Sequence record: PZ445451.1
Reading direction: 5' to 3' (one strand)
From: a phage
Length of the DNA: 64,000 bases
The translations under genes and the position numbers were made by a program. Of this stretch, positions 1 to 64,000 are shown piece by piece. Positions within the stretch are counted from its first letter, which is position 1. Every line of letters starts with the position of its first letter. The notes under the pieces are model-generated. The model worked only from the letters and a program-made list of their open reading frames with translations. It had not been told where the DNA came from and made no database searches.

Positions 1-1282
1 TAAATGTGCAACAGATATCCTTCATATATTGAAGGATGTTTTTACCCATTGCTTTTGGATTGGTGTTATTTGGGTATAAAATCTCCATAGCTTCTGCTAA
101 ACCTACATAACCGATACTAATAGAGGCATAACCACCTTCAAATAGTTTACCAATCTCTTCATTAGCTTCTAGTCGAGCTAAAGCCCCTTCCATAAACAAT
201 GTAGGGTTTTGAGATGCTTTGGTATGTCTAATACGGTTAACACGTAGCATATGTGCCTTATACGCCATCTCCATATGTTGTTCCAGCAGTTCAGTAAATA
301 AGATGCCCTTTTCACGGGATTCTGCTGCAATGATAGGTAAGTTTAAAGAAACTACGCCTAAATTGAAACGACCATCATATTTTTCACCTTGCTCTGTTGC
401 ATAGTATGACAAGAAACTACGGCAACCCATGCTTGTGACGCGACCATCTGAAGATCCTGTAACTTCTTTGTTTAAAGGTACAGAGATAAAATCAGGATAA
501 ATGCGTTCAGCACAACACTCCATTGCCAGTTGCTTCAGATCATAGTTTGGATCGCCAGCTTTCATGTTAACACCATCTTCCAAGAAGAAGATAACTTTAG
601 GAAACACAGGAGTTACCCTATCTTTTCCTAATCCTTGTTTGTGCACCATTAGGTAGTTTTTAGTGATCATTCTACCAAAAGCAGAGGTATCCAAACCTAA
701 ACTAATTGTTATAAAAGGTGACTGACCATTTACACTCATTAGGGTGTTCACCTGGTAGATTAAAGTTTGCATTGCATCATAGACCTGTTTATCTACCATA
801 CGCATAGCAATATCATAATCGCCAACATCGGCATATATTTTATTAAAACTTGCTTTAACGTATTGACTAAGCCCAGTATCAATATGTGCACAAGTTTGTC
901 CACCATATTGGCTAGAAGCTACTGCTTGAATAATTTGAGTTAGGACAGTAGTCGCTACACCGATAGACTTTGGTTTTTCAATATGTGCATTACCAATACG
1001 GAAACCGTTCTCAAGCATATCTTGGTAATTTACCAGGCAACAATTAGTTAGAGGTGAGAGTAAATAATCTAAATCGTGAATGTGACCATACCCACTTTTA
1101 TGCCATTCTGCCAGATCTTCCGGTAAAATATGGGTCATTGCCATGTGCTTGCTTAGGATACCTGCTAGTAAGTCTCGGTGAGTATTAACAATCATTGCAG
1201 GTTTGTTTGCATTTTCACGAGTAAATTCTTCGGATGTTTGTTCGAGGAATCCGATTACATCCTCATATAGTTTTTGGGTCAT
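1..1282 (-). CDS. nrdD: Anaerobic ribonucleoside-triphosphate reductase NrdD (class III RNR), N-terminal ~427 aa; 3' end lies beyond window start
   Basis: Manual minus-strand translation from ATG at ~1282 (GGAGGA upstream) gives RDLLAGILSKH..HIHDLDY..NCCLVNYQDMLENGFRIGNAHIEKPKSIG..SSQYGGQT..DPNYDLKQLAMECC..SMGCRSFL..GRFNLGVVSLNLP..FMEGA..YASISIGYVG, co-linear with E. coli NrdD. Absent from ORF track because it runs off the window. Confidence 0.9.
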   Translation of the reverse strand, partial: MTQKLYEDVIGFLEQTSEEFTRENANKPAMIVNTHRDLLAGILSKHMAMTHILPEDLAEWHKSGYGHIHDLDYLLSPLTNCCLVNYQDMLENGFRIGNAHIEKPKSIGVATTVLTQIIQAVASSQYGGQTCAHIDTGLSQYVKASFNKIYADVGDYDIAMRMVDKQVYDAMQTLIYQVNTLMSVNGQSPFITISLGLDTSAFGRMITKNYLMVHKQGLGKDRVTPVFPKVIFFLEDGVNMKAGDPNYDLKQLAMECCAERIYPDFISVPLNKEVTGSSDGRVTSMGCRSFLSYYATEQGEKYDGRFNLGVVSLNLPIIAAESREKGILFTELLEQHMEMAYKAHMLRVNRIRHTKASQNPTLFMEGALARLEANEEIGKLFEGGYASISIGYVGLAEAMEILYPNNTNPKAMGKNILQYMKDICCTF

Positions 1283-1371
1283 TAATCCTCCGTGGAAAAT
1301 AAAAGCCAGCATTAAGCTGGCTTTAGGGTGGATCTTTATTTTAAATCTTTTTCGTAAGATTGTCCTTGATC

Positions 1372-2322
1372 TTAGTCAAGGTTTTTGGTAATACGTGTAC
1401 AACCATCAGAAGTCAAACCGTCAACTTGAGTTTCCCAAGTGCCATGAATATTTCGGAACAATGTTGTTACACCTTTTGGTTCATTAATAATGATTGCCAT
1501 AACAAGTTTAGGATCGATAACAGACATAATCTTTTCCTCAATACCCTCTGTAATAACATTATTACGCACAATATTAATTACATCTTCTTGTACAGAAAGG
1601 GTACTTACGTTCTTAAGAGTATATACCTGCTGCGTAGTGTAAATGATACGAACATAACTTACAGAACGAGTAGGCACAGGTTTACGCGGTCGGCGAAAAC
1701 GTGGTTTTGGTGAAGATTCAGTCTTACTTTCATTTTTTGAATAATACTCCTCAAACAGTTTAGTAAATGTTTTTACATCAACTACAAACCGATCTTTCCT
1801 ATATGGAGAATTCTTATGTGCACCATTAATACCACTGTTTTCATCGAAGAAAGTAATGTTTTCTTCAGTTGAATACATTAGATAATGATCTGCATTTTTC
1901 CAATGTGGTTGTGGACAATGAGGATTACAAACGGAAAGCAAGTAATTAATATTTTCTTCCGTGGCCTCAGTATCAAGGAAACACGTATTATGCACAGTCA
2001 GTTGTACTTTTTCAGCCATATCTTTTTCTTTATCCTCTTTAGCAAGATATTCAGTACGAATAATCTCCAGAAAACCTTCAGGTGTTACTTCCATAAATTT
2101 ATATTCAGGATGAAGCTCCATATATTCAAATCCACAACCATCTAATTGCTGTAGAAAGTTAGGGTAGAAGAACAAATCATTAACACTGTGAATCAGATCA
2201 TTGATTTCTGCTTCAGTTGTGTAACCAAAACTCTTGTGAATTGCTTCGTTAAGAATATGCAGGATACCCATCTCTTCTGCTGCTTTTTTAACTTCCAGTT
2301 TATTAGCGTAAAATGCAATCAT
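1372..2322 (-). CDS. Hypothetical protein (316 aa)
   Basis: Track ORF with AAGGAG SD upstream of ATG; no recognisable motif. Confidence 0.55.
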   Translation of the reverse strand: MIAFYANKLEVKKAAEEMGILHILNEAIHKSFGYTTEAEINDLIHSVNDLFFYPNFLQQLDGCGFEYMELHPEYKFMEVTPEGFLEIIRTEYLAKEDKEKDMAEKVQLTVHNTCFLDTEATEENINYLLSVCNPHCPQPHWKNADHYLMYSTEENITFFDENSGINGAHKNSPYRKDRFVVDVKTFTKLFEEYYSKNESKTESSPKPRFRRPRKPVPTRSVSYVRIIYTTQQVYTLKNVSTLSVQEDVINIVRNNVITEGIEEKIMSVIDPKLVMAIIINEPKGVTTLFRNIHGTWETQVDGLTSDGCTRITKNLD

Positions 2323-2339
2323 TATGTTCTCCTTCTAAA

Positions 2340-2774
2340 TTAGTTTAAAATTTCTTTTGCAATGGTAGAAGCAAGTTTTCCATCATATTGATTCGGATAC
2401 TCTGCTTTAAGGTGTTTCATCATATCTGGCATTTTCTTGCCTGTCAAGGCAAATTCTTCAGCAATAGCTCGAAGATCATCTTCAGATAGCATTTCTGGTA
2501 AATATTTTTCCAGAATGGTGATATCACGCATAGCTCGCTCACATTTGCTAATGGAGGCATTAACTTTCTTAAGCGAGTCTAGTTCCTCTTTAGCGTGTGC
2601 AATACCAATCTTAACAATGTTAATCATAATATCATCTTCTGATTTATTCAGATTTGCCTTTTGAGTACGAGCAAGGTCAAACTCACCAATAATATTAGTT
2701 AACAAAGCAAAAGCACCCTTATCGGTTGTACGTGCTAAGATACGATCTGCTTTCATTTGTGTCACAATAGACAT
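2340..2774 (-). CDS. GatB/YqeY-domain protein
   Basis: Track ORF; C-terminal ..LEKYLPEMLSEDDLRAIAEEF..GKKMPDMMKHLKAEYPNQYDGKLASTIAKEIL resembles YqeY family signature (..YLP..LSE.E...I.... MG..M....G.ADG..). Confidence 0.6.
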   Translation of the reverse strand: MSIVTQMKADRILARTTDKGAFALLTNIIGEFDLARTQKANLNKSEDDIMINIVKIGIAHAKEELDSLKKVNASISKCERAMRDITILEKYLPEMLSEDDLRAIAEEFALTGKKMPDMMKHLKAEYPNQYDGKLASTIAKEILN

Positions 2775-2786
2775 TCTATTCTCCTC

Positions 2787-3359
2787 TTATTTGCTAATGC
2801 TTTGAATCTTATTTACAACACGGTTTATTGCCAGTGAAGCCCTAGGCTCCGCAATACCTGTTGCATAGATATAAGGATGACCTTTTGGAGACTCCCTCAT
2901 ACCGAATGAACCTAATTCTAAACCATATTCATCCTCTACGTCAACCCCAATATTAGTGGGTACTAAATATGTTTTAACTCCATAATAAGTAGAGAAGAAA
3001 CAGCGCATAGCGTTAGCATACTCTTCAATTGTAGCATCAGGGTAGAACTCAATCAACTCCAATTTCAAGAAAATATTAAAATGGGTATCATCTAAATTTT
3101 CTTCTGTGCGGTAACATGGTGTTAGTGCCATATACGGATTACCTACTGCAAATTCAAAACCATCCTTCTCCATTTGCAGGAAAGATTGTTCTGCACTAGC
3201 TACATAGTATTTACCGTTAGGATGCCCTAATGGGCGATCCTCTTTATTTTCTGGTAGTGTATACGCCAGTATATCAGCATCCACGAGATATGGAACTTCT
3301 AACATTTGTGCAAATCGACCATAGTAATCAATAGCTTGAGCTATTACTGCAACATTCAT
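2787..3359 (-). CDS. Hypothetical protein (190 aa)
   Basis: Track ORF in tightly packed co-directional block; no motif recognised. Confidence 0.55.
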   Translation of the reverse strand: MNVAVIAQAIDYYGRFAQMLEVPYLVDADILAYTLPENKEDRPLGHPNGKYYVASAEQSFLQMEKDGFEFAVGNPYMALTPCYRTEENLDDTHFNIFLKLELIEFYPDATIEEYANAMRCFFSTYYGVKTYLVPTNIGVDVEDEYGLELGSFGMRESPKGHPYIYATGIAEPRASLAINRVVNKIQSISK

Positions 3360-3607
3360 GATCGACCTCCATTGCGGAATGCACGTTTAGTAATGTTTGA
3401 CATAGTGATCAAATCTTGAAGCGTCATACCAGGAAAATGCTGTTCAAGAACACCTTCAACAGCGCCTACAATATCTGATAACTCAATAAGTTGCATCAGC
3501 TTGCAATCTTGATCAATAGCATCTTGAAGTTCATAAAGCTCTTCTTGAATCTTAGCAACAGAACCATATTCCTCTTTGCTAATCTCCTTCAAATGATACC
3601 CTGCCAC
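3356..3607 (-). CDS. Hypothetical protein (83 aa)
   Basis: Track ORF overlapping neighbour by 4 nt (translational coupling). Confidence 0.5.
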   Translation of the reverse strand: MAGYHLKEISKEEYGSVAKIQEELYELQDAIDQDCKLMQLIELSDIVGAVEGVLEQHFPGMTLQDLITMSNITKRAFRNGGRS

Positions 3608-3617
3608 TTTAACCCCC

Positions 3618-6392
3618 TTAGTTTATCAGTTTATTTATGTCTGGTAAAAGATTTATTTCACCTAAGAAATCACCTTCACCTTCCTCTAGCCAACTCTCAT
3701 ATGCTTGTGCATGATTATAGTTACCATCAAAAGAATCTGCAACAAATTTTTCTACAGTTTTTCGAGATGTGCCAGCGCCAAATACACCAAGTTTAATACT
3801 ATTGATCGGTAAAGTGGTGCTTGTTGGTACTTTCTCTGTTGCAACACGGTTGATATCTATAATCTCCTGTACGGTTGTGTTCCATTGTAAGCATTTAACA
3901 CAACGGGTATGCGCTACATACAGTAGGTTTCGCTCTGCCTCTTCCAGTCCTACCCATTCACCAGTTTTTTTATCATAATTGGAAGGAAAATCATTAGCAA
4001 CAATAACCTGATCCCACTCCAAACCTTTAGACTTGTGTGCTGTAGTCAATGTGACTTTTGCTGTAGGAGAATTTCTATGCGTTCTAAGTGTATGTGCTAT
4101 AGTGTTTGCCTTGCCAGAAACTACGATGTTTAACAAGCGTTTAGCATCTGGATCAGCCTCTGCACACTCAACAAATTCATTCCAGTCTGCGTAAGGTAAT
4201 ACAGTTTCATGTTTTACTTTCTCAATATCTCCTCTCCGAAGAGCATTAACACTATCTACCATAGAGATAAAATCCCTGGTATCTACGTTAATAATAATTT
4301 CTTCCCCATCTGCAATACGATCCATTGCCTCCATAAGCAAGGTTAAATTCTTGCGAAAGATGATAGTGTAAGGTTTTGTATAGTCTACAACATCTGATTT
4401 GTAGCTACCTACTACAGTATCAAAGCCTTTACCAACCAAAGGATGACGCAAAGGTTCTTTATCGCTTAAAATCATATTGGCAATGTTTGCCACTTTGGGG
4501 CCAAAACGGAAGCAAGCAGTTAATGGAAGCTCTGCCCCATACTTAGCTGTTTCAATCATCATATTAGAGCTACCTCTAAATTGATAAATGCAGTTGTGGC
4601 TAAGAATTTCATTGCCAAAGAAGTTAGCAGTATCCTCTACTTCAATATCATAATAGATACCCTCACTATCTACAATGTCCACAATCTCTTCTGCCGTTAC
4701 AGTATCACCATCTTTTACCAACACAGACATGCCTTTAAACAAACCCGCTGCCGGAATTAAGTTATATTTGGCACTGTTCACAGAGGACATGCATTCTTTT
4801 AAAGATGCAAACGGAACTATTTCAAGGATCTTTTGTGCAAAACTCAATGCTTCACGATAAGAATTGAAATATTTACGTACACGGTAACGACCTTCCAATT
4901 TAGCAGCACTTACGCTTACACCTGCTTTAATCAGTGAAGAATAGATCGGCATTTCACTTTCTGTCCACTCAAAACTAACTTGTGTTCCTTTACAACCTTG
5001 TGCTCGCAAAGTCACTGTTAGCATTTTTCTTTCATCTACTGCACAATTGATGCTGTGCCAGTGTGGATAAGCAAAATGATAATCTTTATCCTCTAAAAGT
5101 TTAAAACCATTTTGTCCGAATTGTTCAAAGATGTTATTGATCCTTTCTTGATTAATGCCGCGTGAACTTGCTTCAAATACACAAGTAGGAATGCCATATT
5201 GTAAACTGTATGCCATTTCTTTTTCCATAGCAGCTTCACGGTTTTCAACAATATCCAACACCCATAATTTCTGTGCTTTTTCAGAACGTGTACGTTGCCC
5301 CAGTTTAGAAAAACCTTCTTTATCATCGAATTTGTTAGTGATCCCTACTCGGAAACCTAAATCTTTCCTCCACATTAGGTATACCACCATCTGATCATCT
5401 TTCAGAACATAGGATGAAGCCCAAATACGATGGTTATGTGTCATATCTAAAGTTTTACCTGTGGCAGTAATAATATTCCTACCTTTTGTACGTGTAGATA
5501 AAGTCTTATTTGTTACTTTTCTAAATGTAATTTTACCATTAGAATAAGACTCTACCTTATCACCGATTTGTAGGTCTTTCATTGTAACCTGACCATTCTC
5601 GGTATTAAGTACCGTGTTTTCCGACACACATTGGAATTCATCGCCCACTACCACAATTTGTTTTGCAGATTTAGCATTTCGCAGAATAGACAAGAATGCA
5701 GGGTTAACATCCTGGAATTCATCACCAAAAATAATGTCATAACCAAGATCAGCACCTGATAACTCAAACAATTTTACATAGGTGTCATGCGTCATCAAAG
5801 TATCTGTGTTAGGATCAATGCGCTCTCGCCACAATTGTTTTGCATACTTAACTACTTCTGTAATTAGTTTGTGTTCGTTAATACCTTTTCTTTTAATATC
5901 TGCAAGATGTACACCAGGGAAATGTTTACGGCTGATAAAAGGATCATCCGAAAATTCAAACTTACCTACGGTTTGCTTGATCATTAAACCAATCATAGCA
6001 CGAGTTAAAAGTGTTTTCCCTCGTTTATCAATAAGATTATTAATCTTAAATTTCTTTGCTATCTCACTACCTGTACCTGCAACGTTAACATACTGTCCTT
6101 CTGGTCGTGACAGTTTTGCACGTAAACGATGATCCAGGAATTGATAGCAAATGGAATGCAATGTACGGCATTCTACATTTGGTGGCATCTTACGCCGTGC
6201 TTCTTCTGCCATGCTTTTATTGAAAGCTAAGTAAAGAATGCGATCTTCTGTACTGTTAGCCAGCAAATAAAGTGTTGACGTTTTGCCTGATCCAGATTTA
6301 GCTTGGATAGTTAAAAAACGATGGTCTGGAAAAGCCTCCTTAATAGCTGTTTGCTCTTCTGTTGGAGTAAAACTCAACTCTTTCTTAGCCAT
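3618..6392 (-). CDS. SF1 UvrD/PcrA-like DNA helicase, intein-containing precursor
   Basis: Track ORF; start moved to MAKKELSF (ATG 6392). Walker A AKSGSGKTSTL, motif II FGDEFQD, motif III GDEFQ|CIYQFRG split by an in-frame insert, C-terminal TTAHKSKGLEWDQVIV..LLYVAHTRCVK. Confidence 0.85.
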   Translation of the reverse strand: MAKKELSFTPTEEQTAIKEAFPDHRFLTIQAKSGSGKTSTLYLLANSTEDRILYLAFNKSMAEEARRKMPPNVECRTLHSICYQFLDHRLRAKLSRPEGQYVNVAGTGSEIAKKFKINNLIDKRGKTLLTRAMIGLMIKQTVGKFEFSDDPFISRKHFPGVHLADIKRKGINEHKLITEVVKYAKQLWRERIDPNTDTLMTHDTYVKLFELSGADLGYDIIFGDEFQDVNPAFLSILRNAKSAKQIVVVGDEFQCVSENTVLNTENGQVTMKDLQIGDKVESYSNGKITFRKVTNKTLSTRTKGRNIITATGKTLDMTHNHRIWASSYVLKDDQMVVYLMWRKDLGFRVGITNKFDDKEGFSKLGQRTRSEKAQKLWVLDIVENREAAMEKEMAYSLQYGIPTCVFEASSRGINQERINNIFEQFGQNGFKLLEDKDYHFAYPHWHSINCAVDERKMLTVTLRAQGCKGTQVSFEWTESEMPIYSSLIKAGVSVSAAKLEGRYRVRKYFNSYREALSFAQKILEIVPFASLKECMSSVNSAKYNLIPAAGLFKGMSVLVKDGDTVTAEEIVDIVDSEGIYYDIEVEDTANFFGNEILSHNCIYQFRGSSNMMIETAKYGAELPLTACFRFGPKVANIANMILSDKEPLRHPLVGKGFDTVVGSYKSDVVDYTKPYTIIFRKNLTLLMEAMDRIADGEEIIINVDTRDFISMVDSVNALRRGDIEKVKHETVLPYADWNEFVECAEADPDAKRLLNIVVSGKANTIAHTLRTHRNSPTAKVTLTTAHKSKGLEWDQVIVANDFPSNYDKKTGEWVGLEEAERNLLYVAHTRCVKCLQWNTTVQEIIDINRVATEKVPTSTTLPINSIKLGVFGAGTSRKTVEKFVADSFDGNYNHAQAYESWLEEGEGDFLGEINLLPDINKLIN
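4593..5630 (-). mobile_element. Intein (346 aa) inserted in helicase motif III
   Basis: Insert begins CVSENTVLNTENG (block A), has TxxH-like MTHNHRI (block B) and ends ..YYDIEVEDTANFFGNEILSHN followed by extein Cys. Removing it restores GDEFQCIYQFRG. Coordinates derived from track residue numbering (residues 268-613). Confidence 0.75.
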
Positions 6393-6393
6393 T

Positions 6394-6870
6394 TCAACCT
6401 CTCTTAATTTGTTTAACAAGCATAGGAACAAAATCTCGTTTTAAAATTTGTTCAATAATGTGATCAGGTAGCTGTTGGAAATTATAATTAAAAGCTACTG
6501 TCTCACCTTTAGGTGTTTCTACCCGCACATATAACATGTTACGAAGTTTATCCACTTGTGCTGTATATTCTAAACCACGTAATTGATGCATTGCAAACAT
6601 CAAATCATCAGGTTCAGTTTGGAATCTATCACTTGTCTGCATCAAGGATAAGGTAAAAGGTAGATTTTCCCTAAGAGCTACCTTCTTAGGCACTAATGAA
6701 GGGAAATACTCCCCAATAACTTCCTGTGTAAGCTGAATACACTCTTTTTCAAGCTGGTTTTGTTCCTTGAGTTCACAAACACTTTTTTGTAAAGTGTTAA
6801 CCTCTTTTTGCAAGGCTGCTAGTTGAGCATTTAACTTTCTTTTTTGATTACGACCAAAACGTTTAGACAT
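6394..6870 (-). CDS. Hypothetical protein (158 aa), coiled-coil N-terminus
   Basis: Track ORF; stop abuts helicase start. Confidence 0.55.
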   Translation of the reverse strand: MSKRFGRNQKRKLNAQLAALQKEVNTLQKSVCELKEQNQLEKECIQLTQEVIGEYFPSLVPKKVALRENLPFTLSLMQTSDRFQTEPDDLMFAMHQLRGLEYTAQVDKLRNMLYVRVETPKGETVAFNYNFQQLPDHIIEQILKRDFVPMLVKQIKRG

Positions 6871-6878
6871 ATTTCCCC

Positions 6879-7394
6879 CTAGTAAAACCCCTTAACAATT
6901 TGTATTAACTCGGCACAACGATTGACCAACTTTTCCTCGTACAATACACGTTGTGGCATATGTTGTATAATATACTCCATTTGCTCATGCCATGTCCACT
7001 TTTCTTTTTTGTCCGGGATAACATCACTAGCACGAGAATTATCTTTTAATGTTTGTATAATCCAATTGCTTGGAAAGTGCTCTCCACCTTTCTTAAATGG
7101 TTTATAGTGGCCTAGAGTGAATTGAGAATCCCCTGTTAGAGCACCCAATTTATTTAGATGGATAATCAAACTACGAAACACGTAGTATTCATAGATGTTA
7201 TCCACCGTATAGCAAGCATAATATTTCAAGATGCCCTTATCTCGCGGATACTTACCAACATCCAGATTGCACCAGTTGACATTTTCTGGATCATAGTGGT
7301 GTTCCTTAAGCCATATTTCTCTTTCATCAAAGTCTGGATATATTACCGCCCTGCTTACAGAGTCAACAAGTGGAGATTGAGCATCAAAAAACAT
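6879..7394 (-). CDS. Hypothetical protein (171 aa)
   Basis: Track ORF in tightly packed co-directional block. Confidence 0.55.
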   Translation of the reverse strand: MFFDAQSPLVDSVSRAVIYPDFDEREIWLKEHHYDPENVNWCNLDVGKYPRDKGILKYYACYTVDNIYEYYVFRSLIIHLNKLGALTGDSQFTLGHYKPFKKGGEHFPSNWIIQTLKDNSRASDVIPDKKEKWTWHEQMEYIIQHMPQRVLYEEKLVNRCAELIQIVKGFY

Positions 7395-7415
7395 TATATT
7401 TTCCTTATTGGTTTG

Positions 7416-7781
7416 TTAAACGTTTTCTAAATCTTTTAAGGCATTACCCAACGTTAGAACAATAACATCGTTTGCTGCCTCTTCCCCATTGATATTGGTG
7501 AAATTTGGTGTGACAAAAGTAACCATATAAAACTCGTCCACCTGGAAGATAGCAATAACACCATCCATCTTAACATCTTGACGAAAGGAAAAACCAATCA
7601 TCTTCTCTTGCAAAGGCATCTCCCCTTCCTTCATTACCGCTAGGGAGTTTTCAGGAATGTTATATTTATCTGCTCCGATGTAGATGTACGTAATGTTATC
7701 TTTATCGTGATGATACAGGGTTGCTTTTTCCATATCTAAACCTGACAGATCAAATACGTTAATTTCTTGTGTAGTCTTCAT
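7416..7781 (-). CDS. Hypothetical protein (121 aa)
   Basis: Track ORF; start moved to MKTTQ (ATG 7781) which has GGGAGGA SD and removes overlap with upstream gene. Confidence 0.5.
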   Translation of the reverse strand: MKTTQEINVFDLSGLDMEKATLYHHDKDNITYIYIGADKYNIPENSLAVMKEGEMPLQEKMIGFSFRQDVKMDGVIAIFQVDEFYMVTFVTPNFTNINGEEAANDVIVLTLGNALKDLENV

Positions 7782-8145
7782 AAATATCCTCCCAAATCCA
7801 ATAATCATCTGTGTAAGTAGGATGCCTTTTATCCCACTCTGTTCTAGCCCAAGCAACCGCTGCTACCAACACATCACCATGACAAGGTTGAGGTGAGCAG
7901 AAGCAAACTAAGTCTTTCCCTTCTAATTCTAACAAATCCTCAAGAGTGATTTTACCACAACGAATTTGTTCCCACAACCACTCTTTATATCTTTGTATAG
8001 TTGATCCTCGTGGTTCATCATCCTTTAACTTGAAAGGATTTGCAAACTTTGAGGCTTTTAACCCCATATGAGGCATAGCTCTGCCAATGTACACTGCACC
8101 TTCAGGTATTACTTTACCTAAGTGGTAAAAATTTAATACTTTCAT
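7759..8145 (-). CDS. DUF4326-like protein
   Basis: Track ORF; ..ANPFKL..YKEWLWEQI..GKDLVCFCSPQPCHGDVL resembles DUF4326 pattern (recalled, not searched). Confidence 0.5.
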   Translation of the reverse strand: MKVLNFYHLGKVIPEGAVYIGRAMPHMGLKASKFANPFKLKDDEPRGSTIQRYKEWLWEQIRCGKITLEDLLELEGKDLVCFCSPQPCHGDVLVAAVAWARTEWDKRHPTYTDDYWIWEDIYEDYTRN

Positions 8146-8146
8146 A

Positions 8147-8497
8147 TTAACCCAAACACATCTGCGCGATCAAGCCTTGTATAAATTTATTAGCTTCTTT
8201 ACTGTCGTAGTCAGTCTCTTCTGGATATCCATCTTCATCGTACACAACTGTACCTTCAATATACCCTGCCTCAATTAAGGCGCGGATCATATCAAATTGC
8301 CAGCATGAGTTACCAAATGGACGTTTACCATTAAAACACTCTTCTTCTCTCCATAACGTAGAGAGTAGTTGTCGGAAATATTCCCGTACAGTGACAGTAC
8401 CAAGATCTGAATCCTCAAACATAACATCCAGGGCATCAGGATTGCTTTTCTCTACATAAGGAATATATTTAACACCATTAATAGTTACATCAAGCAT
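8147..8497 (-). CDS. Hypothetical protein (116 aa)
   Basis: Track ORF in tightly packed block. Confidence 0.5.
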   Translation of the reverse strand: MLDVTINGVKYIPYVEKSNPDALDVMFEDSDLGTVTVREYFRQLLSTLWREEECFNGKRPFGNSCWQFDMIRALIEAGYIEGTVVYDEDGYPEETDYDSKEANKFIQGLIAQMCLG

Positions 8498-8869
8498 TTA
8501 TTTCTCCTTATCATCATATTCTAGGAACATATCTGCACGATATGCTTTACGCTCTTCAAACTTAGCAGGATCTACAACAATAAGCAATACAAGGTTAACA
8601 TCTAAATACTTTTTAACAAATAGAAATAAATCTTTTCCACAGTTAAAACCTACACCAGTATAGGCATCCCCATATTGATCTACTGATTTAATCTTCTTAC
8701 TAACCGTACATTCTATGCTATTCTTTTCTTCTTGGTATAAGGCTTTCCCACCCCAATATGTAAAGAATTTAGTACCGTCAGCACCAAGTTTAAAACCCTC
8801 TGTTGCATGTCCCGCAAATGAAAGTAAGCATAACCAAGTGATCATCAGGTACTTTAGCATTTTAACCAC
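8498..8869 (-). CDS. Putative secreted/periplasmic protein (123 aa)
   Basis: Track ORF; N-terminal MVKMLKYLMITWLCLLSFAGHA looks like a signal peptide. Confidence 0.5.
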   Translation of the reverse strand: MVKMLKYLMITWLCLLSFAGHATEGFKLGADGTKFFTYWGGKALYQEEKNSIECTVSKKIKSVDQYGDAYTGVGFNCGKDLFLFVKKYLDVNLVLLIVVDPAKFEERKAYRADMFLEYDDKEK

Positions 8870-9344
8870 CTAATTGCAAATGTTTAGAAAGAACAATATC
8901 CCACTGATCACCACAACCGTTATCTATGCGGAACATAATGTACGTATCATCTTCTTCTACGACATATAATACCTCATAGGAATTACAACAGCCTTCCCAA
9001 TTTTTAACAGCCTCTGGTGTATCATGTGTAAAAATTTCATTACCATCATATGACCAAAACAAAGGAGTAAGGTTTTCGAACGTCAGTGAAGTAGGGTTCA
9101 CTTCGTCTTTAACTGCTTCCTCATATTCCTTATGCGTTTGTACTGCTTTAGTTAGTGTACTCATGTCTATCTCCTTTTCTCCTTCTTGACTATGGAGGAT
9201 AGCGAACTCTCTAAACTCCACCTCACGCCATGTTTTCAGGTAGTGCTTTATAATTTGATCAACATCTGCCTGTTCAACGTTACTTTTCAAGCAATAGTAG
9301 TCATGGTCTTCACCCATTCTACCCCATATGCTATACATTGTCAT
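8862..9344 (-). CDS. Hypothetical protein (160 aa)
   Basis: Track ORF in tightly packed block. Confidence 0.5.
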   Translation of the reverse strand: MTMYSIWGRMGEDHDYYCLKSNVEQADVDQIIKHYLKTWREVEFREFAILHSQEGEKEIDMSTLTKAVQTHKEYEEAVKDEVNPTSLTFENLTPLFWSYDGNEIFTHDTPEAVKNWEGCCNSYEVLYVVEEDDTYIMFRIDNGCGDQWDIVLSKHLQLGG

Positions 9345-9612
9345 CTGATTGATCCTTCACATTGTTCTTGGCATACACAGGAATAACATCATGGTGATCT
9401 TTATTACTTTCGTCTGTTAAAGCCCAAAACAACTTACCTGCCGGATGTTTAAAGATGTAAGCAATAGGTTCCTCTTCCTGTGCTTCTTTGCTACGGATGC
9501 CATCCCGCCAGGCAAGCCAAGTGTAGATCATCATCTCTTGACGTTCTTCTTCATTAGGCCACAGATGGGGTAGAAAGTTTTTATCAAACCATTGCTTAAA
9601 CTCTTCAGTCAT
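9331..9612 (-). CDS. Hypothetical protein (93 aa)
   Basis: Track ORF in tightly packed block. Confidence 0.5.
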   Translation of the reverse strand: MTEEFKQWFDKNFLPHLWPNEEERQEMMIYTWLAWRDGIRSKEAQEEEPIAYIFKHPAGKLFWALTDESNKDHHDVIPVYAKNNVKDQSDDNV

Positions 9613-9622
9613 AGTCTACTCC

Positions 9623-9787
9623 TTAGCGTACAAAGTTAACTTCTGCTTCTTTCAGCTTTGACACTTCTACATAACCACCATGATCATCTTTAATCCATTC
9701 TTTTCCTTTACGGATGATAACAGGATATGTAGAGTGAGTAAGTTTAGGTACAGATCTTTTTGTTTTAGTGATAGAAATGTTTTGCAT
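9623..9787 (-). CDS. Small hypothetical protein (54 aa, MQNISITKTKRSVPKL..)
   Basis: Manually found ORF below track size cut-off; TAAGGAG SD 7 nt upstream of ATG; fills gap between neighbouring genes. Confidence 0.4.
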   Translation of the reverse strand: MQNISITKTKRSVPKLTHSTYPVIIRKGKEWIKDDHGGYVEVSKLKEAEVNFVR

Positions 9788-9847
9788 AGTAATCTCCTTA
9801 GTAAATTTTACATAGAGTCTAGATTATTTAGTAGGTAGAGTCAATAA

Positions 9848-10114
9848 CTAATTACTGTTAGATCTGTACTCTGTCTTCCATTCACAATGGTAAACTTCAA
9901 CAGGTTCTAACTTCCAGTGTTCAGGAACTAGTTCAGGACAATATCTACAAAAGAGAAATAGATAGATAACTAAGACAGGTATTAAATAGTAAAATGGTAT
10001 ACGATCATAACCATACTTACGAGATAACATGTAGACATATAGATAGGGTATAACAATTAATCCTATAACTATAAGTAAGAAGAGAAGTATAAACCTTAGT
10101 GTAGTAACATCCAT
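9848..10114 (-). CDS. Small membrane protein (88 aa)
   Basis: Track ORF; two strongly hydrophobic segments. Confidence 0.5.
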   Translation of the reverse strand: MDVTTLRFILLFLLIVIGLIVIPYLYVYMLSRKYGYDRIPFYYLIPVLVIYLFLFCRYCPELVPEHWKLEPVEVYHCEWKTEYRSNSN

Positions 10115-10278
10115 AGTATTCTCCTATACAGTAATATACTCTGTTCCTGCCCCTCCATGAGTGACAGGAACAATATCTATAGAGAATACTAACTCGCTTC
10201 GCTCGTCACCTTTCAGGTTTAGGGTAGCATGTTTTTCTGAAAAAGTCAATACTCTCCACAAAACTTTACAAAATACTT

Positions 10279-10551
10279 TTACATAGGTACAACAGAGTCT
10301 GTTTTGAAGTCGTACATATGATTTACACCTGTGATTTTTGACATAGAGATCGCACGTTTAGCACCTGCAATTACCTGGTCTGTCTTCTTAATCTCTTCAC
10401 GGAACTTACGCACAGTTAGAGAGAAGAAACGATGATCCATCCATTGACGATTCACACGATCACGCTTGAAGTGACGGAAATCTTCAATCTGTTTATTGCG
10501 CAATCGGCGCAGTACATGCAATAATTTATAGTAAGGGTGTTTATTTTTCAT
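10279..10551 (-). CDS. Hypothetical basic protein (90 aa)
   Basis: Track ORF. Confidence 0.5.
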   Translation of the reverse strand: MKNKHPYYKLLHVLRRLRNKQIEDFRHFKRDRVNRQWMDHRFFSLTVRKFREEIKKTDQVIAGAKRAISMSKITGVNHMYDFKTDSVVPM

Positions 10552-10554
10552 AAT

Positions 10555-10983
10555 TTATTCTCCAAATCGAAAATCGTCAATATCATCAAACCATACACAA
10601 TGGCGAGTCCTTTCTTTTTCTGTTGCAGACATTGTTTCAACAGCTTTAGGACTAAGCACAACAGGAATGTAACGAACAGGTCGTTCATAGTAGTAGCCAT
10701 ACTTTTCTGTATTAGCTGCCTCAAAGACTTTACGGCGTTCTTCAAGATCTTCTATGGTGAATCCTACCATATAACCATCATGTTTGCTACCCCATCCTTC
10801 CTCACTTTCAACAATCGGGATATAAAAGCCGTTACGCGTCCCTGACGCTGGTTTTTCTTGAGCCTGAAGGCAAGCCTCCCATCCTGCTTTAAAGACGTTA
10901 TAGAGCGATTTACGCACGTTATGAGTGCCGCTTTCGCTTGCTGGATAGAGTTCATTAAATTTATCTTGGATTTGTTGTGTCAT
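10555..10983 (-). CDS. Hypothetical protein (142 aa)
   Basis: Track ORF. Confidence 0.5.
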   Translation of the reverse strand: MTQQIQDKFNELYPASESGTHNVRKSLYNVFKAGWEACLQAQEKPASGTRNGFYIPIVESEEGWGSKHDGYMVGFTIEDLEERRKVFEAANTEKYGYYYERPVRYIPVVLSPKAVETMSATEKERTRHCVWFDDIDDFRFGE

Positions 10984-11126
10984 ACTCGCCCCTTAGTGAT
11001 TATTTGACCAGCTAAACAAATAGCTTGTAGTACAATAAAGAAGTAGCCTAATTTTACACTACCCAATACCCAGAATGCAATGTTTGCAAACAAACAAAAA
11101 GCAATATTAAGTCTAAAGAATAACAT
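10980..11126 (-). CDS. Small hydrophobic peptide (~48 aa)
   Basis: Manual ORF MLFFRLNIAFCLFANIAFWVLG.. whose ATG follows AAGGGG at the stop of the upstream gene and whose stop overlaps the downstream ATG (ATGA). Confidence 0.35.
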   Translation of the reverse strand: MLFFRLNIAFCLFANIAFWVLGSVKLGYFFIVLQAICLAGQIITKGRV

Positions 11127-11327
11127 TTAATCCCCTTCATATTTAGGTAAAGGCATATATGCCACAATAGGAGGGTAATCAAAGTGAAAATGATGGTTCA
11201 CCACAATAATCTTACCAGACATACTTTTATGCACTTCACAATACCCTTTTTCACCATCTTCCATTACCACCACATACTCACCTAGTGGGATATCGTATGG
11301 ATCTTCTACTTTTACCCATTCTGTCAT
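11127..11327 (-). CDS. Hypothetical protein (66 aa)
   Basis: Track ORF. Confidence 0.5.
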   Translation of the reverse strand: MTEWVKVEDPYDIPLGEYVVVMEDGEKGYCEVHKSMSGKIIVVNHHFHFDYPPIVAYMPLPKYEGD

Positions 11328-11593
11328 TTTGGAAATACCTCTTGTCCATCTTCATGCATTTGTAGTAAAGTTTCACAGATTTCATACACATTCTGGTATG
11401 TTACAACTGAGAGATCAGATTCTTGATCTTCGACAAGCATAGCACAAAGAGCTTTAATGTCAATACCTTTACAATGTTCCGTAGCTACACGGTACATTTC
11501 ACCATCCTCCCAAACAATTGGTTGCGGGAGCAAAACATCTGTACCATCTTCACAAGTTACAATGTAGTCTGCAATATTATCACGAATTTTCAT
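11324..11593 (-). CDS. Hypothetical protein (89 aa)
   Basis: Track ORF, 4-nt overlap with neighbours. Confidence 0.5.
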   Translation of the reverse strand: MKIRDNIADYIVTCEDGTDVLLPQPIVWEDGEMYRVATEHCKGIDIKALCAMLVEDQESDLSVVTYQNVYEICETLLQMHEDGQEVFPK

Positions 11594-11847
11594 TGTACTA
11601 CCCCCTTAAATCCAGATGTACTGCCAGTTTTAACTTTTGCTTTAAGATGTTCCAACTCTACCATAGGTGTTGCTACTTGTATAGGATTTTCCTCAACCTC
11701 ATAAATATAATATTCATAATAAGCATACTTACCAATAGAGTGCAGATACTTAATTGCATGTTCAGGCGAATCTGCTTCAACATACCCTAAATCTTTTGTG
11801 GTACGACCTTCGCAATCACCTTCGGTAGTTACATGATAAAGTGTCAT
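11590..11847 (-). CDS. Hypothetical protein (85 aa)
   Basis: Track ORF. Confidence 0.5.
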   Translation of the reverse strand: MTLYHVTTEGDCEGRTTKDLGYVEADSPEHAIKYLHSIGKYAYYEYYIYEVEENPIQVATPMVELEHLKAKVKTGSTSGFKGVVQ

Positions 11848-11996
11848 AAAACCTCCTCATAGTAAGGTAAAGCCTTGATCAGTTGTTCTGAAGTGCCATT
11901 TTGCACCCACGTAACACCATTGTCAACAGAAACATACCCTTTTTTGTCAATAAATTTACGCAGACAGTCAGTGAACTTGTTTTTGTAGATAACCAT
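11844..11996 (-). CDS. Small hypothetical protein (50 aa, MVIYKNKFTDCLRKF..)
   Basis: Manual ORF below size cut-off; AAGGAG SD upstream; stop overlaps downstream ATG (ATGA). Confidence 0.45.
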   Translation of the reverse strand: MVIYKNKFTDCLRKFIDKKGYVSVDNGVTWVQNGTSEQLIKALPYYEEVL

Positions 11997-12010
11997 GTTT
12001 ACTCCTTTGT

Positions 12011-12196
12011 CTATTGTTCTTTCTCAACTTTACGCAGTTCATCTCGGCAATTGTTTTGATATTTTTGATCATTTAGTTCCTCCTTTGTAAGGACTGTAAT
12101 TAGTAGTTCATTAACAAGTTTTGGAATTGATTTCCCTTCTGCCTTTGCGCGATTTAACAACGCGTTATAAGTTGCAGAGTCAAAATTAATATTCAT
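12011..12196 (-). CDS. Small protein, possibly ribbon-helix-helix DNA-binding
   Basis: Track ORF; 61 aa, N-terminal beta-strand-like segment then helices (..NRAKAEGKSIPKLVNELL..); fold assignment is a guess. Confidence 0.45.
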   Translation of the reverse strand: MNINFDSATYNALLNRAKAEGKSIPKLVNELLITVLTKEELNDQKYQNNCRDELRKVEKEQ

Positions 12197-12211
12197 TTGG
12201 TTTTCTCCTTA

Positions 12212-12568
12212 TTACATCCACAGATTATGGAAATACTTAGCAAACAAAATACGACCTTCTAAACGATCTTGCCGTTGTTTTTCATTAACTTCTTCCGGTG
12301 GAGTTGAGTCCTTAAAAGAAGACTCCATTTTTTCAAGAATTTCTAACCAGTGTTCTGCTGCTCGTTCTTCCATATAAGGTAGATAGTCACCTTTAGCGTG
12401 TGGGTACATCCGACGAAGTAACCCACTAGGAATTTTAATATTGTTTGTGGCTATCACTTTTGCACGATACGCAGAAAGTGCATTGTAGATCAGTTTACTT
12501 AGTGTCACATCTAGATCAAGAAGATCACTCTCTTCAAATTGAATTTCATCGTGTACAATTTTCATCAT
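12212..12568 (-). CDS. Hypothetical protein (118 aa)
   Basis: Track ORF. Confidence 0.5.
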   Translation of the reverse strand: MMKIVHDEIQFEESDLLDLDVTLSKLIYNALSAYRAKVIATNNIKIPSGLLRRMYPHAKGDYLPYMEERAAEHWLEILEKMESSFKDSTPPEEVNEKQRQDRLEGRILFAKYFHNLWM

Positions 12569-12849
12569 GCCTTCTCCCGATCTGCGTCTAATTTCAACAA
12601 GAAAGCTGTATACTCTTCCGAACCTTGGTGTAAAAACATGCGATAAGAGCTTACCAGTTTTTTCGTTGTTGTATAACGTTCCATTTCCCCAACAATACCT
12701 CCACCCAGTGTGTAGAGCACAACACCCTCAAACCCAACATGAGTTACTACTTCAACCAAATCTGTGTTATCCCAATGGTAGTTAGGTGACACAATAAGAT
12801 CGCCAACTGTCAGTTTAATGTTTGCTGCTTCGTCTTGTGAATAGTACAT
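12565..12849 (-). CDS. Hypothetical protein (94 aa)
   Basis: Track ORF. Confidence 0.5.
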   Translation of the reverse strand: MYYSQDEAANIKLTVGDLIVSPNYHWDNTDLVEVVTHVGFEGVVLYTLGGGIVGEMERYTTTKKLVSSYRMFLHQGSEEYTAFLLKLDADREKA

Positions 12850-12861
12850 TTTGTTCTCCTC

Positions 12862-13152
12862 TCACATTAAGACACGTTTTGTACCGATGGGAGCATTGTC
12901 GAACATGTTTATCACTTTGTCAAGTTTGTGTACTAACTCGTTCGTAATGTTCCACTCTTTGTATGATCTCCATTGTTTCTTATTCTCACCTACCTGGTGT
13001 AAAACTTTGATTGGTGCATTCAAACGTACATTGCGTTCTTTGTCCTCTTCAAAAGAGGCTAACCATTTTTCGTTATGCCCATGAACAGCAATAATAATGC
13101 CAAAACCATCAAAAGTTTCTGTAATATTCTTAGTTGCTAGTGTGATGTTCAT
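12862..13152 (-). CDS. Hypothetical protein (96 aa)
   Basis: Track ORF; first gene of the minus-strand block, divergent from 13272. Confidence 0.5.
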   Translation of the reverse strand: MNITLATKNITETFDGFGIIIAVHGHNEKWLASFEEDKERNVRLNAPIKVLHQVGENKKQWRSYKEWNITNELVHKLDKVINMFDNAPIGTKRVLM

Positions 13153-13271
13153 ATCTAACCTCTTTTGTTACGATACACACAGAGTACCAGAAATTAATTT
13201 CAGATCAAGTATTGACATACTGTTTTATTGTGCTAATCTTAATGCATACACAAACGAGAGGAGATAAACGA

Positions 13272-13823
13272 ATGCAAAACACCGATCTGACTTGGATAGA
13301 AGCTAAAGAAGCCATGTTAAAAGGCAAACGCGTTAAACATAAATACTTTTGCGAAGGAGAATGGTTTGAAATGCGTAACCGATCCCTTGTAGATGAAAAA
13401 GGGAATGACATGGGACAATGGTTCAAAAATGAAATTTGGCAGGGAACAGGTTGGTCTATAGTTGAAGAGCAGCCTAGCCCAAGCGCACTGTTTAGCCCTA
13501 TTATGTATCGCGTTATCGGTGCTTTAGTTGTTGATCACGGGATTGCAGTGGAAAAAGAATGCTGGGAAGAGGTATCTTTTTTCAACCTGGCTTCTTATGC
13601 AAAAAGCCATATGCACTTGTTTGAAGAAGGGGATGAATTTGTTCTTCGTATGCGATATGGCAAAGAATTCAGATTACCACTTGATAATGATGTAGACACT
13701 GTTGTAAAATGGTTAGCAGAGCATTACGCTTACGATGCAATTTGTGGTCGCAGCTTCGGCAACGAACGCTGGGACATGATTTGTGAAAAATATGATTTTG
13801 AGCCGGAGTACGGAGTTTTATAA
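13272..13823 (+). CDS. DUF2829 (Tad2-like) domain protein with extra C-terminal domain
   Basis: Track ORF; start moved to MQNTDLTW (GGAG SD). N-terminal ..WIEAKEAMLKGKRVKH..W(5)..GTGWSIVEE matches the DUF2829 pattern (..EAL.LLK.GKKV.R.GW ... DWEVVE) recalled from Thoeris anti-defence Tad2. Confidence 0.55.
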   Translation: MQNTDLTWIEAKEAMLKGKRVKHKYFCEGEWFEMRNRSLVDEKGNDMGQWFKNEIWQGTGWSIVEEQPSPSALFSPIMYRVIGALVVDHGIAVEKECWEEVSFFNLASYAKSHMHLFEEGDEFVLRMRYGKEFRLPLDNDVDTVVKWLAEHYAYDAICGRSFGNERWDMICEKYDFEPEYGVL

Positions 13824-14074
13824 TGTTAAGTATCAAACCTAAAATGATAACAGCAGATGAAGCAGACTTTATTTTCAAATGTGGACGTGTATGGAGAGAA
13901 TTCACAAAAGGGAATGAAGTGGTGGTTGTTGTCGAACACAAGATATCTATCCAGGATCTGTTTGGACAATATGTTGATGTTATTAAATTAGGTATTGACA
14001 AGGGTTTAGTTGAGGTGTTAACATTAGATCAAGTTGAAGCAGAGCACCTCGATAAAGTGGTGGTTGAATTTTAA
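13823..14074 (+). CDS. Hypothetical protein (83 aa)
   Basis: Track ORF, start overlaps upstream stop. Confidence 0.5.
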   Translation: MLSIKPKMITADEADFIFKCGRVWREFTKGNEVVVVVEHKISIQDLFGQYVDVIKLGIDKGLVEVLTLDQVEAEHLDKVVVEF

Positions 14075-14094
14075 AATACAGACGGGAGAAAGGT

Positions 14095-14268
14095 ATGAGT
14101 TTCTTTGTTACAGTATTTATGGCTATCTGGATTGTAGTCTCACTCGTTCTTTTCCTGGTGGGTTGTCTGGAAGAGATTAAGAAAGCGGTTATTTGCGGTT
14201 TCTTTGGCTTTATTATCTCTCCTGCCTGGATGTGGTTCTTCATTATGATTGGTTTCCTTAAAAGGTAA
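14095..14268 (+). CDS. Small membrane protein (57 aa, MSFFVTVFMAIWIVVSLVLFLVG..)
   Basis: Manual ORF below size cut-off; GGGAGAAAGG SD; two hydrophobic helices. Confidence 0.4.
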   Translation: MSFFVTVFMAIWIVVSLVLFLVGCLEEIKKAVICGFFGFIISPAWMWFFIMIGFLKR

Positions 14269-14282
14269 GTGAGGAATAAAGA

Positions 14283-14720
14283 ATGAGTAAAACAAACGCA
14301 ATCGCAGATAAAGCAACGGATGTACTTCTGAACATGGTTAACGTCACTATTCAAACAATGAGTGATGTTGTGGAGTTTGGAAAACAACAAATTCCAGAAG
14401 TAATCCATCAATTATTAGTGTGGAAAGCAGTATCCGCAGGTTTATGGCAACTTTTTAGTATTTGCTTTATGCTTATTACTTTTATTGCTGTGCGGAACAT
14501 CGTAAAAGCAATTAAAGATAAAGAATGCCTGTGGTCACGAGATCGTTATGGTGAAGTATCTGCTTTACCTATTGTTGGTCTTGTTGTCTGTGCTTTCTTT
14601 TTCTTTTTAGGGTTTGTTATTTTCTTTTCGAATTTTGATTGGCTAAAAATCATTATTGCACCAAAAGTGTATCTGATTGAATTTGCTGCTGATTTAATTC
14701 GTTCATCTCAACAAAGATAA
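14283..14720 (+). CDS. Membrane protein (145 aa)
   Basis: Track ORF; several hydrophobic segments. Confidence 0.5.
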   Translation: MSKTNAIADKATDVLLNMVNVTIQTMSDVVEFGKQQIPEVIHQLLVWKAVSAGLWQLFSICFMLITFIAVRNIVKAIKDKECLWSRDRYGEVSALPIVGLVVCAFFFFLGFVIFFSNFDWLKIIIAPKVYLIEFAADLIRSSQQR

Positions 14721-14732
14721 AAGGAGTTTAAA

Positions 14733-15860
14733 ATGAAATACACGATTTATGGTGATATTGTAAGTGTAAATAAAGATATGGGCGTGGAATCTAACTATCT
14801 TCCACCTGGATTCTATACTGTTAGTCGTGATCCCCTTGGCAATTATTTTTTAAGCCGTGGTAATCTGACAGGTGTACCGGATGTTCTGTATGGTGAAACA
14901 GAAAAACGAGCAAATCACGTTATTCGTACATTCCATCGCCGGAGTGCACAAGGTAAAAATACAGGCTTGCTTCTGACAGGAACTAAGGGCAGTGGTAAAA
15001 CTATGTTAGCCAAACTCATTAGTCGTGACCTTGTAGAAGAAGGTATTCCAACTATTATGGTTACTCAAGCCTACAGTGATGCTAATTTCATTGAACTTAT
15101 TAGCAAGATCACAGACAAAGCAGTCATTATTTTTGACGAGTTTGATAAAGTATATGAGAAGAAACAAGATCAAGAAGCACTTCTCACTTTATTAGATGGT
15201 ACTGGCAGTGGTAATAAACTGTTTATTCTGACTAAAAACAGTGGTTTTATCTCTGAATTCTTTTTAAATCGTCCTAGTCGTGTGTTTTATAATTTTAATT
15301 ATGATAAAATCTCACTAGAAACTATGATTGACTATTTAGATAAAAACCTGGATAACAAAGCACACTTTGATAATTTCCAAAGACTTTGGGATGTAAGTTT
15401 AGAGTTGTCCTTTGATGTGATCCAAGGTATAGTAGAAGAACTTAATTTCTATCCTGATTTATCCTTTAAAGAATGCATCTCTATGATGGGCGTTTCTTTG
15501 GGTGGTGGTAATAAATGGGATATCAGCAGCGTTGTTATTAATGGAAAACTTCAGAAAGTTAGCTGGGTATCTAGTTGGCATAACTTCACACCTGCAATCT
15601 TTTTAGGTGGTTCGTGCACACTAGACGTGTACTTGTCATCTCCAAGTGATGCAGACTCTAAAGAAGCCCTTGCTAATAGCTCTTACGTGGTTTTTGATGA
15701 TGAAGGCGATGCTCGAATTCCATTGAATGCGACAAAAATGAAAGCAGATCTTATTACAGGCGGTAAAATAGTTGTGTTTAGTGATGATCCAGAAGATTCT
15801 TTCCGTATTGTTCTGGAACCAACTATCACCAATGGTGCAACTTTGGCAAGTGTGTTTTAA
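14733..15860 (+). CDS. AAA+ ATPase
   Basis: Track ORF; Walker A LLLTGTKGSGKTMLAK, Walker B VIIFDEFDKV; followed by rho-independent terminator. Confidence 0.7.
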   Translation: MKYTIYGDIVSVNKDMGVESNYLPPGFYTVSRDPLGNYFLSRGNLTGVPDVLYGETEKRANHVIRTFHRRSAQGKNTGLLLTGTKGSGKTMLAKLISRDLVEEGIPTIMVTQAYSDANFIELISKITDKAVIIFDEFDKVYEKKQDQEALLTLLDGTGSGNKLFILTKNSGFISEFFLNRPSRVFYNFNYDKISLETMIDYLDKNLDNKAHFDNFQRLWDVSLELSFDVIQGIVEELNFYPDLSFKECISMMGVSLGGGNKWDISSVVINGKLQKVSWVSSWHNFTPAIFLGGSCTLDVYLSSPSDADSKEALANSSYVVFDDEGDARIPLNATKMKADLITGGKIVVFSDDPEDSFRIVLEPTITNGATLASVF

Positions 15861-15876
15861 GTAAGCCAGCAAATAA

Positions 15877-15900
15877 AAACCCGCTTCGGCGGGTTTTCTT
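15877..15900 (+). terminator. Rho-independent terminator (CCCGC-TTCG-GCGGG-TTTTCTT)
   Basis: Seen directly after AAA+ ATPase gene. Confidence 0.7.
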
Positions 15901-15934
15901 GTATTAATACCAGATTTAATAAGAGGAGTAATAG

Positions 15935-17338
15935 ATGACAGCACCAAAATCATGGGAACAATATAAAGAAGAATTAACACCCCTTGCTAAAAATCACAAT
16001 ATTCAAATCCTGGGTTATGTTGGGGAATGGAAAGGGAGCAAGACTAAACTTAAACTATCTTGCCCTGATCATGGAGAGTGGGAAAGTACCACAATCGCTA
16101 AATTTAAAACTAAAGGCAGTAAATGTTGCCCCGATTGCAATGGTCGTAGAAAAGTAACAGAAGAAAAGGAATGTATTTCCCTTGTTGATATTGCTAAAGA
16201 AAGAGGGTTTACTTTTATAGGTCTTGCCGAGGAGTGGCGAGGTGTGCGAACAAAAATTCGCATAGTTTGCCCTAAACATGGAGAGTGGAACACCACGCAC
16301 ATTATTGATTTTAGGAATGGACGTGGTTGTCCTATCTGTTCTGGTAAGAAGCCGTTAACATGGGAAACAGAATTACCGATCTTGGCAGAGATAGCACAGA
16401 AGAAGGGGTATCAGGTGTTAGGGTACGTTGGAAAATGGAAAGGGTGTTACACAAAACTTGATTTGTTGTGTCATTGTGGGAACAGATGGGATACTACAAG
16501 TATTAACAGTTTTAAAAATGGCAATGGTTGTCCTTTATGTAGGAGGGAGAATATAAGGAAGGCAAAAACAATATCCGACGATCAACATATTGCAGATTTC
16601 TTTTCTACAGGGAAATTTAAGGAAGGCACTATCTTCACCAATACAGGGAAACGTAGTTGTAGTAAATCAGGAGATATTATCTGGATGATCGAGTGTCCTG
16701 TTTGCTCCCATGATGAATATGTTCAAGCAGGTGTTTGCGATGGTAAATTTTACTCTAGAGGAAGTGATCTTAAACAAGGAAGTATCCCTTGCCGCTGTGC
16801 AACTAGCTATCATTATACAGAAAATCAGATTACCTACAAAGTGAGAAAGGAAATAGAAAAGAAAGGGTATGTCTGGGTAGATTGGATTACCAAACCATCT
16901 TCTATAGGTAAGTTTAAATATCTTTGTCTTGTACATGGGGAGCAGATAGGGAGTGCTCGTAACTTATTAACTCAAGGGTGTGGGTGTTCACAGTGTGCTG
17001 GTCATAGTCAACAGCAATTATATATTAATATTGTTAAAGATAATGATATTACAGTTGCTCTTAAGTTTGGCATAGCTAAAGATAGTGACAGGCGATTAAA
17101 CAGTCAAAATAGCCGTAATCTGTTTTTTATGGAGCGTATTTGTTTATATGATTTTAGTACAGTGAAACAGTGTAAGGCTGCTGAAAGAGCTATAAAGAAA
17201 AAATTAAAAACTGGTATCTTAACAGCAAGAGAGTTGAAAGATGGTTATACAGAAACAGTAAGTGTTTCTGATTTGGAAAATCTTCAAAAAATTATTACAC
17301 AATATGGTGGCAAATTAGTATACAGTAAGGAGATGTAA
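15935..17338 (+). CDS. Multi-zinc-ribbon repeat protein with C-terminal GIY-YIG/T5orf172-like putative nuclease domain
   Basis: Track ORF; about 6 tandem repeats of CP.HGEW.TT.I..F..G.GCP.C.G; C-terminus ..LYINIVKDNDITVALKFGIAKDSDRRLNSQN..FMERI..AERAIKKKL..GYTETVSVS resembles the GIY-YIG-like T5orf172 fold (inference). Confidence 0.6.
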   Translation: MTAPKSWEQYKEELTPLAKNHNIQILGYVGEWKGSKTKLKLSCPDHGEWESTTIAKFKTKGSKCCPDCNGRRKVTEEKECISLVDIAKERGFTFIGLAEEWRGVRTKIRIVCPKHGEWNTTHIIDFRNGRGCPICSGKKPLTWETELPILAEIAQKKGYQVLGYVGKWKGCYTKLDLLCHCGNRWDTTSINSFKNGNGCPLCRRENIRKAKTISDDQHIADFFSTGKFKEGTIFTNTGKRSCSKSGDIIWMIECPVCSHDEYVQAGVCDGKFYSRGSDLKQGSIPCRCATSYHYTENQITYKVRKEIEKKGYVWVDWITKPSSIGKFKYLCLVHGEQIGSARNLLTQGCGCSQCAGHSQQQLYINIVKDNDITVALKFGIAKDSDRRLNSQNSRNLFFMERICLYDFSTVKQCKAAERAIKKKLKTGILTARELKDGYTETVSVSDLENLQKIITQYGGKLVYSKEM

Positions 17339-17890
17339 ATGCGGATTACTGATAAGTATGTGTTCTTCTTTTCAGCAAAAGATGAATTTAGCAACTGGTA
17401 TCTATCATCTTTTATTGAACCTTTAGCACCCAAGTATAATAATTCTATTACAAGTTCTGTTGAATTTACTTGTGTGGAACAATATATGATGTGGAGAAAA
17501 GCATGTTTGTTTTATGATTACAGTATTGCATCTTCTATTTTAACCGGAGATCTAAGATATACAGGAGAAAAAGAACAAGCATATTATAAGCGACTAGGCA
17601 GATTAGTTAAAGATTATGATGAAGATACCTGGACTTCTTTACGGGAGAAGATTGTCAAACGTGGTTTGTATCTTAAATACACACAAAATGAAGATCTCAA
17701 AAATAAACTTATAGCCTACGCAGATAAGGAGTTCGTAGAGGCAAGCCCCTATGATTCTATTTATGGTATCAAAATGGGGATGTGGGATCGTGATGTGGAA
17801 AATAAGGACTGTTGGAAAGGACAAAATCTTTTAGGAAAATGGCATACAGACCTTGCTGTTTATCTAAAAACACAATCTGATATTTCCTGA
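17339..17890 (+). CDS. NADAR (YbiA/DUF1768) family protein
   Basis: Track ORF; FFFSAKDEFSNW..EQYMMWRKA..W..REKIVKRGLYLKYTQNEDLKNKL..EFVEASPYDSIYGIK..CWKGQNLLGK matches NADAR signature. Confidence 0.8.
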   Translation: MRITDKYVFFFSAKDEFSNWYLSSFIEPLAPKYNNSITSSVEFTCVEQYMMWRKACLFYDYSIASSILTGDLRYTGEKEQAYYKRLGRLVKDYDEDTWTSLREKIVKRGLYLKYTQNEDLKNKLIAYADKEFVEASPYDSIYGIKMGMWDRDVENKDCWKGQNLLGKWHTDLAVYLKTQSDIS

Positions 17891-18101
17891 TATTTTGAAA
17901 ATTTTTATTTTTATAAAAAGGGGTGTGGGTTTCATGTACGGAAATTCACCCTCTGCACAGTATATCCAGAGTAAGTAGTATTCTACACCCTGTTAATAAA
18001 GTATTTAATTTGTTTGTTGGACTATGGTATCTGATCTTTAAAAGGCATACTATCTCTTAACTACTACTTATAACAAAACAGTAAAATCATTTTTATAAAA
18101 A

Positions 18102-18307
18102 GGACAAAATTATTTAAAGTTTTTACAGATTTTTGGATACAAATTTTGAAAATGAAAAGTTCAAGTTTGGTCAAAATTATTTAAAGTTTTTGTACGTATT
18201 TCTATCCAGATTTTGAAAATGAAAACTTCAATTTTTTAAAAATTCCCCAGTTTATTTAAAGTTTTTTTGCCTTTTTCCGTAGAAAAATCAAAAATGAAAA
18301 GTTCAAT
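18102..18307. repeat. Three tandem ~65-70 bp direct repeats (TATTTAAAGTTTTT ... TTTTGAAAATGAAAAGTTCAA)
   Basis: Seen directly: copies start near 18109, 18176 and 18249, in a convergent intergenic region. Confidence 0.7.
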
Positions 18308-18330
18308 TTCGTGTTTTTATAGGTGTGCGT

Positions 18331-18442
18331 ATGATAATCATTCTCATTTGTAAATGAGAATCATTATCATTTAATTATGTAAGTGATAATCATTCTCAGT
18401 AAGAGAATGAGAATCATTAGCAAATGAGAATTTTTCTCATTT
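18331..18442. promoter_or_regulatory. Array of 5 alternately oriented Fur-box-like palindromic motifs (TGATAATCATTCTCATT / AATGAGAATCATTATC)
   Basis: Seen directly; motif shares GATAATCATT core with the Fur box consensus GATAATGATAATCATTATC. Confidence 0.55.
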
Positions 18443-18703
18443 AGAGAATAACGCGCAGGGGCGGTGTTTGTCTCGCGCTCCCGTGTCCCCTCGCCATACA
18501 ATAAGAATAGCATAACCAACAACAAAAGCAAGCGATTATTTTTATCTTTACATTTCTTTACAAATTTATTTTAGACGAGCTACCGGCGATCAACCTTCCA
18601 ACCAGTGCCCCCTGGTATGTTAGCCCCGCCTTTACGCCGTGGGGGTGGCGTTTCCTCTTCTGTATGTAAAACAGTATAAGCCCGATCCCTGGGCTTGTCA
18701 AGA

Positions 18704-18970
18704 TTATTTTTTGTTTTCTTGCCAGGAAAGGACACCTAACCAAAAATACATATCGCCCCGCGCCCCTGGCGGGATCTTGCTTTCCCCGCCGCCACTGCAA
18801 GCCCATAAATAACCATCAGCGAACGGATCAAAATGTTCTATCTCTTCCACCTTATGATCGCCCAGGTTGAGAACGGTTTCAATCTTTAAGCCCGTTGCGC
18901 TTGCTACCTGGTGCACCGTGCCGCCTTGCCAGCCCAATGAGTGCATGAGATGTAAAGGAGTATTTGTCAT
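18704..18970 (-). CDS. Hypothetical protein (88 aa) in a GC-rich segment
   Basis: Track ORF with AAAGGAG SD; local GC content clearly higher than the rest of the window. Confidence 0.45.
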   Translation of the reverse strand: MTNTPLHLMHSLGWQGGTVHQVASATGLKIETVLNLGDHKVEEIEHFDPFADGYLWACSGGGESKIPPGARGDMYFWLGVLSWQENKK

Positions 18971-19234
18971 GGTATCGCCCTTTCTTTGATGTGCGCCCTG
19001 GTTGGCGCGGTAGAAAGATAATAGCCGTTTCCTTTATAGATAGCAAGCAAAAAAGAAATGAAAAAAGATTAAAAATGGTTGACGTTACCAGGATAATAAC
19101 ATATTATTCATCTTGTCGAGGGGGGCAAGGCACAACGACAATAAATAAAAGGCGGGTGCAATGCAGGACGGGCAAAGGTGAGGATCTCCATAATCCACCG
19201 TCACAATAACATTACTTATAAAAGGTTGATAACG

Positions 19235-19330
19235 ATGATCAAGAAAGAAAACAGCTTGACGGTTGGAACGATTAACGCTATCATTCTAGCCGTTCCATTT
19301 TGGATTGTAGTAGCGGTTGTTATTTTCTAA
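19235..19330 (+). CDS. Small hydrophobic peptide (31 aa, MIKKENSLTVGTINAIILAVPFWIVVAVVIF)
   Basis: Manual ORF; single TM-like segment; weak SD. Confidence 0.3.
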   Translation: MIKKENSLTVGTINAIILAVPFWIVVAVVIF

Positions 19331-19339
19331 AAAATATTC

Positions 19340-19397
19340 TTGACAACGTTTTTTAATCTGATAAGATGTATCACATAGGGCGGCAATAGTGCCGCTC
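19340..19397 (+). promoter_or_regulatory. sigma70-like promoter (TTGACA/TAAGAT) plus conserved 5' leader hairpin (GGGCGGCAATAGTGCCGCTC)
   Basis: Seen directly upstream of gene 19420. Confidence 0.6.
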
Positions 19398-19419
19398 ATA
19401 ACAGAAGAGAGAAATAATC

Positions 19420-19692
19420 ATGGCATCATATAGCGCATCAATGATCGTAACGGGCATGACTGGTAAACCTATGCGCGGTGGCGGATCTTTCGCTAACATC
19501 AATATTGATGGGCGTTTATCCCTGGATGCAGCGATCACCGTGGCACGGGAAACATTTAAAAAAGAATGTAATTTCAATAAACAAGATTATCTCGGCTTCG
19601 TTATTGAAAAAACAGCGCGCTTTGTTGATTATAAAAGCCCGAAAATGATCGACACTACACTAAAAGCGCAAGATGTAGCATTTTTGCTTTAA
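19420..19692 (+). CDS. Hypothetical protein (90 aa)
   Basis: Track ORF preceded by promoter-hairpin-SD (AGAAGAGAG) unit. Confidence 0.55.
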   Translation: MASYSASMIVTGMTGKPMRGGGSFANINIDGRLSLDAAITVARETFKKECNFNKQDYLGFVIEKTARFVDYKSPKMIDTTLKAQDVAFLL

Positions 19693-19695
19693 GGC

Positions 19696-19755
19696 TTGAC
19701 ACTGAAAAATAATTTAGTAATATATACCACATAGGGCGGGAAATGGTTTCCCGCC
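19696..19755 (+). promoter_or_regulatory. sigma70-like promoter (TTGACA/TAATAT) plus conserved leader hairpin (GGGCGGGAAATGGTTTCCCGCC)
   Basis: Seen directly upstream of gene 19778. Confidence 0.6.
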
Positions 19756-19777
19756 AAATCAAAGAAAGGGTAACACA

Positions 19778-20140
19778 ATGAGCAAGCAAATCAATACTAT
19801 CATGTTAAACCTGGTATCTTTCCGCGATGACGTGAAAAATCTTTCGCGTGATGCAGTGGATGCACGGATCGAAAGCTATCGCACACAGATCGCAACATTA
19901 CCGTTAAAACGTGATCAACATGCCGCTAATATGATGCTTGGTGCTATGATTAAAAAGATGATTCAGTGTGATCTTACCCTGGCTTATGAATATGCTGGCG
20001 ATCTCTTTGTAACGTATAATAAGCCCGTTCCAGGTATGAGCACCACGGAAGAATTGCATGCCTTAAATTTGCGACAAGATGCATGGGATAACATGCGCCG
20101 TGTTATGGTATGGGCCGAAAGCGGTAAAATTTACGAATAA
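19778..20140 (+). CDS. Hypothetical protein (120 aa)
   Basis: Track ORF after promoter-hairpin unit. Confidence 0.55.
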   Translation: MSKQINTIMLNLVSFRDDVKNLSRDAVDARIESYRTQIATLPLKRDQHAANMMLGAMIKKMIQCDLTLAYEYAGDLFVTYNKPVPGMSTTEELHALNLRQDAWDNMRRVMVWAESGKIYE

Positions 20141-20146
20141 AAACGG

Positions 20147-20200
20147 TTGACATTGCACTAAAACCTGATAAGCTATCTTAAAGCGGGAATTGTTCCCGCT
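20147..20200 (+). promoter_or_regulatory. sigma70-like promoter (TTGACA) plus leader hairpin variant (AGCGGGAATTGTTCCCGCT)
   Basis: Seen directly upstream of small gene 20219. Confidence 0.55.
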
Positions 20201-20218
20201 TACATAGGATAAAACTTT

Positions 20219-20365
20219 ATGAAACAATATGTAATGAGTATCCACACCAAAAACGGCGCTACTGTTACGACTCCGGCACGGTTTGCACTTGTAAACCGTT
20301 GCAAGAGACTAAAACGAGAGTTAAAAAATAACCGTGCAACGGGCTTTAAACGCTGGGGAGGATAA
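20219..20365 (+). CDS. Small basic protein (48 aa, MKQYVMSIHTKNGATVTTPARFALVNRCKRLKRE..)
   Basis: Manual ORF below size cut-off; follows promoter-hairpin unit; stop 2 nt before next start. Confidence 0.4.
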   Translation: MKQYVMSIHTKNGATVTTPARFALVNRCKRLKRELKNNRATGFKRWGG

Positions 20366-20367
20366 TC

Positions 20368-20628
20368 TTGTTTTTTCTAAAAGTTTGTGATAATGTGATC
20401 GCTTTTGAACATGCTACAACGTTCGACCTGGCGAGATACGCTATCAGGTTTAAAGATAATGTTTATCCCCGTGCTGGCGGCGGTTACACTATTTTTAATC
20501 ACCGTAACGCTCAATTAACGGATATAACTAATCCAGATCCTGGAGTGTATCGGATAGGCTGGCTACCGTCAAAAGACGCTGCAAGCATGTTTAAGGTGTG
20601 TAAACTACTAACAGAAGAGGCGAACTAA
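20368..20628 (+). CDS. Hypothetical protein (86 aa), probable TTG start
   Basis: Track ORF; start codon TTG preceded by GGGGAGGA SD. Confidence 0.45.
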   Translation: MFFLKVCDNVIAFEHATTFDLARYAIRFKDNVYPRAGGGYTIFNHRNAQLTDITNPDPGVYRIGWLPSKDAASMFKVCKLLTEEAN

Positions 20629-20629
20629 C

Positions 20630-21184
20630 ATGGGGCGTGAATATGTGATCCAGTCCTGGGTAAAGCATGATGCTAATGATCCGCGCATAATACCAGATGA
20701 CATGATCGATCACATGGTAGGGTATAGCGGGGAGCAGATAGGAAATCGAGCGGCAAAGAGCAACGGCAACACCAGGACGCGATCCGTTCGTCCTGGATGG
20801 CTGGCGAATGGTAACGCTGACATTGCAAGCGCCGCAGATCCAAGCGATGACGCTAAAAATAATCCCTTGTACAGCATTGATCCGGCTTTTAAGGTGTTGG
20901 AAGAGTATCCCGCTAAATTAGCCGCACTAGATAAGGCATACGAAGAAAAGCGCATGGCCTGGACTGTATACAACACCGCTAAAATGGTGCTAGATGCAAA
21001 ACTAATTAAAGCCCAGGAGAAGATCAATAAACTTGTTACCATAGCGCAAGAGGAAGACCAGGGCGACCAGGAGGAAGAGGAAGAAATCATGCCTACCCTG
21101 GAAGAGGAAGAGATCCAGCCATACATGCCGACAGAAGAGGAAAAAAGACAAGCCCTAAAAAATTATGAAAATTGCATTGTGTAA
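20630..21184 (+). CDS. Hypothetical protein (184 aa) with acidic C-terminal tail
   Basis: Track ORF; C-terminus EEDQGDQEEEEEIMPTLEEEE. Confidence 0.55.
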   Translation: MGREYVIQSWVKHDANDPRIIPDDMIDHMVGYSGEQIGNRAAKSNGNTRTRSVRPGWLANGNADIASAADPSDDAKNNPLYSIDPAFKVLEEYPAKLAALDKAYEEKRMAWTVYNTAKMVLDAKLIKAQEKINKLVTIAQEEDQGDQEEEEEIMPTLEEEEIQPYMPTEEEKRQALKNYENCIV

Positions 21185-21187
21185 GGC

Positions 21188-21244
21188 TTGACATATGCAA
21201 ACAAGCCCCGTAATATGTACCACATAAAGCGGGGCAACGCCCCA
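21188..21244 (+). promoter_or_regulatory. sigma70-like promoter (TTGACA-N17-TAATAT) plus leader hairpin variant (GCGGGGCAACGCCCC)
   Basis: Seen directly. Confidence 0.55.
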
Positions 21245-21265
21245 TAAGGTGAAATAAAAAATCAC

Positions 21266-21293
21266 TTGACACCTGAAATCAGTAAGCTATAAT
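21266..21293 (+). promoter_or_regulatory. Near-consensus sigma70 promoter (TTGACA-N16-TATAAT), second of a tandem pair
   Basis: Seen directly, about 40 nt upstream of gene 21331. Confidence 0.6.
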
Positions 21294-21330
21294 GCTTATA
21301 TAGATTGAAACATTACTAAGGAATAAAAGC

Positions 21331-21510
21331 ATGGCTATTATTGCAAAGACTGAGATCGTAGGTTTAGATTCTATCATCCTGGCATATGAGGAAGCTATAG
21401 AAATGTATGTGGTTTCCTATGGTGATTATATCCGTGAATATAAATCTATTGATCTAGCTTTTGAATGCTATATTCGCCAGGTCAATAAAGCATATGATGA
21501 TTATCGTTAA
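21331..21510 (+). CDS. Small hypothetical protein (59 aa)
   Basis: Manual ORF just below size cut-off (MAIIAKTEIVGLDSIILAYEE..), downstream of tandem promoters. Confidence 0.45.
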   Translation: MAIIAKTEIVGLDSIILAYEEAIEMYVVSYGDYIREYKSIDLAFECYIRQVNKAYDDYR

Positions 21511-21529
21511 AAGTTTTAGTCTTGTGCTA

Positions 21530-21558
21530 TTGACAACGAACGATAGTACAAGCATAAT
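21530..21558 (+). promoter_or_regulatory. sigma70-like promoter (TTGACA-N17-CATAAT)
   Basis: Seen directly upstream of gene 21606; no leader hairpin in this copy. Confidence 0.5.
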
Positions 21559-21605
21559 AACTTTTATCGGGAATACTCCTAACTAATCAAAAGAGATTAA
21601 AGACT

Positions 21606-21971
21606 ATGGCTAAAAATATCAATGTTTCTGCTTATGCTACCCTGGCTAACACTGCTAAAATTGAACTATCCAGCATTGAAGCGGTACATATTAGCGCCCG
21701 TCGCTGGTTTCAAAAGTCTTATGGTAATACTTATTTCTCTTTGATGGTTGACGTTGAGATCGGCGGTAAACTGATCGAAGTAGTTAACGTTCCGTTTCAA
21801 TATGGTTATGGGGATCATTTTGATACCGTTGCCCTAGAAGAGTTTAGCAAGGTTATCAACCTGGAAGGTAAAGAGTTTTCAAATTATGCTTACCTTTCCC
21901 GCTTTTGCCGTGATAATGGGATCGCTGTATACAGTCATGCAAGCGATGTAAAACGTAAAAAAGATTTATAA
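21606..21971 (+). CDS. Hypothetical protein (121 aa)
   Basis: Track ORF. Confidence 0.55.
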   Translation: MAKNINVSAYATLANTAKIELSSIEAVHISARRWFQKSYGNTYFSLMVDVEIGGKLIEVVNVPFQYGYGDHFDTVALEEFSKVINLEGKEFSNYAYLSRFCRDNGIAVYSHASDVKRKKDL

Positions 21972-21977
21972 AAAGCA

Positions 21978-22036
21978 TTGACAGCACGAATAAAAAGCAT
22001 ATAATACTTATATCGAGAGCGGGAATAGTTCCCGCC
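21978..22036 (+). promoter_or_regulatory. sigma70-like promoter (TTGACA/TATAAT) plus leader hairpin (GCGGGAATAGTTCCCGC)
   Basis: Seen directly upstream of gene 22060. Confidence 0.6.
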
Positions 22037-22059
22037 TCACTGAAAAAGAGATTAACATC

Positions 22060-22299
22060 ATGGCTAAATCTAAAATGTACAACGGTCACAAAAATAAAAC
22101 TCATTGGAATGTAAGCCTTTGGATTAATAATGATGAATCGTTATACTTATACGCTGTAGGTTTAATAAATGAGTGCGGCAATAAAGATAAAGCGGCGGAT
22201 CTGATGTGCTACAGATTAAAACAGGATGGAATCACTCATACACCTGATGGTTTCAAGTATAGTAAAACTGCAATCCGTGCCGCTATGGTAGGAATGTAA
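22060..22299 (+). CDS. Hypothetical protein (79 aa)
   Basis: Track ORF after promoter-hairpin unit. Confidence 0.55.
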   Translation: MAKSKMYNGHKNKTHWNVSLWINNDESLYLYAVGLINECGNKDKAADLMCYRLKQDGITHTPDGFKYSKTAIRAAMVGM

Positions 22300-22308
22300 T
22301 AAAAGCAG

Positions 22309-22368
22309 TTGACAACGTTTTTTAATCTGGTATAGTTTATCGCATAGGGCGGGAAATGGTTTCCCGCC
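22309..22368 (+). promoter_or_regulatory. sigma70-like promoter (TTGACA/TATAGT) plus conserved leader hairpin (GGGCGGGAAATGGTTTCCCGCC)
   Basis: Seen directly; identical hairpin to 19734 copy. Confidence 0.6.
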
Positions 22369-22390
22369 AAATCAAAGAAAGGTTATCATT

Positions 22391-22618
22391 ATGGCTATCG
22401 TTATTGTTCGCGTATCCGGCACGGTTGGAATCTCCCAGGTAGTAGCAGTTATCACCGAGAAGAAAGGGGATGATCTTCACTCCTCATTGAATAGCTGGGC
22501 GGTCGCTAACTTTGGGCAATGGTCGAGCGTTGAGTACATCGAATCCTACCAGGTGCCAACGATTAGCCTGACCGATCTCAACGTTGATCGTCTGTTATGC
22601 CTGGATCAATTAAACTAA
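22391..22618 (+). CDS. Hypothetical protein (75 aa)
   Basis: Track ORF after promoter-hairpin unit. Confidence 0.55.
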   Translation: MAIVIVRVSGTVGISQVVAVITEKKGDDLHSSLNSWAVANFGQWSSVEYIESYQVPTISLTDLNVDRLLCLDQLN

Positions 22619-22626
22619 AAATAATA

Positions 22627-22684
22627 TTGACAAGACAACTAAAATTAGTAAAATGTAATTCATAGGGCGGCAATAGTGCCGCCC
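22627..22684 (+). promoter_or_regulatory. sigma70-like promoter (TTGACA/TAAAAT) plus leader hairpin (GGGCGGCAATAGTGCCGCCC)
   Basis: Seen directly; perfect 8-bp stem. Confidence 0.6.
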
Positions 22685-22705
22685 CTAGTAAGAGAGATTA
22701 TCAAA

Positions 22706-22921
22706 ATGGCTAATATCCGCACCTTGTTAAAAAATGCAAAGCAAGTTTTATTTTCAGATGACGAGTATTTCAACAAAGACATTACAGGCGTGAAAAATTT
22801 AAAAGACGTGAAGGATGTTATCGGTATCCGTGGATCTTTACGTAAAGGTGACATATACGGTAACAAGGTGCAATATAAACTGTCAAAAGATTATGATTTT
22901 ACTTTGACAATTATTTCATAA
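22706..22921 (+). CDS. Hypothetical protein (71 aa)
   Basis: Track ORF; start moved to MANIRT (ATG 22706) because the track start lies inside the leader hairpin. Confidence 0.55.
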   Translation: MANIRTLLKNAKQVLFSDDEYFNKDITGVKNLKDVKDVIGIRGSLRKGDIYGNKVQYKLSKDYDFTLTIIS

Positions 22922-22927
22922 AACTAC

Positions 22928-22988
22928 TTGTAAACCTGGTAAAATAAAGTAAACTATATTCATCAAGGCGGTGGAATAGCCCACCGCC
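22928..22988 (+). promoter_or_regulatory. Weak promoter-like sequence plus leader hairpin variant (GGCGGTGGAATAGCCCACCGCC)
   Basis: Seen directly; stem arms co-vary relative to other copies. Confidence 0.5.
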
Positions 22989-23012
22989 TAACAAAGAGAA
23001 GAGGAAAACATC

Positions 23013-23183
23013 ATGATCACTTTCACTACCCGTGAAGCCGCTCGCAACGTTGCACGTAAAGTTAACGCCGCCAACCTGGGCGCTACGCTTAAAGCCCCGG
23101 TGAAAGATGAATCAGGAAAATGGATCTTTCCTGGTCTGCGTCACGCTGATAAGCTGGGAACATTAACGTTAAAAAATAAATAA
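23013..23183 (+). CDS. Small hypothetical protein (56 aa, MITFTTREAARNVARKVNAANLGATLKAP..)
   Basis: Manual ORF below size cut-off; AGAGAAGAGG SD after hairpin. Confidence 0.45.
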   Translation: MITFTTREAARNVARKVNAANLGATLKAPVKDESGKWIFPGLRHADKLGTLTLKNK

Positions 23184-23190
23184 TATCCGC

Positions 23191-23249
23191 TTGACAGTAG
23201 CATCGTTTATAAGTAAAGTAACAACAACGGCGGGAAATGGTTTCCCGCC
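23191..23249 (+). promoter_or_regulatory. sigma70-like promoter (TTGACA/TAAAGT) plus leader hairpin (GGCGGGAAATGGTTTCCCGCC)
   Basis: Seen directly upstream of gene 23270. Confidence 0.6.
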
Positions 23250-23269
23250 ATCAATAAAGAGATAAGATT

Positions 23270-23629
23270 ATGAAATCAGTAAAAGCAATTAAAACTTACA
23301 TTGTGTCGGCTATTTCTTTTGATGGTACTACAACCGAAAAAGAAAAAATCACCGAACTGATGCGCCGTTTTAACTCTGAATACTGGTATCAATCTAATCG
23401 TGATCGTTATAATAACAATATGGTACAAGCTGTTAAAAGCTGGTTACAAGGTTTACCGTCAGATATCAATATCGCTTTTAATTATAACGAGATCGATCAA
23501 TTATTAATTGAATGGAAGTACATAAAAGAAACAAGCAAAGAAACAACCGTTACCCGTGAGCGGGAAAATTATTGGTTATATATTGCAAGCATGATCGTAA
23601 CTTTGGCAAAATATCATAACGTAGCGTAA
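23270..23629 (+). CDS. Hypothetical protein (119 aa)
   Basis: Track ORF after promoter-hairpin unit. Confidence 0.55.
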   Translation: MKSVKAIKTYIVSAISFDGTTTEKEKITELMRRFNSEYWYQSNRDRYNNNMVQAVKSWLQGLPSDINIAFNYNEIDQLLIEWKYIKETSKETTVTRERENYWLYIASMIVTLAKYHNVA

Positions 23630-23643
23630 TCGAGAGGAAAAAC

Positions 23644-23781
23644 ATGAACGCATCACAGCAGATCGAAAAATTCAACCGCAACAAAGCGAGTAAAGATTGG
23701 AACGAAGAGATCACCAAGAAAGGCGACAAGCGGAACAAAACAAAAAGAGATCGCAGCAGCAAAAGATACTGGAACGAATAA
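23644..23781 (+). CDS. Small basic protein (45 aa)
   Basis: Manual ORF; GAGAGGAAAAAC-ATG SD; followed directly by terminator. Confidence 0.4.
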   Translation: MNASQQIEKFNRNKASKDWNEEITKKGDKRNKTKRDRSSKRYWNE

Positions 23782-23782
23782 C

Positions 23783-23809
23783 AAAAAAGGGCGCAATAAG
23801 CGCCCTTTT
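23783..23809 (+). terminator. Rho-independent terminator (GGGCGC-AATAA-GCGCCC-TTTT)
   Basis: Seen directly. Confidence 0.65.
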
Positions 23810-23899
23810 AGCTTATATAGAGGCTTGTTGCTTATAGGCAAGGGTAACGCCAGGATAAGCCTATAAACCACGTTAGACGGCTTTACAGGAGCTTTAAAA

Positions 23900-24082
23900 A
23901 TGAAATTAGAGGAAATAAGCAAGGCACTAGCCCAGGGGCAAAGGTTATGCGCCCGATATCGTGATCAATATGGCTTCATAACTAGCGGCGTGATCCTGGG
24001 GATGGAAGGCAATAAGATTTTTATTGACACGTTGAAAAACGTTGTATATAGTGACAATATAATCTCAATAAAACATATATGA
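23900..24082 (+). CDS. Hypothetical protein (60 aa)
   Basis: Track ORF; GGAG SD. Confidence 0.45.
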   Translation: MKLEEISKALAQGQRLCARYRDQYGFITSGVILGMEGNKIFIDTLKNVVYSDNIISIKHI

Positions 24083-24090
24083 GGCAAGAA

Positions 24091-24492
24091 ATGAAAAAAT
24101 TATTGATCGCTGGTTTACTCTCTTTTGGCATGGTTGGAACATCTAGCGCGGCGATATCCTCCACAGTAGCAGAATTAAGCGCCGTTGATGCAATGGAAAA
24201 CGTCATGATCATTAATAATGCGATCCCCGATGAAATCATGGAGGATTCACACATGATCGCTTATGGTGCTGTTACACAACTAACGGCAAAAATAGATAAA
24301 TCTATTGTTAATGGCTTAAATGAAGATGTACCATGTGAAATTATTACCAGTGTGCTCACTACTCAAAATTTTACGCCGTGGCTAAAAAGTATTCAAAAAG
24401 TACACAGTACAGCCGCAGATCGTAGCAATGAAAAACTAGTGTCAGCACTTGCAACGTATACCCTAGCAAAATGCACCGAAATAAAAGATTGA
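24091..24492 (+). CDS. Putative secreted protein (133 aa)
   Basis: Track ORF; start moved to MKKLLIAGLLSFGMVGTSSA (signal-peptide-like) with GAGG SD. Confidence 0.55.
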   Translation: MKKLLIAGLLSFGMVGTSSAAISSTVAELSAVDAMENVMIINNAIPDEIMEDSHMIAYGAVTQLTAKIDKSIVNGLNEDVPCEIITSVLTTQNFTPWLKSIQKVHSTAADRSNEKLVSALATYTLAKCTEIKD

Positions 24493-24517
24493 CAACATAG
24501 AAAGCACGTTATAAGAT
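24489..24517 (+). promoter_or_regulatory. sigma70-like promoter (TTGACA-N17-TAAGAT)
   Basis: Seen directly; -35 overlaps stop of upstream gene. Confidence 0.5.
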
Positions 24518-24539
24518 ACACACAACAAAGGAGAACTAC

Positions 24540-24842
24540 ATGAACGGCATAGCTAAAACGTTTTTTCTTTTTTCTGGTGTAAATGATCCATCAATAAAAG
24601 TCGATAGCGTAAAAGAAAACAATACTATCACCGCTAAATTGTTTCAAGATGAAACAAATAACGTGCTAATCATTAATCTTAAAGAAATAACAAAAGGTTA
24701 TTATACTATTGCTTACCATGCGATCTATAATGCTGGTACTAGTGAGGAAGTGCAAACAAGCAACAACGAAAGCGCGGCGCTACCTGGTGATCTGGTGCTG
24801 GGCGTTATCAGTTTAATTGTCAATGATTTTTTTAAGGAGTAA
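24540..24842 (+). CDS. Hypothetical protein (100 aa)
   Basis: Track ORF; AAAGGAG SD. Confidence 0.5.
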   Translation: MNGIAKTFFLFSGVNDPSIKVDSVKENNTITAKLFQDETNNVLIINLKEITKGYYTIAYHAIYNAGTSEEVQTSNNESAALPGDLVLGVISLIVNDFFKE

Positions 24843-25100
24843 AACCATGCCCTATTTACATTTATTTTTCGGTATCTTATTGACAGGATCTTTTTTCTTC
24901 TGTATGCTTGTTTCTATTGTAAACCACGTTTTAAAACATTAAGGAAACAGCATGAAAATTATTCCCGTACAGTATAGCGTAATAAATCCAGCATATGAGG
25001 AAGGAAGGAAAACAAGCATGGCTTTATGTTGTATTGCTACTATAGCCATGTTATTATACACTGTGTTTTAATAGGTTTTATAGTTGTACGCTTTAAAGGC

Positions 25101-25153
25101 TTGACAATTTTTTGTTATGCTTTAAAATATATCTTGAAAACGGCAAAGGCCGC
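25101..25153 (+). promoter_or_regulatory. sigma70-like promoter (TTGACA/TAAAAT) plus short leader hairpin (CGGCAAAGGCCG)
   Basis: Seen directly upstream of gene 25172. Confidence 0.5.
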
Positions 25154-25171
25154 AAACAAAAGGGTAAAATT

Positions 25172-25495
25172 ATGAAATCTGTGATCGGTGTTTATTTGGA
25201 TAATTCTGATTTTTTCTATCATCGCGCTCGTTTCCTTGATGCTATTGATATGATAGAATCAGGCTTTAAAGAATACCGCCTTGCACATGATGACCTGGAA
25301 GCATTACAGGGCAATAGTGTTTTTACATTGCAAGCGAAAGCACTATGTAAAAGCCGGATCGACATTGCGAGCAAAAAGATAGAACGCGGCATGTCCTGGT
25401 TGCGCACCGCAGAAATCAACATGGGGCAATGGTACGGCAAAAACTTAGAAAATAAACATACCTTTGTCAATGTAGAAAATATTGAAGATTATTGA
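25172..25495 (+). CDS. Hypothetical protein (107 aa)
   Basis: Track ORF; start moved to MKSVIGVY downstream of the promoter. Confidence 0.55.
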   Translation: MKSVIGVYLDNSDFFYHRARFLDAIDMIESGFKEYRLAHDDLEALQGNSVFTLQAKALCKSRIDIASKKIERGMSWLRTAEINMGQWYGKNLENKHTFVNVENIEDY

Positions 25496-25558
25496 TTGAC
25501 AGCACATCTAACGAGTAGTATATTGTATCTCATAGAGCGGGGAAATGGTTTCCCCGCC
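25496..25558 (+). promoter_or_regulatory. sigma70-like promoter (TTGACA-N17-TATATT) plus leader hairpin (GCGGGGAAATGGTTTCCCCGC)
   Basis: Seen directly; stem lengthened by one compensated G-C pair. Confidence 0.6.
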
Positions 25559-25577
25559 TTAAAAGAAGAGATAAGCT

Positions 25578-25862
25578 ATGAAGATCACAAAAGCACTTTC
25601 CAACTATGCAGCACGTCGCGGATTATGCTTATCCGTTGAAAACTTAGGGAAAGAAGATTTTTTGTGTTTTTGGGAGCTTGAAAATGAAAGTGAATGGTTG
25701 TTCTCTTATTCTATCTGCGAAGATCAAAACGGTTGTTTGTTAACCTGGCGCGGTAATATCTATCTACCGGAAGAAATCAAAGAAGAATTGCCAGGCACGA
25801 TCATGACTGAGAAACAGCTTAAGGAAGTGATTAATTTTGTAGGGCAAAACATTAAAAAATAA
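25578..25862 (+). CDS. Hypothetical protein (94 aa)
   Basis: Track ORF after promoter-hairpin unit. Confidence 0.55.
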   Translation: MKITKALSNYAARRGLCLSVENLGKEDFLCFWELENESEWLFSYSICEDQNGCLLTWRGNIYLPEEIKEELPGTIMTEKQLKEVINFVGQNIKK

Positions 25863-25863
25863 T

Positions 25864-25922
25864 TTGACACTAGGCAAACAACGTAGTAAAGTTTATCACA
25901 TAGGGCGGCAATAGTGCCGCTC
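25864..25922 (+). promoter_or_regulatory. sigma70-like promoter (TTGACA-N17-TAAAGT) plus leader hairpin (GGGCGGCAATAGTGCCGCTC)
   Basis: Seen directly; same hairpin variant as 19379. Confidence 0.6.
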
Positions 25923-25943
25923 ATAACAGAAGAGAAACAAATC

Positions 25944-26114
25944 ATGATCCCGACTATGTTTTATGTATCGCGCAAAGGTCACAATATTTTTTGGTCTGAA
26001 GATTTAAATGAAGCCATGACGTTTGCCCGTGATCGTGTTGCTATCGGTGGCGTTAACATTACTGTAACCGATGAAAACGGCATTGAATACTATAACGGCG
26101 ACGATGAAGAGTAA
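25944..26114 (+). CDS. Hypothetical protein (56 aa)
   Basis: Track ORF; start moved to MIPTMFYV because the track start lies in the hairpin. Confidence 0.5.
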   Translation: MIPTMFYVSRKGHNIFWSEDLNEAMTFARDRVAIGGVNITVTDENGIEYYNGDDEE

Positions 26115-26121
26115 TTAATAA

Positions 26122-26142
26122 GGCGGGGGAGTATTCCCCGCC
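26122..26142 (+). promoter_or_regulatory. Leader-type hairpin (GGCGGGGGAGTATTCCCCGCC) without an upstream promoter
   Basis: Seen directly between genes 25944 and 26162. Confidence 0.5.
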
Positions 26143-26161
26143 GTCAATAAAGAGGTAAATC

Positions 26162-26431
26162 ATGAAAATATCTTTGGACGTTGCAATCAAGGCCATCGAA
26201 TCCGGTTACACCCTGGTAAAAGATGATAAGGCTAAAATAGTGCATCATGTTAACAAGGAAACAGGCGAAAGCATGATCACATATAAAGCCGCCTACTTTC
26301 TCCAATCAGTAGCAGATCCGCGCGTACAACGCCAGGTTACAGCGGCTATTGCTAAAAAATTATGTGCTTTACAGGGCACAAGTTTTAACGAGATCGCCCC
26401 GTGTTTTGACTGGTCGAGCTTGAAAAAATAG
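26162..26431 (+). CDS. Hypothetical protein (89 aa)
   Basis: Track ORF; AAAGAGG SD after hairpin. Confidence 0.55.
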   Translation: MKISLDVAIKAIESGYTLVKDDKAKIVHHVNKETGESMITYKAAYFLQSVADPRVQRQVTAAIAKKLCALQGTSFNEIAPCFDWSSLKK

Positions 26432-26432
26432 T

Positions 26433-26494
26433 TTGACAATATGCTGTTATCTGGTAAAGTGTACGACATAGGGCGAGGCAATAAGGCAACGCCC
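26433..26494 (+). promoter_or_regulatory. sigma70-like promoter (TTGACA/TAAAGT) plus divergent leader hairpin (GGGCGAGGCAATAAGGCAACGCCC)
   Basis: Seen directly. Confidence 0.5.
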
Positions 26495-26513
26495 ATTAAT
26501 GAGGGGTAGAATC

Positions 26514-26618
26514 ATGTTAGAGAAAATTTTCACGGTTGTAATAGTGGGCCTGGCGTTATCGGTTGGATTGGTTGCAACTATGGCTAACATGATCCTATCT
26601 TCCCACGGTATTGGATAA
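26514..26618 (+). CDS. Small hydrophobic peptide (34 aa, MLEKIFTVVIVGLALSVGLVATMANMILSSHGIG)
   Basis: Manual ORF; GAGGGG SD; first ORF after the promoter-hairpin unit. Confidence 0.3.
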   Translation: MLEKIFTVVIVGLALSVGLVATMANMILSSHGIG

Positions 26619-26628
26619 GGTGAATCAA

Positions 26629-26844
26629 ATGATCACGAATAAGACAGGTAAAACAGAATTTTTACGCAGCTTGCAAATAGGTAAACCTGAGATCTGGCAT
26701 TGCACTAAATCCGCGCATAATGAAATGAAAGATTTTACCGCTACTTTACAACGTGTTAAAATATCTATCACACAGAAAAAAGCCTTGTTAGTAGTAGAAA
26801 ACGAGATCCCGCAAACCATTATTATTGTCGAGCGTACAGCATGA
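26629..26844 (+). CDS. Hypothetical protein (71 aa)
   Basis: Track ORF; start moved to MITNKTGK (AAGGTGA SD). Confidence 0.5.
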   Translation: MITNKTGKTEFLRSLQIGKPEIWHCTKSAHNEMKDFTATLQRVKISITQKKALLVVENEIPQTIIIVERTA

Positions 26845-27227
26845 AAACTGAAATCATTAACGAAATGATCAACGGCTATAAAGAAGCCTTTATTTTTGCC
26901 GAACCAGCGACGGATCACAATGGGGAATATATTGAGAATCTAGACGATTATGATTTTTCTCCTAGCGCCCTGAAACGTATTACCAGCGATGTGACCGCCT
27001 TTTGTAGTGCCAATGTTGCCGCTATCTCTGAGGCAATGAGCGACGGCGCTACAGCAAACCAGATCGGGAATGATTTACATTTTACCCGTAACGGTCACGG
27101 CGTAGGTTTTTGGGATCGCCCTGAAATATACACTACTAACACCGCCAACCGTTTAACTGATGCAGCTAAATTAATGCCATTGGTGCATGCTTACATTGGT
27201 GAAGATAATTTGATTTATATTGACTAA
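26841..27227 (+). CDS. Hypothetical protein (128 aa)
   Basis: Track ORF; ATGA overlap with upstream gene. Confidence 0.55.
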   Translation: MKTEIINEMINGYKEAFIFAEPATDHNGEYIENLDDYDFSPSALKRITSDVTAFCSANVAAISEAMSDGATANQIGNDLHFTRNGHGVGFWDRPEIYTTNTANRLTDAAKLMPLVHAYIGEDNLIYID

Positions 27228-27232
27228 AAGTG

Positions 27233-27291
27233 TTGACACCGATCCCCAATATGTTATTATTTACCACGTAAGCGGGAAATGGTTTCCCGCC
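27233..27291 (+). promoter_or_regulatory. sigma70-like promoter (TTGACA/TATTAT) plus leader hairpin (GCGGGAAATGGTTTCCCGC)
   Basis: Seen directly. Confidence 0.6.
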
Positions 27292-27314
27292 AGGTAATCA
27301 AAAAGGTAAATACT

Positions 27315-27704
27315 ATGCGCAACCTGGTTTCTGTTTCTAACGTTGAAAAATTTCAATCTTTACAGGGTATCGTTAACAACGTAGCGCCTTTTTTAGTCAA
27401 CGGCTTGATTGCAAAGATGAAAAATAAACATCATGCGGCATGGTCTGCTTACTGCTTTGATAATGATGAAAAAGCGGCTGAAATGATGCTAAATATGCTG
27501 TTAGACAGTGTAGAATCATCTTTACCGGAAAACATCGCAGAAGAGATCACCTATCGTTATAATATGGCGATCACTTACCAGGAGGTTGCGCAATTTAATA
27601 TGATGGACGATGACGAACAACAGGATCAGGAAATGTTTTGGGAGTATGCTGATCGTCAATCGGCTTTTGATGAAAAATTAGCGATGTATTATAACGAATA
27701 TTAA
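27315..27704 (+). CDS. Hypothetical protein (129 aa)
   Basis: Track ORF; start moved to MRNLVSVS downstream of hairpin. Confidence 0.55.
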   Translation: MRNLVSVSNVEKFQSLQGIVNNVAPFLVNGLIAKMKNKHHAAWSAYCFDNDEKAAEMMLNMLLDSVESSLPENIAEEITYRYNMAITYQEVAQFNMMDDDEQQDQEMFWEYADRQSAFDEKLAMYYNEY

Positions 27705-27714
27705 TACACGGTAA

Positions 27715-27745
27715 AAGAAAGGGGCGCACTAAGCGCCCTTTTTTG
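27715..27745 (+). terminator. Rho-independent terminator (GGGGCGC-ACTAA-GCGCCC-TTTTTT)
   Basis: Seen directly. Confidence 0.7.
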
Positions 27746-28089
27746 TATTCTTTTTTCACGATGGAAACAACACGTAAAGAATAGGCGTAAAGGTGGCGTA
27801 AAACCATCTAAAACCGACTGTAACCGCTTAAACAAGGTAGGAATGATTAATCACCTTACCAGGGTGAAAAAGCTGTTATAAAGCTACCTAGAGCGTTTAA
27901 AGCACATAGGGAATAATTTGCTTTTTATCTTGCCTTTTATCCTGCTTTTGATTATTATTATGGAACGGGCGGCACCTGGGGACAGGGGAAGATAATCACC
28001 GGAAGATCCCGCTATATATTGATAGCTAATACCTATTAAACAACAAAACATCAAAGGAATAAACTATCAAATCTTTACAATCCTACCTA

Positions 28090-28150
28090 TTGACACAGGA
28101 TCACCCTTATACTAATATGTATCCCGTAGGGCGGGAAATGGTTTCCCGCT
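28090..28150 (+). promoter_or_regulatory. sigma70-like promoter (TTGACA-N17-TAATAT) plus leader hairpin (GGGCGGGAAATGGTTTCCCGCT)
   Basis: Seen directly. Confidence 0.6.
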
Positions 28151-28168
28151 TGATATAGGAATCATACC

Positions 28169-28402
28169 ATGATCGAACAAATTAAAAGCACTACACCAAA
28201 TGTTAACGGCAATGTTTCACACTTTATCGGTGATAATGAAAGGGGCACACCATACGCCGCCGTAACCGTGCAACCTAATGGCGATTATTGGTTTACCGTG
28301 TACGGATCATACTCTTTCGGACGCCCGGCACATGATAAGATCTTGCAAGCGGTTAAACCTGCGGGGAAGAATATCACAGCAGAAAAATTTTATAAAAAAT
28401 AG
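28169..28402 (+). CDS. Hypothetical protein (77 aa)
   Basis: Track ORF after promoter-hairpin unit. Confidence 0.55.
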   Translation: MIEQIKSTTPNVNGNVSHFIGDNERGTPYAAVTVQPNGDYWFTVYGSYSFGRPAHDKILQAVKPAGKNITAEKFYKK

Positions 28403-28403
28403 C

Positions 28404-28432
28404 TTGCTTTATTTCTTCTGTTAACTTATAGT
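28404..28432 (+). promoter_or_regulatory. sigma70-like promoter (TTGCTT-N17-TATAGT)
   Basis: Seen directly; leader hairpin degenerate here. Confidence 0.45.
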
Positions 28433-28477
28433 TATCGCGTAGGGCAAACAATTTTAAACGGTAAACGAGGAATCACC

Positions 28478-28861
28478 ATGAGCAATATCATCAACCTGGC
28501 AGCGACTGTAAACGGTAAAGATTTTAACGGCGCTGTAGACCGTGATCCTATGTGGTGCTTATCAGTGTTTAAAGGCGACCTGGTTGAAGTTAGAACAACC
28601 GAAGGCTATAGCGATGATTATAAATGCGAGATCCATTTACATAACTGGTACACGGGGAAAACTTATGCGCTGAATCACGCATTTATCGGGAAAATTGAAT
28701 ATCGCGAAATGATCGACGAAGAAACGGGGCAAGATTTTAGCGATTATGTTTATATCCGTTCAGAAACATTAGCCGAACGCTTGATCGAGAAAATGAAAGC
28801 AAAAAATAAAATTAATTTAGCTCATTGGCTTGATATAACAAATGATCCGGCTTACAAGTAA
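28478..28861 (+). CDS. Hypothetical protein (127 aa)
   Basis: Track ORF; ACGAGGAA SD. Confidence 0.55.
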   Translation: MSNIINLAATVNGKDFNGAVDRDPMWCLSVFKGDLVEVRTTEGYSDDYKCEIHLHNWYTGKTYALNHAFIGKIEYREMIDEETGQDFSDYVYIRSETLAERLIEKMKAKNKINLAHWLDITNDPAYK

Positions 28862-28876
28862 ATAACATTTCACACC

Positions 28877-28903
28877 AGGGCGCACAAAGCGCCCTTTCTT
28901 TTT
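28877..28903 (+). terminator. Rho-independent terminator (AGGGCGC-ACAAA-GCGCCCT-TTCTTTTT)
   Basis: Seen directly; ends the small-gene array. Confidence 0.7.
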
Positions 28904-29106
28904 ACCTAAATAAAGATGATAGCTTTTACCTATCAAAAACGTTCACCGAAAAAAGTGAATAGATCGCGGTATCGAGCTAATCAAGGAGCAGATGAACAAC
29001 CATACCATGAAGATCATAAGGCGCTTACAACGTGTTTTAGACCGCTTATTTTTAATTTCTCAATGTAACTATCGGGCAAAAACAGCCTTTTTCTTGTCTT
29101 TCCTCT

Positions 29107-29184
29107 TAAATGATAATCATTCTTATTTATAGCTGATTATTTATGCAATAAACTGCATAATGCAATAATGATAATCATTCTTAA
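29107..29184. promoter_or_regulatory. Two Fur-box-like sites (AAATGATAATCATTCTTA; ATAATGATAATCATTCTTA)
   Basis: Seen directly; second copy matches 16 of 18 positions of Fur consensus ATAATGATAATCATTATC. Confidence 0.55.
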
Positions 29185-29542
29185 CTTATGACCATCTAAC
29201 CTATAAAATAATAAGTTATCTAACTAAATTAAAACTAATTATCCCACCTTTATTTATAACTTACTTTTACTATCTCATTGATAACCTTATATTAAACAAC
29301 AATAACCAATATAAATCATTACTAAGCTAACTATAATCTATCTAACCCTTAAAACTATAACTATAATCTATCGAATTGTTGCACAAAGTAACTATTAAAT
29401 TGTTAGTAACTTTACTAAATAATTAATATCCTATCTATTTATGATCTAATCTTTACCTTACTATCTATTACCTAAATAACCATTTCATACAGAAATTATT
29501 TCATACAATAACTATAACAAGAAATATAATTCGCAAGCGTAT

Positions 29543-29703
29543 CATTAGCAGCCTATGCCGGACACATAGGCGGCTAATAATAACGCAACTACACACCCCA
29601 CATAATAACCATCACCGATAGTTATTATTTGTGCTTATGTAGCTTGCAACAATTGCAAGCGCAACAATATACATGGTATATTGTATCCCTTACATTGTTG
29701 CGG
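29543..29703. repeat. Cluster of nested inverted repeats (13-bp stem ATTAGCAGCCTATG/CATAGGCGGCTAAT; CTTGCAACAATTGCAAG; CGCAACAAT...ATTGTTGCG enclosing ATATAC-ATG-GTATAT)
   Basis: Seen directly in the 1.8-kb non-coding region. Confidence 0.6.
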
Positions 29704-30042
29704 TGCGTTATTATTAGCTAATGTTTGGAACATTGGCTATAATATAAGCTACATATAATAAGCTATACAATAATAAACATAATGAATAATGACACTGATG
29801 ATCATAATGCGCCACCTTCCAGGGGGCGCTATGTGAACACAAAGAAATCTTTCTTGTCAAGAAAAATATCACCATTATTGCGCAAAATTATTTATATCTG
29901 AACAGATGATTTTTCATACTATTGCCCCCTATAGTATCCCTATTTGTTGTAATGTATTCCCCTATTTGTTGAGCCTACTCTCTTAAAAGCGCAATAAATT
30001 AGAATTATCTTGATTTTTAGGTAGTTTTATAGTATAGAAAAT

Positions 30043-30066
30043 ATGCAAATGATAATCATTATCAGC
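30043..30066. promoter_or_regulatory. Fur-box-like site (GCAAATGATAATCATTATC)
   Basis: Seen directly; AATGATAATCATTATC is a 16/16 match to the 3' part of the Fur consensus. Confidence 0.6.
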
Positions 30067-30229
30067 TATCTTCCACAGGTGGCACTATTTCACGCCAGAT
30101 CATTTCATTTGGCAAGGTGTATATAGATGTTTAGAAATGCCAAGCCATTGATTTACTTAGAATTTATCTGTTTTGTTGTGAGTAGTGCCTTTCTTGCTCA
30201 GAAAATAATCAAAAGTCTTATAAGTCATT

Positions 30230-30264
30230 GAATGATAATGCAAATGATAATTATTCTCATTGAT
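30230..30264. promoter_or_regulatory. Fur-box-like site (GAATGATAATGCAAATGATAATTATTCTCATT)
   Basis: Seen directly. Confidence 0.5.
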
Positions 30265-30378
30265 ATTTGAGGGGGACGGTCGGCAGAAATCGGGGGCGCT
30301 AAAAATCGCGTTAAGCACCTCTCGCAAGCGAGCAGTATTTTGCGGCAAGTTATTGATATTATTGGCTTTACGCTTATG

Positions 30379-30485
30379 GAAAGGGGGTGTGTCGAAATAA
30401 ATCGGGTATACCGGAAAATTTTTGTGGCATAGATATTTATTTGTCTATATTATGTACAAAGGGGTGTGTTAAAAATAATAGGTAT
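30379..30485. repeat. Two copies of AAAGGGGTGTGT..AAATAA..GGTATA motif about 73 bp apart
   Basis: Seen directly; third partial copy at ~17919. Confidence 0.45.
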
Positions 30486-30717
30486 ATATAGAATAATTGA
30501 TAGGGAAATCCTATACTAATCCCTCCATTAATGATGTTCCTAGGTTGCTGTTCTTGTAACAGATGAAAAGACGCTGTATGATGTGTGGCATGAGACGTAA
30601 ATTTATAAGATGCAAATAATGCTTGCATTGAATAGAAATGTCTGTATAGTGGTTTGCATACCGCGCACGACGCGTTTCCATTTTCAATAAAATGTTAGCA
30701 TTATGGGGAGGTAGAAA

Positions 30718-31179
30718 ATGAGACAACTATCTATACTGGAAGCACATGTGCAATGTGTTGCAGATTATGTCAAAGAACACTCAAGTTTGTTGGATGTAAC
30801 CTGTGCAGTGCAAAATGATGTAGGTATTGTCTGTGTGCGACATATCTTATCTGAAACTCGTTATGAAGTATTTCGTGCCAAGTTGTTTGGATGTGATCAA
30901 GTGCATGTAAACTTCTTGGATTCCAATTTTCGTTATGCTTTAGAAAATATTGATGATTATCTTCCTTGCTCTCCGACCGGATATGTGATGATAGCAGCAA
31001 ATGAAGTAACACCAAACAACAGTGAGCGGGAAACTTTGTTACGGAAGAAAATACGCCAACTGCAAGTGTTGAATGAACTGAAAGAAGAGATTGAAAAAGA
31101 ACTGAAAGAAGATTTTGGTATGCTTCCAAAAGACGCTTTGAAATGGTTTGATGAACTAGGAGAGGAAAGTTATGAATAA
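30718..31179 (+). CDS. Hypothetical protein (153 aa); N-terminus paralogous to 36932 gene
   Basis: Track ORF; GGGGAGG SD; shares ..H.SLL.V...V....G.V.V.H.LS.T.Y.VF....... with 36932..37183. Confidence 0.55.
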   Translation: MRQLSILEAHVQCVADYVKEHSSLLDVTCAVQNDVGIVCVRHILSETRYEVFRAKLFGCDQVHVNFLDSNFRYALENIDDYLPCSPTGYVMIAANEVTPNNSERETLLRKKIRQLQVLNELKEEIEKELKEDFGMLPKDALKWFDELGEESYE

Positions 31180-31348
31180 AGAAACTACTGTGTACTTAGT
31201 AACAAAGAATACCCCAGGCTGGAGCCAATGCAGCACTGTCCCTTACAAGATCTGTGCAACATTAGAACTAGCACAACGTGCAGAAGCAGAAGTGAATGCC
31301 ATGCAATACAGCTATGGTGAAATCATTCCTTTTACTCTTGAACAATAA
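31172..31348 (+). CDS. Small hypothetical protein (58 aa)
   Basis: Manual ORF below size cut-off; GGAGAGGAAAG SD; overlaps upstream stop. Confidence 0.4.
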   Translation: MNKETTVYLVTKNTPGWSQCSTVPYKICATLELAQRAEAEVNAMQYSYGEIIPFTLEQ

Positions 31349-31359
31349 GGAGTTGTGTA

Positions 31360-31812
31360 ATGTTTGAAATTGGTAAAGTGTATCGTTTTAAAAACCCATC
31401 TTATATCCGTAAGTTTGCTAACGTGTCTGAGTGCAATAGCAGGATTGCTTCTTTTTTAGGTGATTCATATTTTCGTGTATTAGATGTGGATGATTGGTAT
31501 GGTGTCACTGCTTTGCAATCCTTAGCAGGAGAACAAGAAATTATCGCTCAAAATGAAGGAGACTTTCTTCAGTGTTACACGTTGCTTGCAAAAAGTGAGT
31601 TTGAGTATTTTGTAGAAGTCTTAGAGGAAGCACCAAAAAGTAAACACGAAGAGAAATACCTGCTTGTAGTGGATGGAGTTCCGATCATGGAAACCATCTC
31701 CCGTGAGGAAGTTGAAAAAGAGGCGAAACGTTACAAGCTGGATCGTACACAGAGTGTAGTTGAAGTCTATTCTCTTGTTGGTGTTGCAGATATTAGTGTG
31801 AACATCGTATAA
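31360..31812 (+). CDS. Hypothetical protein (150 aa)
   Basis: Track ORF; AAGGAG SD. Confidence 0.55.
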   Translation: MFEIGKVYRFKNPSYIRKFANVSECNSRIASFLGDSYFRVLDVDDWYGVTALQSLAGEQEIIAQNEGDFLQCYTLLAKSEFEYFVEVLEEAPKSKHEEKYLLVVDGVPIMETISREEVEKEAKRYKLDRTQSVVEVYSLVGVADISVNIV

Positions 31813-31815
31813 TAT

Positions 31816-32028
31816 ATGTGTAATGACAGATACATTCTTCGTGTATCTGATAAGTCTCCTATGTTTGACTGGCGGGGTTGGTGGCTACTAGCTCCGATGC
31901 AAGGTCTGACAGACGTGGAAAAGGAGGCTTATGTGTATACAAAAGAAGAGATAGAAGATAGCCTTTATTTGACAGATAACATTAAGAATGGTATCTTTGA
32001 GTGTAAATTGAAAGGAGAGGAAGAATGA
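31816..32028 (+). CDS. Hypothetical protein (70 aa)
   Basis: Track ORF. Confidence 0.45.
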   Translation: MCNDRYILRVSDKSPMFDWRGWWLLAPMQGLTDVEKEAYVYTKEEIEDSLYLTDNIKNGIFECKLKGEEE

Positions 32029-32324
32029 CTATTACAGAAAAACTGCGCTGTATTGCAAAGCAAAGTGGAGAAGGTTTATGGTTTCCTATTGAGGAAATTA
32101 TTCAGGACTGTTATGATCAGGCTAAGACTGGCAAATACTCCAAAGCATTTAAACCATCTGTTTTCGGTTTGGATGACTATCCAAAAAATGAACAAGCAAA
32201 GAAACGACAAGTTGATTTGATTGATCTTGCTATGGAAGCACTACGAGAGCATGGGCTTAGTAAGGTGTATGCTTTAAACACCAAAGAGGGCTTTGTAGAT
32301 TCAGTGATCGTAGACTGGTATTAA
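32025..32324 (+). CDS. Hypothetical protein (99 aa)
   Basis: Track ORF, ATGA overlap. Confidence 0.5.
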   Translation: MTITEKLRCIAKQSGEGLWFPIEEIIQDCYDQAKTGKYSKAFKPSVFGLDDYPKNEQAKKRQVDLIDLAMEALREHGLSKVYALNTKEGFVDSVIVDWY

Positions 32325-32333
32325 GGAGAAGTC

Positions 32334-32702
32334 ATGCAAGAAAATAATAAAGTGTGTAGCATGAAAAGCAGCCCATATTTGCTACAATTTTATGAGTGGT
32401 GGTTAGAACAAGAAGATACAAACTTTAGCAAAAAGCATTATGGTCTTTGCACGTGTCTTGTAGACTTCTTATACAATATTGCTTGGATAAAAGATGTTGA
32501 GAATGTATCAAAGCTCCAATCCTCTGTACGAGAGGAAATGAAGGAACAATTTAAGAAAGCGGGTTTGAACCATTTACATCCGTTTAATACGGATTTCTCG
32601 CACTACTTTACGGAAACAGAGCTAGGCATTGCACACCTTAATAAAGAACGTGTACAATGGGTGATTGATCGTATTCGTGATATGGAGGAATACAATGGTT
32701 AA
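32334..32702 (+). CDS. Hypothetical protein (122 aa); paralog of 33326 gene
   Basis: Track ORF; shares LLQFY..W, LHPFN and HLNKERV.WV motifs with 33326..33910. Confidence 0.55.
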   Translation: MQENNKVCSMKSSPYLLQFYEWWLEQEDTNFSKKHYGLCTCLVDFLYNIAWIKDVENVSKLQSSVREEMKEQFKKAGLNHLHPFNTDFSHYFTETELGIAHLNKERVQWVIDRIRDMEEYNG

Positions 32703-32913
32703 GTTTAAAACTTTCTGTGCAATCACTGTTTGTCTTATTCTTGCATACGTGTTATTCTCTGGTATCGTTCGTTTAGGTGAGTATATGGCAAGAGAAGCTC
32801 GTGAAAGTGCAGCTAAAAAAGAACAGTGTATTGTGTTCAAGCATCAAAGAGATGCTGAAAAGTTTCTCGCACTTGATTGCAATCGTTATGTATCATATCA
32901 AATGTATGAGTAA
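32698..32913 (+). CDS. Small membrane-anchored protein (71 aa); paralog of 37407 gene
   Basis: Track ORF; start moved to MVKFKTF (GGAGGAA SD); shares KE.CI..KH.R.AE.FL...C..Y..Y with 37407..37631. Confidence 0.5.
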   Translation, partial: VKFKTFCAITVCLILAYVLFSGIVRLGEYMAREARESAAKKEQCIVFKHQRDAEKFLALDCNRYVSYQMYE

Positions 32914-32922
32914 GGAGAATTT

Positions 32923-33147
32923 ATGGTAAAACGTTTGGAATGGGATGCGTGTACTGCTCACGCTTGTCACTGCGATATTGTTGAAGATCCTAATGGAGAA
33001 ATGGTGTATTATGAAGATTACGAAGCATTGCACAATGCTGTGATTGCTTTACTGGATGATATTAGCTCACGCTATCCAGGACAACAATTCACGTGTCCAC
33101 ATATCCAACTATTAGCCGAACTTACGGAGTATCCAAGTGTTCCATAA
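32923..33147 (+). CDS. Hypothetical protein (74 aa); weak paralog of 38292 gene
   Basis: Track ORF; shares CDIV.DP.G..V...DY..L. Confidence 0.5.
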   Translation: MVKRLEWDACTAHACHCDIVEDPNGEMVYYEDYEALHNAVIALLDDISSRYPGQQFTCPHIQLLAELTEYPSVP

Positions 33148-33148
33148 T

Positions 33149-33316
33149 ATGGGTGTCCCTGAACAACTGCTCTTTATTGTAGGATTAGTAGGCTTATTGG
33201 CGGCTGGCGCTAAAGCCGCTTCTCACACGCATCACATAATGTTAAGATTTCTATTCCTGCTCCCTTCTATCCTCGTACTACTAGTCATACTGATCGATAA
33301 CATTTTGCATAATTAA
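33149..33316 (+). CDS. Small membrane protein (55 aa)
   Basis: Manual ORF (MGVPEQLLFIVGLVGLLAAGAKAASH..); two hydrophobic helices. Confidence 0.35.
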   Translation: MGVPEQLLFIVGLVGLLAAGAKAASHTHHIMLRFLFLLPSILVLLVILIDNILHN

Positions 33317-33325
33317 GGAGAGGTT

Positions 33326-33910
33326 ATGAGTAAAATTATACCAAGCAGTTATGAATTATTACAGTTTTATGTGTATTATATAGACTGGGTTAGTAGATTG
33401 AATGTTAAAGACAATGCGATGTTTAGTAAAAACATCTGTTTAACAGAAAGTATCTTCCGTTACTGGCACACAGGTAGAAAGTGTACACACAGTGAAGCTA
33501 TGCGCATTGTAGGAGAATATCTGGAGCAATTGCAAAAAGCAGAACTTCCTGTCCTTCACCCATTCAATGAATCTAAAGAAGAATTAGAACAAGAATGTAG
33601 GGAAGGTAAGTGCCATTTGAATGAAAAACGTATCGAATGGGTGAGGCAACGTTTAGCCGATGCAGGGAATCCTCCTAGTGACTCTGACTATACGTGGTAT
33701 GATGTAGAGGGTTTAGTTCAAGGTTTTGAGGCTTGTGCTATAGGTAATACCAACTTTGCCAAAGTTTTATGCGAGGTTTATGATCTGGCAGATAAAATCC
33801 GAAATCACGGATGGAAACAAGAGCATAAAGAATCATATGAACGCCTTGACAAGATTTTCAAACAGATCTATTCTAACCACAAAGAGATGTTCCAAATGGA
33901 GGATGTGTAA
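33326..33910 (+). CDS. Hypothetical protein (194 aa); paralog of 32334 gene
   Basis: Track ORF; AAGGAGAGG SD. Confidence 0.55.
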   Translation: MSKIIPSSYELLQFYVYYIDWVSRLNVKDNAMFSKNICLTESIFRYWHTGRKCTHSEAMRIVGEYLEQLQKAELPVLHPFNESKEELEQECREGKCHLNEKRIEWVRQRLADAGNPPSDSDYTWYDVEGLVQGFEACAIGNTNFAKVLCEVYDLADKIRNHGWKQEHKESYERLDKIFKQIYSNHKEMFQMEDV

Positions 33911-34596
33911 TGAAAGAGATTATGTTTGAAGGGCATCGTTACGAAGTTCCAGACAATGCAAATTTCATGGCTCGTGATATCACTGGAGATGTGTTCTGGT
34001 TTGAAGATGAACCTGTGTTTTCTTCGAACAAACACTGGTTTTCACAACAATCTTCTTCGGAAAATATGACTTTTGGTTATGTAGAACCTAAAGTACGTTG
34101 CAAAGCAGCTTCTTCTTTGGTAAAAATTTCCCAAGATGACCAAGAAAATACTCAAGATGTTGTTAGTGCACTACTGAAGTACATTGCAGAACTTGAAAAT
34201 AAAATTAAAGAAGCAGAAACTAAGGTGAAAGCACGATCAGCAATCATTGAAGCTATGTCTGAACGTATTTTAGAACTAGAAGATTTGTGTGGAGAGGCTT
34301 ATCAAGTGGTTGGGGCACTGGCTTGTGAAGCACAAATGTTTGAAACTTCAGAACAAGTTTCACATATGTTAGATAATTTGAGTGAATGTAAAATGATTCA
34401 TGATGATGTATTGCCATTTTGTTGCAATGTTAACAAAACAGAGCAAACAGAAGATTCAGAAACAGTTTATGTTCCGCTAATGTGTGTTCCAGATCATCTG
34501 AAAGGTGTATTCTCTTGTAAATGGTCACTGTTGAGCGTTAATAATTGTGGTGAAAACTATTCTGCTAACATTGAATTGCTAAAACACGTTAAATAA
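33910..34596 (+). CDS. Hypothetical protein (228 aa) with central coiled coil
   Basis: Track ORF. Confidence 0.55.
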   Translation: MKEIMFEGHRYEVPDNANFMARDITGDVFWFEDEPVFSSNKHWFSQQSSSENMTFGYVEPKVRCKAASSLVKISQDDQENTQDVVSALLKYIAELENKIKEAETKVKARSAIIEAMSERILELEDLCGEAYQVVGALACEAQMFETSEQVSHMLDNLSECKMIHDDVLPFCCNVNKTEQTEDSETVYVPLMCVPDHLKGVFSCKWSLLSVNNCGENYSANIELLKHVK

Positions 34597-34606
34597 GGAG
34601 AGTGAT

Positions 34607-35011
34607 ATGTGGTCTGTTAAAATCAAATATAATGCGCAGTATTATGGTGGAAAACCTTACGAAGTTGTTATTTGTGATTGTATCTCTGAAGAAGTTGCAC
34701 AGCTTTGTGGCGCTGGTGTTAGTGAAGCTATGAACAAAATGCATAACTCGACTGTGCGTTACCTGGATCAAGATATTCCAGAAGATGTAAATGACTATGC
34801 TTACGAAGTTATTTATAGTGAAGGTAAGAAGCTCTCTATTGAAGATGCACTTAAAGCACTACCTGCTATGTGCAACCCGACACCAGAAGCAGTTAAAGAG
34901 ATTTTACCAGAATCCAACCCCGATGAATATGCTGCTATGGTTGCTTCAGACATGTGGAATCTCTGTCGAGAAACTATGATTAAAAATCTGGTGGAAATGG
35001 CACATGAGTAA
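34607..35011 (+). CDS. Hypothetical acidic protein (134 aa)
   Basis: Track ORF; AAGGAGAG SD. Confidence 0.55.
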   Translation: MWSVKIKYNAQYYGGKPYEVVICDCISEEVAQLCGAGVSEAMNKMHNSTVRYLDQDIPEDVNDYAYEVIYSEGKKLSIEDALKALPAMCNPTPEAVKEILPESNPDEYAAMVASDMWNLCRETMIKNLVEMAHE

Positions 35012-35222
35012 AACGCACTTTATACATCCGTTTGATCCAAGGAACAAGGCGGTTATACACCGCCGTTGGACTGAAACGCGCATTACAAAATGTCCTGTGC
35101 CAGCAGCACAGGAATATAACAAAACATATAAAGCAGAATTTGTGGAGTACACCTTTGTAAATAACAAAGGGAAGGAGGTTTATGTTCCAGAATACTGCCT
35201 TTGGATAAAATGGGAGGAATAA
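35004..35222 (+). CDS. Hypothetical protein (72 aa)
   Basis: Track ORF. Confidence 0.5.
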   Translation: MSKTHFIHPFDPRNKAVIHRRWTETRITKCPVPAAQEYNKTYKAEFVEYTFVNNKGKEVYVPEYCLWIKWEE

Positions 35223-35389
35223 TGCAAACATTTTTTATCGACAAGTTCAATAAAAATATGAACACGTGGATGGCAACATTCACTATGCAATTTGCATCGT
35301 TTAAAGAAGCTCAAGAATGGTGCGATCAACACAAGGATTTTGACTTTTACTATCAAATCAATCCGAATCTCTCTCCAGAGGAGAAATAA
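35222..35389 (+). CDS. Hypothetical protein (55 aa)
   Basis: Track ORF; start moved to MQTFFIDKF (GGGAGGAA SD). Confidence 0.45.
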   Translation: MQTFFIDKFNKNMNTWMATFTMQFASFKEAQEWCDQHKDFDFYYQINPNLSPEEK

Positions 35390-35390
35390 T

Positions 35391-35735
35391 ATGTTGGCTG
35401 ATATTGAAATCCTTATGTACCGACAAGGTATGATCAAAATGTGGCTAGATTCTTTTAGCAACATATACTGCACAGTACGATCAGCAGACGAGCGTAAAAC
35501 GCTTATTTTATCTGCTATTGTTGATAAACAACGTTTCTTCAAAGAAATTTTGCAAACAGGCTTCTCCGATGCAGGAGTAGAGATTGCAACGCTTAGTCTT
35601 GGAGTGCTGTCTTACTTGGAATCCGTTGTTTTATATGTCTTCTCTTTAGAAGAACACTTGCAATTTGAAGCATTAAAACTTATCTTAGATGCTGCAATTG
35701 ACATAGAACAAAATCGAATTGATTCTTTTGAATAA
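35391..35735 (+). CDS. Hypothetical protein (114 aa)
   Basis: Track ORF; start moved to MLADIEIL (GAGGAGAAA SD). Confidence 0.5.
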   Translation: MLADIEILMYRQGMIKMWLDSFSNIYCTVRSADERKTLILSAIVDKQRFFKEILQTGFSDAGVEIATLSLGVLSYLESVVLYVFSLEEHLQFEALKLILDAAIDIEQNRIDSFE

Positions 35736-35751
35736 AAATAAGGAGGAAACT

Positions 35752-36210
35752 ATGCAAGAGGTTAAACATTATCCACATGGTCGTAGTTTTGTAGCTGTAT
35801 GGCATGTTCCTGCTCGTAATGAACTATTTTGTGCATCTTTTCATTACAAAGATGGACAATATTTCACCTATGACGAGACGATGGATGATTTTATCCCAGA
35901 GTGCGATCATGGGTATACACCAATGTTCTTTAAACGTATGAAAGCTCGTTTCTTCGTTACAGATGTTGATGGTGAACCTACTTGGCACATCGAAGAAGAT
36001 TGGCAAGATTCTGTGGATATTAAAGAAGCCCCAGAATGGGCTACATTACTGGTACACGTCAAAACCCCTACTCTTGACGTTATGGCGTGGGTTAATCATG
36101 ATGATACCCATTACCAATACATAAATGGTAGCACAGAGATTTCTGGTGAGATTATTGGTCGTTGGAAGCCTACGAATCAGGTTGCTATTGTCGGGTATAA
36201 GACAGTATAA
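35752..36210 (+). CDS. Hypothetical protein (152 aa)
   Basis: Track ORF; start moved to MQEVKHYP (AAGGAGGAA SD). Confidence 0.55.
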   Translation: MQEVKHYPHGRSFVAVWHVPARNELFCASFHYKDGQYFTYDETMDDFIPECDHGYTPMFFKRMKARFFVTDVDGEPTWHIEEDWQDSVDIKEAPEWATLLVHVKTPTLDVMAWVNHDDTHYQYINGSTEISGEIIGRWKPTNQVAIVGYKTV

Positions 36211-36211
36211 T

Positions 36212-36406
36212 ATGAAAAAGAGTGTAGATTGGGATGATTTATCCGATTTTGAAAAATGGTTCTTAGGTAGTGGTTGTTATGCAGATGGGGATCTCGAAAG
36301 AGATCCTTCTGGAAACTACACTATGCCATTAACCCAAGGTTTTTATGAGTGCTGGTGCGCAGCACAAAACAACGTACTGAATAAGGAGACAACACAATGC
36401 AATTAA
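36212..36406 (+). CDS. Hypothetical protein (64 aa)
   Basis: Track ORF; start moved to MKKSVDWDD to remove overlap with upstream gene. Confidence 0.45.
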   Translation: MKKSVDWDDLSDFEKWFLGSGCYADGDLERDPSGNYTMPLTQGFYECWCAAQNNVLNKETTQCN

Positions 36407-36636
36407 ACATCGGACAACCAATTTTTGATGCAGATACTGGTCAATATGCAGTGATTGTTGCTCGTATGAGCGGTGATGACCTTATTGTTTCAGAACTACT
36501 CGGATCCGATCCGCAACTGCGCGTAGTATGTGACCTATATCTTCGAGACGAAAGTGATCGCATTGCACTGAAAGAAGATGGTATGCTCTACTACACCTGG
36601 ACTAGAGATCCTGGGGTAACGGAGGTAGAGGTATAA
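36397..36636 (+). CDS. Hypothetical protein (79 aa)
   Basis: Track ORF. Confidence 0.5.
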   Translation: MQLNIGQPIFDADTGQYAVIVARMSGDDLIVSELLGSDPQLRVVCDLYLRDESDRIALKEDGMLYYTWTRDPGVTEVEV

Positions 36637-36935
36637 TGGTAAGGAATAGGGGTTTACATAAAAGAAGACACCTTACTTACTGGCATCGTAAAGTACATGA
36701 ACCTGTATCAAAGAAAGAATGGCAATATCTGCCTTATGGGAAGGAGCGAAGAAAGTATTTGTTAGCTCATTTAAGGGTACATGGTTCTCTTCCTGTTAAC
36801 AGTAAGTGGCAATTGCAAACAGCTTATGACGAAGATATGAAATATCTGTTAAAGAGAGGCATTATTTGCCTTGTTAAGATTGGACGATGGAAATCTCGTC
36901 AATCTTATATCGTACTTAAACAGGAGAAACGATGA
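36636..36935 (+). CDS. Hypothetical basic protein (99 aa)
   Basis: Track ORF. Confidence 0.5.
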   Translation: MVRNRGLHKRRHLTYWHRKVHEPVSKKEWQYLPYGKERRKYLLAHLRVHGSLPVNSKWQLQTAYDEDMKYLLKRGIICLVKIGRWKSRQSYIVLKQEKR

Positions 36936-37183
36936 ATATCAAAGATGTTGTAGCATACGTAGAAGATGAAGTTAAAAACCATACAAGTTTACTGAAAGTA
37001 ATGGTTGTGGTTAAAGATGGTATTGGACAAGTAAACGTACAACATGTCTTATCTGACACTGTATATAATGTGTTTGAATGTAAAGAAACACCTCATGGAG
37101 TACGTGTGGTTTATATTGATAACAATTTCAAAGAATGTGTGAGACATACCTTAGAAAATGAACTAAGGATCACAATCTTATGA
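36932..37183 (+). CDS. Hypothetical protein (83 aa); paralog of N-terminus of 30718 gene
   Basis: Track ORF. Confidence 0.5.
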   Translation: MNIKDVVAYVEDEVKNHTSLLKVMVVVKDGIGQVNVQHVLSDTVYNVFECKETPHGVRVVYIDNNFKECVRHTLENELRITIL

Positions 37184-37353
37184 GTTATTATGTTGTACCT
37201 TATGCCAATAAGTGGAGAGTAAGAGAAACTTGTTTTCTATTCTCCTGGTGGGCTACGTTCGGAGATGGTTGTGGGAATGATACAGGAAAGCCTGTAGAGT
37301 ACGACACAAAAGAAGAATGTGAACAGTGGATAAAATTAACACAAAGATGTTGA
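37180..37353 (+). CDS. Small Cys-containing protein (57 aa)
   Basis: Manual ORF (MSYYVVPYANKWRVRETCFLFSWWATFGDGCGND..); ATGA overlap with upstream stop. Confidence 0.35.
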   Translation: MSYYVVPYANKWRVRETCFLFSWWATFGDGCGNDTGKPVEYDTKEECEQWIKLTQRC

Positions 37354-37406
37354 CACGATCTTAACTTCTTGTTAGTATCAATGTGTACTAACGATAAGGA
37401 GGGTTT

Positions 37407-37631
37407 ATGAAGTCTGTAAACAAGTTGCAACAATTTTTGTTATCAACAGCAATCTTTTTGCTTTTGTTGATTGGTATTCTGTATGGTGCATCTAATTTGT
37501 ACAATCTACATAATGATGTAGAACAGAACAAAGAGAAGTGCATCATTCTGAAACACAAGAGACAAGCAGAAGATTTCTTAAAGAATAAGTGTTACAACTA
37601 CATTGATTATGAGGAGACAAACAATGATTAA
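37407..37631 (+). CDS. Small membrane-anchored protein (74 aa); paralog of 32698 gene
   Basis: Track ORF; AAGGAGGG SD. Confidence 0.5.
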   Translation: MKSVNKLQQFLLSTAIFLLLLIGILYGASNLYNLHNDVEQNKEKCIILKHKRQAEDFLKNKCYNYIDYEETNND

Positions 37632-37866
37632 AGAATTAGGTATGCGAGTATACAGTGAGTGGACTCCAAGCAATGGCCCAGGAGTTGTTGCAGCTAAATG
37701 TATCAATGGTCGTATTGAGTACCTGGAAGGGTATGAAGATAATGAAGAGTTAGTAGATTATGCTAAATCTTTTATTGAAGATGATACAGACTTTATTGTG
37801 TTATATGATACAGGAGAGTTAGAGTATGGATATGATGGAGATGGGGATATCTTTGAACTTCAATAA
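37624..37866 (+). CDS. Hypothetical acidic protein (80 aa)
   Basis: Track ORF; start moved to MIKELGMRVY. Confidence 0.5.
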   Translation: MIKELGMRVYSEWTPSNGPGVVAAKCINGRIEYLEGYEDNEELVDYAKSFIEDDTDFIVLYDTGELEYGYDGDGDIFELQ

Positions 37867-38073
37867 GAGTAGTAAGTAAGGTATAAAGAGTATATAGTTA
37901 GTTATAGAGTTAGTAACATTACATATACTCTTTCCATGTATAACATGGAATATTCTCTACCTCGCTATCGCTCGGTATATAAGATTAGGGTAGCATGTTT
38001 TTTACGAAAAGTAAAACTGTTTATACCGATTGATAGCAGGTTTTTAATAGATTCTATCTATGAGGAGTAGAAA

Positions 38074-38292
38074 GTGTACAAATTATATAAAGGAAAAGAT
38101 AAGTTTACGGGTAATACATCTGGTTTCTATGTAACACCACGTGGTGTTGCTGTGTTCGATTGGATCTCTGGTACGCCAGATCGTGAAATGATCTCTCTTG
38201 TAAAACTGTCAGAACAAGATTATACTTACGGTGACATTACAACATTCTATTCTCGTGCAGAAAATCCAAAACTGATTGCGGAGTGGGAATAA
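38074..38292 (+). CDS. Hypothetical protein (72 aa), GTG start
   Basis: Track ORF; GAGGAG SD before GTG. Confidence 0.5.
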   Translation: MYKLYKGKDKFTGNTSGFYVTPRGVAVFDWISGTPDREMISLVKLSEQDYTYGDITTFYSRAENPKLIAEWE

Positions 38293-38555
38293 TGGTTACA
38301 CGATATGATTTAGAGGTGTACAGCCAAGGTGCTGCTGGTCAATGTGATATTGTACCAGATCCAGAAGGAGACTATGTTCTTCTTGCTGATTACAACAAGC
38401 TAGAAGAAAGACTTCTGGCTGTGTATGCTAAAGAGAACAAAACAATCTGCCCTTATTGCAATGGAATGGGTTGGGTGGTTGCAGATGTTGGACAAATGTA
38501 TGAATGTGTACCGTGTAAAACCACAGGATTTATTGAAAAGGATACTGACAAATGA
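38292..38555 (+). CDS. Cys-rich hypothetical protein (87 aa); weak paralog of 32923 gene
   Basis: Track ORF; start moved to MVTRYDLEV (ATG 38292); CPYCNG..C..C motif. Confidence 0.5.
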   Translation: MVTRYDLEVYSQGAAGQCDIVPDPEGDYVLLADYNKLEERLLAVYAKENKTICPYCNGMGWVVADVGQMYECVPCKTTGFIEKDTDK

Positions 38556-38800
38556 CTGTAGCAGATAAAATGAGAGAACTGGCAGAAAACGCAGAACTTA
38601 ACAAAGCAAAAGAGAGTTTACAAAGCATCTACGCGTATATTGAAAGAGCAGCTAAAGATGGAGACAGAGAAGCTGCTATATACACGCTTTATCCAACTTT
38701 CGTAAAAGTTAGCTTGGATGCTGAAGGTTTTTCAACTTTTATTGATACAGAAACATCTCATTACGATGAAAACTTTACTCGAATAGTTATTCGATGGTAA
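38552..38800 (+). CDS. Hypothetical protein (82 aa)
   Basis: Track ORF. Confidence 0.5.
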   Translation: MTVADKMRELAENAELNKAKESLQSIYAYIERAAKDGDREAAIYTLYPTFVKVSLDAEGFSTFIDTETSHYDENFTRIVIRW

Positions 38801-38905
38801 ATTTCTGATATTTATGCGCCCTGGCTACCTGGGCGTAATAAATTCAGCTTATATTTGATCCGCGCCTTCGGCGCTTAGGCAAAGCCACGCCACACAGGAG
38901 AGTTT

Positions 38906-39316
38906 ATGTTCAAATGGTTAAAAGAGTTTCTAACATCTTTGGCAGAACCTAAGCAAGATGTTATTAAAAGCTCTATCACAGGAAAACCGCTTGTTATAGT
39001 TACAGGCGGCTTTGGTCATGGGTTTTCTCTTAAACAAACAGATATAGGTTTACAGGGATCTTTGATTAGTTTTAGAATCACCCAACTAGGAGATAATAGA
39101 CAAACAATCTTAGACCTTTTCAATGGGGAATTTGATGACTATTTATCTAAGAGTGGTAAAGAACGTCTGATCGAGCATATAAAACACCGCTATGAGCATG
39201 GTGGTTACTACTTAGATACAAAACGTAATGCACAAGGTGATCTTGACATAGTTCGTATAGCGTGGGATAATGAATTTAAAACTAAACTTGGTAAACTTCT
39301 GGAGGAGTTATGGTAA
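38906..39316 (+). CDS. Hypothetical protein (136 aa)
   Basis: Track ORF; GGAGAG SD. Confidence 0.55.
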   Translation: MFKWLKEFLTSLAEPKQDVIKSSITGKPLVIVTGGFGHGFSLKQTDIGLQGSLISFRITQLGDNRQTILDLFNGEFDDYLSKSGKERLIEHIKHRYEHGGYYLDTKRNAQGDLDIVRIAWDNEFKTKLGKLLEELW

Positions 39317-39492
39317 ATATTAAAACAGGTGATATTGTACGTCTTGCCAGTGAAGAAATGTTAATGACTGTAATGGTATCTACTTACGATACTTGCGAAG
39401 TGGTGTGGTTTGATGTTAATGAGCAACTACAGAAAGCTACATTTGATAAACGTATGCTTCGTAAAGTTGAAGAAGTGAAGGAGGAAGAATAA
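39310..39492 (+). CDS. Hypothetical protein (60 aa)
   Basis: Track ORF. Confidence 0.5.
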   Translation: MVNIKTGDIVRLASEEMLMTVMVSTYDTCEVVWFDVNEQLQKATFDKRMLRKVEEVKEEE

Positions 39493-39493
39493 T

Positions 39494-39706
39494 ATGGGAA
39501 TGTTGCTTCGTGTTTTTGTGTTTCTTATGTTCTGGATTATCGTTGGTAACGGTATTGTATTTTTGATTTTTCCTGAAGTGATGACAGGTAATGAAAATAA
39601 GGCAGTGCCTTACATTATGCTTATCGGTTACGGTATTGGTACACTTGGACTACTGTTTGCTGATTGGTTAATCAATACTTTGTTCTCTAAGTACAGGAAC
39701 AACTAA
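39494..39706 (+). CDS. Small membrane protein (70 aa)
   Basis: Track ORF; two hydrophobic helices. Confidence 0.5.
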   Translation: MGMLLRVFVFLMFWIIVGNGIVFLIFPEVMTGNENKAVPYIMLIGYGIGTLGLLFADWLINTLFSKYRNN

Positions 39707-39707
39707 T

Positions 39708-39980
39708 ATGTCGGAAAACTTACCTAATGTTTTCTTTTGTTTTGTAGATTGTGTTACACAAGAAATTATAGTTGACGAAGAAGGTATGTTTACTTATTTT
39801 GCATCTGAAGAAGAGGCAAAACTATCAGTTATGAAATGTATAAGCCAACTATCAGTACCTGCTGTCAACAGGTTCGGTATTGCACAGGTGTATAAAACAG
39901 TAACAGAGTTTACACCAGATCGAAAACTAACTTTTCTTAACGTTCACTTTGTTTGTAAGTTTAGTGAACTACGACATTAA
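39708..39980 (+). CDS. Hypothetical protein (90 aa)
   Basis: Track ORF. Confidence 0.5.
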   Translation: MSENLPNVFFCFVDCVTQEIIVDEEGMFTYFASEEEAKLSVMKCISQLSVPAVNRFGIAQVYKTVTEFTPDRKLTFLNVHFVCKFSELRH

Positions 39981-39993
39981 ATCAGGAGTAAAA

Positions 39994-40593
39994 ATGAAAG
40001 AATATTGGAGTGGTGAGAAGGGCTTACTAAAGCCAGGAATGCTTTTACGAGTAAAGAACATGTTGATCACACAAGATTACATAATGCCTAATCCTGGAGC
40101 ATTAGTAGAATTCCTTACTGCGCGAGATCAACCTGGGATTGGTGAAATGTGGATTGTAACGTGGATATCTCTCGATGGTAAATTGCGCGTTGCTCCTATT
40201 GACCCAAAACACTTAGAATCTCCTTACGCCAGTATTGATCCTCGGATCATAGATTTGGCTAGAGTTTATAAAGCTCGGACTGGTGTAGAATTAAATGTGG
40301 AAATTTTAAATCAATGTATTGACTTCTTACCGGAAAAAGTGCATAATGCTCAACAAGAAGGTAACGGTTTAGAAGTTGTTCTTCTTAATGATGGGATGTT
40401 CTCTGGTTTGGCATCCGTAGATTTTCCAATAACATTAAGATTGTTACCTGGAGAATATGTACTGGATGAAGATACTATTGCTATATCCTCTAAAATTTTA
40501 GAACTCATTCCAGGTGCAAGGTGTGTTGGTGATACATCTTCCTTGCTGTTTACTCTGAATGAAGAAGCCATTATAGTTAAAAAGGAGAAGTAA
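39994..40593 (+). CDS. Hypothetical protein (199 aa)
   Basis: Track ORF; start moved to MKEYWSGEKG (CAGGAG SD). Confidence 0.55.
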   Translation: MKEYWSGEKGLLKPGMLLRVKNMLITQDYIMPNPGALVEFLTARDQPGIGEMWIVTWISLDGKLRVAPIDPKHLESPYASIDPRIIDLARVYKARTGVELNVEILNQCIDFLPEKVHNAQQEGNGLEVVLLNDGMFSGLASVDFPITLRLLPGEYVLDEDTIAISSKILELIPGARCVGDTSSLLFTLNEEAIIVKKEK

Positions 40594-40698
40594 ATGATGA
40601 CGTTTATTGTTGGTGTTGTTGTTGGTTATTTTGGTCACAAGTACCAAGATGTTATCATCGATAAAGTTGACGAAGTAATCGAAAAATTTAAACACTAA
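40594..40698 (+). CDS. Small hydrophobic peptide (34 aa)
   Basis: Manual ORF (MMTFIVGVVVGYFGHKYQDV..); AAGGAGAAG SD. Confidence 0.3.
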   Translation: MMTFIVGVVVGYFGHKYQDVIIDKVDEVIEKFKH

Positions 40699-40748
40699 TT
40701 TTTAAAAGGCTGTACTGCTGTGCAGCCTATCTTTCAAAGGAGAGTAAA

Positions 40749-40922
40749 ATGTTCAAAGATACCCATTATAAATGTGTACATTGTGGTAAATCTTTTGGTG
40801 ATCACAAAGCTAAAACATTCAATTGTCCACGAAAAGGGCGAGGTAGCTTTAAAGGTTTTAATCCATCCCACGTTTATTCTCCCAACTACGAGAAACCAGA
40901 AGAAGAAAAATTTGTAATCTGA
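40749..40922 (+). CDS. Small zinc-ribbon-like protein (57 aa)
   Basis: Manual ORF MFKDTHYKCVHCGKSFGDHKAKTFNCPRKG.. with AAAGGAG SD; preferred over overlapping track ORF 40720..40917 in another frame. Confidence 0.45.
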   Translation: MFKDTHYKCVHCGKSFGDHKAKTFNCPRKGRGSFKGFNPSHVYSPNYEKPEEEKFVI

Positions 40923-40931
40923 GGAGGCAAT

Positions 40932-41219
40932 ATGGAACTAGTGCAAGAAGTTTATGAAAAACTGAAAGAAGAGAATCTTGATTGGCCTGAACATGCTCTT
41001 ATTGTCGTCAAAGATACTAATGGTGAAATAAAATTCTCAAGTGTAAGTGAAGATGATGTTGTTTTAAGTCCTACAGGATATTATATGAGAGGTGTTACGT
41101 GTCTATTCAACACCAAAGTGTATCCTGAAATTAAACTTAGTTACGGTGAACCTGATCATCCAGAAATCGTTACACGTAATGAATATGAAAATTATTATTT
41201 TGCTCGTGAAAGCAAATAA
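40932..41219 (+). CDS. Hypothetical protein (95 aa)
   Basis: Track ORF; GAGGAGG SD. Confidence 0.55.
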   Translation: MELVQEVYEKLKEENLDWPEHALIVVKDTNGEIKFSSVSEDDVVLSPTGYYMRGVTCLFNTKVYPEIKLSYGEPDHPEIVTRNEYENYYFARESK

Positions 41220-41227
41220 GGAAAACT

Positions 41228-41551
41228 ATGCAAAAAATAAACACTGGTTCTCGTCCTAAACAGAAGCAAACAAAAGCAAGGGTATCTTATGTTGACAACT
41301 CTTGTTATAATTTCAAAAATGTTAAAGAAGTTATCATTGATGAAAAAGAAGGTTTGATTCACATTTCATCTGAACGTTTGAAAGGTAGTGTTACTCTTCG
41401 TGAGAATGTATCTATACCTATGAAATTTGTGGCTACACTCTGTGTTGATAAACCAGATGTTGTTAACTACTATGTGTTCCGTGATAGTTGTATTTCATTA
41501 CATAATAAGATTTTTAAATCTTCGCACGTTAAAACAAAACACATTGTATAA
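41228..41551 (+). CDS. Hypothetical protein (107 aa)
   Basis: Track ORF. Confidence 0.55.
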   Translation: MQKINTGSRPKQKQTKARVSYVDNSCYNFKNVKEVIIDEKEGLIHISSERLKGSVTLRENVSIPMKFVATLCVDKPDVVNYYVFRDSCISLHNKIFKSSHVKTKHIV

Positions 41552-41556
41552 CACAT

Positions 41557-41580
41557 AAACCCGCTTCGGCGGGTTTTCTT
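41557..41580 (+). terminator. Rho-independent terminator (CCCGC-TTCG-GCGGG-TTTTCTT)
   Basis: Seen directly; same ~26-nt sequence as terminator at 15877. Confidence 0.7.
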
Positions 41581-41625
41581 GTATATGTGTTTTTATTTGT
41601 CTTAGCCTAAATAATAGGAGGTATT

Positions 41626-41847
41626 ATGTCTGTAGTTGTAGAAGGTAGTATTGGTTTCTTAGTAGATAACCCTCACCCTTTCGTGGTTAAGGTTCATATT
41701 CAAGAAAAGGTAAGCAACAATACGTGGTTGTGCTTGTTAGATAGTAAGATACACTCTTATACAGAGGTTTATCTTCATACTTGGCAAATTGGTACGATAA
41801 CAGCAGAGGATGAATTGATAATTGAATTATATGAACGAGATCTATAG
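41626..41847 (+). CDS. Hypothetical protein (73 aa)
   Basis: Track ORF; AGGAGG SD. Confidence 0.5.
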   Translation: MSVVVEGSIGFLVDNPHPFVVKVHIQEKVSNNTWLCLLDSKIHSYTEVYLHTWQIGTITAEDELIIELYERDL

Positions 41848-41926
41848 ATGACTTTACTAGAGAGTATCGTAGTGTTAATCATCTTTATCATTGTTGTCAT
41901 AGGATATTTTACAGAAGACTAAAATA

Positions 41927-41960
41927 AAGCCCCTAGAATCGCTTCTAGGGGCTTTTGTTT
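41927..41960 (+). terminator. Rho-independent terminator (AGCCCCTAGAA-TCGC-TTCTAGGGGCT-TTTGTTTG)
   Basis: Seen directly; end of plus-strand block. Confidence 0.65.
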
Positions 41961-42022
41961 GCATTAGATAGGGAAACGTATTACTAAAATAAAAAGTGCG
42001 TTAGAATTCGTTACAGGAGGTT

Positions 42023-42280
42023 TTAGGAATGCATAAAATCTTCTTCAGGGCAGGTTGAGAGATAAGAGATGCACGTTGGGACAACAACAACATTGTCTTT
42101 AAGGTTTTCAACCAAGCCTTTTGTAATCCCAGCCACTGCCCCGTTAATATCTGCTTGACGGATACCAAAGCCTTGTTGTGCGGATAGATAACAAAATCCC
42201 TCACCTTTCTGTTGATTGTTATTGAAGTAATAAACGTAGTGCATCATAAAATGGTCTTTAACGATTTGTTCTGTGGTCAT
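42023..42280 (-). CDS. Hypothetical protein (85 aa)
   Basis: Track ORF. Confidence 0.5.
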   Translation of the reverse strand: MTTEQIVKDHFMMHYVYYFNNNQQKGEGFCYLSAQQGFGIRQADINGAVAGITKGLVENLKDNVVVVPTCISYLSTCPEEDFMHS

Positions 42281-42286
42281 AATATT

Positions 42287-42312
42287 CTCCTATAAGAAAA
42301 GGGGCTTTCGCC
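42287..42312 (-). terminator. Rho-independent terminator (GGGGGCGAAAGCCCC-TTTTCTT on minus strand)
   Basis: Seen directly downstream of Sir2-like gene. Confidence 0.6.
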
Positions 42313-42324
42313 CCCTTGGTTAAG

Positions 42325-43137
42325 TTATTTAGTCAAATGATCTTCTATCATTTTTATGAAAGCAGGATTGCTAAAAGCATCTGCGGCCTTTTCTCGATAA
42401 ACAAAAACTCCTCTATCTTCGTAAAGAAGAGTTTCTTCGTAATTAATTCCTGGGTTAACAACAATCATTTTTGTACCCATACTAAGTGCAGGGAATAATT
42501 CCCAATTAAAATTGATAACTTGGTTTGAACATCCTACTACAACAACCAAATCTTGCATGGTCAAAGTATCAAACAAGTGAGCCATATCTGCATACAAAGG
42601 TGCAGCCTCACCAAAAAATACAACATTAGGCTTCACCCAGTTGTAATCATCTATGTTTATACTGTTGTAACCAATATCTACCAGTGTTTTGTAGTCCCCA
42701 GGATGCATACGGTAAACTACTTCAGGAAGATATCCGTGCACGTGGATAACAGAATCCCTGTCTACACCTGCTCGCTCTAGTAGATCATCAACGTTTGTTG
42801 TCAAGTTTACTACTTGGTTAGGATATTCCTTAAACCACTTTGCTATTTGAATATGTGCAGCATTAGGTTGTACATCTTTAAGCTCAACACGTCTTTTGTT
42901 ATAAAATTCGTGTGTTTTGGCATACAAATCCATACCGTTTTCGTCTACACCACCAACCACTGGAAGATCTGGTGATGTTCTCACACGATAACCTGCTTGG
43001 AAAGCTCCAATATCGCAGATCTCTTCTAAATCCCATTCTTCCCATAGGGCACGACCACTATCTGTGTCTGTTCGGAATGTTCGAATCCCACTGTCTGCAC
43101 TTAAACCAGCTCCACTAACAAAAATTACTCTTCGCAT
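42325..43137 (-). CDS. Sir2-family (sirtuin-like) NAD-dependent deacylase/ADP-ribosyltransferase, zinc-less
   Basis: Track ORF; VIFVSGAGLSADSGIRTFR (GAGIS..SGIP.FR), TTNVDDLLERAG (QN.D.LH..AG), IHVHG (catalytic His), KPNVVFFGE, VVVGCS; no CxxC zinc ribbon between HG and FGE. Confidence 0.75.
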   Translation of the reverse strand: MRRVIFVSGAGLSADSGIRTFRTDTDSGRALWEEWDLEEICDIGAFQAGYRVRTSPDLPVVGGVDENGMDLYAKTHEFYNKRRVELKDVQPNAAHIQIAKWFKEYPNQVVNLTTNVDDLLERAGVDRDSVIHVHGYLPEVVYRMHPGDYKTLVDIGYNSINIDDYNWVKPNVVFFGEAAPLYADMAHLFDTLTMQDLVVVVGCSNQVINFNWELFPALSMGTKMIVVNPGINYEETLLYEDRGVFVYREKAADAFSNPAFIKMIEDHLTK

Positions 43138-43694
43138 TCAATATCCTCTTCGTAATCATCATCCCAAGAAGATGCGTCGTAACGCTCTTCCTCTTCGAAA
43201 TCCCAGTTAATTTCTACCCCAAAATCTAAAAACAATTTAACAATGTTTTCTGTAGAGTAGTATTTATCATAAGCATTAGCTAGTTCCCAATACTTATCAC
43301 TCAATTTTTTATAAGTAGGATCATTATAGTCATAATCTACTTTATAACTATAGTCATACATCTCTTGTTCAGCTTTAAGCATAGCTTCTGGTGTAAGAAG
43401 ATTAGGGGACGGACGATTTCTTTCTTTTAACTTAGAAGCGATCCAGTTTGCAACATTCGCCACTTCACCATCTCGATTATCACCTAAACAACTTGCATAA
43501 TCTCCATCTTCGTAAGTGCCTAAATCCCCATTTACTTCATGTACAATAGATGAATACGATCCACACGTTTCACAATCTGAAAAAGTGTCTACTGTTGTAA
43601 TATCAATAGATAAAACTGGTAAAGCCATAGCTTCTTTCACACAAGCCTCCTCATATAATAACATATCATCAAAACCCATATATCCTCCACACAA
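43125..43694 (-). CDS. Hypothetical acidic protein (189 aa)
   Basis: Track ORF. Confidence 0.5.
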   Translation of the reverse strand: MCGGYMGFDDMLLYEEACVKEAMALPVLSIDITTVDTFSDCETCGSYSSIVHEVNGDLGTYEDGDYASCLGDNRDGEVANVANWIASKLKERNRPSPNLLTPEAMLKAEQEMYDYSYKVDYDYNDPTYKKLSDKYWELANAYDKYYSTENIVKLFLDFGVEINWDFEEEERYDASSWDDDYEEDIECEE

Positions 43695-43733
43695 ATAAAG
43701 CCCCTGATTGGGGCTTTGGTTAAGTTTTACGGA

Positions 43734-44342
43734 TTATACCAGACTTTTAAGGTACTTGTCAAGGGCTTCTTGATCACCTTGACAAACATAGCAACGGAAG
43801 TCTTGAGCAGAAGGTTCTTTGTCCTCGTCCCAATCCCAATAAACCGTACCTTTATAACGTGAACCTGGGAACTCGAAATATGCTGTATGAGTAATATGAT
43901 GTGGGCCACCCCAAAACTGTGTAAAAGTAAATTGAGGATACGCTGCTTTAACTGTATTTTCAAACCAAGTTTTACGATCTAATGCTTCGTTTATAAAATA
44001 AGCATGGCGTTCCATTTCATCCCAGTTTTTCCAAACGCATTTTTCATCCAGAGAAAAAACAAAATCTTCACTGTTGAATTCATCTGTATCTTCCAAAGTA
44101 TCATAATCATGTGCACTAGGTATCCACCATCCAGCTTCTAATAGTGCTTTCACGGGTACAAAACCTTTTTCAGCATATTGATCAAATTCTTTTACTCTAC
44201 GTACAGTGCAGTATTCATCTTCACCACCAATGTCCAGTAGACAAGCGCCTCTGCGTCTTGCTGCAAGACCATGTGTATCAAAAACTACAACGCTACCTTC
44301 ACCATCTTCACGATCTACTTGATATGCAACTTTTTGAGTCAT
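43734..44342 (-). CDS. Hypothetical protein (202 aa)
   Basis: Track ORF. Confidence 0.55.
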   Translation of the reverse strand: MTQKVAYQVDREDGEGSVVVFDTHGLAARRRGACLLDIGGEDEYCTVRRVKEFDQYAEKGFVPVKALLEAGWWIPSAHDYDTLEDTDEFNSEDFVFSLDEKCVWKNWDEMERHAYFINEALDRKTWFENTVKAAYPQFTFTQFWGGPHHITHTAYFEFPGSRYKGTVYWDWDEDKEPSAQDFRCYVCQGDQEALDKYLKSLV

Positions 44343-44343
44343 A

Positions 44344-44466
44344 TTACCCCCAATGTATATGGGAAATTACCCAAAAGATAAATTCCCAAAAACACCAACC
44401 AAGAAAAGTTAATGGAATTATAAAAGCTATCAGAGCAGTCTTCCAGCCTTTCCACAATGTTTCCAT
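44344..44466 (-). CDS. Small hydrophobic peptide (40 aa, METLWKGWKTALIAFIIPLTFLGWCFWEFIFWVISHIHWG)
   Basis: Manual ORF; start overlaps stop of methyltransferase gene (TAATG), stop 2 nt before next ATG. Confidence 0.35.
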   Translation of the reverse strand: METLWKGWKTALIAFIIPLTFLGWCFWEFIFWVISHIHWG

Positions 44467-45455
44467 TATTCCCCCATAGATTTAAGAATATGTGCAATGA
44501 CAGGTATAGTCCAACCGTTGCCTAACATCTTATATGCTTGTGTGTTACTACTCACTTTAAAGTAATCATCTGGAACACCTTGTAAGCGGCAACACTCTTT
44601 AACCGTTAACTTTCTATAATGTACGCCTTCACTCAATTTTTCAAAGGCATCTAGATATTTTCCAGGTGGAATGTAAGCTAGTAGTACGTCTTTAGGCACA
44701 GTCGTGAGGCAACGAGTTTTTTCACTGTCCTGAACTTCCAAACAATGTACCAAACGATCAGTTTTAGATGTACTACGTTTGCCATTTTCATTAATTCTAC
44801 GCCCATATATTGCTGCCGGATAAAAAACCAGTTGTCTGCGACTCTTTTCAAAATACTGTTCTATATTACCACCTTTGGCATAATTTGCATCTATGCAATA
44901 AGCCTTATCTCTGTCTACAATACTATCATCTTCAATGATATCTTGCAACACTTCATTGGTAATATTCCAAGGTTTTATTTCCCAATTGCACCAGTATAAA
45001 CGTTGCCTATTCTGTGCAGTGAAATCTGCGGAGTTAATGAATACGGGATCAACACCTAAGTAACTTGTGATCACGTTTTCCCACTCCACCTTCATCTTAA
45101 CGTTCTCAAGCATGAACTTAACATTAGGGTTAAACTTTTTAATATGTTCAAGAATTTCAACATACTCAAAGAACAGTTTAGATCGCGGATCTTGAAAGTT
45201 CAAACCCTTACCAGAAGAAGAGAAGCCTTGGCACGGGCTACCACCTAACAAAAGATCAATTTCTCCCCACGGGATATTCCATTCTCTCCATTTTGTAACA
45301 TCACCTAATTGAACAATATCTGGAAAATTGGCTTGGCTTTCAGCTATGGCAAATTTGTCTAATTCTGAAGCATAATACTTATCTACTTCAATACCTGCGC
45401 TTTTTAGTGCAAGCATTCCTCCTGACATACCATCAAAAAGACTTAAAACTTTCAT
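44466..45455 (-). CDS. DNA (cytosine-5)-methyltransferase
   Basis: Track ORF; motif I LSLFDGMSGG, motif IV GGSPCQGFS, motif VI FMLENVK, motif VIII QNRQR, motif X GNGWTIPVIAHI. Confidence 0.85.
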   Translation of the reverse strand: MKVLSLFDGMSGGMLALKSAGIEVDKYYASELDKFAIAESQANFPDIVQLGDVTKWREWNIPWGEIDLLLGGSPCQGFSSSGKGLNFQDPRSKLFFEYVEILEHIKKFNPNVKFMLENVKMKVEWENVITSYLGVDPVFINSADFTAQNRQRLYWCNWEIKPWNITNEVLQDIIEDDSIVDRDKAYCIDANYAKGGNIEQYFEKSRRQLVFYPAAIYGRRINENGKRSTSKTDRLVHCLEVQDSEKTRCLTTVPKDVLLAYIPPGKYLDAFEKLSEGVHYRKLTVKECCRLQGVPDDYFKVSSNTQAYKMLGNGWTIPVIAHILKSMGE

Positions 45456-45868
45456 TATTGCTTCTTCTCCTTAACACTAGCTGGTAACTCTACCTTGAGG
45501 CAGAAGTTTAAACGGTAAGCCTCATTCTCATTTAAAAGTACAGATTCACACGATAACCAGAACAAGAGATCCTCAATACCAGGGCTGTTAAGCCAACAGT
45601 GCAGAAGAGAATGTTGTTCTATATCAATGTAATTTAGTAACAAGGCTTGTAAGGCATAACTAGTTCCTGTCGTTTTTGCTTTTTCAAGGATGATATTGTG
45701 TTTACTAACAACTTTCTTCCTAAGACCAAACCATTTATTAACAACAACAGTCTCCTCTTGTAGTTGTTTTCTTATTTTCTCACATTCTTTAACTACAATC
45801 TGCATCTTATCCACTGCTGATTGAAGTTGTTCTTTTGTTGGGTTTACAAAATAGTCACTATAGTACAT
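45455..45868 (-). CDS. Hypothetical protein (137 aa)
   Basis: Track ORF. Confidence 0.5.
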   Translation of the reverse strand: MYYSDYFVNPTKEQLQSAVDKMQIVVKECEKIRKQLQEETVVVNKWFGLRKKVVSKHNIILEKAKTTGTSYALQALLLNYIDIEQHSLLHCWLNSPGIEDLLFWLSCESVLLNENEAYRLNFCLKVELPASVKEKKQ

Positions 45869-45925
45869 GCTAATCTTCTCCTCTTCTGTTTTTCTGTAGT
45901 TTATTTGAAAAAACTGGTCTTGTCA

Positions 45926-45952
45926 ACAAAAAACCCGCCGAAGCGGGTTTAT
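45926..45952 (-). terminator. Rho-independent terminator (CCCGC-TTCG-GCGGG-TTTTTTGTT on minus strand)
   Basis: Seen directly. Confidence 0.6.
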
Positions 45953-45953
45953 A

Positions 45954-46211
45954 TTATTCTACAGGAACTTCTTCACCAAGAGAAACTTCTAAACGGAATG
46001 CTTTACTTTCAATACACTCACTACCTTTTAGAAAATCAAATTGCACTATAGACTGACTTAATAGAATAGATAGAATCACATCGCAATCTTCACTAGGAGC
46101 TAGATGTTTGTATTCTTCCTTCAAGGTAACATCATAAAAACATAAATCCCCTACTCCTAGTTCATCCCATCCTTCCCACGCATCTACAAAGTTAAACTCT
46201 AAACCTTTCAT
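45954..46211 (-). CDS. Hypothetical protein (85 aa)
   Basis: Track ORF. Confidence 0.5.
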   Translation of the reverse strand: MKGLEFNFVDAWEGWDELGVGDLCFYDVTLKEEYKHLAPSEDCDVILSILLSQSIVQFDFLKGSECIESKAFRLEVSLGEEVPVE

Positions 46212-46732
46212 ACAACCTCCTCGTAATTGTTATTGTGTTTTACTGTCTCAACATACAATAAAGATTCCATCTGTAATACATTACCAGAAATAATAAACCC
46301 ATAAGCCATTTCAGATGTGTCTATATCATATGCCCCGTCTTCCGGTTTAGCAAAGTGTAAAACTATTTCATCTGGGTTTTCTTCATCCCATATTTTAGAA
46401 ATTTTTCGAACCAGAATATTAGCTAAAATAGTTGACATTCGGGATAAAGCTGTATCCTCGTATCTTTTAAAACCTAACCAATAGAGGTTAAGAATTTCTA
46501 CTTCTTCTTGTGTTAAGTTTTTGTCTAAAGTAATCAGATCTGTAGGATACATCGTTTTTGTTGAACCTACTATTACAAAACCTGGAGTGTTATGAAAAAC
46601 AATCTTAACTTTATCACGTATGAAGTTTAAACCTTGTGCCTCAACTATATATTGTATTGTAGGTACAATATCGTTTGTTACATCAATAAAGCTATCTTTA
46701 ATGACGCTTATATTATTTCTGGACAAGACCAT
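46208..46732 (-). CDS. Hypothetical protein (174 aa)
   Basis: Track ORF. Confidence 0.55.
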   Translation of the reverse strand: MVLSRNNISVIKDSFIDVTNDIVPTIQYIVEAQGLNFIRDKVKIVFHNTPGFVIVGSTKTMYPTDLITLDKNLTQEEVEILNLYWLGFKRYEDTALSRMSTILANILVRKISKIWDEENPDEIVLHFAKPEDGAYDIDTSEMAYGFIISGNVLQMESLLYVETVKHNNNYEEVV

Positions 46733-47291
46733 TCTCCTCTAAAATAGGTTTAATAAATTCGAAGATTTGTTTTTTACTTTTACCTCGAATATTAAAACAA
46801 GGAACATTAAACTTTTTAGCCAACATCCAAGCTGTTCTTGTACCACCTAAAGGATCTCCATTTTTATCTGTATTTGCACAAGCTAAAAGAAAACAAGATG
46901 GTTTTGGATTCTCAAGATCTCTGCCAAGAACTTGGTGGATATTTCTTTGATGTAATTTTTTAGCACCTTGAGATAATCTGTCCCAAGCTGGATGCAATTC
47001 TTTTGCATATTGCAAGGTTAGAGCATAGTTTACACTATCTGGTCTGTCAAGAACAATAACCTCTCCTTCTATCTCATTACCTTTAAACGAAGGCCAAGGA
47101 ATGTATATTTCTTTCTTTGTATTGTTTCCACTATCATATACCCCGCATTCAAATGCGGAATCTGCACCTTCTGCTTTACCAGATCGCAAAATGAACCATG
47201 TAGATAACCATTTTGCAACAGCTACCATAGTGTCCCATTCTTCGTCTGTAATATCTCTGCTACCAACACCTGTGTAGAATAAATCGCTCAT
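46713..47291 (-). CDS. DprA/Smf-like (SLOG superfamily) Rossmann-fold protein
   Basis: Track ORF; start moved to MSDLFYTGVGSRD (AAGGAG SD). YTGVGSRDIT..LRSGKAEGADSAFECG resembles DprA core (GSR..Y...SG.A.GID.A.H). Confidence 0.55.
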   Translation of the reverse strand: MSDLFYTGVGSRDITDEEWDTMVAVAKWLSTWFILRSGKAEGADSAFECGVYDSGNNTKKEIYIPWPSFKGNEIEGEVIVLDRPDSVNYALTLQYAKELHPAWDRLSQGAKKLHQRNIHQVLGRDLENPKPSCFLLACANTDKNGDPLGGTRTAWMLAKKFNVPCFNIRGKSKKQIFEFIKPILEENGLVQK

Positions 47292-47301
47292 GGTTTTCTC
47301 C

Positions 47302-47622
47302 TTAACAAGTAATATTGGGAATAATACTGGGAGTAACAATTGGAGTAATAGGGTACGTAAACCAAGGGCTTCCAATTTCCCAAGGACTATAAGGTGTACG
47401 AGGATCAAATGGAGGCGTTACTTGAGGCTTTTTCCAAATCTCCGCTAGTTGTTTCTTCCATTTATCCCTTGCTGTATCGTTATCTTCATCCAACTGTTCG
47501 TCATTATCTTTTATTTCTGATTTTGGAAATAAAAGCTCTTTGACTAACTCAACGTCTTCCGTTTCAATAGTAGTTTCTTTCGTAATATTCCCTACCGTCT
47601 CTTTAATTGTGACTTTATACAT
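47302..47622 (-). CDS. Hypothetical protein (106 aa)
   Basis: Track ORF. Confidence 0.5.
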   Translation of the reverse strand: MYKVTIKETVGNITKETTIETEDVELVKELLFPKSEIKDNDEQLDEDNDTARDKWKKQLAEIWKKPQVTPPFDPRTPYSPWEIGSPWFTYPITPIVTPSIIPNITC

Positions 47623-48368
47623 TAGTCCTCCTCTAAAGTAGAATAAAATTGTAACGTATTTGAATCATCAAAATATGCAAAGGTTAAATTACCATTGAAG
47701 CAAGATCCTGTATCCATATATACCCTATTACTGCTAATTACAGGTTTAGGAACATAAGAATGCCCGTGAAATACATAATCTACTCCTGAAACTCTAGGAA
47801 GAAGAATCCCTTCAAGGGCGCAATCTATCATATCACGATCCCACATTAAAGATTCTGTGAATCGAGATACTTGCTCTTTATTCATATTCAAACAAAATGG
47901 CAAAACTTCTGTCACTGGTAAATGTTCCAAAACTGAAGGATACCCACCGTGAATAAAGCCTAGTTTCATATCACGATAATTGACAACAAGTACAACAGGT
48001 AAATCTTCTAGCATCAAAGCAAGAGCAGTTGCACCCTCTTCTCCACACTCGTCTAGAACTGTATGGCCTCCGTTCTGAAACCAACATTCGTAATATCGTC
48101 TATCACCTTCTAGCAACCCTTTAATCATCATATCTTCATGATTTCCACGAATACCATAACGATTTAGCTTTCTGGTGAATTCAACAACACAACGAAAATT
48201 CTGCTTGCCGCGATCTGTAAGATCTCCTAAAGATACAACAACATCTTGATCTCGGATACCTAAAGTATTAACACCTTTCTGGTACAAATCAAAGCAACCA
48301 TGTAAATCACCAATAATAAACAGGTCTTGATCATCTTTTACACTAATTTCTTGATATACTAGCATCAA
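47622..48368 (-). CDS. Ser/Thr protein phosphatase (PPP/metallophosphoesterase family, lambda-PPase-like)
   Basis: Track ORF; GDLHG, GDLTDRG, GNHE motifs in canonical order. Confidence 0.8.
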   Translation of the reverse strand: MMLVYQEISVKDDQDLFIIGDLHGCFDLYQKGVNTLGIRDQDVVVSLGDLTDRGKQNFRCVVEFTRKLNRYGIRGNHEDMMIKGLLEGDRRYYECWFQNGGHTVLDECGEEGATALALMLEDLPVVLVVNYRDMKLGFIHGGYPSVLEHLPVTEVLPFCLNMNKEQVSRFTESLMWDRDMIDCALEGILLPRVSGVDYVFHGHSYVPKPVISSNRVYMDTGSCFNGNLTFAYFDDSNTLQFYSTLEED

Positions 48369-48691
48369 CTCTCCTCAAAATCCATAAGTATAAAGATATT
48401 AACTTTACCTTCTATATTATGTTCTACAACAAGATCTGCAAATTCTTTGTAGGCTTTTTCTTCTATTTGTTCAATGTGAGACGCTACATCTTTGTATATA
48501 GCGTCACCATCTACTTTAACAAGGAGGAATAGAGATCTTACTTCAATCTCTTTATTTTTACGGGGTAGAAAATCGACGGCTTCTTGTATACGCCAGCCGA
48601 GATACCCTGGAGTCCTTTGAATATCCTCCAAATGACTTTCTAAGATTTCCCTTCCTTTGTCTATTAAAGCCTGTTCTGTCGTTATTTTCAT
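48365..48691 (-). CDS. Hypothetical protein (108 aa)
   Basis: Track ORF. Confidence 0.5.
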   Translation of the reverse strand: MKITTEQALIDKGREILESHLEDIQRTPGYLGWRIQEAVDFLPRKNKEIEVRSLFLLVKVDGDAIYKDVASHIEQIEEKAYKEFADLVVEHNIEGKVNIFILMDFEES

Positions 48692-48701
48692 CCCCTTCTC
48701 C

Positions 48702-49274
48702 TTAATGTGTTAATGAAACTGCATAACTAAACACAGGTTCAGATATTACATCGGCTACAGTAATAAAAACGTCCTCGTCTTGCGTTGTTTCTACACGACA
48801 TACAGTTACACCATTTACCACGAATTCAACGCAATGTGGAATATCTTCACAAACGAAGGTAGTGTAAGTAACACCCAAAGCATCATACAAAGATTTAACA
48901 GTGTTTGCAAGTGCCGCAGTTTCTTCTTTTTCTGAGACAATGAATGCTGTAACAATAAGATTGTTTGCATAGTTTAGACTGTCCTCTATAGCCAATGATT
49001 TACAAGGTAGTAATGCAAAATATTTACCTGGTTTAATCAGACCTGCTTCCCATTGATTCAAAATTGCCTGGGATGGTTTAGTAATATAAAATAGATTTTC
49101 ACTTGGGTTATCAATATTACTTCTGGCGATACAACGTGAAGGATTATTAATATCAAATACATGATCAAAATCTACACAAACAGGTAAACTGAAAGGTGTA
49201 AATTTTTTACCTAATAATCCTATGGCTGATAATATGTTTGCTGTGCTTATCTTCCCGTTAAAAGCTAAACGCAT
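48702..49274 (-). CDS. Hypothetical protein (190 aa)
   Basis: Track ORF. Confidence 0.55.
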   Translation of the reverse strand: MRLAFNGKISTANILSAIGLLGKKFTPFSLPVCVDFDHVFDINNPSRCIARSNIDNPSENLFYITKPSQAILNQWEAGLIKPGKYFALLPCKSLAIEDSLNYANNLIVTAFIVSEKEETAALANTVKSLYDALGVTYTTFVCEDIPHCVEFVVNGVTVCRVETTQDEDVFITVADVISEPVFSYAVSLTH

Positions 49275-49285
49275 ATTTAACTCCT

Positions 49286-49489
49286 TTAACTAGCGACCGT
49301 AACTTCCGAACTTTCTTCTTTCGTACTGTCTACGATATGCCTGGTGGCAATATACGAGACTTGCCAGTTACCATCTGGTGTAGTCTCAATAAGTACCCTA
49401 TCTACTTCGAGAAAATGCAAAAATTCCACCATCGCTCGCTTCGATAGGAATTGTTTTTTAACAGTCTCCTCAAAAGATTGAACTGCCAT
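49286..49489 (-). CDS. Hypothetical protein (67 aa)
   Basis: Track ORF. Confidence 0.5.
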   Translation of the reverse strand: MAVQSFEETVKKQFLSKRAMVEFLHFLEVDRVLIETTPDGNWQVSYIATRHIVDSTKEESSEVTVAS

Positions 49490-49498
49490 GTTTCCTCC

Positions 49499-50161
49499 TT
49501 ATTTAATATTCAATTTTGCACAAAGACGTTGTACCGCTTTGGCATCGAACAAACTCCCACGAATAGTTCTCTTTCCTGATTCATTCAGATGCTTTGCAAT
49601 CGTCATATATGGCGTTTTACAAGCTCTGTATGCAACTAAAGAATCTTTTAAAGAAAGCGCAAACTCTCTTGAGCGTTTTGCTTCTTCCGTTTTCGTATAG
49701 TCTGTTCTTTTGTATTTAGGGTTTGCTGCACCAAGAAGCGTTCCCTTCGCTTTTGCTACCTTAAGGCTCTTCTTAACACGATCAGATATTGCACGAGCCT
49801 CTTCTTCTGCCAGAACTGCTAAAATATTTATTATCATATTTTCAGCGGAGGGCATAGTTGCTATTCGTACATTAATCATCTCTAACAAGGTTGCAACAGA
49901 AGCTGTGTTACGTCCAAGACGGTCAACCTTAGCAACAACAAGTGTAGCACCTGTTTCTTTGCAAAGATTAACAGCTTTTACAAGCTCTCTACGTTGCTTC
50001 CAATCGCCTTTACCCGAATAAAACTCTGCAAAGCTACCTACAATAGTATAATTTTCTTGTGAATCCAGGAAGCGTTGAATATCTGCTTCCTGTGATTCTA
50101 TACCATACTGGTTGCCTTGTTGTTTCTTCTTAGAAAGTCGATGATATAGTACAAACTTCAT
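49499..50161 (-). CDS. Small serine recombinase (resolvase/invertase family) with C-terminal HTH
   Basis: Track ORF; N-terminal YHRLSKKKQ (catalytic Ser), VAKVDRLGRN, EEEARAISDRVK, C-terminal HTH ..YMTIAKHLNESGKRTIRGSLF. Confidence 0.8.
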   Translation of the reverse strand: MKFVLYHRLSKKKQQGNQYGIESQEADIQRFLDSQENYTIVGSFAEFYSGKGDWKQRRELVKAVNLCKETGATLVVAKVDRLGRNTASVATLLEMINVRIATMPSAENMIINILAVLAEEEARAISDRVKKSLKVAKAKGTLLGAANPKYKRTDYTKTEEAKRSREFALSLKDSLVAYRACKTPYMTIAKHLNESGKRTIRGSLFDAKAVQRLCAKLNIK

Positions 50162-50218
50162 AATACCCTCCTGTTCTGTTACAGGAAGTATGCACTACCT
50201 TAATGTTAAAGTCAACAG

Positions 50219-50434
50219 TTAAGTAGTGGTAATATCATCCTCTTGAATACCAGGGTCAACTTCTGCAAAGATAGCCTCTACAGGAATTTCTTCACCTGCT
50301 ATTCTAGAAAGAAGCACTGAACCAATAGCTTTTGCGTGTTCTTCGGATTCCGCATAAACATTAGTTCCTGTGTCTTTTTTCTTAGTTTCGTTAAAATATA
50401 CCAGATAGTAATTGTATGCCATTATTCTTCCCAA
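50219..50434 (-). CDS. Hypothetical protein (71 aa)
   Basis: Track ORF. Confidence 0.5.
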   Translation of the reverse strand: MGRIMAYNYYLVYFNETKKKDTGTNVYAESEEHAKAIGSVLLSRIAGEEIPVEAIFAEVDPGIQEDDITTT

Positions 50435-50673
50435 TCGTTGTTACGAGCACTTTCAAGAACCTTGACAACTTCTGCATACTCTACAGCTAAACCAGCACAC
50501 ACTTCAGCTTGTTTTGCAATTGCTTGTTTAAAGAACATAGCGATTGCAACACTCTGTGTTGTGTGAATGTTATCTGCTTTAGTTGATACATGAAGATCAA
50601 AATCTTCTTCATCAAAGGTGAGTTCCATAGTAACAATAAATTTCTCGGTCATAAAAATGCTCCTCTTAAACAA
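50422..50673 (-). CDS. Hypothetical protein (83 aa)
   Basis: Track ORF. Confidence 0.5.
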   Translation of the reverse strand: MFKRSIFMTEKFIVTMELTFDEEDFDLHVSTKADNIHTTQSVAIAMFFKQAIAKQAEVCAGLAVEYAEVVKVLESARNNDWEE

Positions 50674-51175
50674 AATAGAAAGGTTGAGTTAAACCCAGCC
50701 TGTTTTTTGGGTCGTAGACGTACCAAGCATATGCTGTCTTATCAGTACCACCTGCAACAAAAGATGGTCGTTCAGCAAGAACAATCAAATTTGTTGGTGG
50801 ATTCTGTTTATGGAATTCCCTTCGTTTAATAGACTCTAGGAACCCAAGACGCAACAAGTATATGCAAACGTCTGCTTCTTTTAAGCTCTTTTGCAAGAAC
50901 TCAAGTGCAAGTCTGAATGGTGGATTTGTGATTATAATATCCGGCTTAGTATGCCATTCGTGGTTAAAATAATCCTTCCCTTCTTCTAACTCACAATATT
51001 CTGATCCTTCTGGAAAATGTTGATAAATTGCAGCAGCAGCGCCTTTACACGGTTCTGCAAAAATAAAACCTTCTTCTTTAAGGTTATTAAAATCTATTAC
51101 ACTAAATAATGCATTTATACATTTTTGTGGAGTAGGATAGTAATCAGTTGGTGGACGATCATACTTATTTGCCAC
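50666..51175 (-). CDS. Putative DNA amino-methyltransferase (N6-adenine or N4-cytosine)
   Basis: Track ORF; DYYPTP near N-terminus, AdoMet-like FAEPCKGAAAA, catalytic IIITNPPF (D/N-PP-F/Y) motif. Confidence 0.65.
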   Translation of the reverse strand: MANKYDRPPTDYYPTPQKCINALFSVIDFNNLKEEGFIFAEPCKGAAAAIYQHFPEGSEYCELEEGKDYFNHEWHTKPDIIITNPPFRLALEFLQKSLKEADVCIYLLRLGFLESIKRREFHKQNPPTNLIVLAERPSFVAGGTDKTAYAWYVYDPKNRLGLTQPFYFV

Positions 51176-51593
51176 TATTTAAAATCTCCTCTTTTGTGAT
51201 TTCAGGGTTTTCTTCAAAAACCATAATATCTCTTAAGAACGTTAATTCTTCCATAGATACTGGTATTGTATCTTCTTCTGTTTTTCGTTTACATAAATCG
51301 TCAAGAAAGTTTTTAACGCTTTCTGACACATCGTAAAATTTCAACAGTTGATAATCACAGGAGAAGATCCTATCTAGTTCTAACATTCTTTCTAAGATAT
51401 TTTCTGTGTTGCCGTACAACACACGAACCTCTCCGAAAGGGTTGACTAAATATTGTGAATTTCTGAACCATCCCTTTTTAGATACAGTGTAACGCTGTTC
51501 TGCTAAACTTTCAATAAAATTTTTAGCCCTTTTACAGTTTTGTTCTAAAGAGTAGTAGGCTTTTTCTACAAAGATTACAGGTACTGGTAACAT
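51165..51593 (-). CDS. Hypothetical protein (142 aa)
   Basis: Track ORF. Confidence 0.5.
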   Translation of the reverse strand: MLPVPVIFVEKAYYSLEQNCKRAKNFIESLAEQRYTVSKKGWFRNSQYLVNPFGEVRVLYGNTENILERMLELDRIFSCDYQLLKFYDVSESVKNFLDDLCKRKTEEDTIPVSMEELTFLRDIMVFEENPEITKEEILNSGK

Positions 51594-51633
51594 ATCTCCT
51601 CCTAATAACCCCCGTGAGGGGGTTTATGTTAGA

Positions 51634-52287
51634 TTAATTATCAGAGGATACTTTATCAAGTTTTTCAGAGACTGTCAATACTTTTTCTTGTGATTCTTTC
51701 ATTTCTGCTAAAATACTTTCAGCTTCATCACTATCAGGATCACCAGTCAACAGCATACTAATTAGTTGCTCCTTGCTGAAGTTCAGAATATCTTCCGCTG
51801 TTAGCTCCAGTTGTTCTTCAATCTCTTCGACAAAAGTTTCACCGCCTGAAAAAGCATCTCGTAGTTTTGCAACTTCCATCGCTTCTTCTGGGGTTGCCCC
51901 AGCGTCTAAAGCTGCTAAAGCAAAATCTGCCCCACTACCAACAGCATAGTAATCTTCAGTTAAAGGATATGCTCGCGTTGGATTATTACCCTCGTGCATA
52001 TAAATTTTACCGTCTGGGTGAACAACCAATGCCACAAACTCTTCATCTTCTTTATCAGGATCTGACTGGATCACCAAACCTGGGATTGTCTCTTGTGCTG
52101 CCTGGCACTGTAAGTTTTGTTCGAACCAAGAAAAGAAAGTCAGGATAGAAGACAGACGTCCTGCACCACCAACAAGGTAATCCCCAATTTTACGCACTTT
52201 CTTAAAATTTAAAGTGTCTACTCGATTACCTACTGTTACTTTACCGTCAGATAGAATTTTGTTATGTGTTGCAATAATTGTTGTCAT
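51634..52287 (-). CDS. HslV-like / proteasome beta-type Ntn-hydrolase peptidase with acidic C-terminal extension
   Basis: Track ORF; MTTIIATHNKILSDGKVTVGNRV..KKVRKIGDYLVGGAG..AVGSGADFALAALDAG parallels E. coli HslV (MTTIVSVRR..GDGQATLGNTV..KKVRRL..AGFAG..AIGSGGPYA), N-terminal Thr after Met. Confidence 0.7.
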   Translation of the reverse strand: MTTIIATHNKILSDGKVTVGNRVDTLNFKKVRKIGDYLVGGAGRLSSILTFFSWFEQNLQCQAAQETIPGLVIQSDPDKEDEEFVALVVHPDGKIYMHEGNNPTRAYPLTEDYYAVGSGADFALAALDAGATPEEAMEVAKLRDAFSGGETFVEEIEEQLELTAEDILNFSKEQLISMLLTGDPDSDEAESILAEMKESQEKVLTVSEKLDKVSSDN

Positions 52288-52778
52288 TGTACTTCCTCCT
52301 GTAGTGTTTTAAGGACTGCTTTACCACCGCTTACATACTTACGGAGGTAATCAATAGCTCTTAGTGTTTCTTTATCCACAAGAATTTTATTAGTTCTTGT
52401 CAATGGATGATTCAGTAAGTCACTGCAATTTCTTACTAACATAGATTTCTTGTGAAAGATACTGCTAAGAAAAAGAAGTTTAGAATCTTCTTCATCAATC
52501 AGGAGTAATTCTGAATTAGACCCAGCTACATTTATTATACACTCAAACAAGCCTTCTTGACTATCAGATAATTCCTGGTAATATTTAGTTAGCCAATCCT
52601 CTCCTTTTAACCAACTAAAAAACATCTGAACTTTTTGCAAAGTTGTCATGTTCTCTAAACGAAGAGATATTTCTTTTTCAATCTTGTCAATATAAATCTG
52701 TCTAAACTCATTCGGCTTAACTAAGCCAGCTTGATAGCATTCATCAATACCATTGCGATCAATCTCAATTAGCGTCAT
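52284..52778 (-). CDS. Hypothetical protein (164 aa)
   Basis: Track ORF. Confidence 0.5.
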   Translation of the reverse strand: MTLIEIDRNGIDECYQAGLVKPNEFRQIYIDKIEKEISLRLENMTTLQKVQMFFSWLKGEDWLTKYYQELSDSQEGLFECIINVAGSNSELLLIDEEDSKLLFLSSIFHKKSMLVRNCSDLLNHPLTRTNKILVDKETLRAIDYLRKYVSGGKAVLKTLQEEVQ

Positions 52779-52814
52779 TTAACCTCCATAATAGGCATCC
52801 TTGCCTTGTAATTA

Positions 52815-53567
52815 TTAATATACTTCCGTGATGAACTGAGACAAACGGGAACGTTGGTTATCAGCAGTTGTCATTTCAACATAACCAATAAAATCTACAA
52901 TAGCTTCCCTTTCTCCTTCTTCGTTAATAGGAACAACACGATCTAACAAATCACCTAACCCGTTAGCTCTTCGTTTAATTGCATATGTTTGATTAACATC
53001 GCCCATAATGACAATACGTGTATTAAGACCTGCTCGCTCAAGGAGAAGTTTTACTGTGTTTGGTGACATAAGTTGAACTTCATCAATAAGAATAATGCTG
53101 TTATCCCACGTAGCACCTAGTGCATAGTTCGGAATATTAAGTTCAATTTTGCCACTTGCAATATCGTTTTCCAATTTATTTGCAGTCATAAACTGTTGGA
53201 AAATTCTTTTAGTTGACTCGTAGTGTGCTGCTAGTTTATCAGTCTTATCTCCAGATAAGAAACCGATTTGGTCATCACCTACTTCTGTCGGGTTTTTAAG
53301 GAAAATCAACTTTCTGAAGTCACCAGCTTTAAGCATTTGCAATGCTTTCCATAGTGCTGTTGTCGTTTTTCCTGTTCCTGCTGGGGCATTAACAATGGTT
53401 AAATCATTCCAAACCATGCTTCTTACAATAGCTTCTTGATTCCCAACAGGGGTAAATTCATCAAGACGGTAATCATCATTTCCTACTGCTTTAGCCGCAT
53501 AACGACTGGCACGTTTGTCATCATTGGCTGCTGATTGACGACGAGCCTTTGCGGTTTTATTTCCCAT
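52815..53567 (-). CDS. phoH: PhoH-like ATPase
   Basis: Track ORF; Walker A NAPAGTGKTTTA, Walker B/PhoH motif IILIDEVQ..RIVIMGDVNQT. Confidence 0.8.
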   Translation of the reverse strand: MGNKTAKARRQSAANDDKRASRYAAKAVGNDDYRLDEFTPVGNQEAIVRSMVWNDLTIVNAPAGTGKTTTALWKALQMLKAGDFRKLIFLKNPTEVGDDQIGFLSGDKTDKLAAHYESTKRIFQQFMTANKLENDIASGKIELNIPNYALGATWDNSIILIDEVQLMSPNTVKLLLERAGLNTRIVIMGDVNQTYAIKRRANGLGDLLDRVVPINEEGEREAIVDFIGYVEMTTADNQRSRLSQFITEVY

Positions 53568-53583
53568 GTTTGCACTCCTTATA

Positions 53584-53606
53584 AAAGGGGCTTTCGCCCC
53601 TTTGTT
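53584..53606 (-). terminator. GC hairpin plus T-run (AGGGGCGAAAGCCCCT-TTTAT), bidirectional terminator-like
   Basis: Seen directly between lysozyme and phoH. Confidence 0.5.
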
Positions 53607-54106
53607 TAGTTATAAGCGTCTAATGTTCCAGTTTTAAGCACCTGAATTACACGCTCTGCGCGATTAGGCGTTTGGCGATACCATTTACTTTTACGTAAAT
53701 TTATAGAGGCTTGAGTATAATATGAATTACTCACTAAAGTCAAGCTATTTTTGAAAGATTCTGCACCTTTCAATCCCATTTGAAATACCATATTAATAAT
53801 AGCCATTTTACGATTAGAACTTACTTTATCGTAAATAGGAGATAATATGGTGCTTGAATGGATTTGTTGTATCGCTTTCTTTACGTCACTCTCAAAGATT
53901 CTTCTAGCTTCCGCTTCAGTAATAACTCCATTGGTTTTTCTACCTACTAAGTTATCAAGAATGCGTATAGCTTCTGCTTTATCTTTGAGTTTTGTCAGAA
54001 GGTGTCCAATACCAACTGTCCAATACCCTTCGGTATCAGGATATACAGTTAGCTTTAGTCCTTCATCAAAACGTAACATATCAAACACATCAACTACTTT
54101 AGCCAT
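53606..54106 (-). CDS. e: T4-type lysozyme (endolysin, glycoside hydrolase family 24)
   Basis: Track ORF; [66 protein letters not shown] is near co-linear with T4 gpe ([32 protein letters not shown]...NQTPNRAKRVI..GTWDAY). Confidence 0.9.
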   Translation of the reverse strand: [166 protein letters not shown]

Positions 54107-54118
54107 GTTTTCCTTATA

Positions 54119-54262
54119 TTAGTCGCCATCCCCATGATCTAGCTCTTGAAACAGTAGGTGTTCAGGAGACATTTCACGTTTAGGCTTCGTCTTTTTAGTT
54201 TGGGACTTAAGCTCTGTTGCCAAAGCACGAGAAAAGATCTTACGTTTCTGTTTACCTTTCAT
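54119..54262 (-). CDS. Small basic protein (47 aa)
   Basis: Manual ORF MKGKQKRKIFSRALATELKSQTKKTKPKREMSP..; GGAG SD. Confidence 0.35.
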   Translation of the reverse strand: MKGKQKRKIFSRALATELKSQTKKTKPKREMSPEHLLFQELDHGDGD

Positions 54263-54266
54263 ATTG

Positions 54267-54533
54267 TTACTCCGCAATCTGAGCCATGAATTCACGTAGT
54301 TCAGAAAAACCTCCTACGTGGGTTAGCTGTTCACCATCTTCCACAAAAATCTGAGGAAATGTGCGTGGTAGAACACCTGTTTTCTCTAAAACCAGATTCT
54401 GAATCTGATCTAAAGAATAGTCTTCATCTAAGGTAAGGTATTTAAAATCCTGTTCACGCTGTTCCAGTAGAATCTTAGCGTTAGTGCAGAAAGGACAATT
54501 TGGTTTACCGTAGATAATAAAATTCATTTTCAC
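54267..54533 (-). CDS. nrdC: NrdC-like thioredoxin/glutaredoxin
   Basis: Track ORF; 88 aa, IIYGKPNCPFCTNAKILL..FPQIFVEDGEQLTHVGGFSELREF parallels T4 NrdC (VYGYD..CVYCDNAKRLL..QVFAPDGSHIGGFDQLREY). Confidence 0.8.
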   Translation of the reverse strand: MKMNFIIYGKPNCPFCTNAKILLEQREQDFKYLTLDEDYSLDQIQNLVLEKTGVLPRTFPQIFVEDGEQLTHVGGFSELREFMAQIAE

Positions 54534-55360
54534 TCCTTGTTTAAAAGTATAGTTAAAGTTCTTACAATACCGCTATCAACACTTCGCGGATTTAAAGTAG
54601 GATCTGTTTTTAAATAAGATGTTGCTGGTCTGACTGCTTTGGAATTATAGGTTGAAGCAGATACAGGATTAACTGTAACAGACAAATCTATAACAAGAAA
54701 TATCTTTCGTGCAAAATCATACCAAGAAATATAATCTGCACCTGCATAGTGTACAATTTTACTATTTACACCATCTTTTACAAGTTTAAAAATTGTTTCT
54801 GCAAGATCAGGTGCATAAGTAGGACATGATAAATGATCACATACTACATTAAATTCTTTTTGACCACCGTTGTAGCGTTCCAACATAGTTTTCAAAAAGT
54901 TATGTCCAAATTCACTATAAACAGAAGCTGTTCTGATAATAAGTGCTGTAGGACAAACTGCTTGTACTAAAGTTTCACCTAATTGTTTACTGTAACCGTA
55001 GGTGTTCAAGGGGTTTGTTTTACTCTCTTCTGTGCCAGCAACATGTCCATCAAAAACATAGTCTGTTGAAATATGTACAAACTGTATCAGTAAATCATTA
55101 CATGCTTTGGCAATGTTTGTTGCACCGTATGCATTAACATTTATACAGGTGTTAACATCTTCTTCAGCTTTATCTACTGCCGTGTAAGCCGCACAATTCA
55201 CAACAACATCAGGCACGTGCTGTACAAGACTATTCATAACATCTTTAAAGTTGGTAATGTCTATATCACTTGCTTCAATCAAAATAACATCTTCGGGCGC
55301 AACTTTTGCCAAAGACTGTCCTAATTGACCTTTTGAACCAAAGACTAAAAATTTTGTCAA
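54530..55360 (-). CDS. rmlD: dTDP-4-dehydrorhamnose reductase
   Basis: Track ORF; N-terminal LVFGSKGQLGQSL Rossmann motif, size and operon position after rmlC. Confidence 0.8.
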   Translation of the reverse strand: MTKFLVFGSKGQLGQSLAKVAPEDVILIEASDIDITNFKDVMNSLVQHVPDVVVNCAAYTAVDKAEEDVNTCINVNAYGATNIAKACNDLLIQFVHISTDYVFDGHVAGTEESKTNPLNTYGYSKQLGETLVQAVCPTALIIRTASVYSEFGHNFLKTMLERYNGGQKEFNVVCDHLSCPTYAPDLAETIFKLVKDGVNSKIVHYAGADYISWYDFARKIFLVIDLSVTVNPVSASTYNSKAVRPATSYLKTDPTLNPRSVDSGIVRTLTILLNKE

Positions 55361-55911
55361 AATATGATCTCCTTTAGTGTTTTGGCTTCCTGATCTTTTT
55401 GTGACAAGATAGGTTTAAAATTAATATCATTAAAGATTAAATCAAAACCCCAATCTATATTGATATCTGGATCATTCCACGCAAGACTACACTCTGAAGT
55501 CGGATCGTAATATTCCGTACATTTGTATTCAAAATCAGCAATATCACTAATCACAACAAAACCATGAGCGAAACCAGGAGGAATCCAAAATTGTGTTTTA
55601 TTCTTTTCAGATAAGAGAACACCTACCCATTCTCCAAATGTTGGACTACCAACTCTAATATCTACAGCAACATCATAAACTTCACCACGAACACAACGTA
55701 CTAACTTCCCTTGTGGGTTTTTCTTTTGAAAATGAAGCCCACGTAGAACTCCTCGGATAGAACGTGAATGGTTATCTTGGACAAAGTTTTGTTTACCTAT
55801 GTATTGATCATATAAAGCCTGATTAAAACTTTCTAAGAAAAAGCCACGTTCATCTCCGTAAACGTCAGGTTGAATGATCAACAAATCTTCGATTTTTGTT
55901 GCTTGAATCAT
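55357..55911 (-). CDS. rmlC: dTDP-4-dehydrorhamnose 3,5-epimerase
   Basis: Track ORF; ..DERGFFLESF..RGLHFQ..QGKLVRCVRGEVYDVAVDIR..PPGFAHGF typical RmlC cupin motifs. Confidence 0.85.
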   Translation of the reverse strand: MIQATKIEDLLIIQPDVYGDERGFFLESFNQALYDQYIGKQNFVQDNHSRSIRGVLRGLHFQKKNPQGKLVRCVRGEVYDVAVDIRVGSPTFGEWVGVLLSEKNKTQFWIPPGFAHGFVVISDIADFEYKCTEYYDPTSECSLAWNDPDINIDWGFDLIFNDINFKPILSQKDQEAKTLKEIIF

Positions 55912-55923
55912 TTAATTCCCCCT

Positions 55924-56793
55924 TTATTTTAATTTAAGTAAATACTTACCGTAGTCTGTTTTACTTAAAACCTCTCCAGAACTTTTTACAGAGTCTAAAG
56001 TAATCCATTCATTTTTAAAAGCAATCTCTTCCAGGCATGCAACCTTCATACCTTGTTGCTTCTCTATTGCATGAACAAATTGAGATGCTTCCATAAGACT
56101 TTCATGTGTTCCTGTATCCAGCCAAGTGAAACCTCTTCCTAGTTTACAGACACGTAAAGTCTTTTCTTTCCAGTACATCTCATTTATATCCGTAATCTCT
56201 AACTCCCCTCTAGCAGAAGGTTTAACGCTCTTAGCTTTCTGTATAACAGAATTATCGTAAAAGTACAAGCCTGTGATTGCGTAGTTGCTTTTTGGTGTTT
56301 TTGGTTTTTCTTCAATACTCACCACTGTACCTTCAGAATCAAACTCAACAACACCAAATCTTTCAGGATCATTTACGTGATACCCAAAAATATTAGCTCC
56401 ACCATTCTTTTCAATATGTTCTTTAGCAGAATCTAAAATGCTACCAAAACTCTGACCAAAGAACAAATTATCACCTAGAACAAGTGCTACAGAATCTTCA
56501 CCAATAAAGTTCTCACCAATAATAAATGCTTCTGCTAAACCTTTTGGGCTGTTCTGTACTGCATACTGTAGGGAAATACCAAAAGAAGAACCATCACCTA
56601 AAAGATTTACAAAATTAATTTGATCTTCTGGTGTTGTAATTATTAGTATTTCCCTAATTCCAGAAAGCATTAGGACAGAGAGTGGATAATAAATCATAGG
56701 CTTATCGTAAATTGGTAATAGTTGTTTACTAACCCCTTTAGTAACTGGGTAAAGTCTTGTTCCGCTACCACCTGCTAAGATAATACCTTTCAT
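55924..56793 (-). CDS. rmlA: Glucose-1-phosphate thymidylyltransferase
   Basis: Track ORF; [36 protein letters not shown]. Confidence 0.9.
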
Positions 56794-56801
56794 ACTCCTC
56801 C

Positions 56802-57791
56802 TTAAACTTTATTTTCCCACCACTCTTTGTTATCTACATACCAATCAATGGTTGAATAAAGTTTTTCTTCAAATGTGCCTTTAGCTTTCCACCCTAATTC
56901 CTTTTCAATCTTATAAGGATTCACTTCATATCTTAGATCATGTCCAGGTCTATCTGTAACCATCTCAATTAGGCTACAAGCATCTGTTTCAGATGGATAC
57001 ACCGCATCCATATAATCACAAATCATATAGATTACATCAATATTAGTTCTAGGGTTTCTGCTCCCAATATTATATGTTTCTCCAGATTTGCCTTTAGTTA
57101 CTACTAGGTGTAATGCTTCTGCGTGATCGTCAACGTATAACCAGTCTCTTACTTGAAGACCATTGCCATAAACAGGGATTGGTTTATTCATCAAGATATT
57201 TGTTATCGTTTTAGGTATCAGTTTTTCTGGATGATGATATGCTCCAAAATTATTTGAACAATTTGTTATAACTGTCGGAATACCATAAGTACGATGCCAC
57301 GCTCTTACCAAATGATCGCTTGCTGCCTTAGATGCAGCATATGGACTACTTGGCTTATAAGGATTCTGTTCTGTAAACGGATAATCCCCTTCTTCCATAT
57401 CACCATACACTTCATCTGTTGAAATATGATGAAACATTTTAAGATTTGATTTATCTCCCATTAAACGAACAGCTTCTAGAAGATTAAATGTTCCAACAAT
57501 ATTTGAATTTATAAAAACACTCGGTGATGCTATTGAATTATCTACGTGACTTTCTGCTGCAAGATGCATTATATAATCTGGGTTAACATCTGCCACAATC
57601 TTAGCAGTTAACTGAGCATTTGTCAAGTCAACACGACAAAACTTTACATTAGGTGTTTCTGATAAATTTCTAGGGTCTGAAGCGTAACCCCATTTATCTA
57701 TAACGTAAATATCATTCTTAGTATTTTTAGCCAGGAAACGAACTACTGCACTTCCAATAAAGCCTAAACCACCTGTTACTAAGTATTTCAT
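56802..57791 (-). CDS. rmlB: dTDP-glucose 4,6-dehydratase
   Basis: Track ORF; [31 protein letters not shown] (YxxxK), HISTDEVYG. Confidence 0.9.
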
Positions 57792-58078
57792 TTAGTCTCC
57801 TTCCAATTATTCCCTTCAGTAAAAATAATACCTTCATAAAACAACCATCTGGAACCTTTTTCAACAGGAACAGGAATCTCTTCTTCAGTAAAGTTATAAA
57901 CCTCTCTAGCATCTTCTAAAAGTGATGCAAATGTTTTTGGACTTACTGTTACGCGAGGAGCATTGATCAGTTGATCTAGCATCATTCTACTATCCTCCTT
58001 ACCAAACGTGTTGAGAAATAATAGTTTCCGTTTCAATGTTATATTTTTCAAGAAGTTGTGCGTAGGCTTCTTTTGCAT
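57788..58078 (-). CDS. Hypothetical protein (96 aa)
   Basis: Track ORF. Confidence 0.5.
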   Translation of the reverse strand: MQKKPTHNFLKNITLKRKLLFLNTFGKEDSRMMLDQLINAPRVTVSPKTFASLLEDAREVYNFTEEEIPVPVEKGSRWLFYEGIIFTEGNNWKETK

Positions 58079-58325
58079 TCTTATTTAGTTGCTCAAGATC
58101 TACAGCTATACTTCCTTCGCCACCTTCTAAATAAATGCCATATATGCAATAAGATTCATCAGCATCATAGAAAGGAGAGATACGGCTTAAATCAAGACCT
58201 TCTTGTAAGAACCAATTAAAATCTCCATCAAATTCTTCTTCAATTCTAGGATCTTCTCCTACAGCCTCTTCCCATTTATTAAAAGGTGCACCCTGTAACA
58301 TACGCCATTCAGTGGCAACTCCCAT
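57999..58325 (-). CDS. Hypothetical protein (108 aa)
   Basis: Track ORF; GAGGAGG SD 5 nt upstream of ATG 58325. Confidence 0.5.
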   Translation of the reverse strand: MGVATEWRMLQGAPFNKWEEAVGEDPRIEEEFDGDFNWFLQEGLDLSRISPFYDADESYCIYGIYLEGGEGSIAVDLEQLNKNAKEAYAQLLEKYNIETETIISQHVW

Positions 58326-58461
58326 TATCTTCCTCCTCTTCTTTTTCTTCCGTGTGAACGAAGCCTAAACCGTTACAATTCCAACACGGAATAAATTGTT
58401 CCATACTAACAATAAAATTCCCAGTACCACCGCAGATAGGACAAATACTTACATCATCCAT
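58309..58461 (-). CDS. Mini zinc-finger protein with DnaJ-type CxxCxGxG repeats (50 aa)
   Basis: Manual ORF MDDVSICPICGGTGNFIVSMEQFIPCWNCNGLGFVHTEEKEEEEDNGSCH; GAGGAG SD; overlaps next gene by ~17 nt in another frame. Confidence 0.45.
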   Translation of the reverse strand: MDDVSICPICGGTGNFIVSMEQFIPCWNCNGLGFVHTEEKEEEEDNGSCH

Positions 58462-58463
58462 TA

Positions 58464-58646
58464 TTAAAGCTCCTCAATCTTTTCTAACATCTGTTTTAAC
58501 TCATTCTCTGTTAACAGAATTTCTGTGATACCATCATAAGTTTCTACCATCAGAGTAAAACATTTTTCTCCATCTGAACACACAAAAGCACCACCTTCAT
58601 CTTCTGTTAAGTCAGAATTAATATCCACATCAACAAAATCAATCAT
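58464..58646 (-). CDS. Hypothetical acidic protein (60 aa)
   Basis: Track ORF; start moved to MIDFVDVD (AAGGAG SD). Confidence 0.45.
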   Translation of the reverse strand: MIDFVDVDINSDLTEDEGGAFVCSDGEKCFTLMVETYDGITEILLTENELKQMLEKIEEL

Positions 58647-58857
58647 CTTTTTCTCCTTTGATAATTTCAAACTTGGCTACACCATTAACTATAATGTGAC
58701 CGCAAGACATAACTCCTAGCCAATGATCACCATTCTTTTTTAAACGTTTACCGTAAACATCACAGAAACCATTCTGTAATTCGGAAGCCTCATAAGAGGC
58801 TCCCTTTTCGAAAACGTCTTTGAAGTCAGAAATTAATCCAACACAAAGTAGTTTCAT
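58639..58857 (-). CDS. Hypothetical protein (72 aa)
   Basis: Track ORF immediately downstream of nrdB. Confidence 0.5.
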   Translation of the reverse strand: MKLLCVGLISDFKDVFEKGASYEASELQNGFCDVYGKRLKKNGDHWLGVMSCGHIIVNGVAKFEIIKGEKDD

Positions 58858-59942
58858 TAGAAGTCTAACTCCTCGTCATCACTTACATCTTTATTTGCTG
58901 AATTCAGTTTGTAAGCTGTAATTTGGATCTCCTGTGCTGCTGCTTGAATTTGATCTGGATTTAACCAAACATCCATCCAAGGCAGTGGACTTTTCTTCGG
59001 TGCACGGAATTTGTGTTTCATTTTCAGTCTGCGATAGATAGGCGCGGCATTGAAGTAAACCCAAAGTTTGAACAACTCTGCGTTACCACCAACGATAACC
59101 CTTCCTTCACTAAACAGATAGTCACACCAATCTTCCTCTTGTCCAACTACCGTATCAAGAATTTCTGTCAGAACGTCGATATTATCTTCGTATACTTTTC
59201 TCCAGACAGGATCTTTCAGCAGTGCATCAATAATAGCATAATCCATTTTAACGTGCAATAGTTCATCCAACATAATTTTTTGAATAAGTTTAGCTGCACC
59301 TACAAACAGTTGCTGCTCTGCTAAGGCAAATGTTGCAGCAAAAGATGATATGAATTGAATGCCTTCCAGACCGATAAGTGCAATCATTCCTTTCAGAATC
59401 AGTAGACGAAGGTTATCATCCTTCTCAATCAGACCTAGAGCATATTTATGTCCTGCCTCTGCCAGATCACTCATTATCTCTTCAACTATACCCATCCTCT
59501 GGAAGATTCTTTCGTTCTCCATAATCTGATCGATAACTTCATTTGGATTAGGGATACACTGACGAATAATTTCAGAATATGTCAAAGCGTGTAAAACTTC
59601 CATTTCTGATTGCTTCATCATCATTGCACATGCTTCGTTGTTGCTTAAAAATGGTGCAAACAAAGTGATGATTGATTTAGCAAGTGAATCATTTTCCCAC
59701 TGGAAAGATAGGTTTTTGATCATAACATCATAGTTGCTTTTAGAACAAGCTACGAAATCTTTTCGTGTCTGATCTAAGTTTACTTCGTTTTCATCCCAAT
59801 CTTGCTGTTTTTGTAGTTTGTACAGGCGATGCATTTCTGGGTATGTTACGTTAATAGAATCAAAAATACCTAACTGTTCGCCCAAAAATACAGGGTAGAA
59901 ACCTTCTTTGTAAGTGTCGTTGTATAAATTAATTGCTGCCAT
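58857..59942 (-). CDS. nrdB: Ribonucleoside-diphosphate reductase small subunit (class Ia NrdB)
   Basis: Track ORF; 361 aa, ferritin-like di-iron ligand helices (..EVLHALTYSEII.., ..LEGIQFISSFAATFAL..), acidic C-terminal tail DDEELDF; continuous ORF with no intron. Confidence 0.9.
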   Translation of the reverse strand: MAAINLYNDTYKEGFYPVFLGEQLGIFDSINVTYPEMHRLYKLQKQQDWDENEVNLDQTRKDFVACSKSNYDVMIKNLSFQWENDSLAKSIITLFAPFLSNNEACAMMMKQSEMEVLHALTYSEIIRQCIPNPNEVIDQIMENERIFQRMGIVEEIMSDLAEAGHKYALGLIEKDDNLRLLILKGMIALIGLEGIQFISSFAATFALAEQQLFVGAAKLIQKIMLDELLHVKMDYAIIDALLKDPVWRKVYEDNIDVLTEILDTVVGQEEDWCDYLFSEGRVIVGGNAELFKLWVYFNAAPIYRRLKMKHKFRAPKKSPLPWMDVWLNPDQIQAAAQEIQITAYKLNSANKDVSDDEELDF

Positions 59943-60264
59943 TTAAATCCTCCACAATATCACACATTGCTTTTATTGTATCAATGTGTTCTCTCTCCAT
60001 ACCATTCTCTATGTAAGCCTTCTCTAATGCGTTCCATACACTCTTTGTGAGTAGTACAGTAACCTCTCCCTCATATCTTGCCCTGGTTAAAGCATACCAG
60101 GTAGCTTCGGGATCATTGGAAGCCCATATTTCAACACTGGAAAATTGAAAACCTGCAATATGATGACAACACCAATCGAATGTAAAATCTTTACTATCTA
60201 CCAGTGTATAATTGCCCCAACGCCTTTGTGGTGTTGCCCCAGGTAATACAACTAATGTAGGCAT
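59929..60264 (-). CDS. Hypothetical protein (111 aa)
   Basis: Track ORF; start moved to MPTLVVLPG (AAGGAGG SD) so that the GC hairpin after nrdA is not coding. Confidence 0.5.
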   Translation of the reverse strand: MPTLVVLPGATPQRRWGNYTLVDSKDFTFDWCCHHIAGFQFSSVEIWASNDPEATWYALTRARYEGEVTVLLTKSVWNALEKAYIENGMEREHIDTIKAMCDIVEDLNGSN

Positions 60265-60305
60265 ATTCCTCCTTAAGAAATGGGGGACAAAGCCCCCTAG
60301 CTTCA

Positions 60306-62567
60306 TTACATCTTACAAGACTCACAACCGGATTCTTCATCCTCTTGAGCGAGTGAGGTTGCTGATTTTGTTCGACTATTTAGATAGTACAAAGATTTAC
60401 CACCAAGTTTTGCAAACTGAAGGATATATTGCATTTCTGATTTAATGGATAAACGACCACCTTCCATCTTAGAATAGTCAATCCACTTGTCACATGATGC
60501 ACCTTGATCTAAGAATTTAGTCAACAGTCCATATGCTTCAGCCATATCTTTATCTGGCGTATCCCAAGCCGATTGGTAAATATCTTTTAGTTTATCGTAA
60601 TCTGGCACAATAAACAAGACATTACCTTTTTGGCTTTGTTTATAAACTATAGTATCACGTACAGGATACACAGAGTTAGTCGTATTACTTACAAGACTAC
60701 TGGACTCATTCGGAGCAATAGCTGCTAATACACTATTTCGGATACCACCTTGTGCAATTATATCTTGTCGTAAACCTTCCCAATCCATTTTAAGTTTAAA
60801 ATTGCCAATATCGTCTACAGCTTTAGCGTAGGTATCAATAGGCAACCATCCTTCAGGCCATTTGGTTTTATGCATCCATTCTGCATTACCTTTCTCTTTT
60901 GCCAAACGAAGAGAAGCTCTTGCTAACCAGTAATAATGTATTTCTGCTAATTCGTGAATTAGTTTTTTGCCGTAAGGATCTGAATAAGTAACAAAATTAC
61001 TTGCCAGATAATGTGCAAGGTTTGTAATACCTACACCGATAGACCTACGTGCTTTAGCAGTGATTTCGTTATGTTTAAACGGATACTGCATTGTTTCAAT
61101 CACATTATCAATAGTTAGAACGGTATAATATGCAACATCTTCATATTCTTCTGGTGTAACACGACCAGCTACAATAGAAGACAGGAAGCATAATGCCAAT
61201 TCTTGGTCTTCTGTATTCTCACCTGTGAAAAGATCAGTCATATTGTGAAATGCTTTCGTAGGTAAGAAAATTTCTTGGCACAAGTTTGACTGGTAAATAA
61301 CATCCTTAAACGGAGTATGCTTATTAACATTATCCGCAAAGAACATATAAATACGTCCTGTTTCTGCTCTTTGTGTAATAATTTCTGCCAGAAGATCTCG
61401 TGCTTTTACAAACTTCTTCTTAATTCGTTTGCGACTAACTTTTTCATATACTTCTTCAAACTCTTCCTCGCTTTTATAAAGCGCCTCATAGAGTTCTGGT
61501 GCTTCGTCATAACTGACTAGCATCCAATCTTTACCTTTTGCTGCACGGCGCAGGAAAGCATTGTTTACTACAATAGAGTAATCAAGTTTATCTACTCGTT
61601 TTTCACTAACAGTAGTTGGATTTTTCAAACGTACCAGATCTTCAAAATCAGGTTCCAATATTGTAAACGTTACTGTTGCACTTCCACCACGGCTTGCTTG
61701 TTTTGATGCTCCAACACTTGTTTCCATCCATTTCAGATATGGTAAAAGACCACCGTGAACTATACGGTTGTTCTTAACACCTTGTCCTGTAGCACGGGTT
61801 TGGAGGTTAACACCAATACCTGCATTATTCAATGTATATTCATGAGCAAGATAGTTAGCAATTGCTAAAGATTCTGCTGTATCATCTGCTCTAAACAGAC
61901 AACAAGAAGCACTACCTTTAATCTTAGTACGCAAAGTTGTTAAATAAGGTGATGGTAAATTAATCTTAAGATCACTTACGTAGGTATATAGACGTTTAAT
62001 GTCTTCTACTCTGCGATCTTTTGGTTGAATTTCCATTACCTTCATTGCTACACCAATGAATAAAAACTGTGGTGATTCAAAAACCACATCATTGATCGCA
62101 TCTTTCACAAGATACTTATCAACCATCTGGCGCAGTACGGAATAACCATAAGTTAGGTTTTTATCATGATTGATAATTTTACCAATCTCAATAATTTCTT
62201 CTTCTGTATAATCCATTTTCCCCCAATAGCCTTTACTTACAGACATATTGTAGAAATCCAGGAGGGAGGGGATATTGTGATATCCCCCATGAGCCTGTTT
62301 ATAGATCATACCAAGAAGTAACCGACCTGCCATATCACTATATGCCTGATCTTTCTTATCAATACATGCTGCTATCATAGCTTTATGTAAATCACGAGTA
62401 GGCACACCGTCGTAACAACGTTTAACAGCTTCGAGTTCAATTTCAGACCAATTTAATTTACCAGCAGCAAACTCTGACCATTTACGAAGTTTTTCTGGAT
62501 TAAATTCTTCTTTCTTGCCGTTTGTTTTTGTTACATAACGGATAGATTTGCTTAGATACTGAGTCAC
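60306..62567 (-). CDS. nrdA: Ribonucleoside-diphosphate reductase large subunit (class Ia NrdA)
   Basis: Track ORF; 753 aa, N-terminal ATP-cone-like segment, C-terminal Cys pair ..SGCESCKM, gene order nrdA-nrdB. Confidence 0.9.
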   Translation of the reverse strand: MTQYLSKSIRYVTKTNGKKEEFNPEKLRKWSEFAAGKLNWSEIELEAVKRCYDGVPTRDLHKAMIAACIDKKDQAYSDMAGRLLLGMIYKQAHGGYHNIPSLLDFYNMSVSKGYWGKMDYTEEEIIEIGKIINHDKNLTYGYSVLRQMVDKYLVKDAINDVVFESPQFLFIGVAMKVMEIQPKDRRVEDIKRLYTYVSDLKINLPSPYLTTLRTKIKGSASCCLFRADDTAESLAIANYLAHEYTLNNAGIGVNLQTRATGQGVKNNRIVHGGLLPYLKWMETSVGASKQASRGGSATVTFTILEPDFEDLVRLKNPTTVSEKRVDKLDYSIVVNNAFLRRAAKGKDWMLVSYDEAPELYEALYKSEEEFEEVYEKVSRKRIKKKFVKARDLLAEIITQRAETGRIYMFFADNVNKHTPFKDVIYQSNLCQEIFLPTKAFHNMTDLFTGENTEDQELALCFLSSIVAGRVTPEEYEDVAYYTVLTIDNVIETMQYPFKHNEITAKARRSIGVGITNLAHYLASNFVTYSDPYGKKLIHELAEIHYYWLARASLRLAKEKGNAEWMHKTKWPEGWLPIDTYAKAVDDIGNFKLKMDWEGLRQDIIAQGGIRNSVLAAIAPNESSSLVSNTTNSVYPVRDTIVYKQSQKGNVLFIVPDYDKLKDIYQSAWDTPDKDMAEAYGLLTKFLDQGASCDKWIDYSKMEGGRLSIKSEMQYILQFAKLGGKSLYYLNSRTKSATSLAQEDEESGCESCKM

Positions 62568-62578
62568 TTCCTCTCCTA

Positions 62579-62839
62579 TTAATTGTGCATGTTTAGAACA
62601 TCTACATCATAACCGCCACGCATCTCATTATATAAGCCATTTGCGTATAGAAAACCTTCAAAATGATCTATACCTTCAAAACCTTTTGCCTTTGCTTTGC
62701 GGTCTGCTTCTTGTCTTTTTGGGGATAATCTTTTAGATGTATCAAGGATAACTGTTACATTGCAACCTAATGTTTCATCAAAATAGACTTCAATTTCACA
62801 GCCTTCATATTTATTACTTTCTGTCATTTGGCCTCTCAA
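62579..62839 (-). CDS. Hypothetical protein (86 aa)
   Basis: Track ORF. Confidence 0.5.
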   Translation of the reverse strand: MRGQMTESNKYEGCEIEVYFDETLGCNVTVILDTSKRLSPKRQEADRKAKAKGFEGIDHFEGFLYANGLYNEMRGGYDVDVLNMHN

Positions 62840-63250
62840 TTAGAATTCAGAATCATCATCTCGTGATGGATCATGTTCATTTCCGAAGTCTTCCATTTTG
62901 ATATGAGAGCTACCCCAACCTGTAAAATCTTCTTCTCCAAAGTGCAAAATATCTACACCTTGATAGATTCGCTTATATTTATAGTCTTGTCGAACTGGGA
63001 AAGTATACAATGTAGTATTTGCAAACACCACACGTCGATTGTTGTTACTACGAATATTAACACCACGTTCTACTGTATAATGTCCATCGGTAGACATACC
63101 AAGCATTACTAATGCTGCTCGCAATGTAGTGTTATGATACTCGTGAGGAATTTTTCCTCCGTGTTTTTTAGCCATTTCTTTCCAGATCGGTGTAGCCTTA
63201 ATGGTAGACATACTTACGGTCGCCCAAACGGTTGTATTAATTAGTGACAT
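62840..63250 (-). CDS. Hypothetical protein (136 aa)
   Basis: Track ORF. Confidence 0.5.
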   Translation of the reverse strand: MSLINTTVWATVSMSTIKATPIWKEMAKKHGGKIPHEYHNTTLRAALVMLGMSTDGHYTVERGVNIRSNNNRRVVFANTTLYTFPVRQDYKYKRIYQGVDILHFGEEDFTGWGSSHIKMEDFGNEHDPSRDDDSEF

Positions 63251-63348
63251 AAATTCTCCTTCTCTCTTTTTAAGGAGAGCTACGCTCTCCTAACGTTAGC
63301 CTATACTACACGAATCTCAATTAAAAGTCAACTATAATTTTAAGTTGA

Positions 63349-64000
63349 TCACCATTTTGTATGGTTAGTCAAAAGTTGACGATGTTGAATCCAACCACAG
63401 AAGTTTCCACTCCACAAACGATGTTTACGATCCATATGTGTAATACCTTCTTCCCAAGAGGTAGGGAACGGAGGAATATTAATACCACCTTTCTGTTGTT
63501 TTAATCCTGACAAATCCATTTCTTTCATTGGCGTTGCCTGGTGTTCAAACGGAGATGCATGTACCTTTTGTCCAGACAGCAAACGAGAATAGATATCCAA
63601 TGCTTTATCTTTGGTATCATTCAATTTACGATAACTTACCTGAGCGCAACAAGAAGCTGAAATAGCTTTTGCTTCCTCTTCTGTCAACATTTTCTCGTTG
63701 GAGAAGGTTTCACCCAAGAAATAACGGATCATACCAGTTTCTGGATCTCGATCACGATTAACGTAAGGTGTATGCCATTCCCCTGGGAAAAGAAGATATG
63801 GTTCAGAAGATTCATACAGTTTTTTAATTTCTTTAGCAAGAGCCTCAATAGTAGGATCTGCATCAGCATCTACGCGCAACCACAAGAAGTTTTCTAGCTC
63901 TGTAGTGGTTACTACAGTCTTCATACGCTGGAATGGTTCTAGTAGGCGGTTTGCAACCTGTTTATGATAACCAGCAAGGGCAAACTCTTCTGCAAAACGT
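63349..64000 (-). CDS. Putative flavin-dependent thymidylate synthase (ThyX-like), 5' end beyond window
   Basis: Track ORF stays open in-frame to the window edge (..RFAEEFALAGYHKQVANRLLEPFQRMKTVVTTTELENFLWLR..). Segments resemble ThyX motifs (ANRLLEP..TVVTT..NFLWLR; HASPFEH; RKHRLWS) but order and spacing are atypical; no ThyA motifs. Confidence 0.4.
   Translation of the reverse strand, partial: RFAEEFALAGYHKQVANRLLEPFQRMKTVVTTTELENFLWLRVDADADPTIEALAKEIKKLYESSEPYLLFPGEWHTPYVNRDRDPETGMIRYFLGETFSNEKMLTEEEAKAISASCCAQVSYRKLNDTKDKALDIYSRLLSGQKVHASPFEHQATPMKEMDLSGLKQQKGGINIPPFPTSWEEGITHMDRKHRLWSGNFCGWIQHRQLLTNHTKW

Follow-up and report, generated by a model that had tools for sequence, protein, structure and literature searches.

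Small genes preceded by repeated expression cassettes have been described in T4-like phages as PeSL (promoter-early stem-loop) cassettes, namely in RB49/phi1, PST/T4 and nt-1/KVP40 (Arbiol et al. 2010, PMC2839356; Comeau et al. 2014, PMC4122927). When the RB49/phi1 stem-loop was placed between a promoter and lacZ, expression was cut about as much as by rrnB T1 (PMC2839356). A second role, which a preliminary description of the cassette analyzed here did not consider, was also proposed, in which recombination between cassettes shuffles the genes (PMC2839356, PMC4122927). The PeSL of RB49/phi1 is the closest known relative of this cassette. The preliminary description had not recognized the cassette as a described phage regulatory RNA motif. 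This stands insofar as the hairpin matches no Rfam family and no paper describing the cassette in these phages was found, but with the PeSLs as described relative it is not without precedent.

The cassette was analyzed in Escherichia phage PaulScherrer (Bas60, Justusliebigvirus, phi92-like), within a window of 64,000 nucleotides to which all positions refer unless the record is named. The cluster (Table 1) is the plastic early-gene region of this phi92-like phage and comprises about 28 small genes. Roughly 20 of these have their own sigma70-type promoter, which is about two thirds and not almost every gene, as had been claimed. In the promoter scan, 23 promoter-like sites reached a score of 10/12 or more, and 20 of them are located on the plus strand. 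The perfect TTGACA-16-TATAAT promoter noted earlier at 21266-21293 was found again, together with a second one at 21978-22005. The encoded proteins had been regarded as orphans throughout; all ten cluster proteins tested belong, however, to PHROG families of unknown function.

The repeated unit of promoter, leader hairpin and ribosome site is borne out by the analysis. It is roughly 80 nt long: a near-consensus sigma70 promoter with an UP-like A/T tract upstream is followed by the hairpin and then by an A-rich leader that carries a GAG-type ribosome site ahead of the ATG. At least 16 copies had been proposed, and an inverted repeat is present at all 16 listed positions: 13 are strong hairpins (7-10 bp, GC-rich, dG -12 to -19 kcal/mol) and three are weak or bulged. 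The motif GGGCGGGAAATGGTTTCCCGCC (up to three mismatches) occurs five times, against zero expected. The spacing is fixed. At 10 loci with 93 promoter-linked hairpins in all, 77 hairpins follow the -10 at a distance of 9-12 nt (mode 10), and 17-25 nt separate the hairpin from the ATG. The copy at 26122 indeed has no promoter, and it is kept in this form in four relatives. Strong promoters without a hairpin also occur in the cluster (21266, 21530, 24024 and 24489), which counts against the stabilizing role proposed below.

Table 1. Features of the early-gene cluster, in window positions (s, strong hairpin; w, weak or bulged hairpin)
Feature	Coordinates	Strand	Promoter	Hairpin	ATG	Remarks
Early-gene cluster, phage PaulScherrer	19340..28480	+				MZ501100.1 record 84015-93155
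Cassette 1	19340..19422	+	TTGACA-16-TAAGAT, 19340-19367	s, GGGCGGCAauagUGCCGCUC, 19378-19397	19420	
Cassette 2	19696..19780	+	19696-19723	s, GGCGGGAAAuggUUUCCCGCC, 19735-19755	19778	
Cassette 3	20147..20221	+	20147-20174	s, AAGCGGGAAuugUUCCCGCUU, 20181-20201	20219	
Two-promoter site	21188..21333	+	21188-21216; 21266-21293 (perfect)	w, 5 bp, 21230-21242	21331	Second promoter without hairpin
Cassette	21978..22062	+	21978-22005 (perfect)	s, GCGGGAAuagUUCCCGC, 22019-22035	22060	Hairpin extendable to 22015-22039
Cassette	22309..22393	+	22309-22336	s, 22348-22368	22391	Hairpin sequence as cassette 2
Cassette	22627..22708	+	22627-22654	s, GGGCGGCAauagUGCCGCCC, 22665-22684	22706	
Cassette	22928..23015	+	TTGTAA-16-TAAACT, 22928-22955	s, AGGCGGUGGaauagcCCACCGCCU, 22966-22989	23013	Weaker promoter
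Cassette	23191..23272	+	23191-23219	s, 23229-23249	23270	
Terminator	23785..23809	+		GGGCGC-loop-GCGCCC + T run		Canonical intrinsic; class apart from cassette hairpins
Promoter with remnant hairpin	25101..25174	+	25101-25128	w, 4 bp only, 25141-25152	25172	
Cassette	25496..25580	+	25496-25524	s, GCGGGGAAAuggUUUCCCCGC, 25537-25557	25578	
Cassette	25864..25946	+	25864-25892	s, 25903-25922	25944	Hairpin sequence as cassette 1
Promoterless copy	26122..26164	+		s, GGCGGGGGAguaUUCCCCGCC, 26122-26142	26162	Ribosome site present; directly 3' of upstream gene's stop codon
Cassette	26433..26516	+	26433-26460	w, bulged, GGGCG...CGCCC, 26471-26494	26514 (likely)	
Cassette	27233..27317	+	27233-27260	s, 27272-27290	27315 (likely)	
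Terminator	27716..27744	+				Canonical intrinsic; terminator scan
Cassette	28090..28171	+	28090-28118	s, 28129-28151	28169	
Degenerate cassette	28404..28480	+	TTGCTT-17-TATAGT, 28404-28432	3' arm gone	28478	CGTAGGGC box retained; gene T4 gp30.8-like
Terminator	28877..28895	+				Canonical intrinsic, cluster end; terminator scan

A covariance model built from related copies was run against the whole 150-kb phage genome. Its matches are confined to 19373-28156 (plus strand) of the window, with one further match outside the window (record 59344-59375, minus strand). The same layout with other stem sequences is found in Phapecoctavirus, Vequintavirus and the 348-kb jumbo coliphage SHEFM2K, whose stems include GGGGAGAA/UUCUCCCC and GGUGGGGAA/UUCCCCACU. 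Pairing, position and spacing are kept with different stems in four phage lineages. A SHEFM2K gene that shares its N-terminal coding sequence with the gene at 22706, and is its apparent counterpart, carries a different hairpin at the same place.

The covariation of the stem arms claimed earlier has statistical support: 94.8% of the cells are paired against 79.5% in shuffles (a level reached by 0 of 500) and at most 65% in slid controls, with six of the nine stem pairs changed on both sides, and 70 distinct sequences give 93.6% against 77.1% shuffled (again 0 of 500; six to seven of nine pairs across the two sets); part of the signal is due to shifted registers of one palindrome, which occurs in a 7- and a 9-bp form. 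Selection on the pairing is therefore supported by these alignments. On the sense strand, G:U pairs in the core stem outnumber A:C pairs 16 to 3, which favors structure at the RNA level, although this excess is drawn from related copies and corresponds to roughly 6-8 independent events. The predicted folds of 13 5' UTRs are dominated by the hairpin (z -1.7 to -4.0), with 2-7 nt (mostly 3-4) free before it and with the ribosome site and ATG open in most. The hairpin is accordingly predicted to lie inside the transcript near its 5' end, in agreement with the preliminary description.

With moderate confidence, the unit is read as a modular cassette for early gene expression, in which the hairpin at the mRNA 5' end stabilizes or insulates the transcript and the repeats offer homology for shuffling. 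Transcription by host RNA polymerase is expected to begin at a purine about 8 nt after the -10, so that the transcript would open with 3-4 free nucleotides directly followed by the hairpin. This start is a guess from the consensus; a start 2-3 nt further upstream would leave a less protective 5' tail of 5-6 nt. We infer a stabilizing effect, as such a 5'-terminal hairpin would hinder the 5'-end-dependent decay (RppH, RNase E entry) of an A/U-rich, unstructured leader. In addition, the hairpin would prevent base pairing between the leader and the downstream coding sequence, and any small gene placed behind the cassette could therefore be expressed strongly and early. The copy at 26122, having no promoter, lies within a longer transcript, and a 5'-end role would there need prior cleavage.

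The second part of this reading concerns gene shuffling. Gene-sized indels between relatives mostly end within cassettes. In comparisons with seven relatives, 17 of 29 unique breakpoints fall inside cassettes, although only 15.8% of the region is cassette sequence (p = 2e-7), and 21 of 29 are within 10 nt of a cassette; cassettes are, however, 63% of the non-coding DNA and hold 17 of the 20 non-coding breakpoints, so the enrichment is largely that of any intergenic location. The overlap at the junctions is 7-31 nt, and the crossover points are spread across the whole cassette with no focus on the hairpin. This pattern would fit the recombination role proposed for PeSLs. Being repeated many times, the cassette may supply the homology for the deletion, insertion or exchange of genes between related phages, presumably by recombination at the cassettes.

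Another reading, unlikely but not negligible, takes the hairpin as the site of a trans-acting phage or host RNA-binding protein that switches the whole early set off or on, whether by repressing translation, by processing the RNA or as an antiterminator that is loaded close to the promoter. Of 33 unique hairpins, 25 retain the apex A-A-U-(A/G)-G-U-U, those of the jumbo phage among them, whereas the lower stem is variable. This loop is unlike the thermodynamically favored UUCG/GNRA loops of the genome's own terminators. As the apex is conserved across lineages beyond what stability needs, in loops that are not the most stable, it hints at sequence-specific recognition. It could, however, also reflect a recent common origin of the copies and gene conversion between them. 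A box 5' of the stem (CAUAG/CGUAG/CAUCAAG) is conserved as well, and about 20 consensus promoters, or their products, must be shut off later in infection. Against such a factor, loops of 3-6 nt and stems of 5-10 bp with differing sequences (GGCGGCA, GGCGGUGG, GCGGGGAAA) occur within one genome, and a candidate binding protein was not found.

It is rather doubtful that the hairpin acts on transcripts arriving from upstream, as an attenuator or terminator or as a 3'-end exonuclease barrier isolating each gene, as proposed for PeSLs. Insulation would benefit densely packed strong promoters, the position of the 26122 copy behind a stop codon would suit it, and the lacZ result with the RB49/phi1 stem-loop (PMC2839356) points the same way. 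Annotation pipelines have also labelled these hairpins terminators, but mostly on the wrong strand. With intrinsic (rho-independent) terminators the cassette hairpins share the GC-rich stem and the intergenic location. They differ in that no U-tract follows; the 8-nt tails are instead A-rich, with on average 1.4 T and 4.1 A. Their loops are also different, and they stand after a promoter instead of a gene. None of the cassette hairpins passed the plus-strand terminator scan, whereas three canonical terminators of the same cluster did. Moreover, with termination 3' of the start site the gene behind the cassette would lose its own transcript as well, a problem that the RB49 hairpin inside the promoter escapes. 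On these grounds the cassette hairpin was rejected as a terminator.

It is improbable that the inverted repeat works as DNA, either as the operator of a dimeric repressor blocking the polymerase shortly past the start site or as a cruciform or recombination-protein target. At about +5 to +25, the palindrome occupies the classic site of a roadblock, and its outer half-sites GGCGG/CCGCC are conserved within Stephanstirmvirinae; the spacing between the half-sites varies, however, from 8 to 12 nt. The clustering of breakpoints in cassettes recalls the speculation of Arbiol et al. that GGGG...CCCC stems are targets of recombination proteins (PMC2839356), but the hairpin is not the focus of the crossovers. 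The compensatory substitutions, the different stem of another lineage (GGGGAGAA) and the asymmetry between G:T and A:C, which recognition of double-stranded DNA fails to predict, also speak against it. Finally, a functionless hairpin, carried along by a promoter cassette spreading through duplication and gene conversion, is very improbable: many copies are identical or nearly so, some promoters have no hairpin and three copies have decayed, but the pairing far exceeds that of the shuffled and slid controls, is kept with position and spacing in four lineages, and non-homologous hairpins occupy the same place before apparently homologous genes.

The expression cassette favored here resembles the PeSLs in being a composite repeat of about 70-80 bp, present in many copies per genome before small genes without known function, in plastic regions that are expressed early. 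Both contain an AT-rich upstream tract, a near-consensus sigma70 promoter, a GC-rich stem-loop and a conserved leader that includes the ribosome site and the start codon. In both, cassettes form the ends of the gene-sized insertions, deletions and replacements that distinguish close relatives. PeSLs, however, belong to Straboviridae, in contrast to the Stephanstirmvirinae, Vequintavirinae and jumbo coliphage considered here, and show no sequence homology to the present cassettes. In a 30-kb plastic region of RB49, the model built here gave only one weak match, a symmetric hairpin between convergent genes. The RB49 hairpin spans the -10 or sits between it and the -35, and hence outside the cassette's own transcript, whereas the hairpin here always follows the -10 by 9-12 nt and is inside the transcript. 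Furthermore, PeSL hairpins were reported as terminators, whose features are missing here.

The lambda nut boxB and HK022 put sites are likewise small RNA hairpins transcribed soon after an early promoter. They occur, however, once or twice per early operon and not once per tiny gene, and the cassette has neither a boxA-like partner nor the two-hairpin put fold; no resemblance of its hairpin to boxB/nut, put or Rfam families was found.

Stem-loops that stabilize E. coli and phage mRNAs from the 5' terminus include the hairpin of the ompA 5' UTR and that of the T7 gene 10 leader used in pET vectors. From the work of Emory, Bouvet and Belasco (1992) on the ompA leader, 5'-terminal stem-loops with very few unpaired 5' nucleotides reportedly stabilize E. 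coli mRNAs. These are single, experimentally proven cases, in contrast to the present multi-copy family with a conserved apex, whose stabilizing role is predicted from sequence. The arrangement is nevertheless alike: a stable hairpin lies a few nucleotides from the 5' end and is followed by an open leader with the ribosome site, and the effect expected in both cases is protection from 5'-end-dependent RNase E/RppH decay.

The early region is identical in sequence to the corresponding part of Escherichia phage PaulScherrer (Bas60), a phi92-like myovirus with a 150-kb genome (genus Justusliebigvirus, subfamily Stephanstirmvirinae). Window positions are obtained from its record, MZ501100.1, by subtracting 64675. 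The cluster comprises about 28 small plus-strand genes, each annotated as 'hypothetical protein', and is flanked on both sides by non-coding DNA. Within this plastic region the cassettes immediately precede small uncharacterized genes and terminate in a ribosome site and start codon. The repetition of such cassettes, reported in a preliminary description, was confirmed. Its interpretation was borne out in part: the covariation of the stems held up, while the claims on individual promoters, orphan proteins and the novelty of the element needed correction.

In a consensus scan, 51 promoter-like sites were found where 34 were expected. The high-scoring sites (at least 10 of 12) lie on the plus (gene) strand in 20 of 23 cases, and these 20 include all 18 gene-strand promoters with an exact TTGACA, a TAnnnT -10 and a spacing of 16-17 nt. 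The promoter singled out earlier as a perfect consensus is indeed one, and a second is equally perfect (Table). About two thirds of the small genes have their own promoter, rather than almost every one as first described; the remainder are arranged in short operons. A whole-genome hairpin scan located the GCGG-type, promoter-linked hairpins in a single stretch of the window, all on the plus strand. The 16 hairpin positions listed originally were all recovered exactly, 13 of them strong (dG -12 to -19 kcal/mol) and three weak or bulged. The motif GGGCGGGAAATGGTTTCCCGCC occurs five times (0 expected). The copy said to lack a promoter does lack one, and the same promoterless arrangement is kept in the related phages Paula, inny, muut and AV125.

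Coordinates of the cassettes and of neighboring features (window positions unless stated otherwise)
Feature	Position	Strand	Remark
Region matching PaulScherrer	19300-28500		100% identity; record 83975-93175
Promoter-linked GCGG-type hairpins	19378-28151	+
Perfect-consensus promoter	21266-21293		TTGACA-16-TATAAT
Perfect-consensus promoter	21978-22005
Weak or bulged hairpins	21230, 25141, 26471	+
Promoterless hairpin	26122	+
Separate terminators	23785, 27716, 28877		GGGCGC-loop-GCGCCC + T run
Insertion in inny	21997/21999		269 bp
Deletion in muut	22670-22940		269 bp
bas60_0137, GenBank start	26499	+	in-frame ATG at 26514
bas60_0140, GenBank start	27279	+	in-frame ATG at 27315
18-nt inverted repeat	18695-18712 / 19329-19346		TTGTCAAGATTATTTTTT / AAAAAATATTCTTGACAA
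Mirror-copy promoter	18701	-
First cassette promoter	19340	+
Outlying promoter-hairpin unit	63273-63331	-
Outlying promoter-hairpin unit	record 59344-59375	-	before a minus-strand gene
Fur-box-like palindromes	18330-18441, 29109-29185, 30045-30066, 30243-30261
Three tandem A/T-rich repeats	18089-18309		spaced 67 and 75 nt

The anatomy of the cassette was derived from 93 promoter-linked hairpins, collected from ten loci. In all 93 the hairpin begins 6-15 nt after the -10 (9-12 nt in 77, mode 10) and it ends 17-25 nt before the ATG. With transcription assumed to start at the purine some 8 nt beyond the -10, most of the 13 predicted 5' UTRs fold into 3-4 free nt, the hairpin, and an open leader in which both ribosome site and ATG are contained (z -1.7 to -4.0). 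The 3' edge of the hairpin lies approximately at the 5' edge of the ribosome footprint. Loops of the type U(G/A)G or AU(G/A)G, closed by A-U pairs, were found in 25 of the 33 unique cassette hairpins, whereas the terminator-like hairpins of the genome mostly carry C(UUCG)G or C(GAAA)G loops.

Aligning all hairpins with plain MAFFT set the stems out of register, and a loop-anchored set of equal length was used in its place. In this alignment (32 distinct copies), 94.8% of the cells are paired versus 79.5% in shuffles, a level reached by none of 500, and both sides change in six of nine pairs; slid controls give at most 65%. For 70 distinct hits of R1, the covariance model built from related cassette hairpins, in nine relatives, the corresponding values are 93.6% and 77.1%, with seven of nine pairs changing. 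The stem arms thus covary in a way that preserves pairing beyond shuffles and slid controls, although part of the signal reflects one and the same G/C palindrome moved by one or two steps in register. Clean covarying stems are present in the window (GGCGG-CA/UG-CCGCC, GGCGG-UGG/CCA-CCGCC and GGCGG-GGGA/UCCC-CCGCC) as well as in the 348-kb jumbo coliphage SHEFM2K (GGGGAGAA/UUCUCCCC and GGUGGGGAA/UUCCCCACU). That the hairpin is passenger sequence is very improbable, more so than a regulator site.

The search of other phage genomes with R1 gave 104 matches in the relatives. In the PaulScherrer genome itself, the model matches only the early cluster and the outlying unit at the record position in the Table, co-oriented with its gene. 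The same layout is shared by four phages of Justusliebigvirus (phi92, Paula, inny and muut), three of Phapecoctavirus or close to it (ESCO13, AV125 and WPEC2), the Vequintavirus MaxBurger, and SHEFM2K. The latter contains, at 3500-18450, at least 17 analogous cassettes with the promoter agtaCTTGCA-N17-gTATAAT, a ACATCAAG box and stems, for example GGGGAGAA/TTCTCCCC. The gene at window position 22706 and its apparent SHEFM2K counterpart have different hairpins at the same position. For several SHEFM2K genes behind cassettes, the top hits given in the annotation are genes of phi92, phAPEC8 or PVP-SE1, which suggests that cassette-flanked genes move from one phage family to another, unrelated one.

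One 82-nt cassette, used alone, has matches at 386 places in 119 phage records, where it is unannotated or labeled 'terminator'. In the records of Paula (LR865361) and vB_Eco_PATM, the cassette hairpins carry this label in an orientation that is mostly antisense to the genes; it is probably an artefact of automatic terminator prediction. The element is unannotated or mislabeled in more than 100 deposited genomes, and it misleads start-codon calls too. The GenBank starts of bas60_0137 and bas60_0140 fall within the cassette leader or hairpin, and the in-frame ATGs further downstream (Table), with the usual ribosome-site spacing, are likelier to be the true starts.

Alignment with seven relatives gave 29 unique breakpoints, 17 of which lie inside cassettes (15.8% of the region; binomial p = 2e-7) and 21 within 10 nt. 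However, the cassettes account for 63% of the non-coding DNA and hold 17 of its 20 breakpoints, so most of this enrichment is expected from selection for intact genes alone. The better argument for recombination is the overlap of 7-31 nt between neighboring alignment blocks, which is seen at many junctions and would be expected for exchange between two cassettes. Examples of such changes are an insertion in inny and a deletion in muut (Table).

On balance, the cassette is probably a modular unit of early expression. The hairpin would form at the 5' terminus of the transcript of its own gene, as predicted from the promoter position, and there protect or insulate an A/U-rich, otherwise open leader. 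Recombination between cassettes would be a by-product that drives gene turnover. Several observations argue for this reading: the distance from promoter to hairpin stays constant in different lineages though the stem sequences differ, the hairpin ends near the 5' edge of the ribosome footprint and is devoid of terminator features, a terminator located beyond its own start site would defeat its purpose, and G:U pairs favor the sense strand.

The main alternative is that the hairpin serves as the site of a trans-acting regulator. It draws on the conservation of the apex, AAU(R)GUU, and of the box before the stem, and is nevertheless considered unlikely. In its extended form, a new cis-regulatory RNA family of phi92-, phAPEC8- and rV5-like phages and 350-kb jumbo coliphages, whose conserved apex, on a variable GC stem at the extreme 5' end of early mRNAs, would be read by a dedicated phage or host factor, is similarly doubtful. 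Timing, stability or translation of the entire set of host-takeover genes would depend on this factor.

Less likely than a regulator site, and hence rather improbable, is an attenuator or 3'-barrier. The GC hairpin is not followed directly by a U-rich tract, unlike in intrinsic terminators: the 8 nt on its 3' side contain on average 1.4 T and 4.1 A. None of the cassette hairpins on the plus strand passes a terminator scan, and three separate terminators in the cluster do (Table). The terminator reading was rejected on these sequence features and on the hairpin's position after the cassette's own start site.

Still less credit is given to a DNA-level operator or recombination site, as the spacing of the half-sites varies and the stems change by compensatory substitutions. 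In addition, when both strands were scored alike, the sense strand showed 17 internal G:T versus 7 A:C pairs (16 versus 3 in the core stem), an excess that stems from related copies and represents perhaps 6-8 independent events. This asymmetry was uninformative in the window copies alone and emerged only with relatives and symmetric scoring. It points to a fold in the sense transcript more than to a site recognized as double-stranded DNA, and an operator of the latter kind was rejected on all three grounds.

Gene content is of no help with the mechanism, since each of the ten proteins examined was assigned to a PHROG family of unknown function (among them one DUF7249 and one T4 gp30.8 homolog). 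Such membership marks the cluster genes as shared accessory genes rather than the true orphans they had been taken for.

Further elements were observed around the cluster. The inverted repeat on its left side consists of mirror copies of the -35 hexamer and A/T tract of a minus-strand promoter and the first cassette promoter, and thus marks a divergent early control region. Two units of promoter, 5' hairpin and ribosome site outside the cluster have other stems, AGGAGAGCgtaGCTCTCCT and GCGGAGGAttgTCCTCCGC, the latter preceded by CATAGA; the promoter-hairpin architecture is hence not confined to the early cluster. The Fur-box-like palindromes match the E. coli Fur consensus GATAATGATAATCATTATC (up to three mismatches) six times (0.03 expected) and a local motif, AATGATAATCATTCTCATT, 11 times (0.05 expected). 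In the whole phage genome they occur only in the non-coding DNA flanking the early cluster, barring one weak match at 5072. The palindromes are also conserved in Paula, phi92 (where the right terminal repeat contains one copy), muut and ESCO13, with two matches in MaxBurger, and may link early transcription or replication to iron/Fur. The tandem repeats just upstream of the cluster (TTTAAAGTTTTT ... GAAAATGAAAAGTTCAA) look iteron-like.

With Rfam release 15, the whole window gave zero matches at gathering thresholds, and the best sub-threshold matches at permissive thresholds (19-29 kb) were unrelated and far below the cut-offs. A literature search, which did not extend to the phi92 and PVP-SE1 genome papers, yielded no account of the element for rV5-, phi92- or phAPEC8-like phages. 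A search for TSS or RNA-seq data on these phages likewise gave no result. It is not described in the rV5, Felix O1, BASEL and BME3 Justusliebigvirus papers, nor in the PA5oct jumbo-phage preprint. The cassette, which unites a strong promoter, a 5' hairpin and an open leader in a small natural unit, is a candidate mRNA stabilizer or insulator. It also flags small genes that are probably immediate-early, which aids the search for host-takeover and anti-defense proteins.

Hairpins that stabilize mRNA from its 5' terminus start within about 0-4 nt of the end; the cassette hairpin would lie 3-4 nt from the predicted start in most copies. The closest described system is that of the PeSLs, the promoter-early stem-loop cassettes of T4-like phages, so the element is not without a described analog. 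PeSLs combine a sigma70-like promoter with a stem-loop before ORFans in hyperplastic regions, and gene shuffling as well as mini-circles arise by recombination among them (PMC2839356, PMC4122927). The PaulScherrer cassettes likewise contain a near-consensus sigma70-type early promoter adjoined by a stable GC-rich stem-loop, precede the ribosome site and start of small unknown genes in plastic regions, and bound insertions, deletions and replacements between close relatives. Whether such cassettes extend beyond T4-like phages was left open by the PeSL authors (PMC2839356, PMC4122927); promoter-hairpin cassettes would be a general route by which large virulent phages express and exchange accessory early genes, rather than one confined to T4-like phages.

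The geometry, however, differs. The PeSL stem-loop is located inside or ahead of the promoter, in most cases in the -35/-10 spacer or overlapping the -10 (Arbiol et al. 2010, PMC2839356), whereas the PaulScherrer-type hairpin is downstream of the -10 in every copy. The RB49 hairpins inspected (GGGGATC...GATCCCC, GGGAGTA...TACTCCC) are placed between -35 and -10 or span the -10, and are thus not in the cassette's own transcript. The PeSL stem-loop also lowered lacZ expression like a terminator (PMC2839356); the sequence features of the PaulScherrer hairpins, which have no U-tract, argue against such an action. In 30 kb of the RB49 plastic region, R1 found no homolog, only one weak match to a symmetric hairpin between convergent genes. 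PeSLs are not reported in the Felix O1 paper. As concept and genomic role are common to both systems, and sequence and geometry are not, the element is an analog or variant of the PeSL rather than a member.

Follow-up and report, generated by a model that had tools for sequence, protein, structure and literature searches.

Eight small hydrophobic reading frames of the phi92-like coliphage PaulScherrer: apparently unrelated and mostly genuine genes for predicted membrane peptides

The short open reading frame (ORF) at positions 26514-26618 of the window, that is, of the whole 64,000-nucleotide stretch of phage DNA analysed here, is one of eight that the original prediction grouped as a family of unannotated, single-helix hydrophobic peptides, and it raises the question of whether frames of this size are genes, whether they are related to one another and what their products may do. 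The window corresponds to Escherichia phage PaulScherrer (Bas60, MZ501100.1), a phi92-like member of the genus Justusliebigvirus. All eight ORFs, here c1 to c8 in order of position, exist where they were proposed, give or take a few bases; the stop of c7 is at 41922, not 41921, and c1 (10980-11126) and c8 (44344-44466) lie on the minus strand. They are largely not unannotated: six are CDSs labeled “hypothetical protein” in MZ501100.1 (bas60_0096, 0114, 0131, 0137, 0179, and 0188), only c4 (24952-25071) and c7 (41848-41922) are missing from that record, and the annotation of phi92 covers three of the eight (gp211, gp032, and gp042). As six of the frames were already annotated as hypothetical proteins, the finding is largely an ordinary one. 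We conclude that the eight frames are mostly real small membrane-protein genes.

The peptides do not behave as a family. Each of the 28 pairwise local alignments was compared with 300 shuffles, and the sole outlier was a short patch, VV[VI]GYF, shared by c6 and c7 (local alignment z = 4.3; tblastn cross-match E = 4.7); relatedness of these two was rejected, the similarity being judged compositional. A PHROG profile search placed the eight in different PHROGs or in none, with no family in common, and by sequence comparison they appear to be mutually unrelated. The description as single-helix hydrophobic peptides holds with two exceptions. On simple hydropathy scales, on which all membrane-insertion calls made here rest, c1, c2, c3, c4, c5, c7, and c8 reach the transmembrane threshold (a 19-residue Kyte-Doolittle window of at least 1.6, with an apolar run of ~17-19 residues or more), c1 with two segments in place of one, and c6 falls short of it with a maximum of 1.17. 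The predicted tight packing against neighboring genes, with a start or stop within 4 nt, is found for five: c1 (overlapping the downstream gene by ATGA and lying 0 nt from the upstream stop), c3 (start 4 nt past the upstream stop), c6 (0 nt from the upstream stop), c7 (TAGATG junction with the upstream gene), and c8 (TAATG overlap with the stop of a Dcm methyltransferase gene, the next gene being 1 nt away). The ribosome-binding sites are strong for c3 (TAAGGAG, 7 nt, at -7), c4 (TAAGGA at -6), and c6 (AAGGAG at -6), of 4 nt for c1, c2, and c5, and weak for c7 (GAG) and c8. The comparison was based on GenBank phages, as IMG/VR had only three close relatives; c5 is broken in 2 of 21 phages. We consider c2, c4, c5, and c6 well supported, and all four have relatives outside the genus; support is good for c1 and c8 and fair for c7, and c3 is doubtful.

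The focal ORF, c5 (26514-26618, plus strand), encodes a predicted single-pass peptide of 34 aa with the layout MLEK-[TM]-SSHGIG, and corresponds to bas60_0137, phrog_14631, and FV3_00160. In the GenBank record bas60_0137 begins at 26499, giving a 39-aa form. In 18 of 20 relatives that upstream ATG is not in frame with c5, and the 34-position profile of phrog_14631 aligns over its full length (1-34) with residues 6-39 of the longer form (E = 1.7e-22); the start should be moved from 26499 to 26514. The ORF is found in three genera, Justusliebigvirus, Phapecoctavirus, and Vequintavirus, and is 91-94% identical in the latter two. Its 14 synonymous and 13 nonsynonymous changes are distributed 7/4/16 over the three codon positions (P = 0.011, against P~0.97 in the other frames). 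Most nonsynonymous changes exchange V, I, L, M, A, and T conservatively within the apolar core, the three exceptions being E3D, L19W, and a nonsense change; no change falls in the polar C-terminal end, and E3D is the only one in the N-terminal end. Two small-xxx-small packing motifs, G12xxxS16 and A14xxxG18, are present. The frame is broken in KKP_3264 (+T, in a homopolymer) and DrSchubert (TCG>TAG), from which it follows that c5 is dispensable. Upstream lies a sigma-70-type promoter (26433-26460, plus strand; TTGACA-16-TAAAGT with a TG extension), one of ~18 perfect TTGACA promoters that occupy the 19.3-28.1 kb region, about one to each spacer, and it is followed directly by a 5′ stem-loop at 26471-26494. 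The peptide gave no match to holin, toxin, or exclusion families. In the CRISPRi-ART paper the c5-bearing phage EdH4 was used only for capsid and rII targets.

The remaining plus-strand ORFs of the promoter-rich region differ in their evidence. The 31-aa c2 (19235-19330; bas60_0114) has a polar N-terminal part, IKKENSLTVG, followed by a C-terminal predicted transmembrane segment. Homologues occur in 114 phage records, at 84-90% amino acid identity in Phapecoctavirus and 52-55% in Klebsiella Stephanstirmvirinae (gene_42 of 05F01); all are intact, with lengths of 31-39 aa and C-termini that vary, and phage SD2 is without c2. Its 18 synonymous and 14 nonsynonymous changes compare with 9.4 synonymous changes expected (P = 0.0009). 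The 31-aa c3 (24847-24942; bas60_0131) is intact in 56 of 56 genus records with zero indels, and no homologues were found outside the genus. Its coding potential (-0.108) lies within the null distribution, with a noncoding-like composition, and it has accumulated 2 synonymous and 4 nonsynonymous changes. A promoter-like TTGACA-17-TATGCT lies inside it (24880-24908), 44 nt 5′ of the c4 ATG, and the slot taken as a spacer would be 109 nt long, which is typical of the region; c3 may be merely a promoter spacer ahead of c4.

The case of c4 (24952-25071, plus strand, 39 aa) bears on the published annotation. It belongs to phrog_10979 (“membrane protein”), whose 39-position profile it matches over positions 6-38 (E = 3.3e-8), and has as homologues phAPEC8_004, Rosemountvirus KE24 CDS0070, and GAP32. 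Its predicted layout is tail-anchored, with a conserved N-terminal motif, V-[EQ]-Y-[ST]-V-x-N-P-A-x-x-E-G-[RK], common to the relatives and placed before the C-terminal transmembrane segment, and the frame is intact in 13 of 13 loci. The GenBank record carries instead bas60_0132 (25026-25175, plus strand, 49 aa), which overlaps c4, lacks a usable Shine-Dalgarno sequence (AGGA at -16), contains a promoter (TTGACA-16-TAAAAT, 25101-25128), and has no match among the PHROG profiles. In relatives it is frameshifted (L003) or begins with GTG (A145), with 5 synonymous and 9 nonsynonymous changes. It is probably a mis-call, and the annotation should be changed from bas60_0132 to c4.

Two further plus-strand ORFs lie in a tightly packed operon beside the genome end. 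The 34-aa c6 (40594-40698; bas60_0179, Phi92_gp032) has 14 apolar residues at its N-terminus and then a charged amphipathic helix, and it matches the phrog_11666 profile with E = 2e-11. It is found in 132 records, at 57-60% identity in Phapecoctavirus and 42% in Klebsiella phages, and the order of a ~200-aa gene, c6, and a 57-aa zinc-finger gene is conserved in ESCO5 and KP13-26. Its coding potential is 0.458; we regard it as a real small protein, whose association with the membrane is uncertain; identification as a PncF immunity protein was rejected on account of a weak NCBIfam match (18 bits against a cut-off of 45). The 24-aa c7 (41848-41922) is annotated nowhere and is the final ORF ahead of a bidirectional terminator (41926-41955). 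It is absent from a collection of 15 billion proteins and from Phapecoctavirus ESCO5. Its relatives, compared by local alignments, show an intact frame in 12 of 12 genus loci and zero changes at codon position 2, and its coding potential (0.187) is in the top 0.7% of the null.

The two minus-strand ORFs are located within DNA-metabolism operons. The 48-aa c1 (10980-11126; bas60_0096, Phi92_gp211) has two hydrophobic segments, predicted to form a helical hairpin, and matches the phrog_27111 profile with E = 1e-35. Confined to the genus, it is present at full length in all 56 Justusliebigvirus records, with a coding potential of 0.130 bits/codon (top 1% of the null) and only 5 synonymous and 5 nonsynonymous variable sites. 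Its removal would leave a gap of 143 nt, the largest in the operon, where the median is 3 nt. The 40-aa c8 (44344-44466; bas60_0188, Phi92_gp042) is a Trp-rich predicted transmembrane peptide, found at full length in all 55 genus records, the start codon varying only between ATG and GTG. The annotated start of bas60_0188 is an ATA codon at 44469 and should be moved to 44466. Without c8, two genes of an operon whose median gap is 6 nt would be left 123 nt apart. Its coding potential is only 0.002, and its translation initiation region is predicted to be buried (unpaired probability 0.16), as expected if translation is coupled to the upstream gene.

The most general objection to this assignment is that some or all of the eight are chance ORFs, AT-rich DNA yielding T-rich, hydrophobic-looking frames in inter-gene stretches that stay open by luck or through promoter and terminator constraint on the DNA. 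Hydrophobicity by itself is indeed cheap evidence in this genome of 37% GC, since 13% of spurious 20-60 aa ORFs inside long genes (n = 522) are likewise transmembrane-like. Shuffling the slots yields an ORF of matching size in 15-50% of cases for c2, c3/c4, and c5, and in at most 1% for c1, c7, and c8, which fill their slots exactly. The chance reading is further favored by the null-like coding potential of c3 and the usual distance of its internal promoter-like site from the next start, by the typical spacers (109 and 100 nt) that a gene model with c4 alone leaves, by the GenBank ORF 25026-25175, an instance of just such an artefact, and by the mere 24 codons and genus restriction of c7. Against it stand the conservation of c2, c4, c5, and c6 as proteins across genera and the statistics of the class. 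Slot-filling and the gap statistics of the operons also favor c1, c6, and c8. The eight candidates carry 4.6 indels per kb, three of the four located at stop codons, compared with 3.4 in CDSs and 29 in spacers, the last value being inflated by two large noncoding regions; pooled changes are synonymous in 36 of 72 cases against 21.6 expected (P = 1.5e-4). For the genus-restricted c1, c3, c7, and c8 the pooled substitution test, a weak one, gives P = 0.045. A Shine-Dalgarno match of at least 4 nt is found in 89% of true genes and 17% of spurious ORFs; the 6-7 nt of c3, c4, and c6 are reached by 1.5% of spurious ORFs, and the 7 nt of c3 by only 0.4%. Coding potential exceeds the null for c1, c2, c4, c6, and c7 and is merely average for c5 and c8. 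As a class, the eight ORFs resemble coding DNA in their indel and synonymous patterns, and what lies above chance is the combination of slot-filling, Shine-Dalgarno or coupling signals, conservation, and substitution and indel pattern. A chance origin is credible for c3 and less credible for c7 but is not credible for the eight as a set, and overall we regard it as unlikely.

Two other explanations bear on particular members or on function. The main role of the c5 region could be that of an RNA, serving the downstream genes at 26629-27704 as a structured 5′ leader, a site of processing, or a stabilizing element, and the ORF could be incidental or solely a regulatory upstream ORF. A predicted mRNA hairpin (26503-26601, plus strand; MFE -50.8 kcal/mol, z = -2.16) pairs the c5 Shine-Dalgarno sequence and AUG with codons 23-30, leaving the region -14 to +6 with an unpaired probability of 0.17, below all 92 long genes; the ribosome-binding site is predicted to be unusually buried. 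The outer helix is predicted independently in FV3, WPEC1, and phAPEC8, paired cells make up 99.4% over 21 sequences, the arms are near-invariant in three genera, and all 8 one-sided changes preserve pairing. The stem-loop just past the promoter, and the two phages in which the frame is broken though the DNA is conserved, point the same way. Compensatory changes, however, are absent from the 21 sequences, and, as no pair varies on both sides, a pair-count shuffle control was uninformative. An apparent extra conservation of third codon positions in paired parts (p = 0.01) vanished with a single-sequence fold (p = 0.27) and is an artefact of a structure derived from the same alignment. The codon-periodic substitutions, with a synonymous excess in frame 0 only, the mostly conservative replacements, and the invariant polar C-terminal end also argue against an RNA role, as does the retention of c5 in phi92 despite replacement of both flanks, SD2 and three others having exchanged the downstream gene only. 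We judge both the RNA role and the incidental or regulatory status of the ORF improbable. The other explanation, that the peptides are holins, antiholins, or holin modulators of the lysis system, draws on the small transmembrane proteins typical of lysis cassettes and on a “putative holin” that is annotated in phage EduardKellenberger at ~3 kb from its c5 homologue. It is very improbable: none of the eight lies near the endolysin gene (53606-54106), the closest, c8, being 9 kb away; the small ORF beside the endolysin (54119-54262) is basic, not hydrophobic; Pfam and PHROGs gave no holin match at E ≤ 1; and the host-type promoters ahead of c2 to c5, probably early, suggest an unexpected timing for lysis genes. 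A holin linkage of c2 was also considered and rejected: the 120-aa membrane protein near c2 shows no relationship to the protein upstream of the Klebsiella c2 homologue, nor to FV3_00169.

The explanation that we prefer, and consider probable, is that these are eight unrelated small genes, mostly for membrane proteins, of a phi92-like lytic coliphage. From three observations, namely the anatomy of the ORFs, their conservation, and substitutions and indels patterned as in coding DNA, we infer that at least six, and probably seven, would be translated into mini-proteins. The predicted topologies are single-pass for c2, c5, c7, and c8, and for c3 if real, tail-anchored for c4, and a two-helix hairpin for c1. 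Translation of c2, c3, c4, c5, and c6 would be driven by their own Shine-Dalgarno sites, and that of c1, c6, c7, and c8 by termination-reinitiation coupling to the upstream gene. In the c2-c5 region nearly every gene has its own host-type promoter, suggesting early expression. Once inserted in the membrane, the peptides may bind proteins of the host envelope or interfere with them, or prevent superinfection, in accessory roles that are individually dispensable; the breakage of c5 and the absence of c2 from SD2 and of c7 from ESCO5 are signs of dispensability. The roles originally put forward (holin modulator, superinfection exclusion, inhibition of host membrane complexes) are generic possibilities. 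None of the eight matched holin, toxin, exclusion, or defence families in Pfam, PHROGs, NCBIfam, and PADLOC, and guilt by association gave no lead, every neighbor being an unknown-function PHROG without a Pfam match. The literature searched contained no transcriptome or ribosome-profiling study of the phage subfamily.

Several known systems offer comparisons. Closest are the PHROG families phrog_14631 (c5), phrog_10979 (c4), phrog_27111 (c1), and phrog_11666 (c6), which give full-length HMM matches that agree in length and architecture and have members annotated in rV5-like, phAPEC8-like, and Rosemountvirus phages. They are bioinformatic clusters, and the “membrane protein, moron/host takeover” label of phrog_10979 is a prediction. 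AcrZ, MgrB, MgtS, KdpF, and CydX are small membrane proteins by which bacteria regulate larger membrane complexes. The peptides resemble them in size (24-50 aa), in having one apolar helix with short polar ends and, for c5, in the small-xxx-small packing motifs, but are phage-encoded and share no sequence similarity with them in NCBIfam or Pfam. HK97 gp15 and P22 SieA are superinfection-exclusion or envelope proteins of phages. T4 Imm and Spackle likewise are phage superinfection-exclusion and early envelope proteins (PMC7677548). With all four, the peptides would share a small size, an envelope location (here predicted), and dispensability for growth, and c2 to c5 lie behind probably early promoters; most known examples are larger (80-160 aa), and no similarity to Imm, Sp, SieA, or gp15-like proteins was detected in Pfam, PHROGs, NCBIfam, and PADLOC.

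Hok, TisB, Ldr, and Ibs are toxins of type I toxin-antitoxin systems. c5 is comparable to them as a short hydrophobic peptide with a Shine-Dalgarno sequence and AUG that may be masked by long-range pairing in the predicted mRNA fold, here without covariation; unlike them, it sits in a lytic-phage transcription unit and not in a stability module. No antisense RNA was identified for c5, the opposite strand having generic promoter-like sites only, and there was no Rfam match in the window and no NCBIfam toxin match. It is conceivable, though slightly less likely even than the RNA role above, that c5 is a mobile early cassette of ribosome-binding site, 34-aa membrane peptide and, in most phages, promoter, exchanged among three rV5/phi92-like genera and gated in translation by a hairpin that buries its own Shine-Dalgarno sequence and AUG, as in type I toxins. 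If so, the peptide would be dose-sensitive and potentially toxic, exerting its effect on the inner membrane of the host during take-over. Genome annotations under-represent small phage proteins, many of which target host machinery (PMC11323111). The eight ORFs do not reveal a new kind of system; their use is in cleaning up the genome annotation, with c7 as a candidate gene and c3 as a doubtful one, and in the conservation of c2, c4, c5, and c6 outside the genus, with c5 as the best knock-out or expression target within the BASEL collection.

The sequence examined belongs to Escherichia phage PaulScherrer (Bas60, MZ501100.1; Justusliebigvirus, Stephanstirmvirinae), which megablast matches at 100% identity, record positions being window positions plus 64675. 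About 50 close relatives are 95-97% identical to the window by megablast, and parts of the region are also carried by Phapecoctavirus and Vequintavirus. Coding annotation covers 90% of the window, and neither tRNA genes nor Rfam matches were found in it. The labels of records MG065645.1, OK210077.1 and PQ110661.1 include "Campylobacter phage A145/A150/A110a" and "Serratia phage KKP_3264"; as these records share 95-96% identity with E. coli Justusliebigvirus genomes, the hosts assigned to them are questionable. We also noticed that vB_EcoM_ZYD has the synteny of Justusliebigvirus, yet is filed under Vequintavirus.

All eight short frames of the original prediction (c1 to c8) are present in the window; as a whole, the observation was confirmed in part and its interpretation supported in part. 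They had been called unannotated, whereas six are already GenBank CDSs labelled "hypothetical protein" (bas60_0096, 0114, 0131, 0137, 0179, 0188) and three of the eight are in the annotation of phage phi92 (gp211, gp032, gp042). Only c4 (24952-25071, plus strand, 39 aa) and c7 (41848-41922, plus strand, 24 aa; its end had been placed one base too early) are without annotation, the place of c4 being taken in the record by an overlapping frame at 25026-25175 (bas60_0132). Small hydrophobic ORFs of this kind are ordinary for a large lytic phage genome, and databases already contain most of them.

The description of the products as hydrophobic single helices fits most of them, seven of eight reaching the transmembrane threshold of at least 1.6 in a 19-residue Kyte-Doolittle window. 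The exception is c6 (40594-40698, plus strand, 34 aa), which reaches 1.17 and has an apolar N-terminus of 14 residues followed by a charged amphipathic stretch; membrane status for it is possible, if somewhat doubtful. The product of c1 (10980-11126, minus strand, 48 aa) has two apolar segments with Ser-Val-Lys between them, and is thus predicted to form a hairpin and not a single helix. Hydrophobicity alone is not beyond chance: 13% of 522 spurious ORFs of 20-60 aa inside long genes are transmembrane-like, and the transmembrane-like share of annotated CDSs grows with smaller size, from 1/36 (>150 aa) through 6/55 (81-150 aa) and 6/37 (51-80 aa) to 6/18 (≤50 aa). Two strongly hydrophobic annotated proteins absent from the original list, a 57-aa Phi92_gp219 homologue (14095-14268, plus strand; phrog_22950) and a 55-aa protein (33149-33316, plus strand), have two apolar segments each, and other tiny transmembrane ORFs occur in relatives (phAPEC8_015, KP13-26_00065).

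Plausible ribosome-binding sites had been claimed for all. Shine-Dalgarno (SD) matches of at least 4 nt (89% of long genes vs 17% of spurious ORFs) are found for c1 to c6: 7 nt in c3 (24847-24942, plus strand, 31 aa), 6 nt in c4 and c6, a length reached by only 1.5% of spurious ORFs, and 4 nt in c1, c2 (19235-19330, plus strand, 31 aa) and c5 (26514-26618, plus strand, 34 aa). The matches of c7 and c8 (44344-44466, minus strand, 40 aa) are weak. The proposal that many are translationally coupled, read as start or stop junctions near neighbours, holds for five of the eight: c1 abuts an upstream stop and has an ATGA overlap downstream, c3 starts 4 nt past the preceding stop, c6 and c7 start immediately after a stop, and c8, besides a TAATG overlap, leaves 1 nt between its end and the next start. 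When the slots are shuffled, ORFs as long as those observed arise in 15-50% of trials for c2, c3/c4 and c5, in 7.6% for c6, and in at most 1% for c1, c7 and c8. The median intergenic gap is 1-6 nt in the two minus-strand clusters and the left-hand plus-strand operon, and deleting c1, c8 or c6 from the model leaves the largest gap of its own operon (143, 123 and 155 nt, respectively). In the 19-29 kb region nearly every gene has a perfect TTGACA promoter of its own, and spacers have a median length of 78 nt. At 19340-28118 (plus strand) about 18 perfect TTGACA -35 boxes are accompanied by good -10 boxes, which amounts to roughly one for each intergenic spacer, and almost every small gene there appears to form a separate transcription unit for host RNA polymerase.

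Syntenic DNA was compared across twelve Justusliebigvirus genomes or contigs and Phapecoctavirus, Vequintavirus, Klebsiella and Rosemountvirus phages. Of the frames, c1, c3 and c8 are full length in all 55-56 genus records, c7 is intact at 12/12 loci, and c5 is broken in two of 21 sequences, those of KKP_3264 and DrSchubert. Indels in the candidates (4.6/kb) are near the CDS rate (3.4/kb); the spacer rate of 29/kb, which two large noncoding regions inflate, would give 25 in place of the four found (P<1e-4), three of which lie at stop codons. Pooled variable sites are synonymous in 36/72 cases, with 21.6 expected from the observed mutation types (P=1.5e-4). A three-periodic Markov score for coding potential, calibrated on 92 long genes and compared with 459 spurious ORFs, places c1, c2, c6 and c7 in the top 1.3% or better, c4 at 3.7%, c5 and c8 at 5-8%, and c3 within the null (25%).

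The highest score of the eight is that of c6, which occurs in 132 records and keeps its gene order (a ~200-aa gene, c6, a 57-aa zinc-finger gene) in Phapecoctavirus and Klebsiella phages; it is almost certainly a real gene. The same is very probable for c2, found in 114 records, Phapecoctavirus and Klebsiella phages among them, with 18 synonymous and 14 nonsynonymous changes (P=0.0009), a retained "IKKENSLTVG...PF" motif and a variable C-terminus giving 31-39 aa. The genus-restricted c1, c3 and c8 are too little diverged for individual tests; pooled with c7, they give P=0.045 in the substitution test. We regard c1 as a gene with good confidence and c8 as probably one. For c7, codon position 2 is unchanged across the 12 loci and Phapecoctavirus ESCO5 lacks the frame; the balance tilts slightly towards a gene. 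It is the one new candidate, of 24 codons.

At the c4 locus, bas60_0132 (25026-25175, plus strand) is probably a spurious mis-call and the overlapping c4 appears to be the real, unannotated gene, because bas60_0132 has no usable SD and no PHROG match, spans a TTGACA-16-TAAAAT promoter (25101-25128) serving the next gene and is frameshifted in one relative, while c4 stops before that promoter. A match of c4 to phrog_10979 ("membrane protein") at 3e-8 and a V-[EQ]-Y-[ST]-V-x-N-P-A-x-x-E-G-[RK] motif with a C-terminal apolar tail, common to c4, phAPEC8_004 and a Rosemountvirus gene, are also found, and we consider c4 very likely a gene; jumbo phage GAP32, with a weak tblastn match (E=0.08), was left out of the alignment. 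The status of c3 is ambiguous, with a real gene slightly disfavoured. In its favour are the 7-nt SD, the lack of indels and a frame intact genus-wide; against it stand the poor coding potential, 2 synonymous and 4 nonsynonymous changes, and no relatives found beyond the genus. It contains a TTGACA-17-TATGCT sequence 44 nt ahead of the c4 start, the usual promoter-to-gene spacing in the 19-29 kb region, and a model with c4 only leaves spacers of 109 and 100 nt, typical for that region.

The focal ORF, c5, stands out as a conserved, mobile and dispensable peptide cassette with a host-type promoter upstream and an unusually occluded predicted start site. It lies downstream of a TTGACA-16-TAAAGT promoter with TG extension, and the next gene follows after 10 nt. 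The ATG at 26514 is where the PHROG profile and every homologue begin; the annotated ATG of bas60_0137 (26499) is out of frame in 18/20 relatives, because a G run differs by one base, so the predicted coordinates are better than those of GenBank. The annotated start of c8 (bas60_0188), an ATA codon at 44467-44469 next to an ATG at 44466, looks wrong as well; the annotation would thus be corrected by shifting both starts and by replacing bas60_0132 with c4.

In an alignment of 21 c5 sequences from three genera, the 27 variable sites comprise 14 synonymous and 13 nonsynonymous ones, distributed 7/4/16 over codon positions (P=0.011; P~0.97 in the other two frames). Amino-acid changes are mostly V, I, L, M, A and T swaps in the apolar core, except for E3D, L19W and one nonsense change; at the ends, E3D is the sole change in MLEK, and ATMANMILSSHGIG does not vary. 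Phage phi92 keeps c5 between different sequences on both sides, with breakpoints just upstream of the SD and directly after the stop, and SD2 and three other relatives have only the downstream replacement in common with it; c5 thus behaves as a discrete cassette. The frame is broken in KKP_3264 by a +1 frameshift (+T at codon 5, within an A/T homopolymer, ~22790 of the fetched sequence), which may be a sequencing error, and in Vequintavirus DrSchubert (frame at 445-549 of the fetched sequence) by TCG>TAG at codon 16; the DrSchubert record annotates a different 48-aa frame there. It is therefore dispensable, at least in those phages, and the two alleles would count against strong selection. We hold c5 to be a gene with good confidence. 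A conserved GC-rich stem-loop (GGGCG...CGCCC; 26471-26494, plus strand), a few bases past the point where transcription of the c5 unit is predicted to begin, could stabilise the mRNA at its 5' end; phi92, its upstream sequence replaced there, lacks it.

The c5 mRNA is predicted to form a long hairpin (26503-26601; MFE -50.8 kcal/mol, z=-2.16) in which SD and AUG (26503-26520) pair with codons 23-30, the outer helix being predicted independently in FV3, WPEC1 and phAPEC8. Positions -14 to +6 have a predicted unpaired probability of 0.17, lower than in any of the 92 long genes (mean 0.48) or the 150 sampled spurious ORFs. Gated, low-level translation of c5, the first gene on its transcript, would be a minority reading of this fold, with a possible likeness to type I toxins; as a rival, the hairpin could reflect an RNA-level role of the region. 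Across the 21 sequences 99.4% of cells are still paired and eight one-sided changes preserve pairing, but no compensatory change occurs, so that covariation gives no proof. Third positions in paired parts seemed to be extra conserved (p=0.01), but this was gone once the structure came from outside the alignment (p=0.27). The c8 start region (44400-44470, minus strand) is predicted to be equally buried (0.16, also below all 92 long genes), as expected for a gene translated by coupling to the upstream methyltransferase.

The eight peptides had been called a family; by sequence comparison they are best described as a class. All-against-all local alignments with shuffle controls gave no relationship save one c6/c7 patch, "VV[VI]GYF" (z=4.3 among 28 tests; tblastn E-value 4.7), and c1 to c8 fall in different PHROGs or none. 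No peptide could be linked with any known system: no matches came from Pfam, NCBIfam or PADLOC, PHROG matches and neighbours alike belong to families without assigned function, and none of the ORFs lies near the endolysin. An attempted holin link for c2 failed, and the literature searched yielded neither expression nor fitness data for the subfamily. The best-supported statement is the generic one that the products are accessory small proteins, mostly membrane-anchored, a kind whose abundance in phages is now recognised (review PMC11323111, citing Fremin et al. 2022); they are probably dispensable individually, and host envelope proteins or superinfecting phages are their plausible targets. 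Directly upstream of the endolysin lies a basic, non-hydrophobic 47-aa protein (54119-54262, minus strand; phrog_14981), and no obvious holin or spanin adjoins the endolysin in the window.

Between diverging gene clusters, 1.3 kb (17891-19234) are almost without credible ORFs and carry a 67-bp tandem repeat in two copies (18105-18235) and a 29-bp repeat in 2.1 copies (18337-18398), a repeat there being overlapped by the tiny annotated CDS bas60_0112; this could be an origin or regulatory region. Another 1.85 kb (28862-30717), with two dubious tiny annotated CDSs only, corresponds in position to the direct terminal repeats that form the physical ends of the phi92 genome and lie between gp248 and gp001. 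The UvrD/Rep helicase gene (3618-6392, minus strand) contains an intein annotated at 4590-5630; in phage alia this gene is intein-less and 1737 nt long.

Follow-up and report, generated by a model that had tools for sequence, protein, structure and literature searches.

A gene-free region of the phi92-like phage PaulScherrer as the probable junction of its genome ends, with conserved boundaries, a covarying palindrome and putative Fur sites

What is the role of the gene-free region at 28862-30717 in the 64,000-nucleotide stretch of phage DNA analysed here (the window)? The sequence of the window is that of MZ501100.1, from the Escherichia phage PaulScherrer (Bas60), a phi92-like phage of the genus Justusliebigvirus. 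The region is AT-rich, as the initial annotation had described it (30% G+C, against ~37% across the window), and all relatives examined have a gap of 1.5-2 kb in the corresponding position, with blocks of ~0.9 identity across genera. From the letters alone, that annotation had listed repeats, palindromes and Fur-like boxes, all of which lie within a few bases of where it had placed them, and had proposed a replication origin, a packaging site or a non-coding RNA (ncRNA). Comparison with related phages now reveals that the gap, its boundaries, the pairing of a palindrome and the Fur boxes are conserved. Two features had been overlooked, namely the strongest palindrome (the 15-bp stem S) and the terminal repeat. 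The region is not the only long stretch devoid of ORFs, as had been claimed (17891-18557 is another), and it does not lie between two terminated operons: the upstream flank does end in a terminator (hairpin 28877-28895), kept in all seven lineages aligned, whereas on the downstream side an operon begins. We propose, with a probability of about 0.8, that in the gap the right end of a phi92-like phage's linear virion chromosome meets the left end, the assembly being rotated, and that 29972-30313 corresponds to its 342-bp direct terminal repeat.

This reading is carried by homology to termini mapped in other phages. Phi92 (NC_023693) has annotated left and right repeats of 343 bp, both of which match 29972-30313 apart from four substitutions and a single-base indel, and its flanks are syntenic, with a gp248-like gene upstream and gene 001 downstream. 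The terminal repeat of BME3 was determined as 342 bp by PhageTerm (PMC12210895), and that of Schickermooser as 328 bp (PMC6563267). In the Schickermooser record, from a different genus, the homologue of the repeat measures 328-329 bp and the record ends at exactly both repeat boundaries. The first or last base of several independent records falls in this region (BME3, VEcB, PD06, PHB05 and many Phapecoctavirus), and in BASEL assemblies of related phages the terminal-repeat region lies mid-record at the same relative position. By homology, these mapped termini establish the position, extent and boundaries of the PaulScherrer repeat, and they support the packaging or terminase option of the initial annotation; the terminase gene itself is located outside the window. 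The repeats of these Stephanstirmvirinae phages are thus homologous (~95% identity to phi92), with the same flanking genes, identical boundaries and 342 versus 343 bp. They differ in that the ends of PaulScherrer are placed by homology, from relatives at ~94-95% identity, and that its GenBank record is rotated, with the terminus internal. The terminal repeat is therefore of an already known kind, mapped in sister phages, whereas the conserved palindrome and putative Fur sites at this terminus are previously undescribed; in the papers found on termini of the phi92/BME3/Schickermooser type, neither the boundary motif nor the palindrome nor the Fur boxes are described.

The boundaries are among the best conserved blocks in the comparison, which covers phages of E. 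coli, Klebsiella and Citrobacter, and both have GTTR^AGC in common. At the left boundary, TGTTGAGC....T.TCTTAAA is invariant in seven lineages, while the right boundary (30299-30323) retains ~0.9 identity among lineages. TGTTG^AGC and CGCGTTA^AGC are likewise invariant in the seven lineages, and the record ends of two genera coincide there. GTTRAGC was ruled out as a unique cut-site signature (8 copies in the 64 kb, 15 expected). Since this core is not unique to the boundaries, recognition must draw on more context. We infer that terminase would cut concatemers at the two conserved boundaries, TTGTTG^AGC on the left and CGCGTTA^AGC on the right, and that the repeat, present once per unit in the concatemer, would be copied so that each packaged genome has both ends repeated. 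The right arm to the left of the repeat comprises 1.1 kb of non-coding DNA with the terminator, two Fur boxes, a G-depleted tract and the nested palindrome (Table 1), of which the tract and the palindrome may provide the cis-acting DNA for repeat duplication and packaging.

Table 1. Features in and around the proposed terminus of PaulScherrer (window coordinates; promoters and Fur boxes are predictions).
Feature	Coordinates	Strand	Remarks
gp30.8-like gene	28478-28861		last gene before the terminator
Intrinsic terminator of the upstream operon	28877-28905	+	7-bp stem with 6 G-C pairs, then T-run
Conserved block GAAAAAAGTGAATAGATCGCGGTATCGAGCTAATC	28948-28985		~0.9 identity over 5 divergent lineages
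Putative Fur box 1 TTAAATGATAATCATTCTT	29106-29124		forms spacer of a weak, predicted rightward promoter-like CTTAAA-17-TATAGC
Small palindrome TATGCA-N6-TGCATA	29142-29159		between Fur boxes 1 and 2; in 7/7 aligned lineages
Putative Fur box 2 AATAATGATAATCATTCTT	29164-29182		16/19 to consensus
G-depleted AT-rich tract	29190-29525	+	336 bp; G 3.9%, C 18%, A+T 78%
Nested palindrome, five helices	29543-29718		176 bp; 254 bp left of repeat
Helix H1	29543-29577		
Stem S	29573-29587 with 29704-29718		perfect 15 bp, long-range
Helix H2	29602-29628		
Helix H3	29642-29660		
Helix H4	29661-29701		
Left boundary site TTTGTTG^AGCCTACTCTCTTAAAAGCG	29965-29992	+	phi92 and Schickermooser records begin at caret
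Direct terminal repeat homologue	29972-30313	+	342 bp; aligns to phi92 DTR-L 1-343 and DTR-R 148270-148612
Promoter-like P1 (predicted)	30010-30038	+	inside repeat; -35 TTGATT, 17-nt spacer, -10 TATAGA
Putative Fur box 3 GCAAATGATAATCATTATC	30045-30063		17/19 to consensus; ~+1 to +19 of P1
Putative Fur box 4, overlapping double site GATAATGCAAATGATAATTATTCTCATTGAT	30234-30264		box at 30240
Right boundary module CATTGATATTTGAGGGGGACGGTCGGCAGAAATCGGGGG...AAAATCGCGTTA^AGCACCTCTCGCAA	30256-30327	+	includes G-rich unit copy 1 (30269-30293)
G-rich unit copy 2 AAGGGGGTGTGTCGAAATAAATCGG	30381-30405	+	after TTGATA-16-TATGGA (predicted promoter)
G-rich unit copy 3 and conserved block AAAATAATAGGTATATATAGAATAATTGATAGGGAAATCCTAT	30458-30514	+	promoter-like TTAAAA-17-AATAAT
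Gene 001 homologue, putative DNA-binding protein	30718-31179	+	first gene after terminus; RBS GGGGAGG 30706-30712

Such an arrangement recalls other packaging junctions. The junction of T7 and T3, with its 160-230-bp repeat, pac sequences and end promoters, likewise contains a short non-coding repeat that needs duplication at packaging, tandem host-type early promoters just inside the left end (putative here) and an inverted repeat to the left of the repeat (here 29543-29718, on the right-end side), the last being a resemblance only. There is no sequence similarity, and PaulScherrer is a ~150-kb myovirus with a large multi-hairpin palindrome and no phage RNA polymerase promoters. The T7 inverted repeat was reportedly proposed by Chung, Nardone and Hinkle in 1990 to form a hairpin processing intermediate. 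Lambda cos (cosN, cosB and an IHF site) offers a second parallel, in that cut sites lie beside short repeated motifs, here G-rich units of 25 nt, and sites for a host DNA-binding protein, here putatively Fur, fall inside the packaging region. In lambda the ends are 12-nt cohesive ends instead of a 342-bp repeat, and IHF stands in place of Fur; any role of Fur in packaging would be pure speculation.

Sequences resembling host promoters occur in the repeat and in the 400-bp leader that follows it on the right, where promoter-like repeats precede gene 001. The spacing of P1 and the TA of its -10 are kept in five lineages and its -35 block is conserved; it was missed by a stringent promoter scan. 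As the stringent scan for promoters and terminators found no enrichment over shuffles, the promoter assignments are weak. The AAAGGGGTGTGT units reported previously are indeed present at 30381 and 30458, and a degenerate third copy lies at 30269. The first host-type promoters, in the repeat and the leader, might fire upon entry of the left end into the cell, with gene 001 and the early genes under their control, and four putative host Fur operators, two of them within the repeat, could tie some of these promoters to host iron status.

The Fur-like boxes seen by the initial annotation are four in number (29106, 29164, 30045 and 30240). Scored against the enterobacterial 19-mer consensus GATAATGATAATCATTATC, they reach, in descending order of score, 17/19, 16/19, 15/19 and 14/19. 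At up to 3 mismatches the 64-kb window contains six matches (two of which are both strands of the 30045 site), compared with 0.03 expected, and at up to 5 mismatches thirty, compared with ~5 in Markov shuffles. The boxes hold their positions among relatives, across genera, despite divergent flanks: box 1 is kept in Phapecoctavirus and Klebsiella phages (it was not detected in Citrobacter Tr1), box 2 is conserved in Justusliebigvirus and a Klebsiella phage and weaker in Phapecoctavirus, box 3 is kept in four of five lineages, and box 4 is kept in Phapecoctavirus and Klebsiella phages and deleted in Citrobacter Tr1. Literature searches on Fur boxes in these phages found no report. Iron-regulated phage genes are known elsewhere, as exemplified by the Fur-controlled stx1 of Shiga-toxin prophages and the DtxR-controlled tox of corynephage beta. 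These share with the predicted sites the placement of host iron-regulator operators on phage DNA, but they involve single operators, toxin genes and temperate phages, whereas PaulScherrer is a virulent phage with multiple boxes at its genome ends and at an ncRNA-like locus.

Could iron be the main theme of the region, with the repeat incidental to it? Multiple boxes of high affinity on replicating phage DNA might titrate host Fur and so relieve the repression of iron uptake, or might gate the early promoters by iron status. To the four strong boxes, conserved in position across genera, one may add four to six more at 18327-18421 and a conserved Fur-box promoter ahead of an ncRNA-like gene, Vequintavirinae included. 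A search of the Escherichia and Klebsiella phage records of the collection for a Fur homologue gave no hit, and a phage-encoded Fur was rejected for these records. We nevertheless regard a Fur sink or iron switch as a somewhat unlikely main role. Conservation peaks at the repeat boundaries and the palindrome, not at the Fur boxes alone, and Citrobacter Tr1 does without box 4. The terminal gap of the rV5-like Bas51 has the palindrome and no Fur box at all, which indicates that Fur sites are not a general requirement of such termini. The phage forms plaques on rich medium, a condition under which Fur is active, so the early genes cannot be controlled by Fur repression alone.

A replication origin, instead of or besides a terminus, was the first option of the initial annotation, and we consider it unlikely. 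Transcription from the Fur-box promoters would enter the AT-rich, strand-asymmetric tract, and the palindrome would open the duplex and load the phage primase-helicase. The lowest G+C of the window and a local reversal of GC skew do fall in the gene-free region, and the 336-bp tract with 3.9% G contains the window's longest G-free run as well as the direct repeats TAACTATAATCTATC, which had been reported at 29328 and 29358 and are present there with 94% identity. The conserved palindrome would also suit an origin, as would the precedent of T7, which has secondary origins at promoters beside both genome ends. Against this, DnaA boxes number zero in 28862-30717 (the 11 in 64 kb are at chance level), and the tract is the least conserved segment (0.47 identity): its composition is common to relatives, but its iteron-like direct repeats are not conserved among them. 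Across the window GC skew simply mirrors the direction of transcription, as has likewise been reported for rV5.

The nested palindrome is where the choice between DNA and RNA function can be weighed. Several of its elements had been recognised before: the inverted repeat ATTAGCAGCCTATG/CATAGGCGGCTAAT lies at 29543-29577 with 18-nt arms that are 89% complementary, CTTGCAACAATTGCAAG at 29643-29659, and CGCAACAAT...ATTGTTGCG around ATATAC-ATG-GTATAT at 29660-29702. The interior also contains an invariant CAACTACAC and an inverted GGGGTGTG (29592-29599). Compared with shuffles, 29530-29725 folds far more stably (z = -5.6 as plus-strand RNA, -8.4 as minus-strand RNA and -7.1 as DNA). Compensatory changes occur at 16 pairs among 19 phage sequences, which was matched by none of 500 shuffles, slid controls giving 3-6 pairs. 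Covariation is almost wholly between Watson-Crick states, one-sided (G-U) states being nearly absent, and stem S is paired throughout (285/285 Watson-Crick). Two-sided changes with hardly any G-U are expected if both DNA strands must remain self-complementary, and the pairing pattern appears to fit a DNA-level palindrome better than an RNA.

An ncRNA gene or RNA regulatory element (an attenuator or processing site) in the core at 29540-29720 is accordingly quite improbable. It could claim the very low folding energies, best on the minus strand, the 16 covarying pairs, and a few plus-strand A-C mismatches to which G-U would correspond on the minus strand. These A-C cases trace to about two events, however, and thus indicate no significant strand bias, and no promoter/terminator pair surrounds the structure. 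Rfam returned nothing for the whole window at the gathering threshold and only chance-level matches for both non-coding regions at E <= 5, and ARAGORN found no tRNA or tmRNA. Of the three roles originally proposed, packaging is thus favoured by the terminal-repeat homology, whereas the origin suffers from the lack of DnaA boxes, and the ncRNA from the lack of an Rfam family and from DNA-like covariation.

Within the proposed terminus, the palindrome most likely works as DNA, where a cruciform or snap-back hairpin might assemble the packaging machinery or prime duplication of the repeat; we infer such a role in packaging, but the element may instead act in replication or transcription. The inverted terminal repeat of parvoviruses and AAV, a T-shaped snap-back primer, similarly has a long stem around smaller hairpins near a genome end, with DNA pairing preserved, but the PaulScherrer palindrome is internal (254 bp from the repeat) and single-copy in a double-stranded phage genome, so that the analogy is one of shape only. 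The terminal gap of Bas51 contains a similar nested palindrome with an 18-bp perfect stem and 116 nt between the arms (z = -9.7). Sequence alignment of the rV5-like and phi92-like palindromes was unconvincing, only the architecture and one hairpin being alike.

That the gap lies between two operons as a functionless spacer or as the remains of decayed genes is practically untenable and already contradicted by conservation: the record does annotate two short ORFs, and 29191-29525 and 29726-29960 are poorly conserved, but the 1.5-2-kb gap recurs in this position in each relative examined, with ~0.9-identity blocks across genera, compensatory changes and the mapped genome ends of relatives. The two GenBank CDSs are unconserved in relatives and missing from the curated phi92 record, and we rejected both as genes, the start codon of 28992-29132 being lost and 29782-29901 being interrupted in Phapecoctavirus. 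A 34-aa hydrophobic ORF at 30127-30231, also broken in Phapecoctavirus, was rejected as well.

The right boundary module has a counterpart outside phages. An E. coli mobile or integrative island, adjacent to thiM and present for instance in strain KSC1031, carries a 73-nt homologue of this module, the right end of the repeat, which indicates that the module behaves as a unit in its own right. Neither the left-boundary motif nor the H3 palindrome occurs in the island, and its serine recombinase matched only generic resolvases at up to 50% identity, none of them from Stephanstirmvirinae. A proposed likeness of the island iterons TTGATAGGGGTA to the phage block TTGATAGGGA was rejected, since the block has a single phage copy and the match is at chance level. 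It is tempting to combine these threads, although only as a tentative suggestion: virulent phi92-like phages, and at one locus rV5-like phages too, may use host Fur, with operators in and beside the repeat over the first-entering promoters and a conserved Fur-box promoter on a small RNA-like gene, so that host iron would be read at the start of infection; the palindrome would be a hairpin that nucleates terminase or primes repeat duplication, and the E. coli island would be a satellite borrowing the packaging site.

With the terminal repeat recognised, the genome ends of PaulScherrer can be assigned, with no further sequencing, to 29972 and 30313, which are positions 94647 and 94988 of the record; this GenBank record can then be re-oriented and freed of its two spurious small CDSs. 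The comparison also defines conserved cis elements for the terminal-repeat packaging system of a large coliphage family that includes candidates for therapy: two putative cut-site motifs, the covarying palindrome and the G-rich repeat units. They are sequences to keep or exploit in phage engineering, in transducing particles and in the interpretation of end-mapping. Should the Fur boxes prove functional, they would provide an example of a strictly lytic phage that senses host iron, which would matter for how phages behave where iron is limited, as in the gut or bloodstream. Should the palindrome be a hairpin for terminase or for duplication, it would offer a way to study how short terminal repeats are regenerated in non-T7 phages.

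The second cluster of Fur boxes, at 18327-18421, fronts a widely conserved ncRNA-like gene (~18455-18715), and the Fur-box promoter there is also conserved in Vequintavirinae. A host origin of this cluster was rejected, as 18300-18480 has no match in E. coli. RNAalifold detected no two-sided covariation in the ncRNA-like gene, the core of which is nearly invariant.

Over the 2 kb around the gene-free gap (28906-30717), the sequence shows 100% identity with the genome of Escherichia phage PaulScherrer (Bas60, MZ501100.1; window position = record position minus 64675), a phi92-like Justusliebigvirus of the Stephanstirmvirinae. The only features annotated for the gap in its record are two very small hypothetical CDSs. 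Sequence searches recovered a homologous region in 127-140 phage records. Five 'Campylobacter phage' records (MG0656xx) match this region of an E. coli phage at ~95% identity and are probably mislabelled or contaminant assemblies. In a distant-mode search, the phi92 reference record was found to end inside the gap homologue, under a feature named 'right end direct terminal repeat'; it is linear, carries a 343-bp repeat at each end (1-343 and 148270-148612), and shares with the window gp248 upstream and gene 001, the first gene after the terminus, downstream. Alignment of both phi92 ends to the window delimits a repeat (29972-30313) that starts with AGCCTACTCTCTTAAAAG and ends with AAAAATCGCGTTA, and the record of Schickermooser (genus Phapecoctavirus) ends at exactly the same two alignment columns. 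Published terminal repeats measure 342 bp in BME3 (by PhageTerm; PMC12210895) and 328 bp in Schickermooser (PMC6563267), and one paper describes Stephanstirmvirinae genomes as terminated by direct terminal repeats. In the related Bas51 and Bas54 (BASEL short-read assemblies), a preprint places the terminal-repeat region mid-record at ~93-96 kb, the same relative place as the gap in the PaulScherrer record. Collectively, the phi92 alignment, the Schickermooser ends, the published lengths and the BASEL assemblies argue, with a probability of about 90%, that the gap is the junction of the chromosome ends, with a phi92-type terminal repeat. Both boundaries share GTTR^AGC (TTGTTG^AGCC on the left, CGCGTTA^AGCA on the right), a heptamer that as a signature is not unique within the genome sequence. 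The annotation of the type phage phi92 already includes such a junction. Apparently undescribed so far are the motif at the boundaries, the covarying palindrome, the conserved predicted Fur operators and an island copy of the repeat end.

A 7-genome alignment gave the anatomy and conservation of the gap (see table); ranked by block across five divergent lineages, the terminator, Fur box 1, the palindrome core and both repeat boundaries are the most conserved. All repeats, palindromes and Fur-like boxes listed by the initial annotation were found in place, and the core folds far better than shuffled sequences (z = -5.6 and -8.4 for RNA of the plus and minus strand, -7.1 for DNA). The gap was also described as lying between two terminated operons, which holds for the upstream flank, where there is a terminator, whereas the downstream flank is an operon start. 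From this density of structure the initial annotation had proposed an origin, a packaging or terminase site, or a non-coding RNA. Homology to the mapped or annotated genome ends of relatives favours the second; a replication origin keeps some probability, and the gap holds neither DnaA boxes nor conserved iterons.

Features of the gap from left to right, and an E. coli island carrying homologous pieces
Feature	Position	Remark
Terminator	28877-28905	
Conserved block	28948-28985	
Fur box 1 (predicted)	29106	
Palindrome TATGCA-N6-TGCATA	29142-29159	
Fur box 2 (predicted)	29164	
336-bp tract, G 3.9%	29190-29525	composition kept, sequence poorly conserved
Nested palindrome	29543-29718	
Variable spacer	29719-29971	
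Direct terminal repeat homologue	29972-30313	
Promoter-like element TTGATT-17-TAnnnA	30010-30038	inside repeat; spacing conserved
Fur box 3 (predicted)	30045	inside repeat, directly after promoter-like element
Double Fur box 4 (predicted)	30234-30264	inside repeat
25-nt G-rich unit, 3 copies	30269, 30381, 30458	first inside repeat, others in 400-bp leader
Conserved promoter-like block	30469-30514	leader
Gene 001	start 30718	
Island example, NZ_CP019560.1	~1457265-1466060	window matches 30106-30155, 30256-30327, 41921-42025

The strongest palindrome had been missed: a perfect 15-bp stem pairing 29573-29587 with 29704-29718, which closes the nested palindrome. The five-helix structure was compared across 19 homologous sequences, taken from phages of E. 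coli, Klebsiella and Citrobacter as well as from IMG/VR and metagenome contigs: 87% of its cells pair, and the closing stem is Watson-Crick in 285/285 cells, with four positions covarying. Two-sided changes occur at 16 pairs, a level reached in none of 500 shuffles, and slid controls gave 3-6 pairs. Hardly any one-sided (G-U type) states are seen, and wobble-compatible mismatches in the 19 sequences show no strand bias beyond about two events. An Rfam search of the region gave no match, and a promoter/terminator scan found neither signal bracketing the palindrome. Given the two-sided Watson-Crick covariation and the lack of strand bias, Rfam match and bracketing signals, we read the palindrome as a putative DNA-level structure; a structured non-coding RNA is, on the same evidence, unlikely. 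In the terminal non-coding gap of the rV5-like Bas51 (WalterGehring, MZ501111.1, record 94607-94758) there is a similar nested palindrome, closed by a perfect stem of 18 bp whose arms are separated by 116 nt as in PaulScherrer, and with a DNA fold z of -9.7 and an inner hairpin (AACCATCACC...GTGATAGTT) resembling H2 (helix at 29602-29628); the likeness is one of architecture, as alignment could not establish sequence homology with the phi92-like palindrome. By analogy, the palindrome-bearing right arm, the non-coding DNA left of the repeat, may parallel T7, for which a hairpin intermediate has reportedly been proposed.

Fur-like boxes far exceed chance in the window (6 against 0.03 expected at <=3 mismatches; 30 against ~5 at <=5). 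The four boxes of the gap agree with the enterobacterial consensus in 14-17 of its 19 positions. Their placement is preserved in Phapecoctavirus and in phages of Klebsiella, and in part also in a Citrobacter phage, despite diverging flanks. The Escherichia and Klebsiella phage records of the collection encode no Fur homologue, so host Fur would be the reader of these boxes; a literature search for Fur sites in these phages found no paper describing them. Judged from sequence, it is reasonably probable that Fur binds the boxes, and rather doubtful that a regulatory effect that matters would follow. A gap serving purely as a Fur sink would leave the conservation of boundaries and palindrome unexplained, and no Fur box was found in the Bas51 terminal gap. 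The gap is conserved among related phage genomes, which contradicts its reading as a neutral spacer. Elsewhere, a Fur-like box (CAAAATGATAATCTTTATC, 16/19) and a perfect DnaA box on the minus strand (TTATCCACA) overlap at 5062-5090 within a 937-aa minus-strand ORF (3618-6431), probably by chance.

For the chromosome-end junction, we propose a model in which the concatemer would, by homology, be cut at the two repeat boundaries and the repeat duplicated. Terminal-repeat duplication is needed during packaging in T3/T7-type systems, and the right arm with its palindrome would be the best candidate for a cis-acting packaging or duplication element, a role that we consider possible but tentative. 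Early transcription toward gene 001 would start from the left end, where promoter-like elements and G-rich units lie, and Fur may damp a subset of the promoters there under plentiful iron. In many Justusliebigvirus relatives, 0.3-0.9 kb of additional small genes separate the leader (~400 bp long, to the right of the repeat) from the first gene, or a gene 001 homologue is missing at this place, so the genes that come first after the left end form a variable cassette (for example, phage inny locus 4828-5563, corresponding to window ~30660-30717). A more distant relative, IMGVR_UViG_2595698946_000001 (flanking protein 78% identical, higher G+C), has at 6050-7800 a syntenic gap with several Fur-like boxes and large inverted repeats, not alignable to the window.

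Of 5426 complete E. coli genomes, 121 contain sequence homologous to the right end of the repeat; it spans 73 nt, cut-site motif included (GCGTTG AGC at the cut-site position), and is accompanied by a second, colinear piece of 50 nt. Both pieces lie within an island of ~8.8 kb that adjoins thiM (TPP riboswitch) and encodes an integrase, GmrSD, HTH proteins and a 179-aa serine recombinase; 2 kb of the island are unannotated and contain TTGATAGGGGTA iterons. The island could be a satellite or decoy that carries a copy of its helper's packaging site.

The gap is not, as had been claimed, the only long ORF-free stretch: another, 17891-18557, lies in a second non-coding region (17891-19235). Here, a plus-strand block (18423-18715) is conserved at the DNA level in 247 phage records, Vequintavirinae included (CR8 and phages of Klebsiella, Salmonella, Pectobacterium and Serratia); in K23PH08C2, a Klebsiella phage, its homologue sits inside the tRNA array. 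The promoter-like TTGAAT / Fur box / CAGAAT upstream is itself conserved, a hairpin and T-run follow the block, and its indels are not multiples of three. Searches for Rfam families and tRNAs gave no match to the block, and it shows no two-sided covariation, which is uninformative since the core is nearly invariant. These features make it a candidate Fur-repressed small RNA gene. Upstream of the block lie 4-6 overlapping predicted Fur boxes (18327-18421), just upstream of these a direct repeat occurs three times in tandem at 18089-18309 (copies of 67-75 nt with 71-73% identity; ...TTATTTAAAGTTTTT...TTTTGAAAATGAAAAGTTCAA...), and an additional AAAAGGGGTGTG motif is at 17917-17927. The 88-aa gene bas60_0113 (18704-18970), on the minus strand within an otherwise plus-strand block, is conserved along with the ncRNA-like element in many phages.
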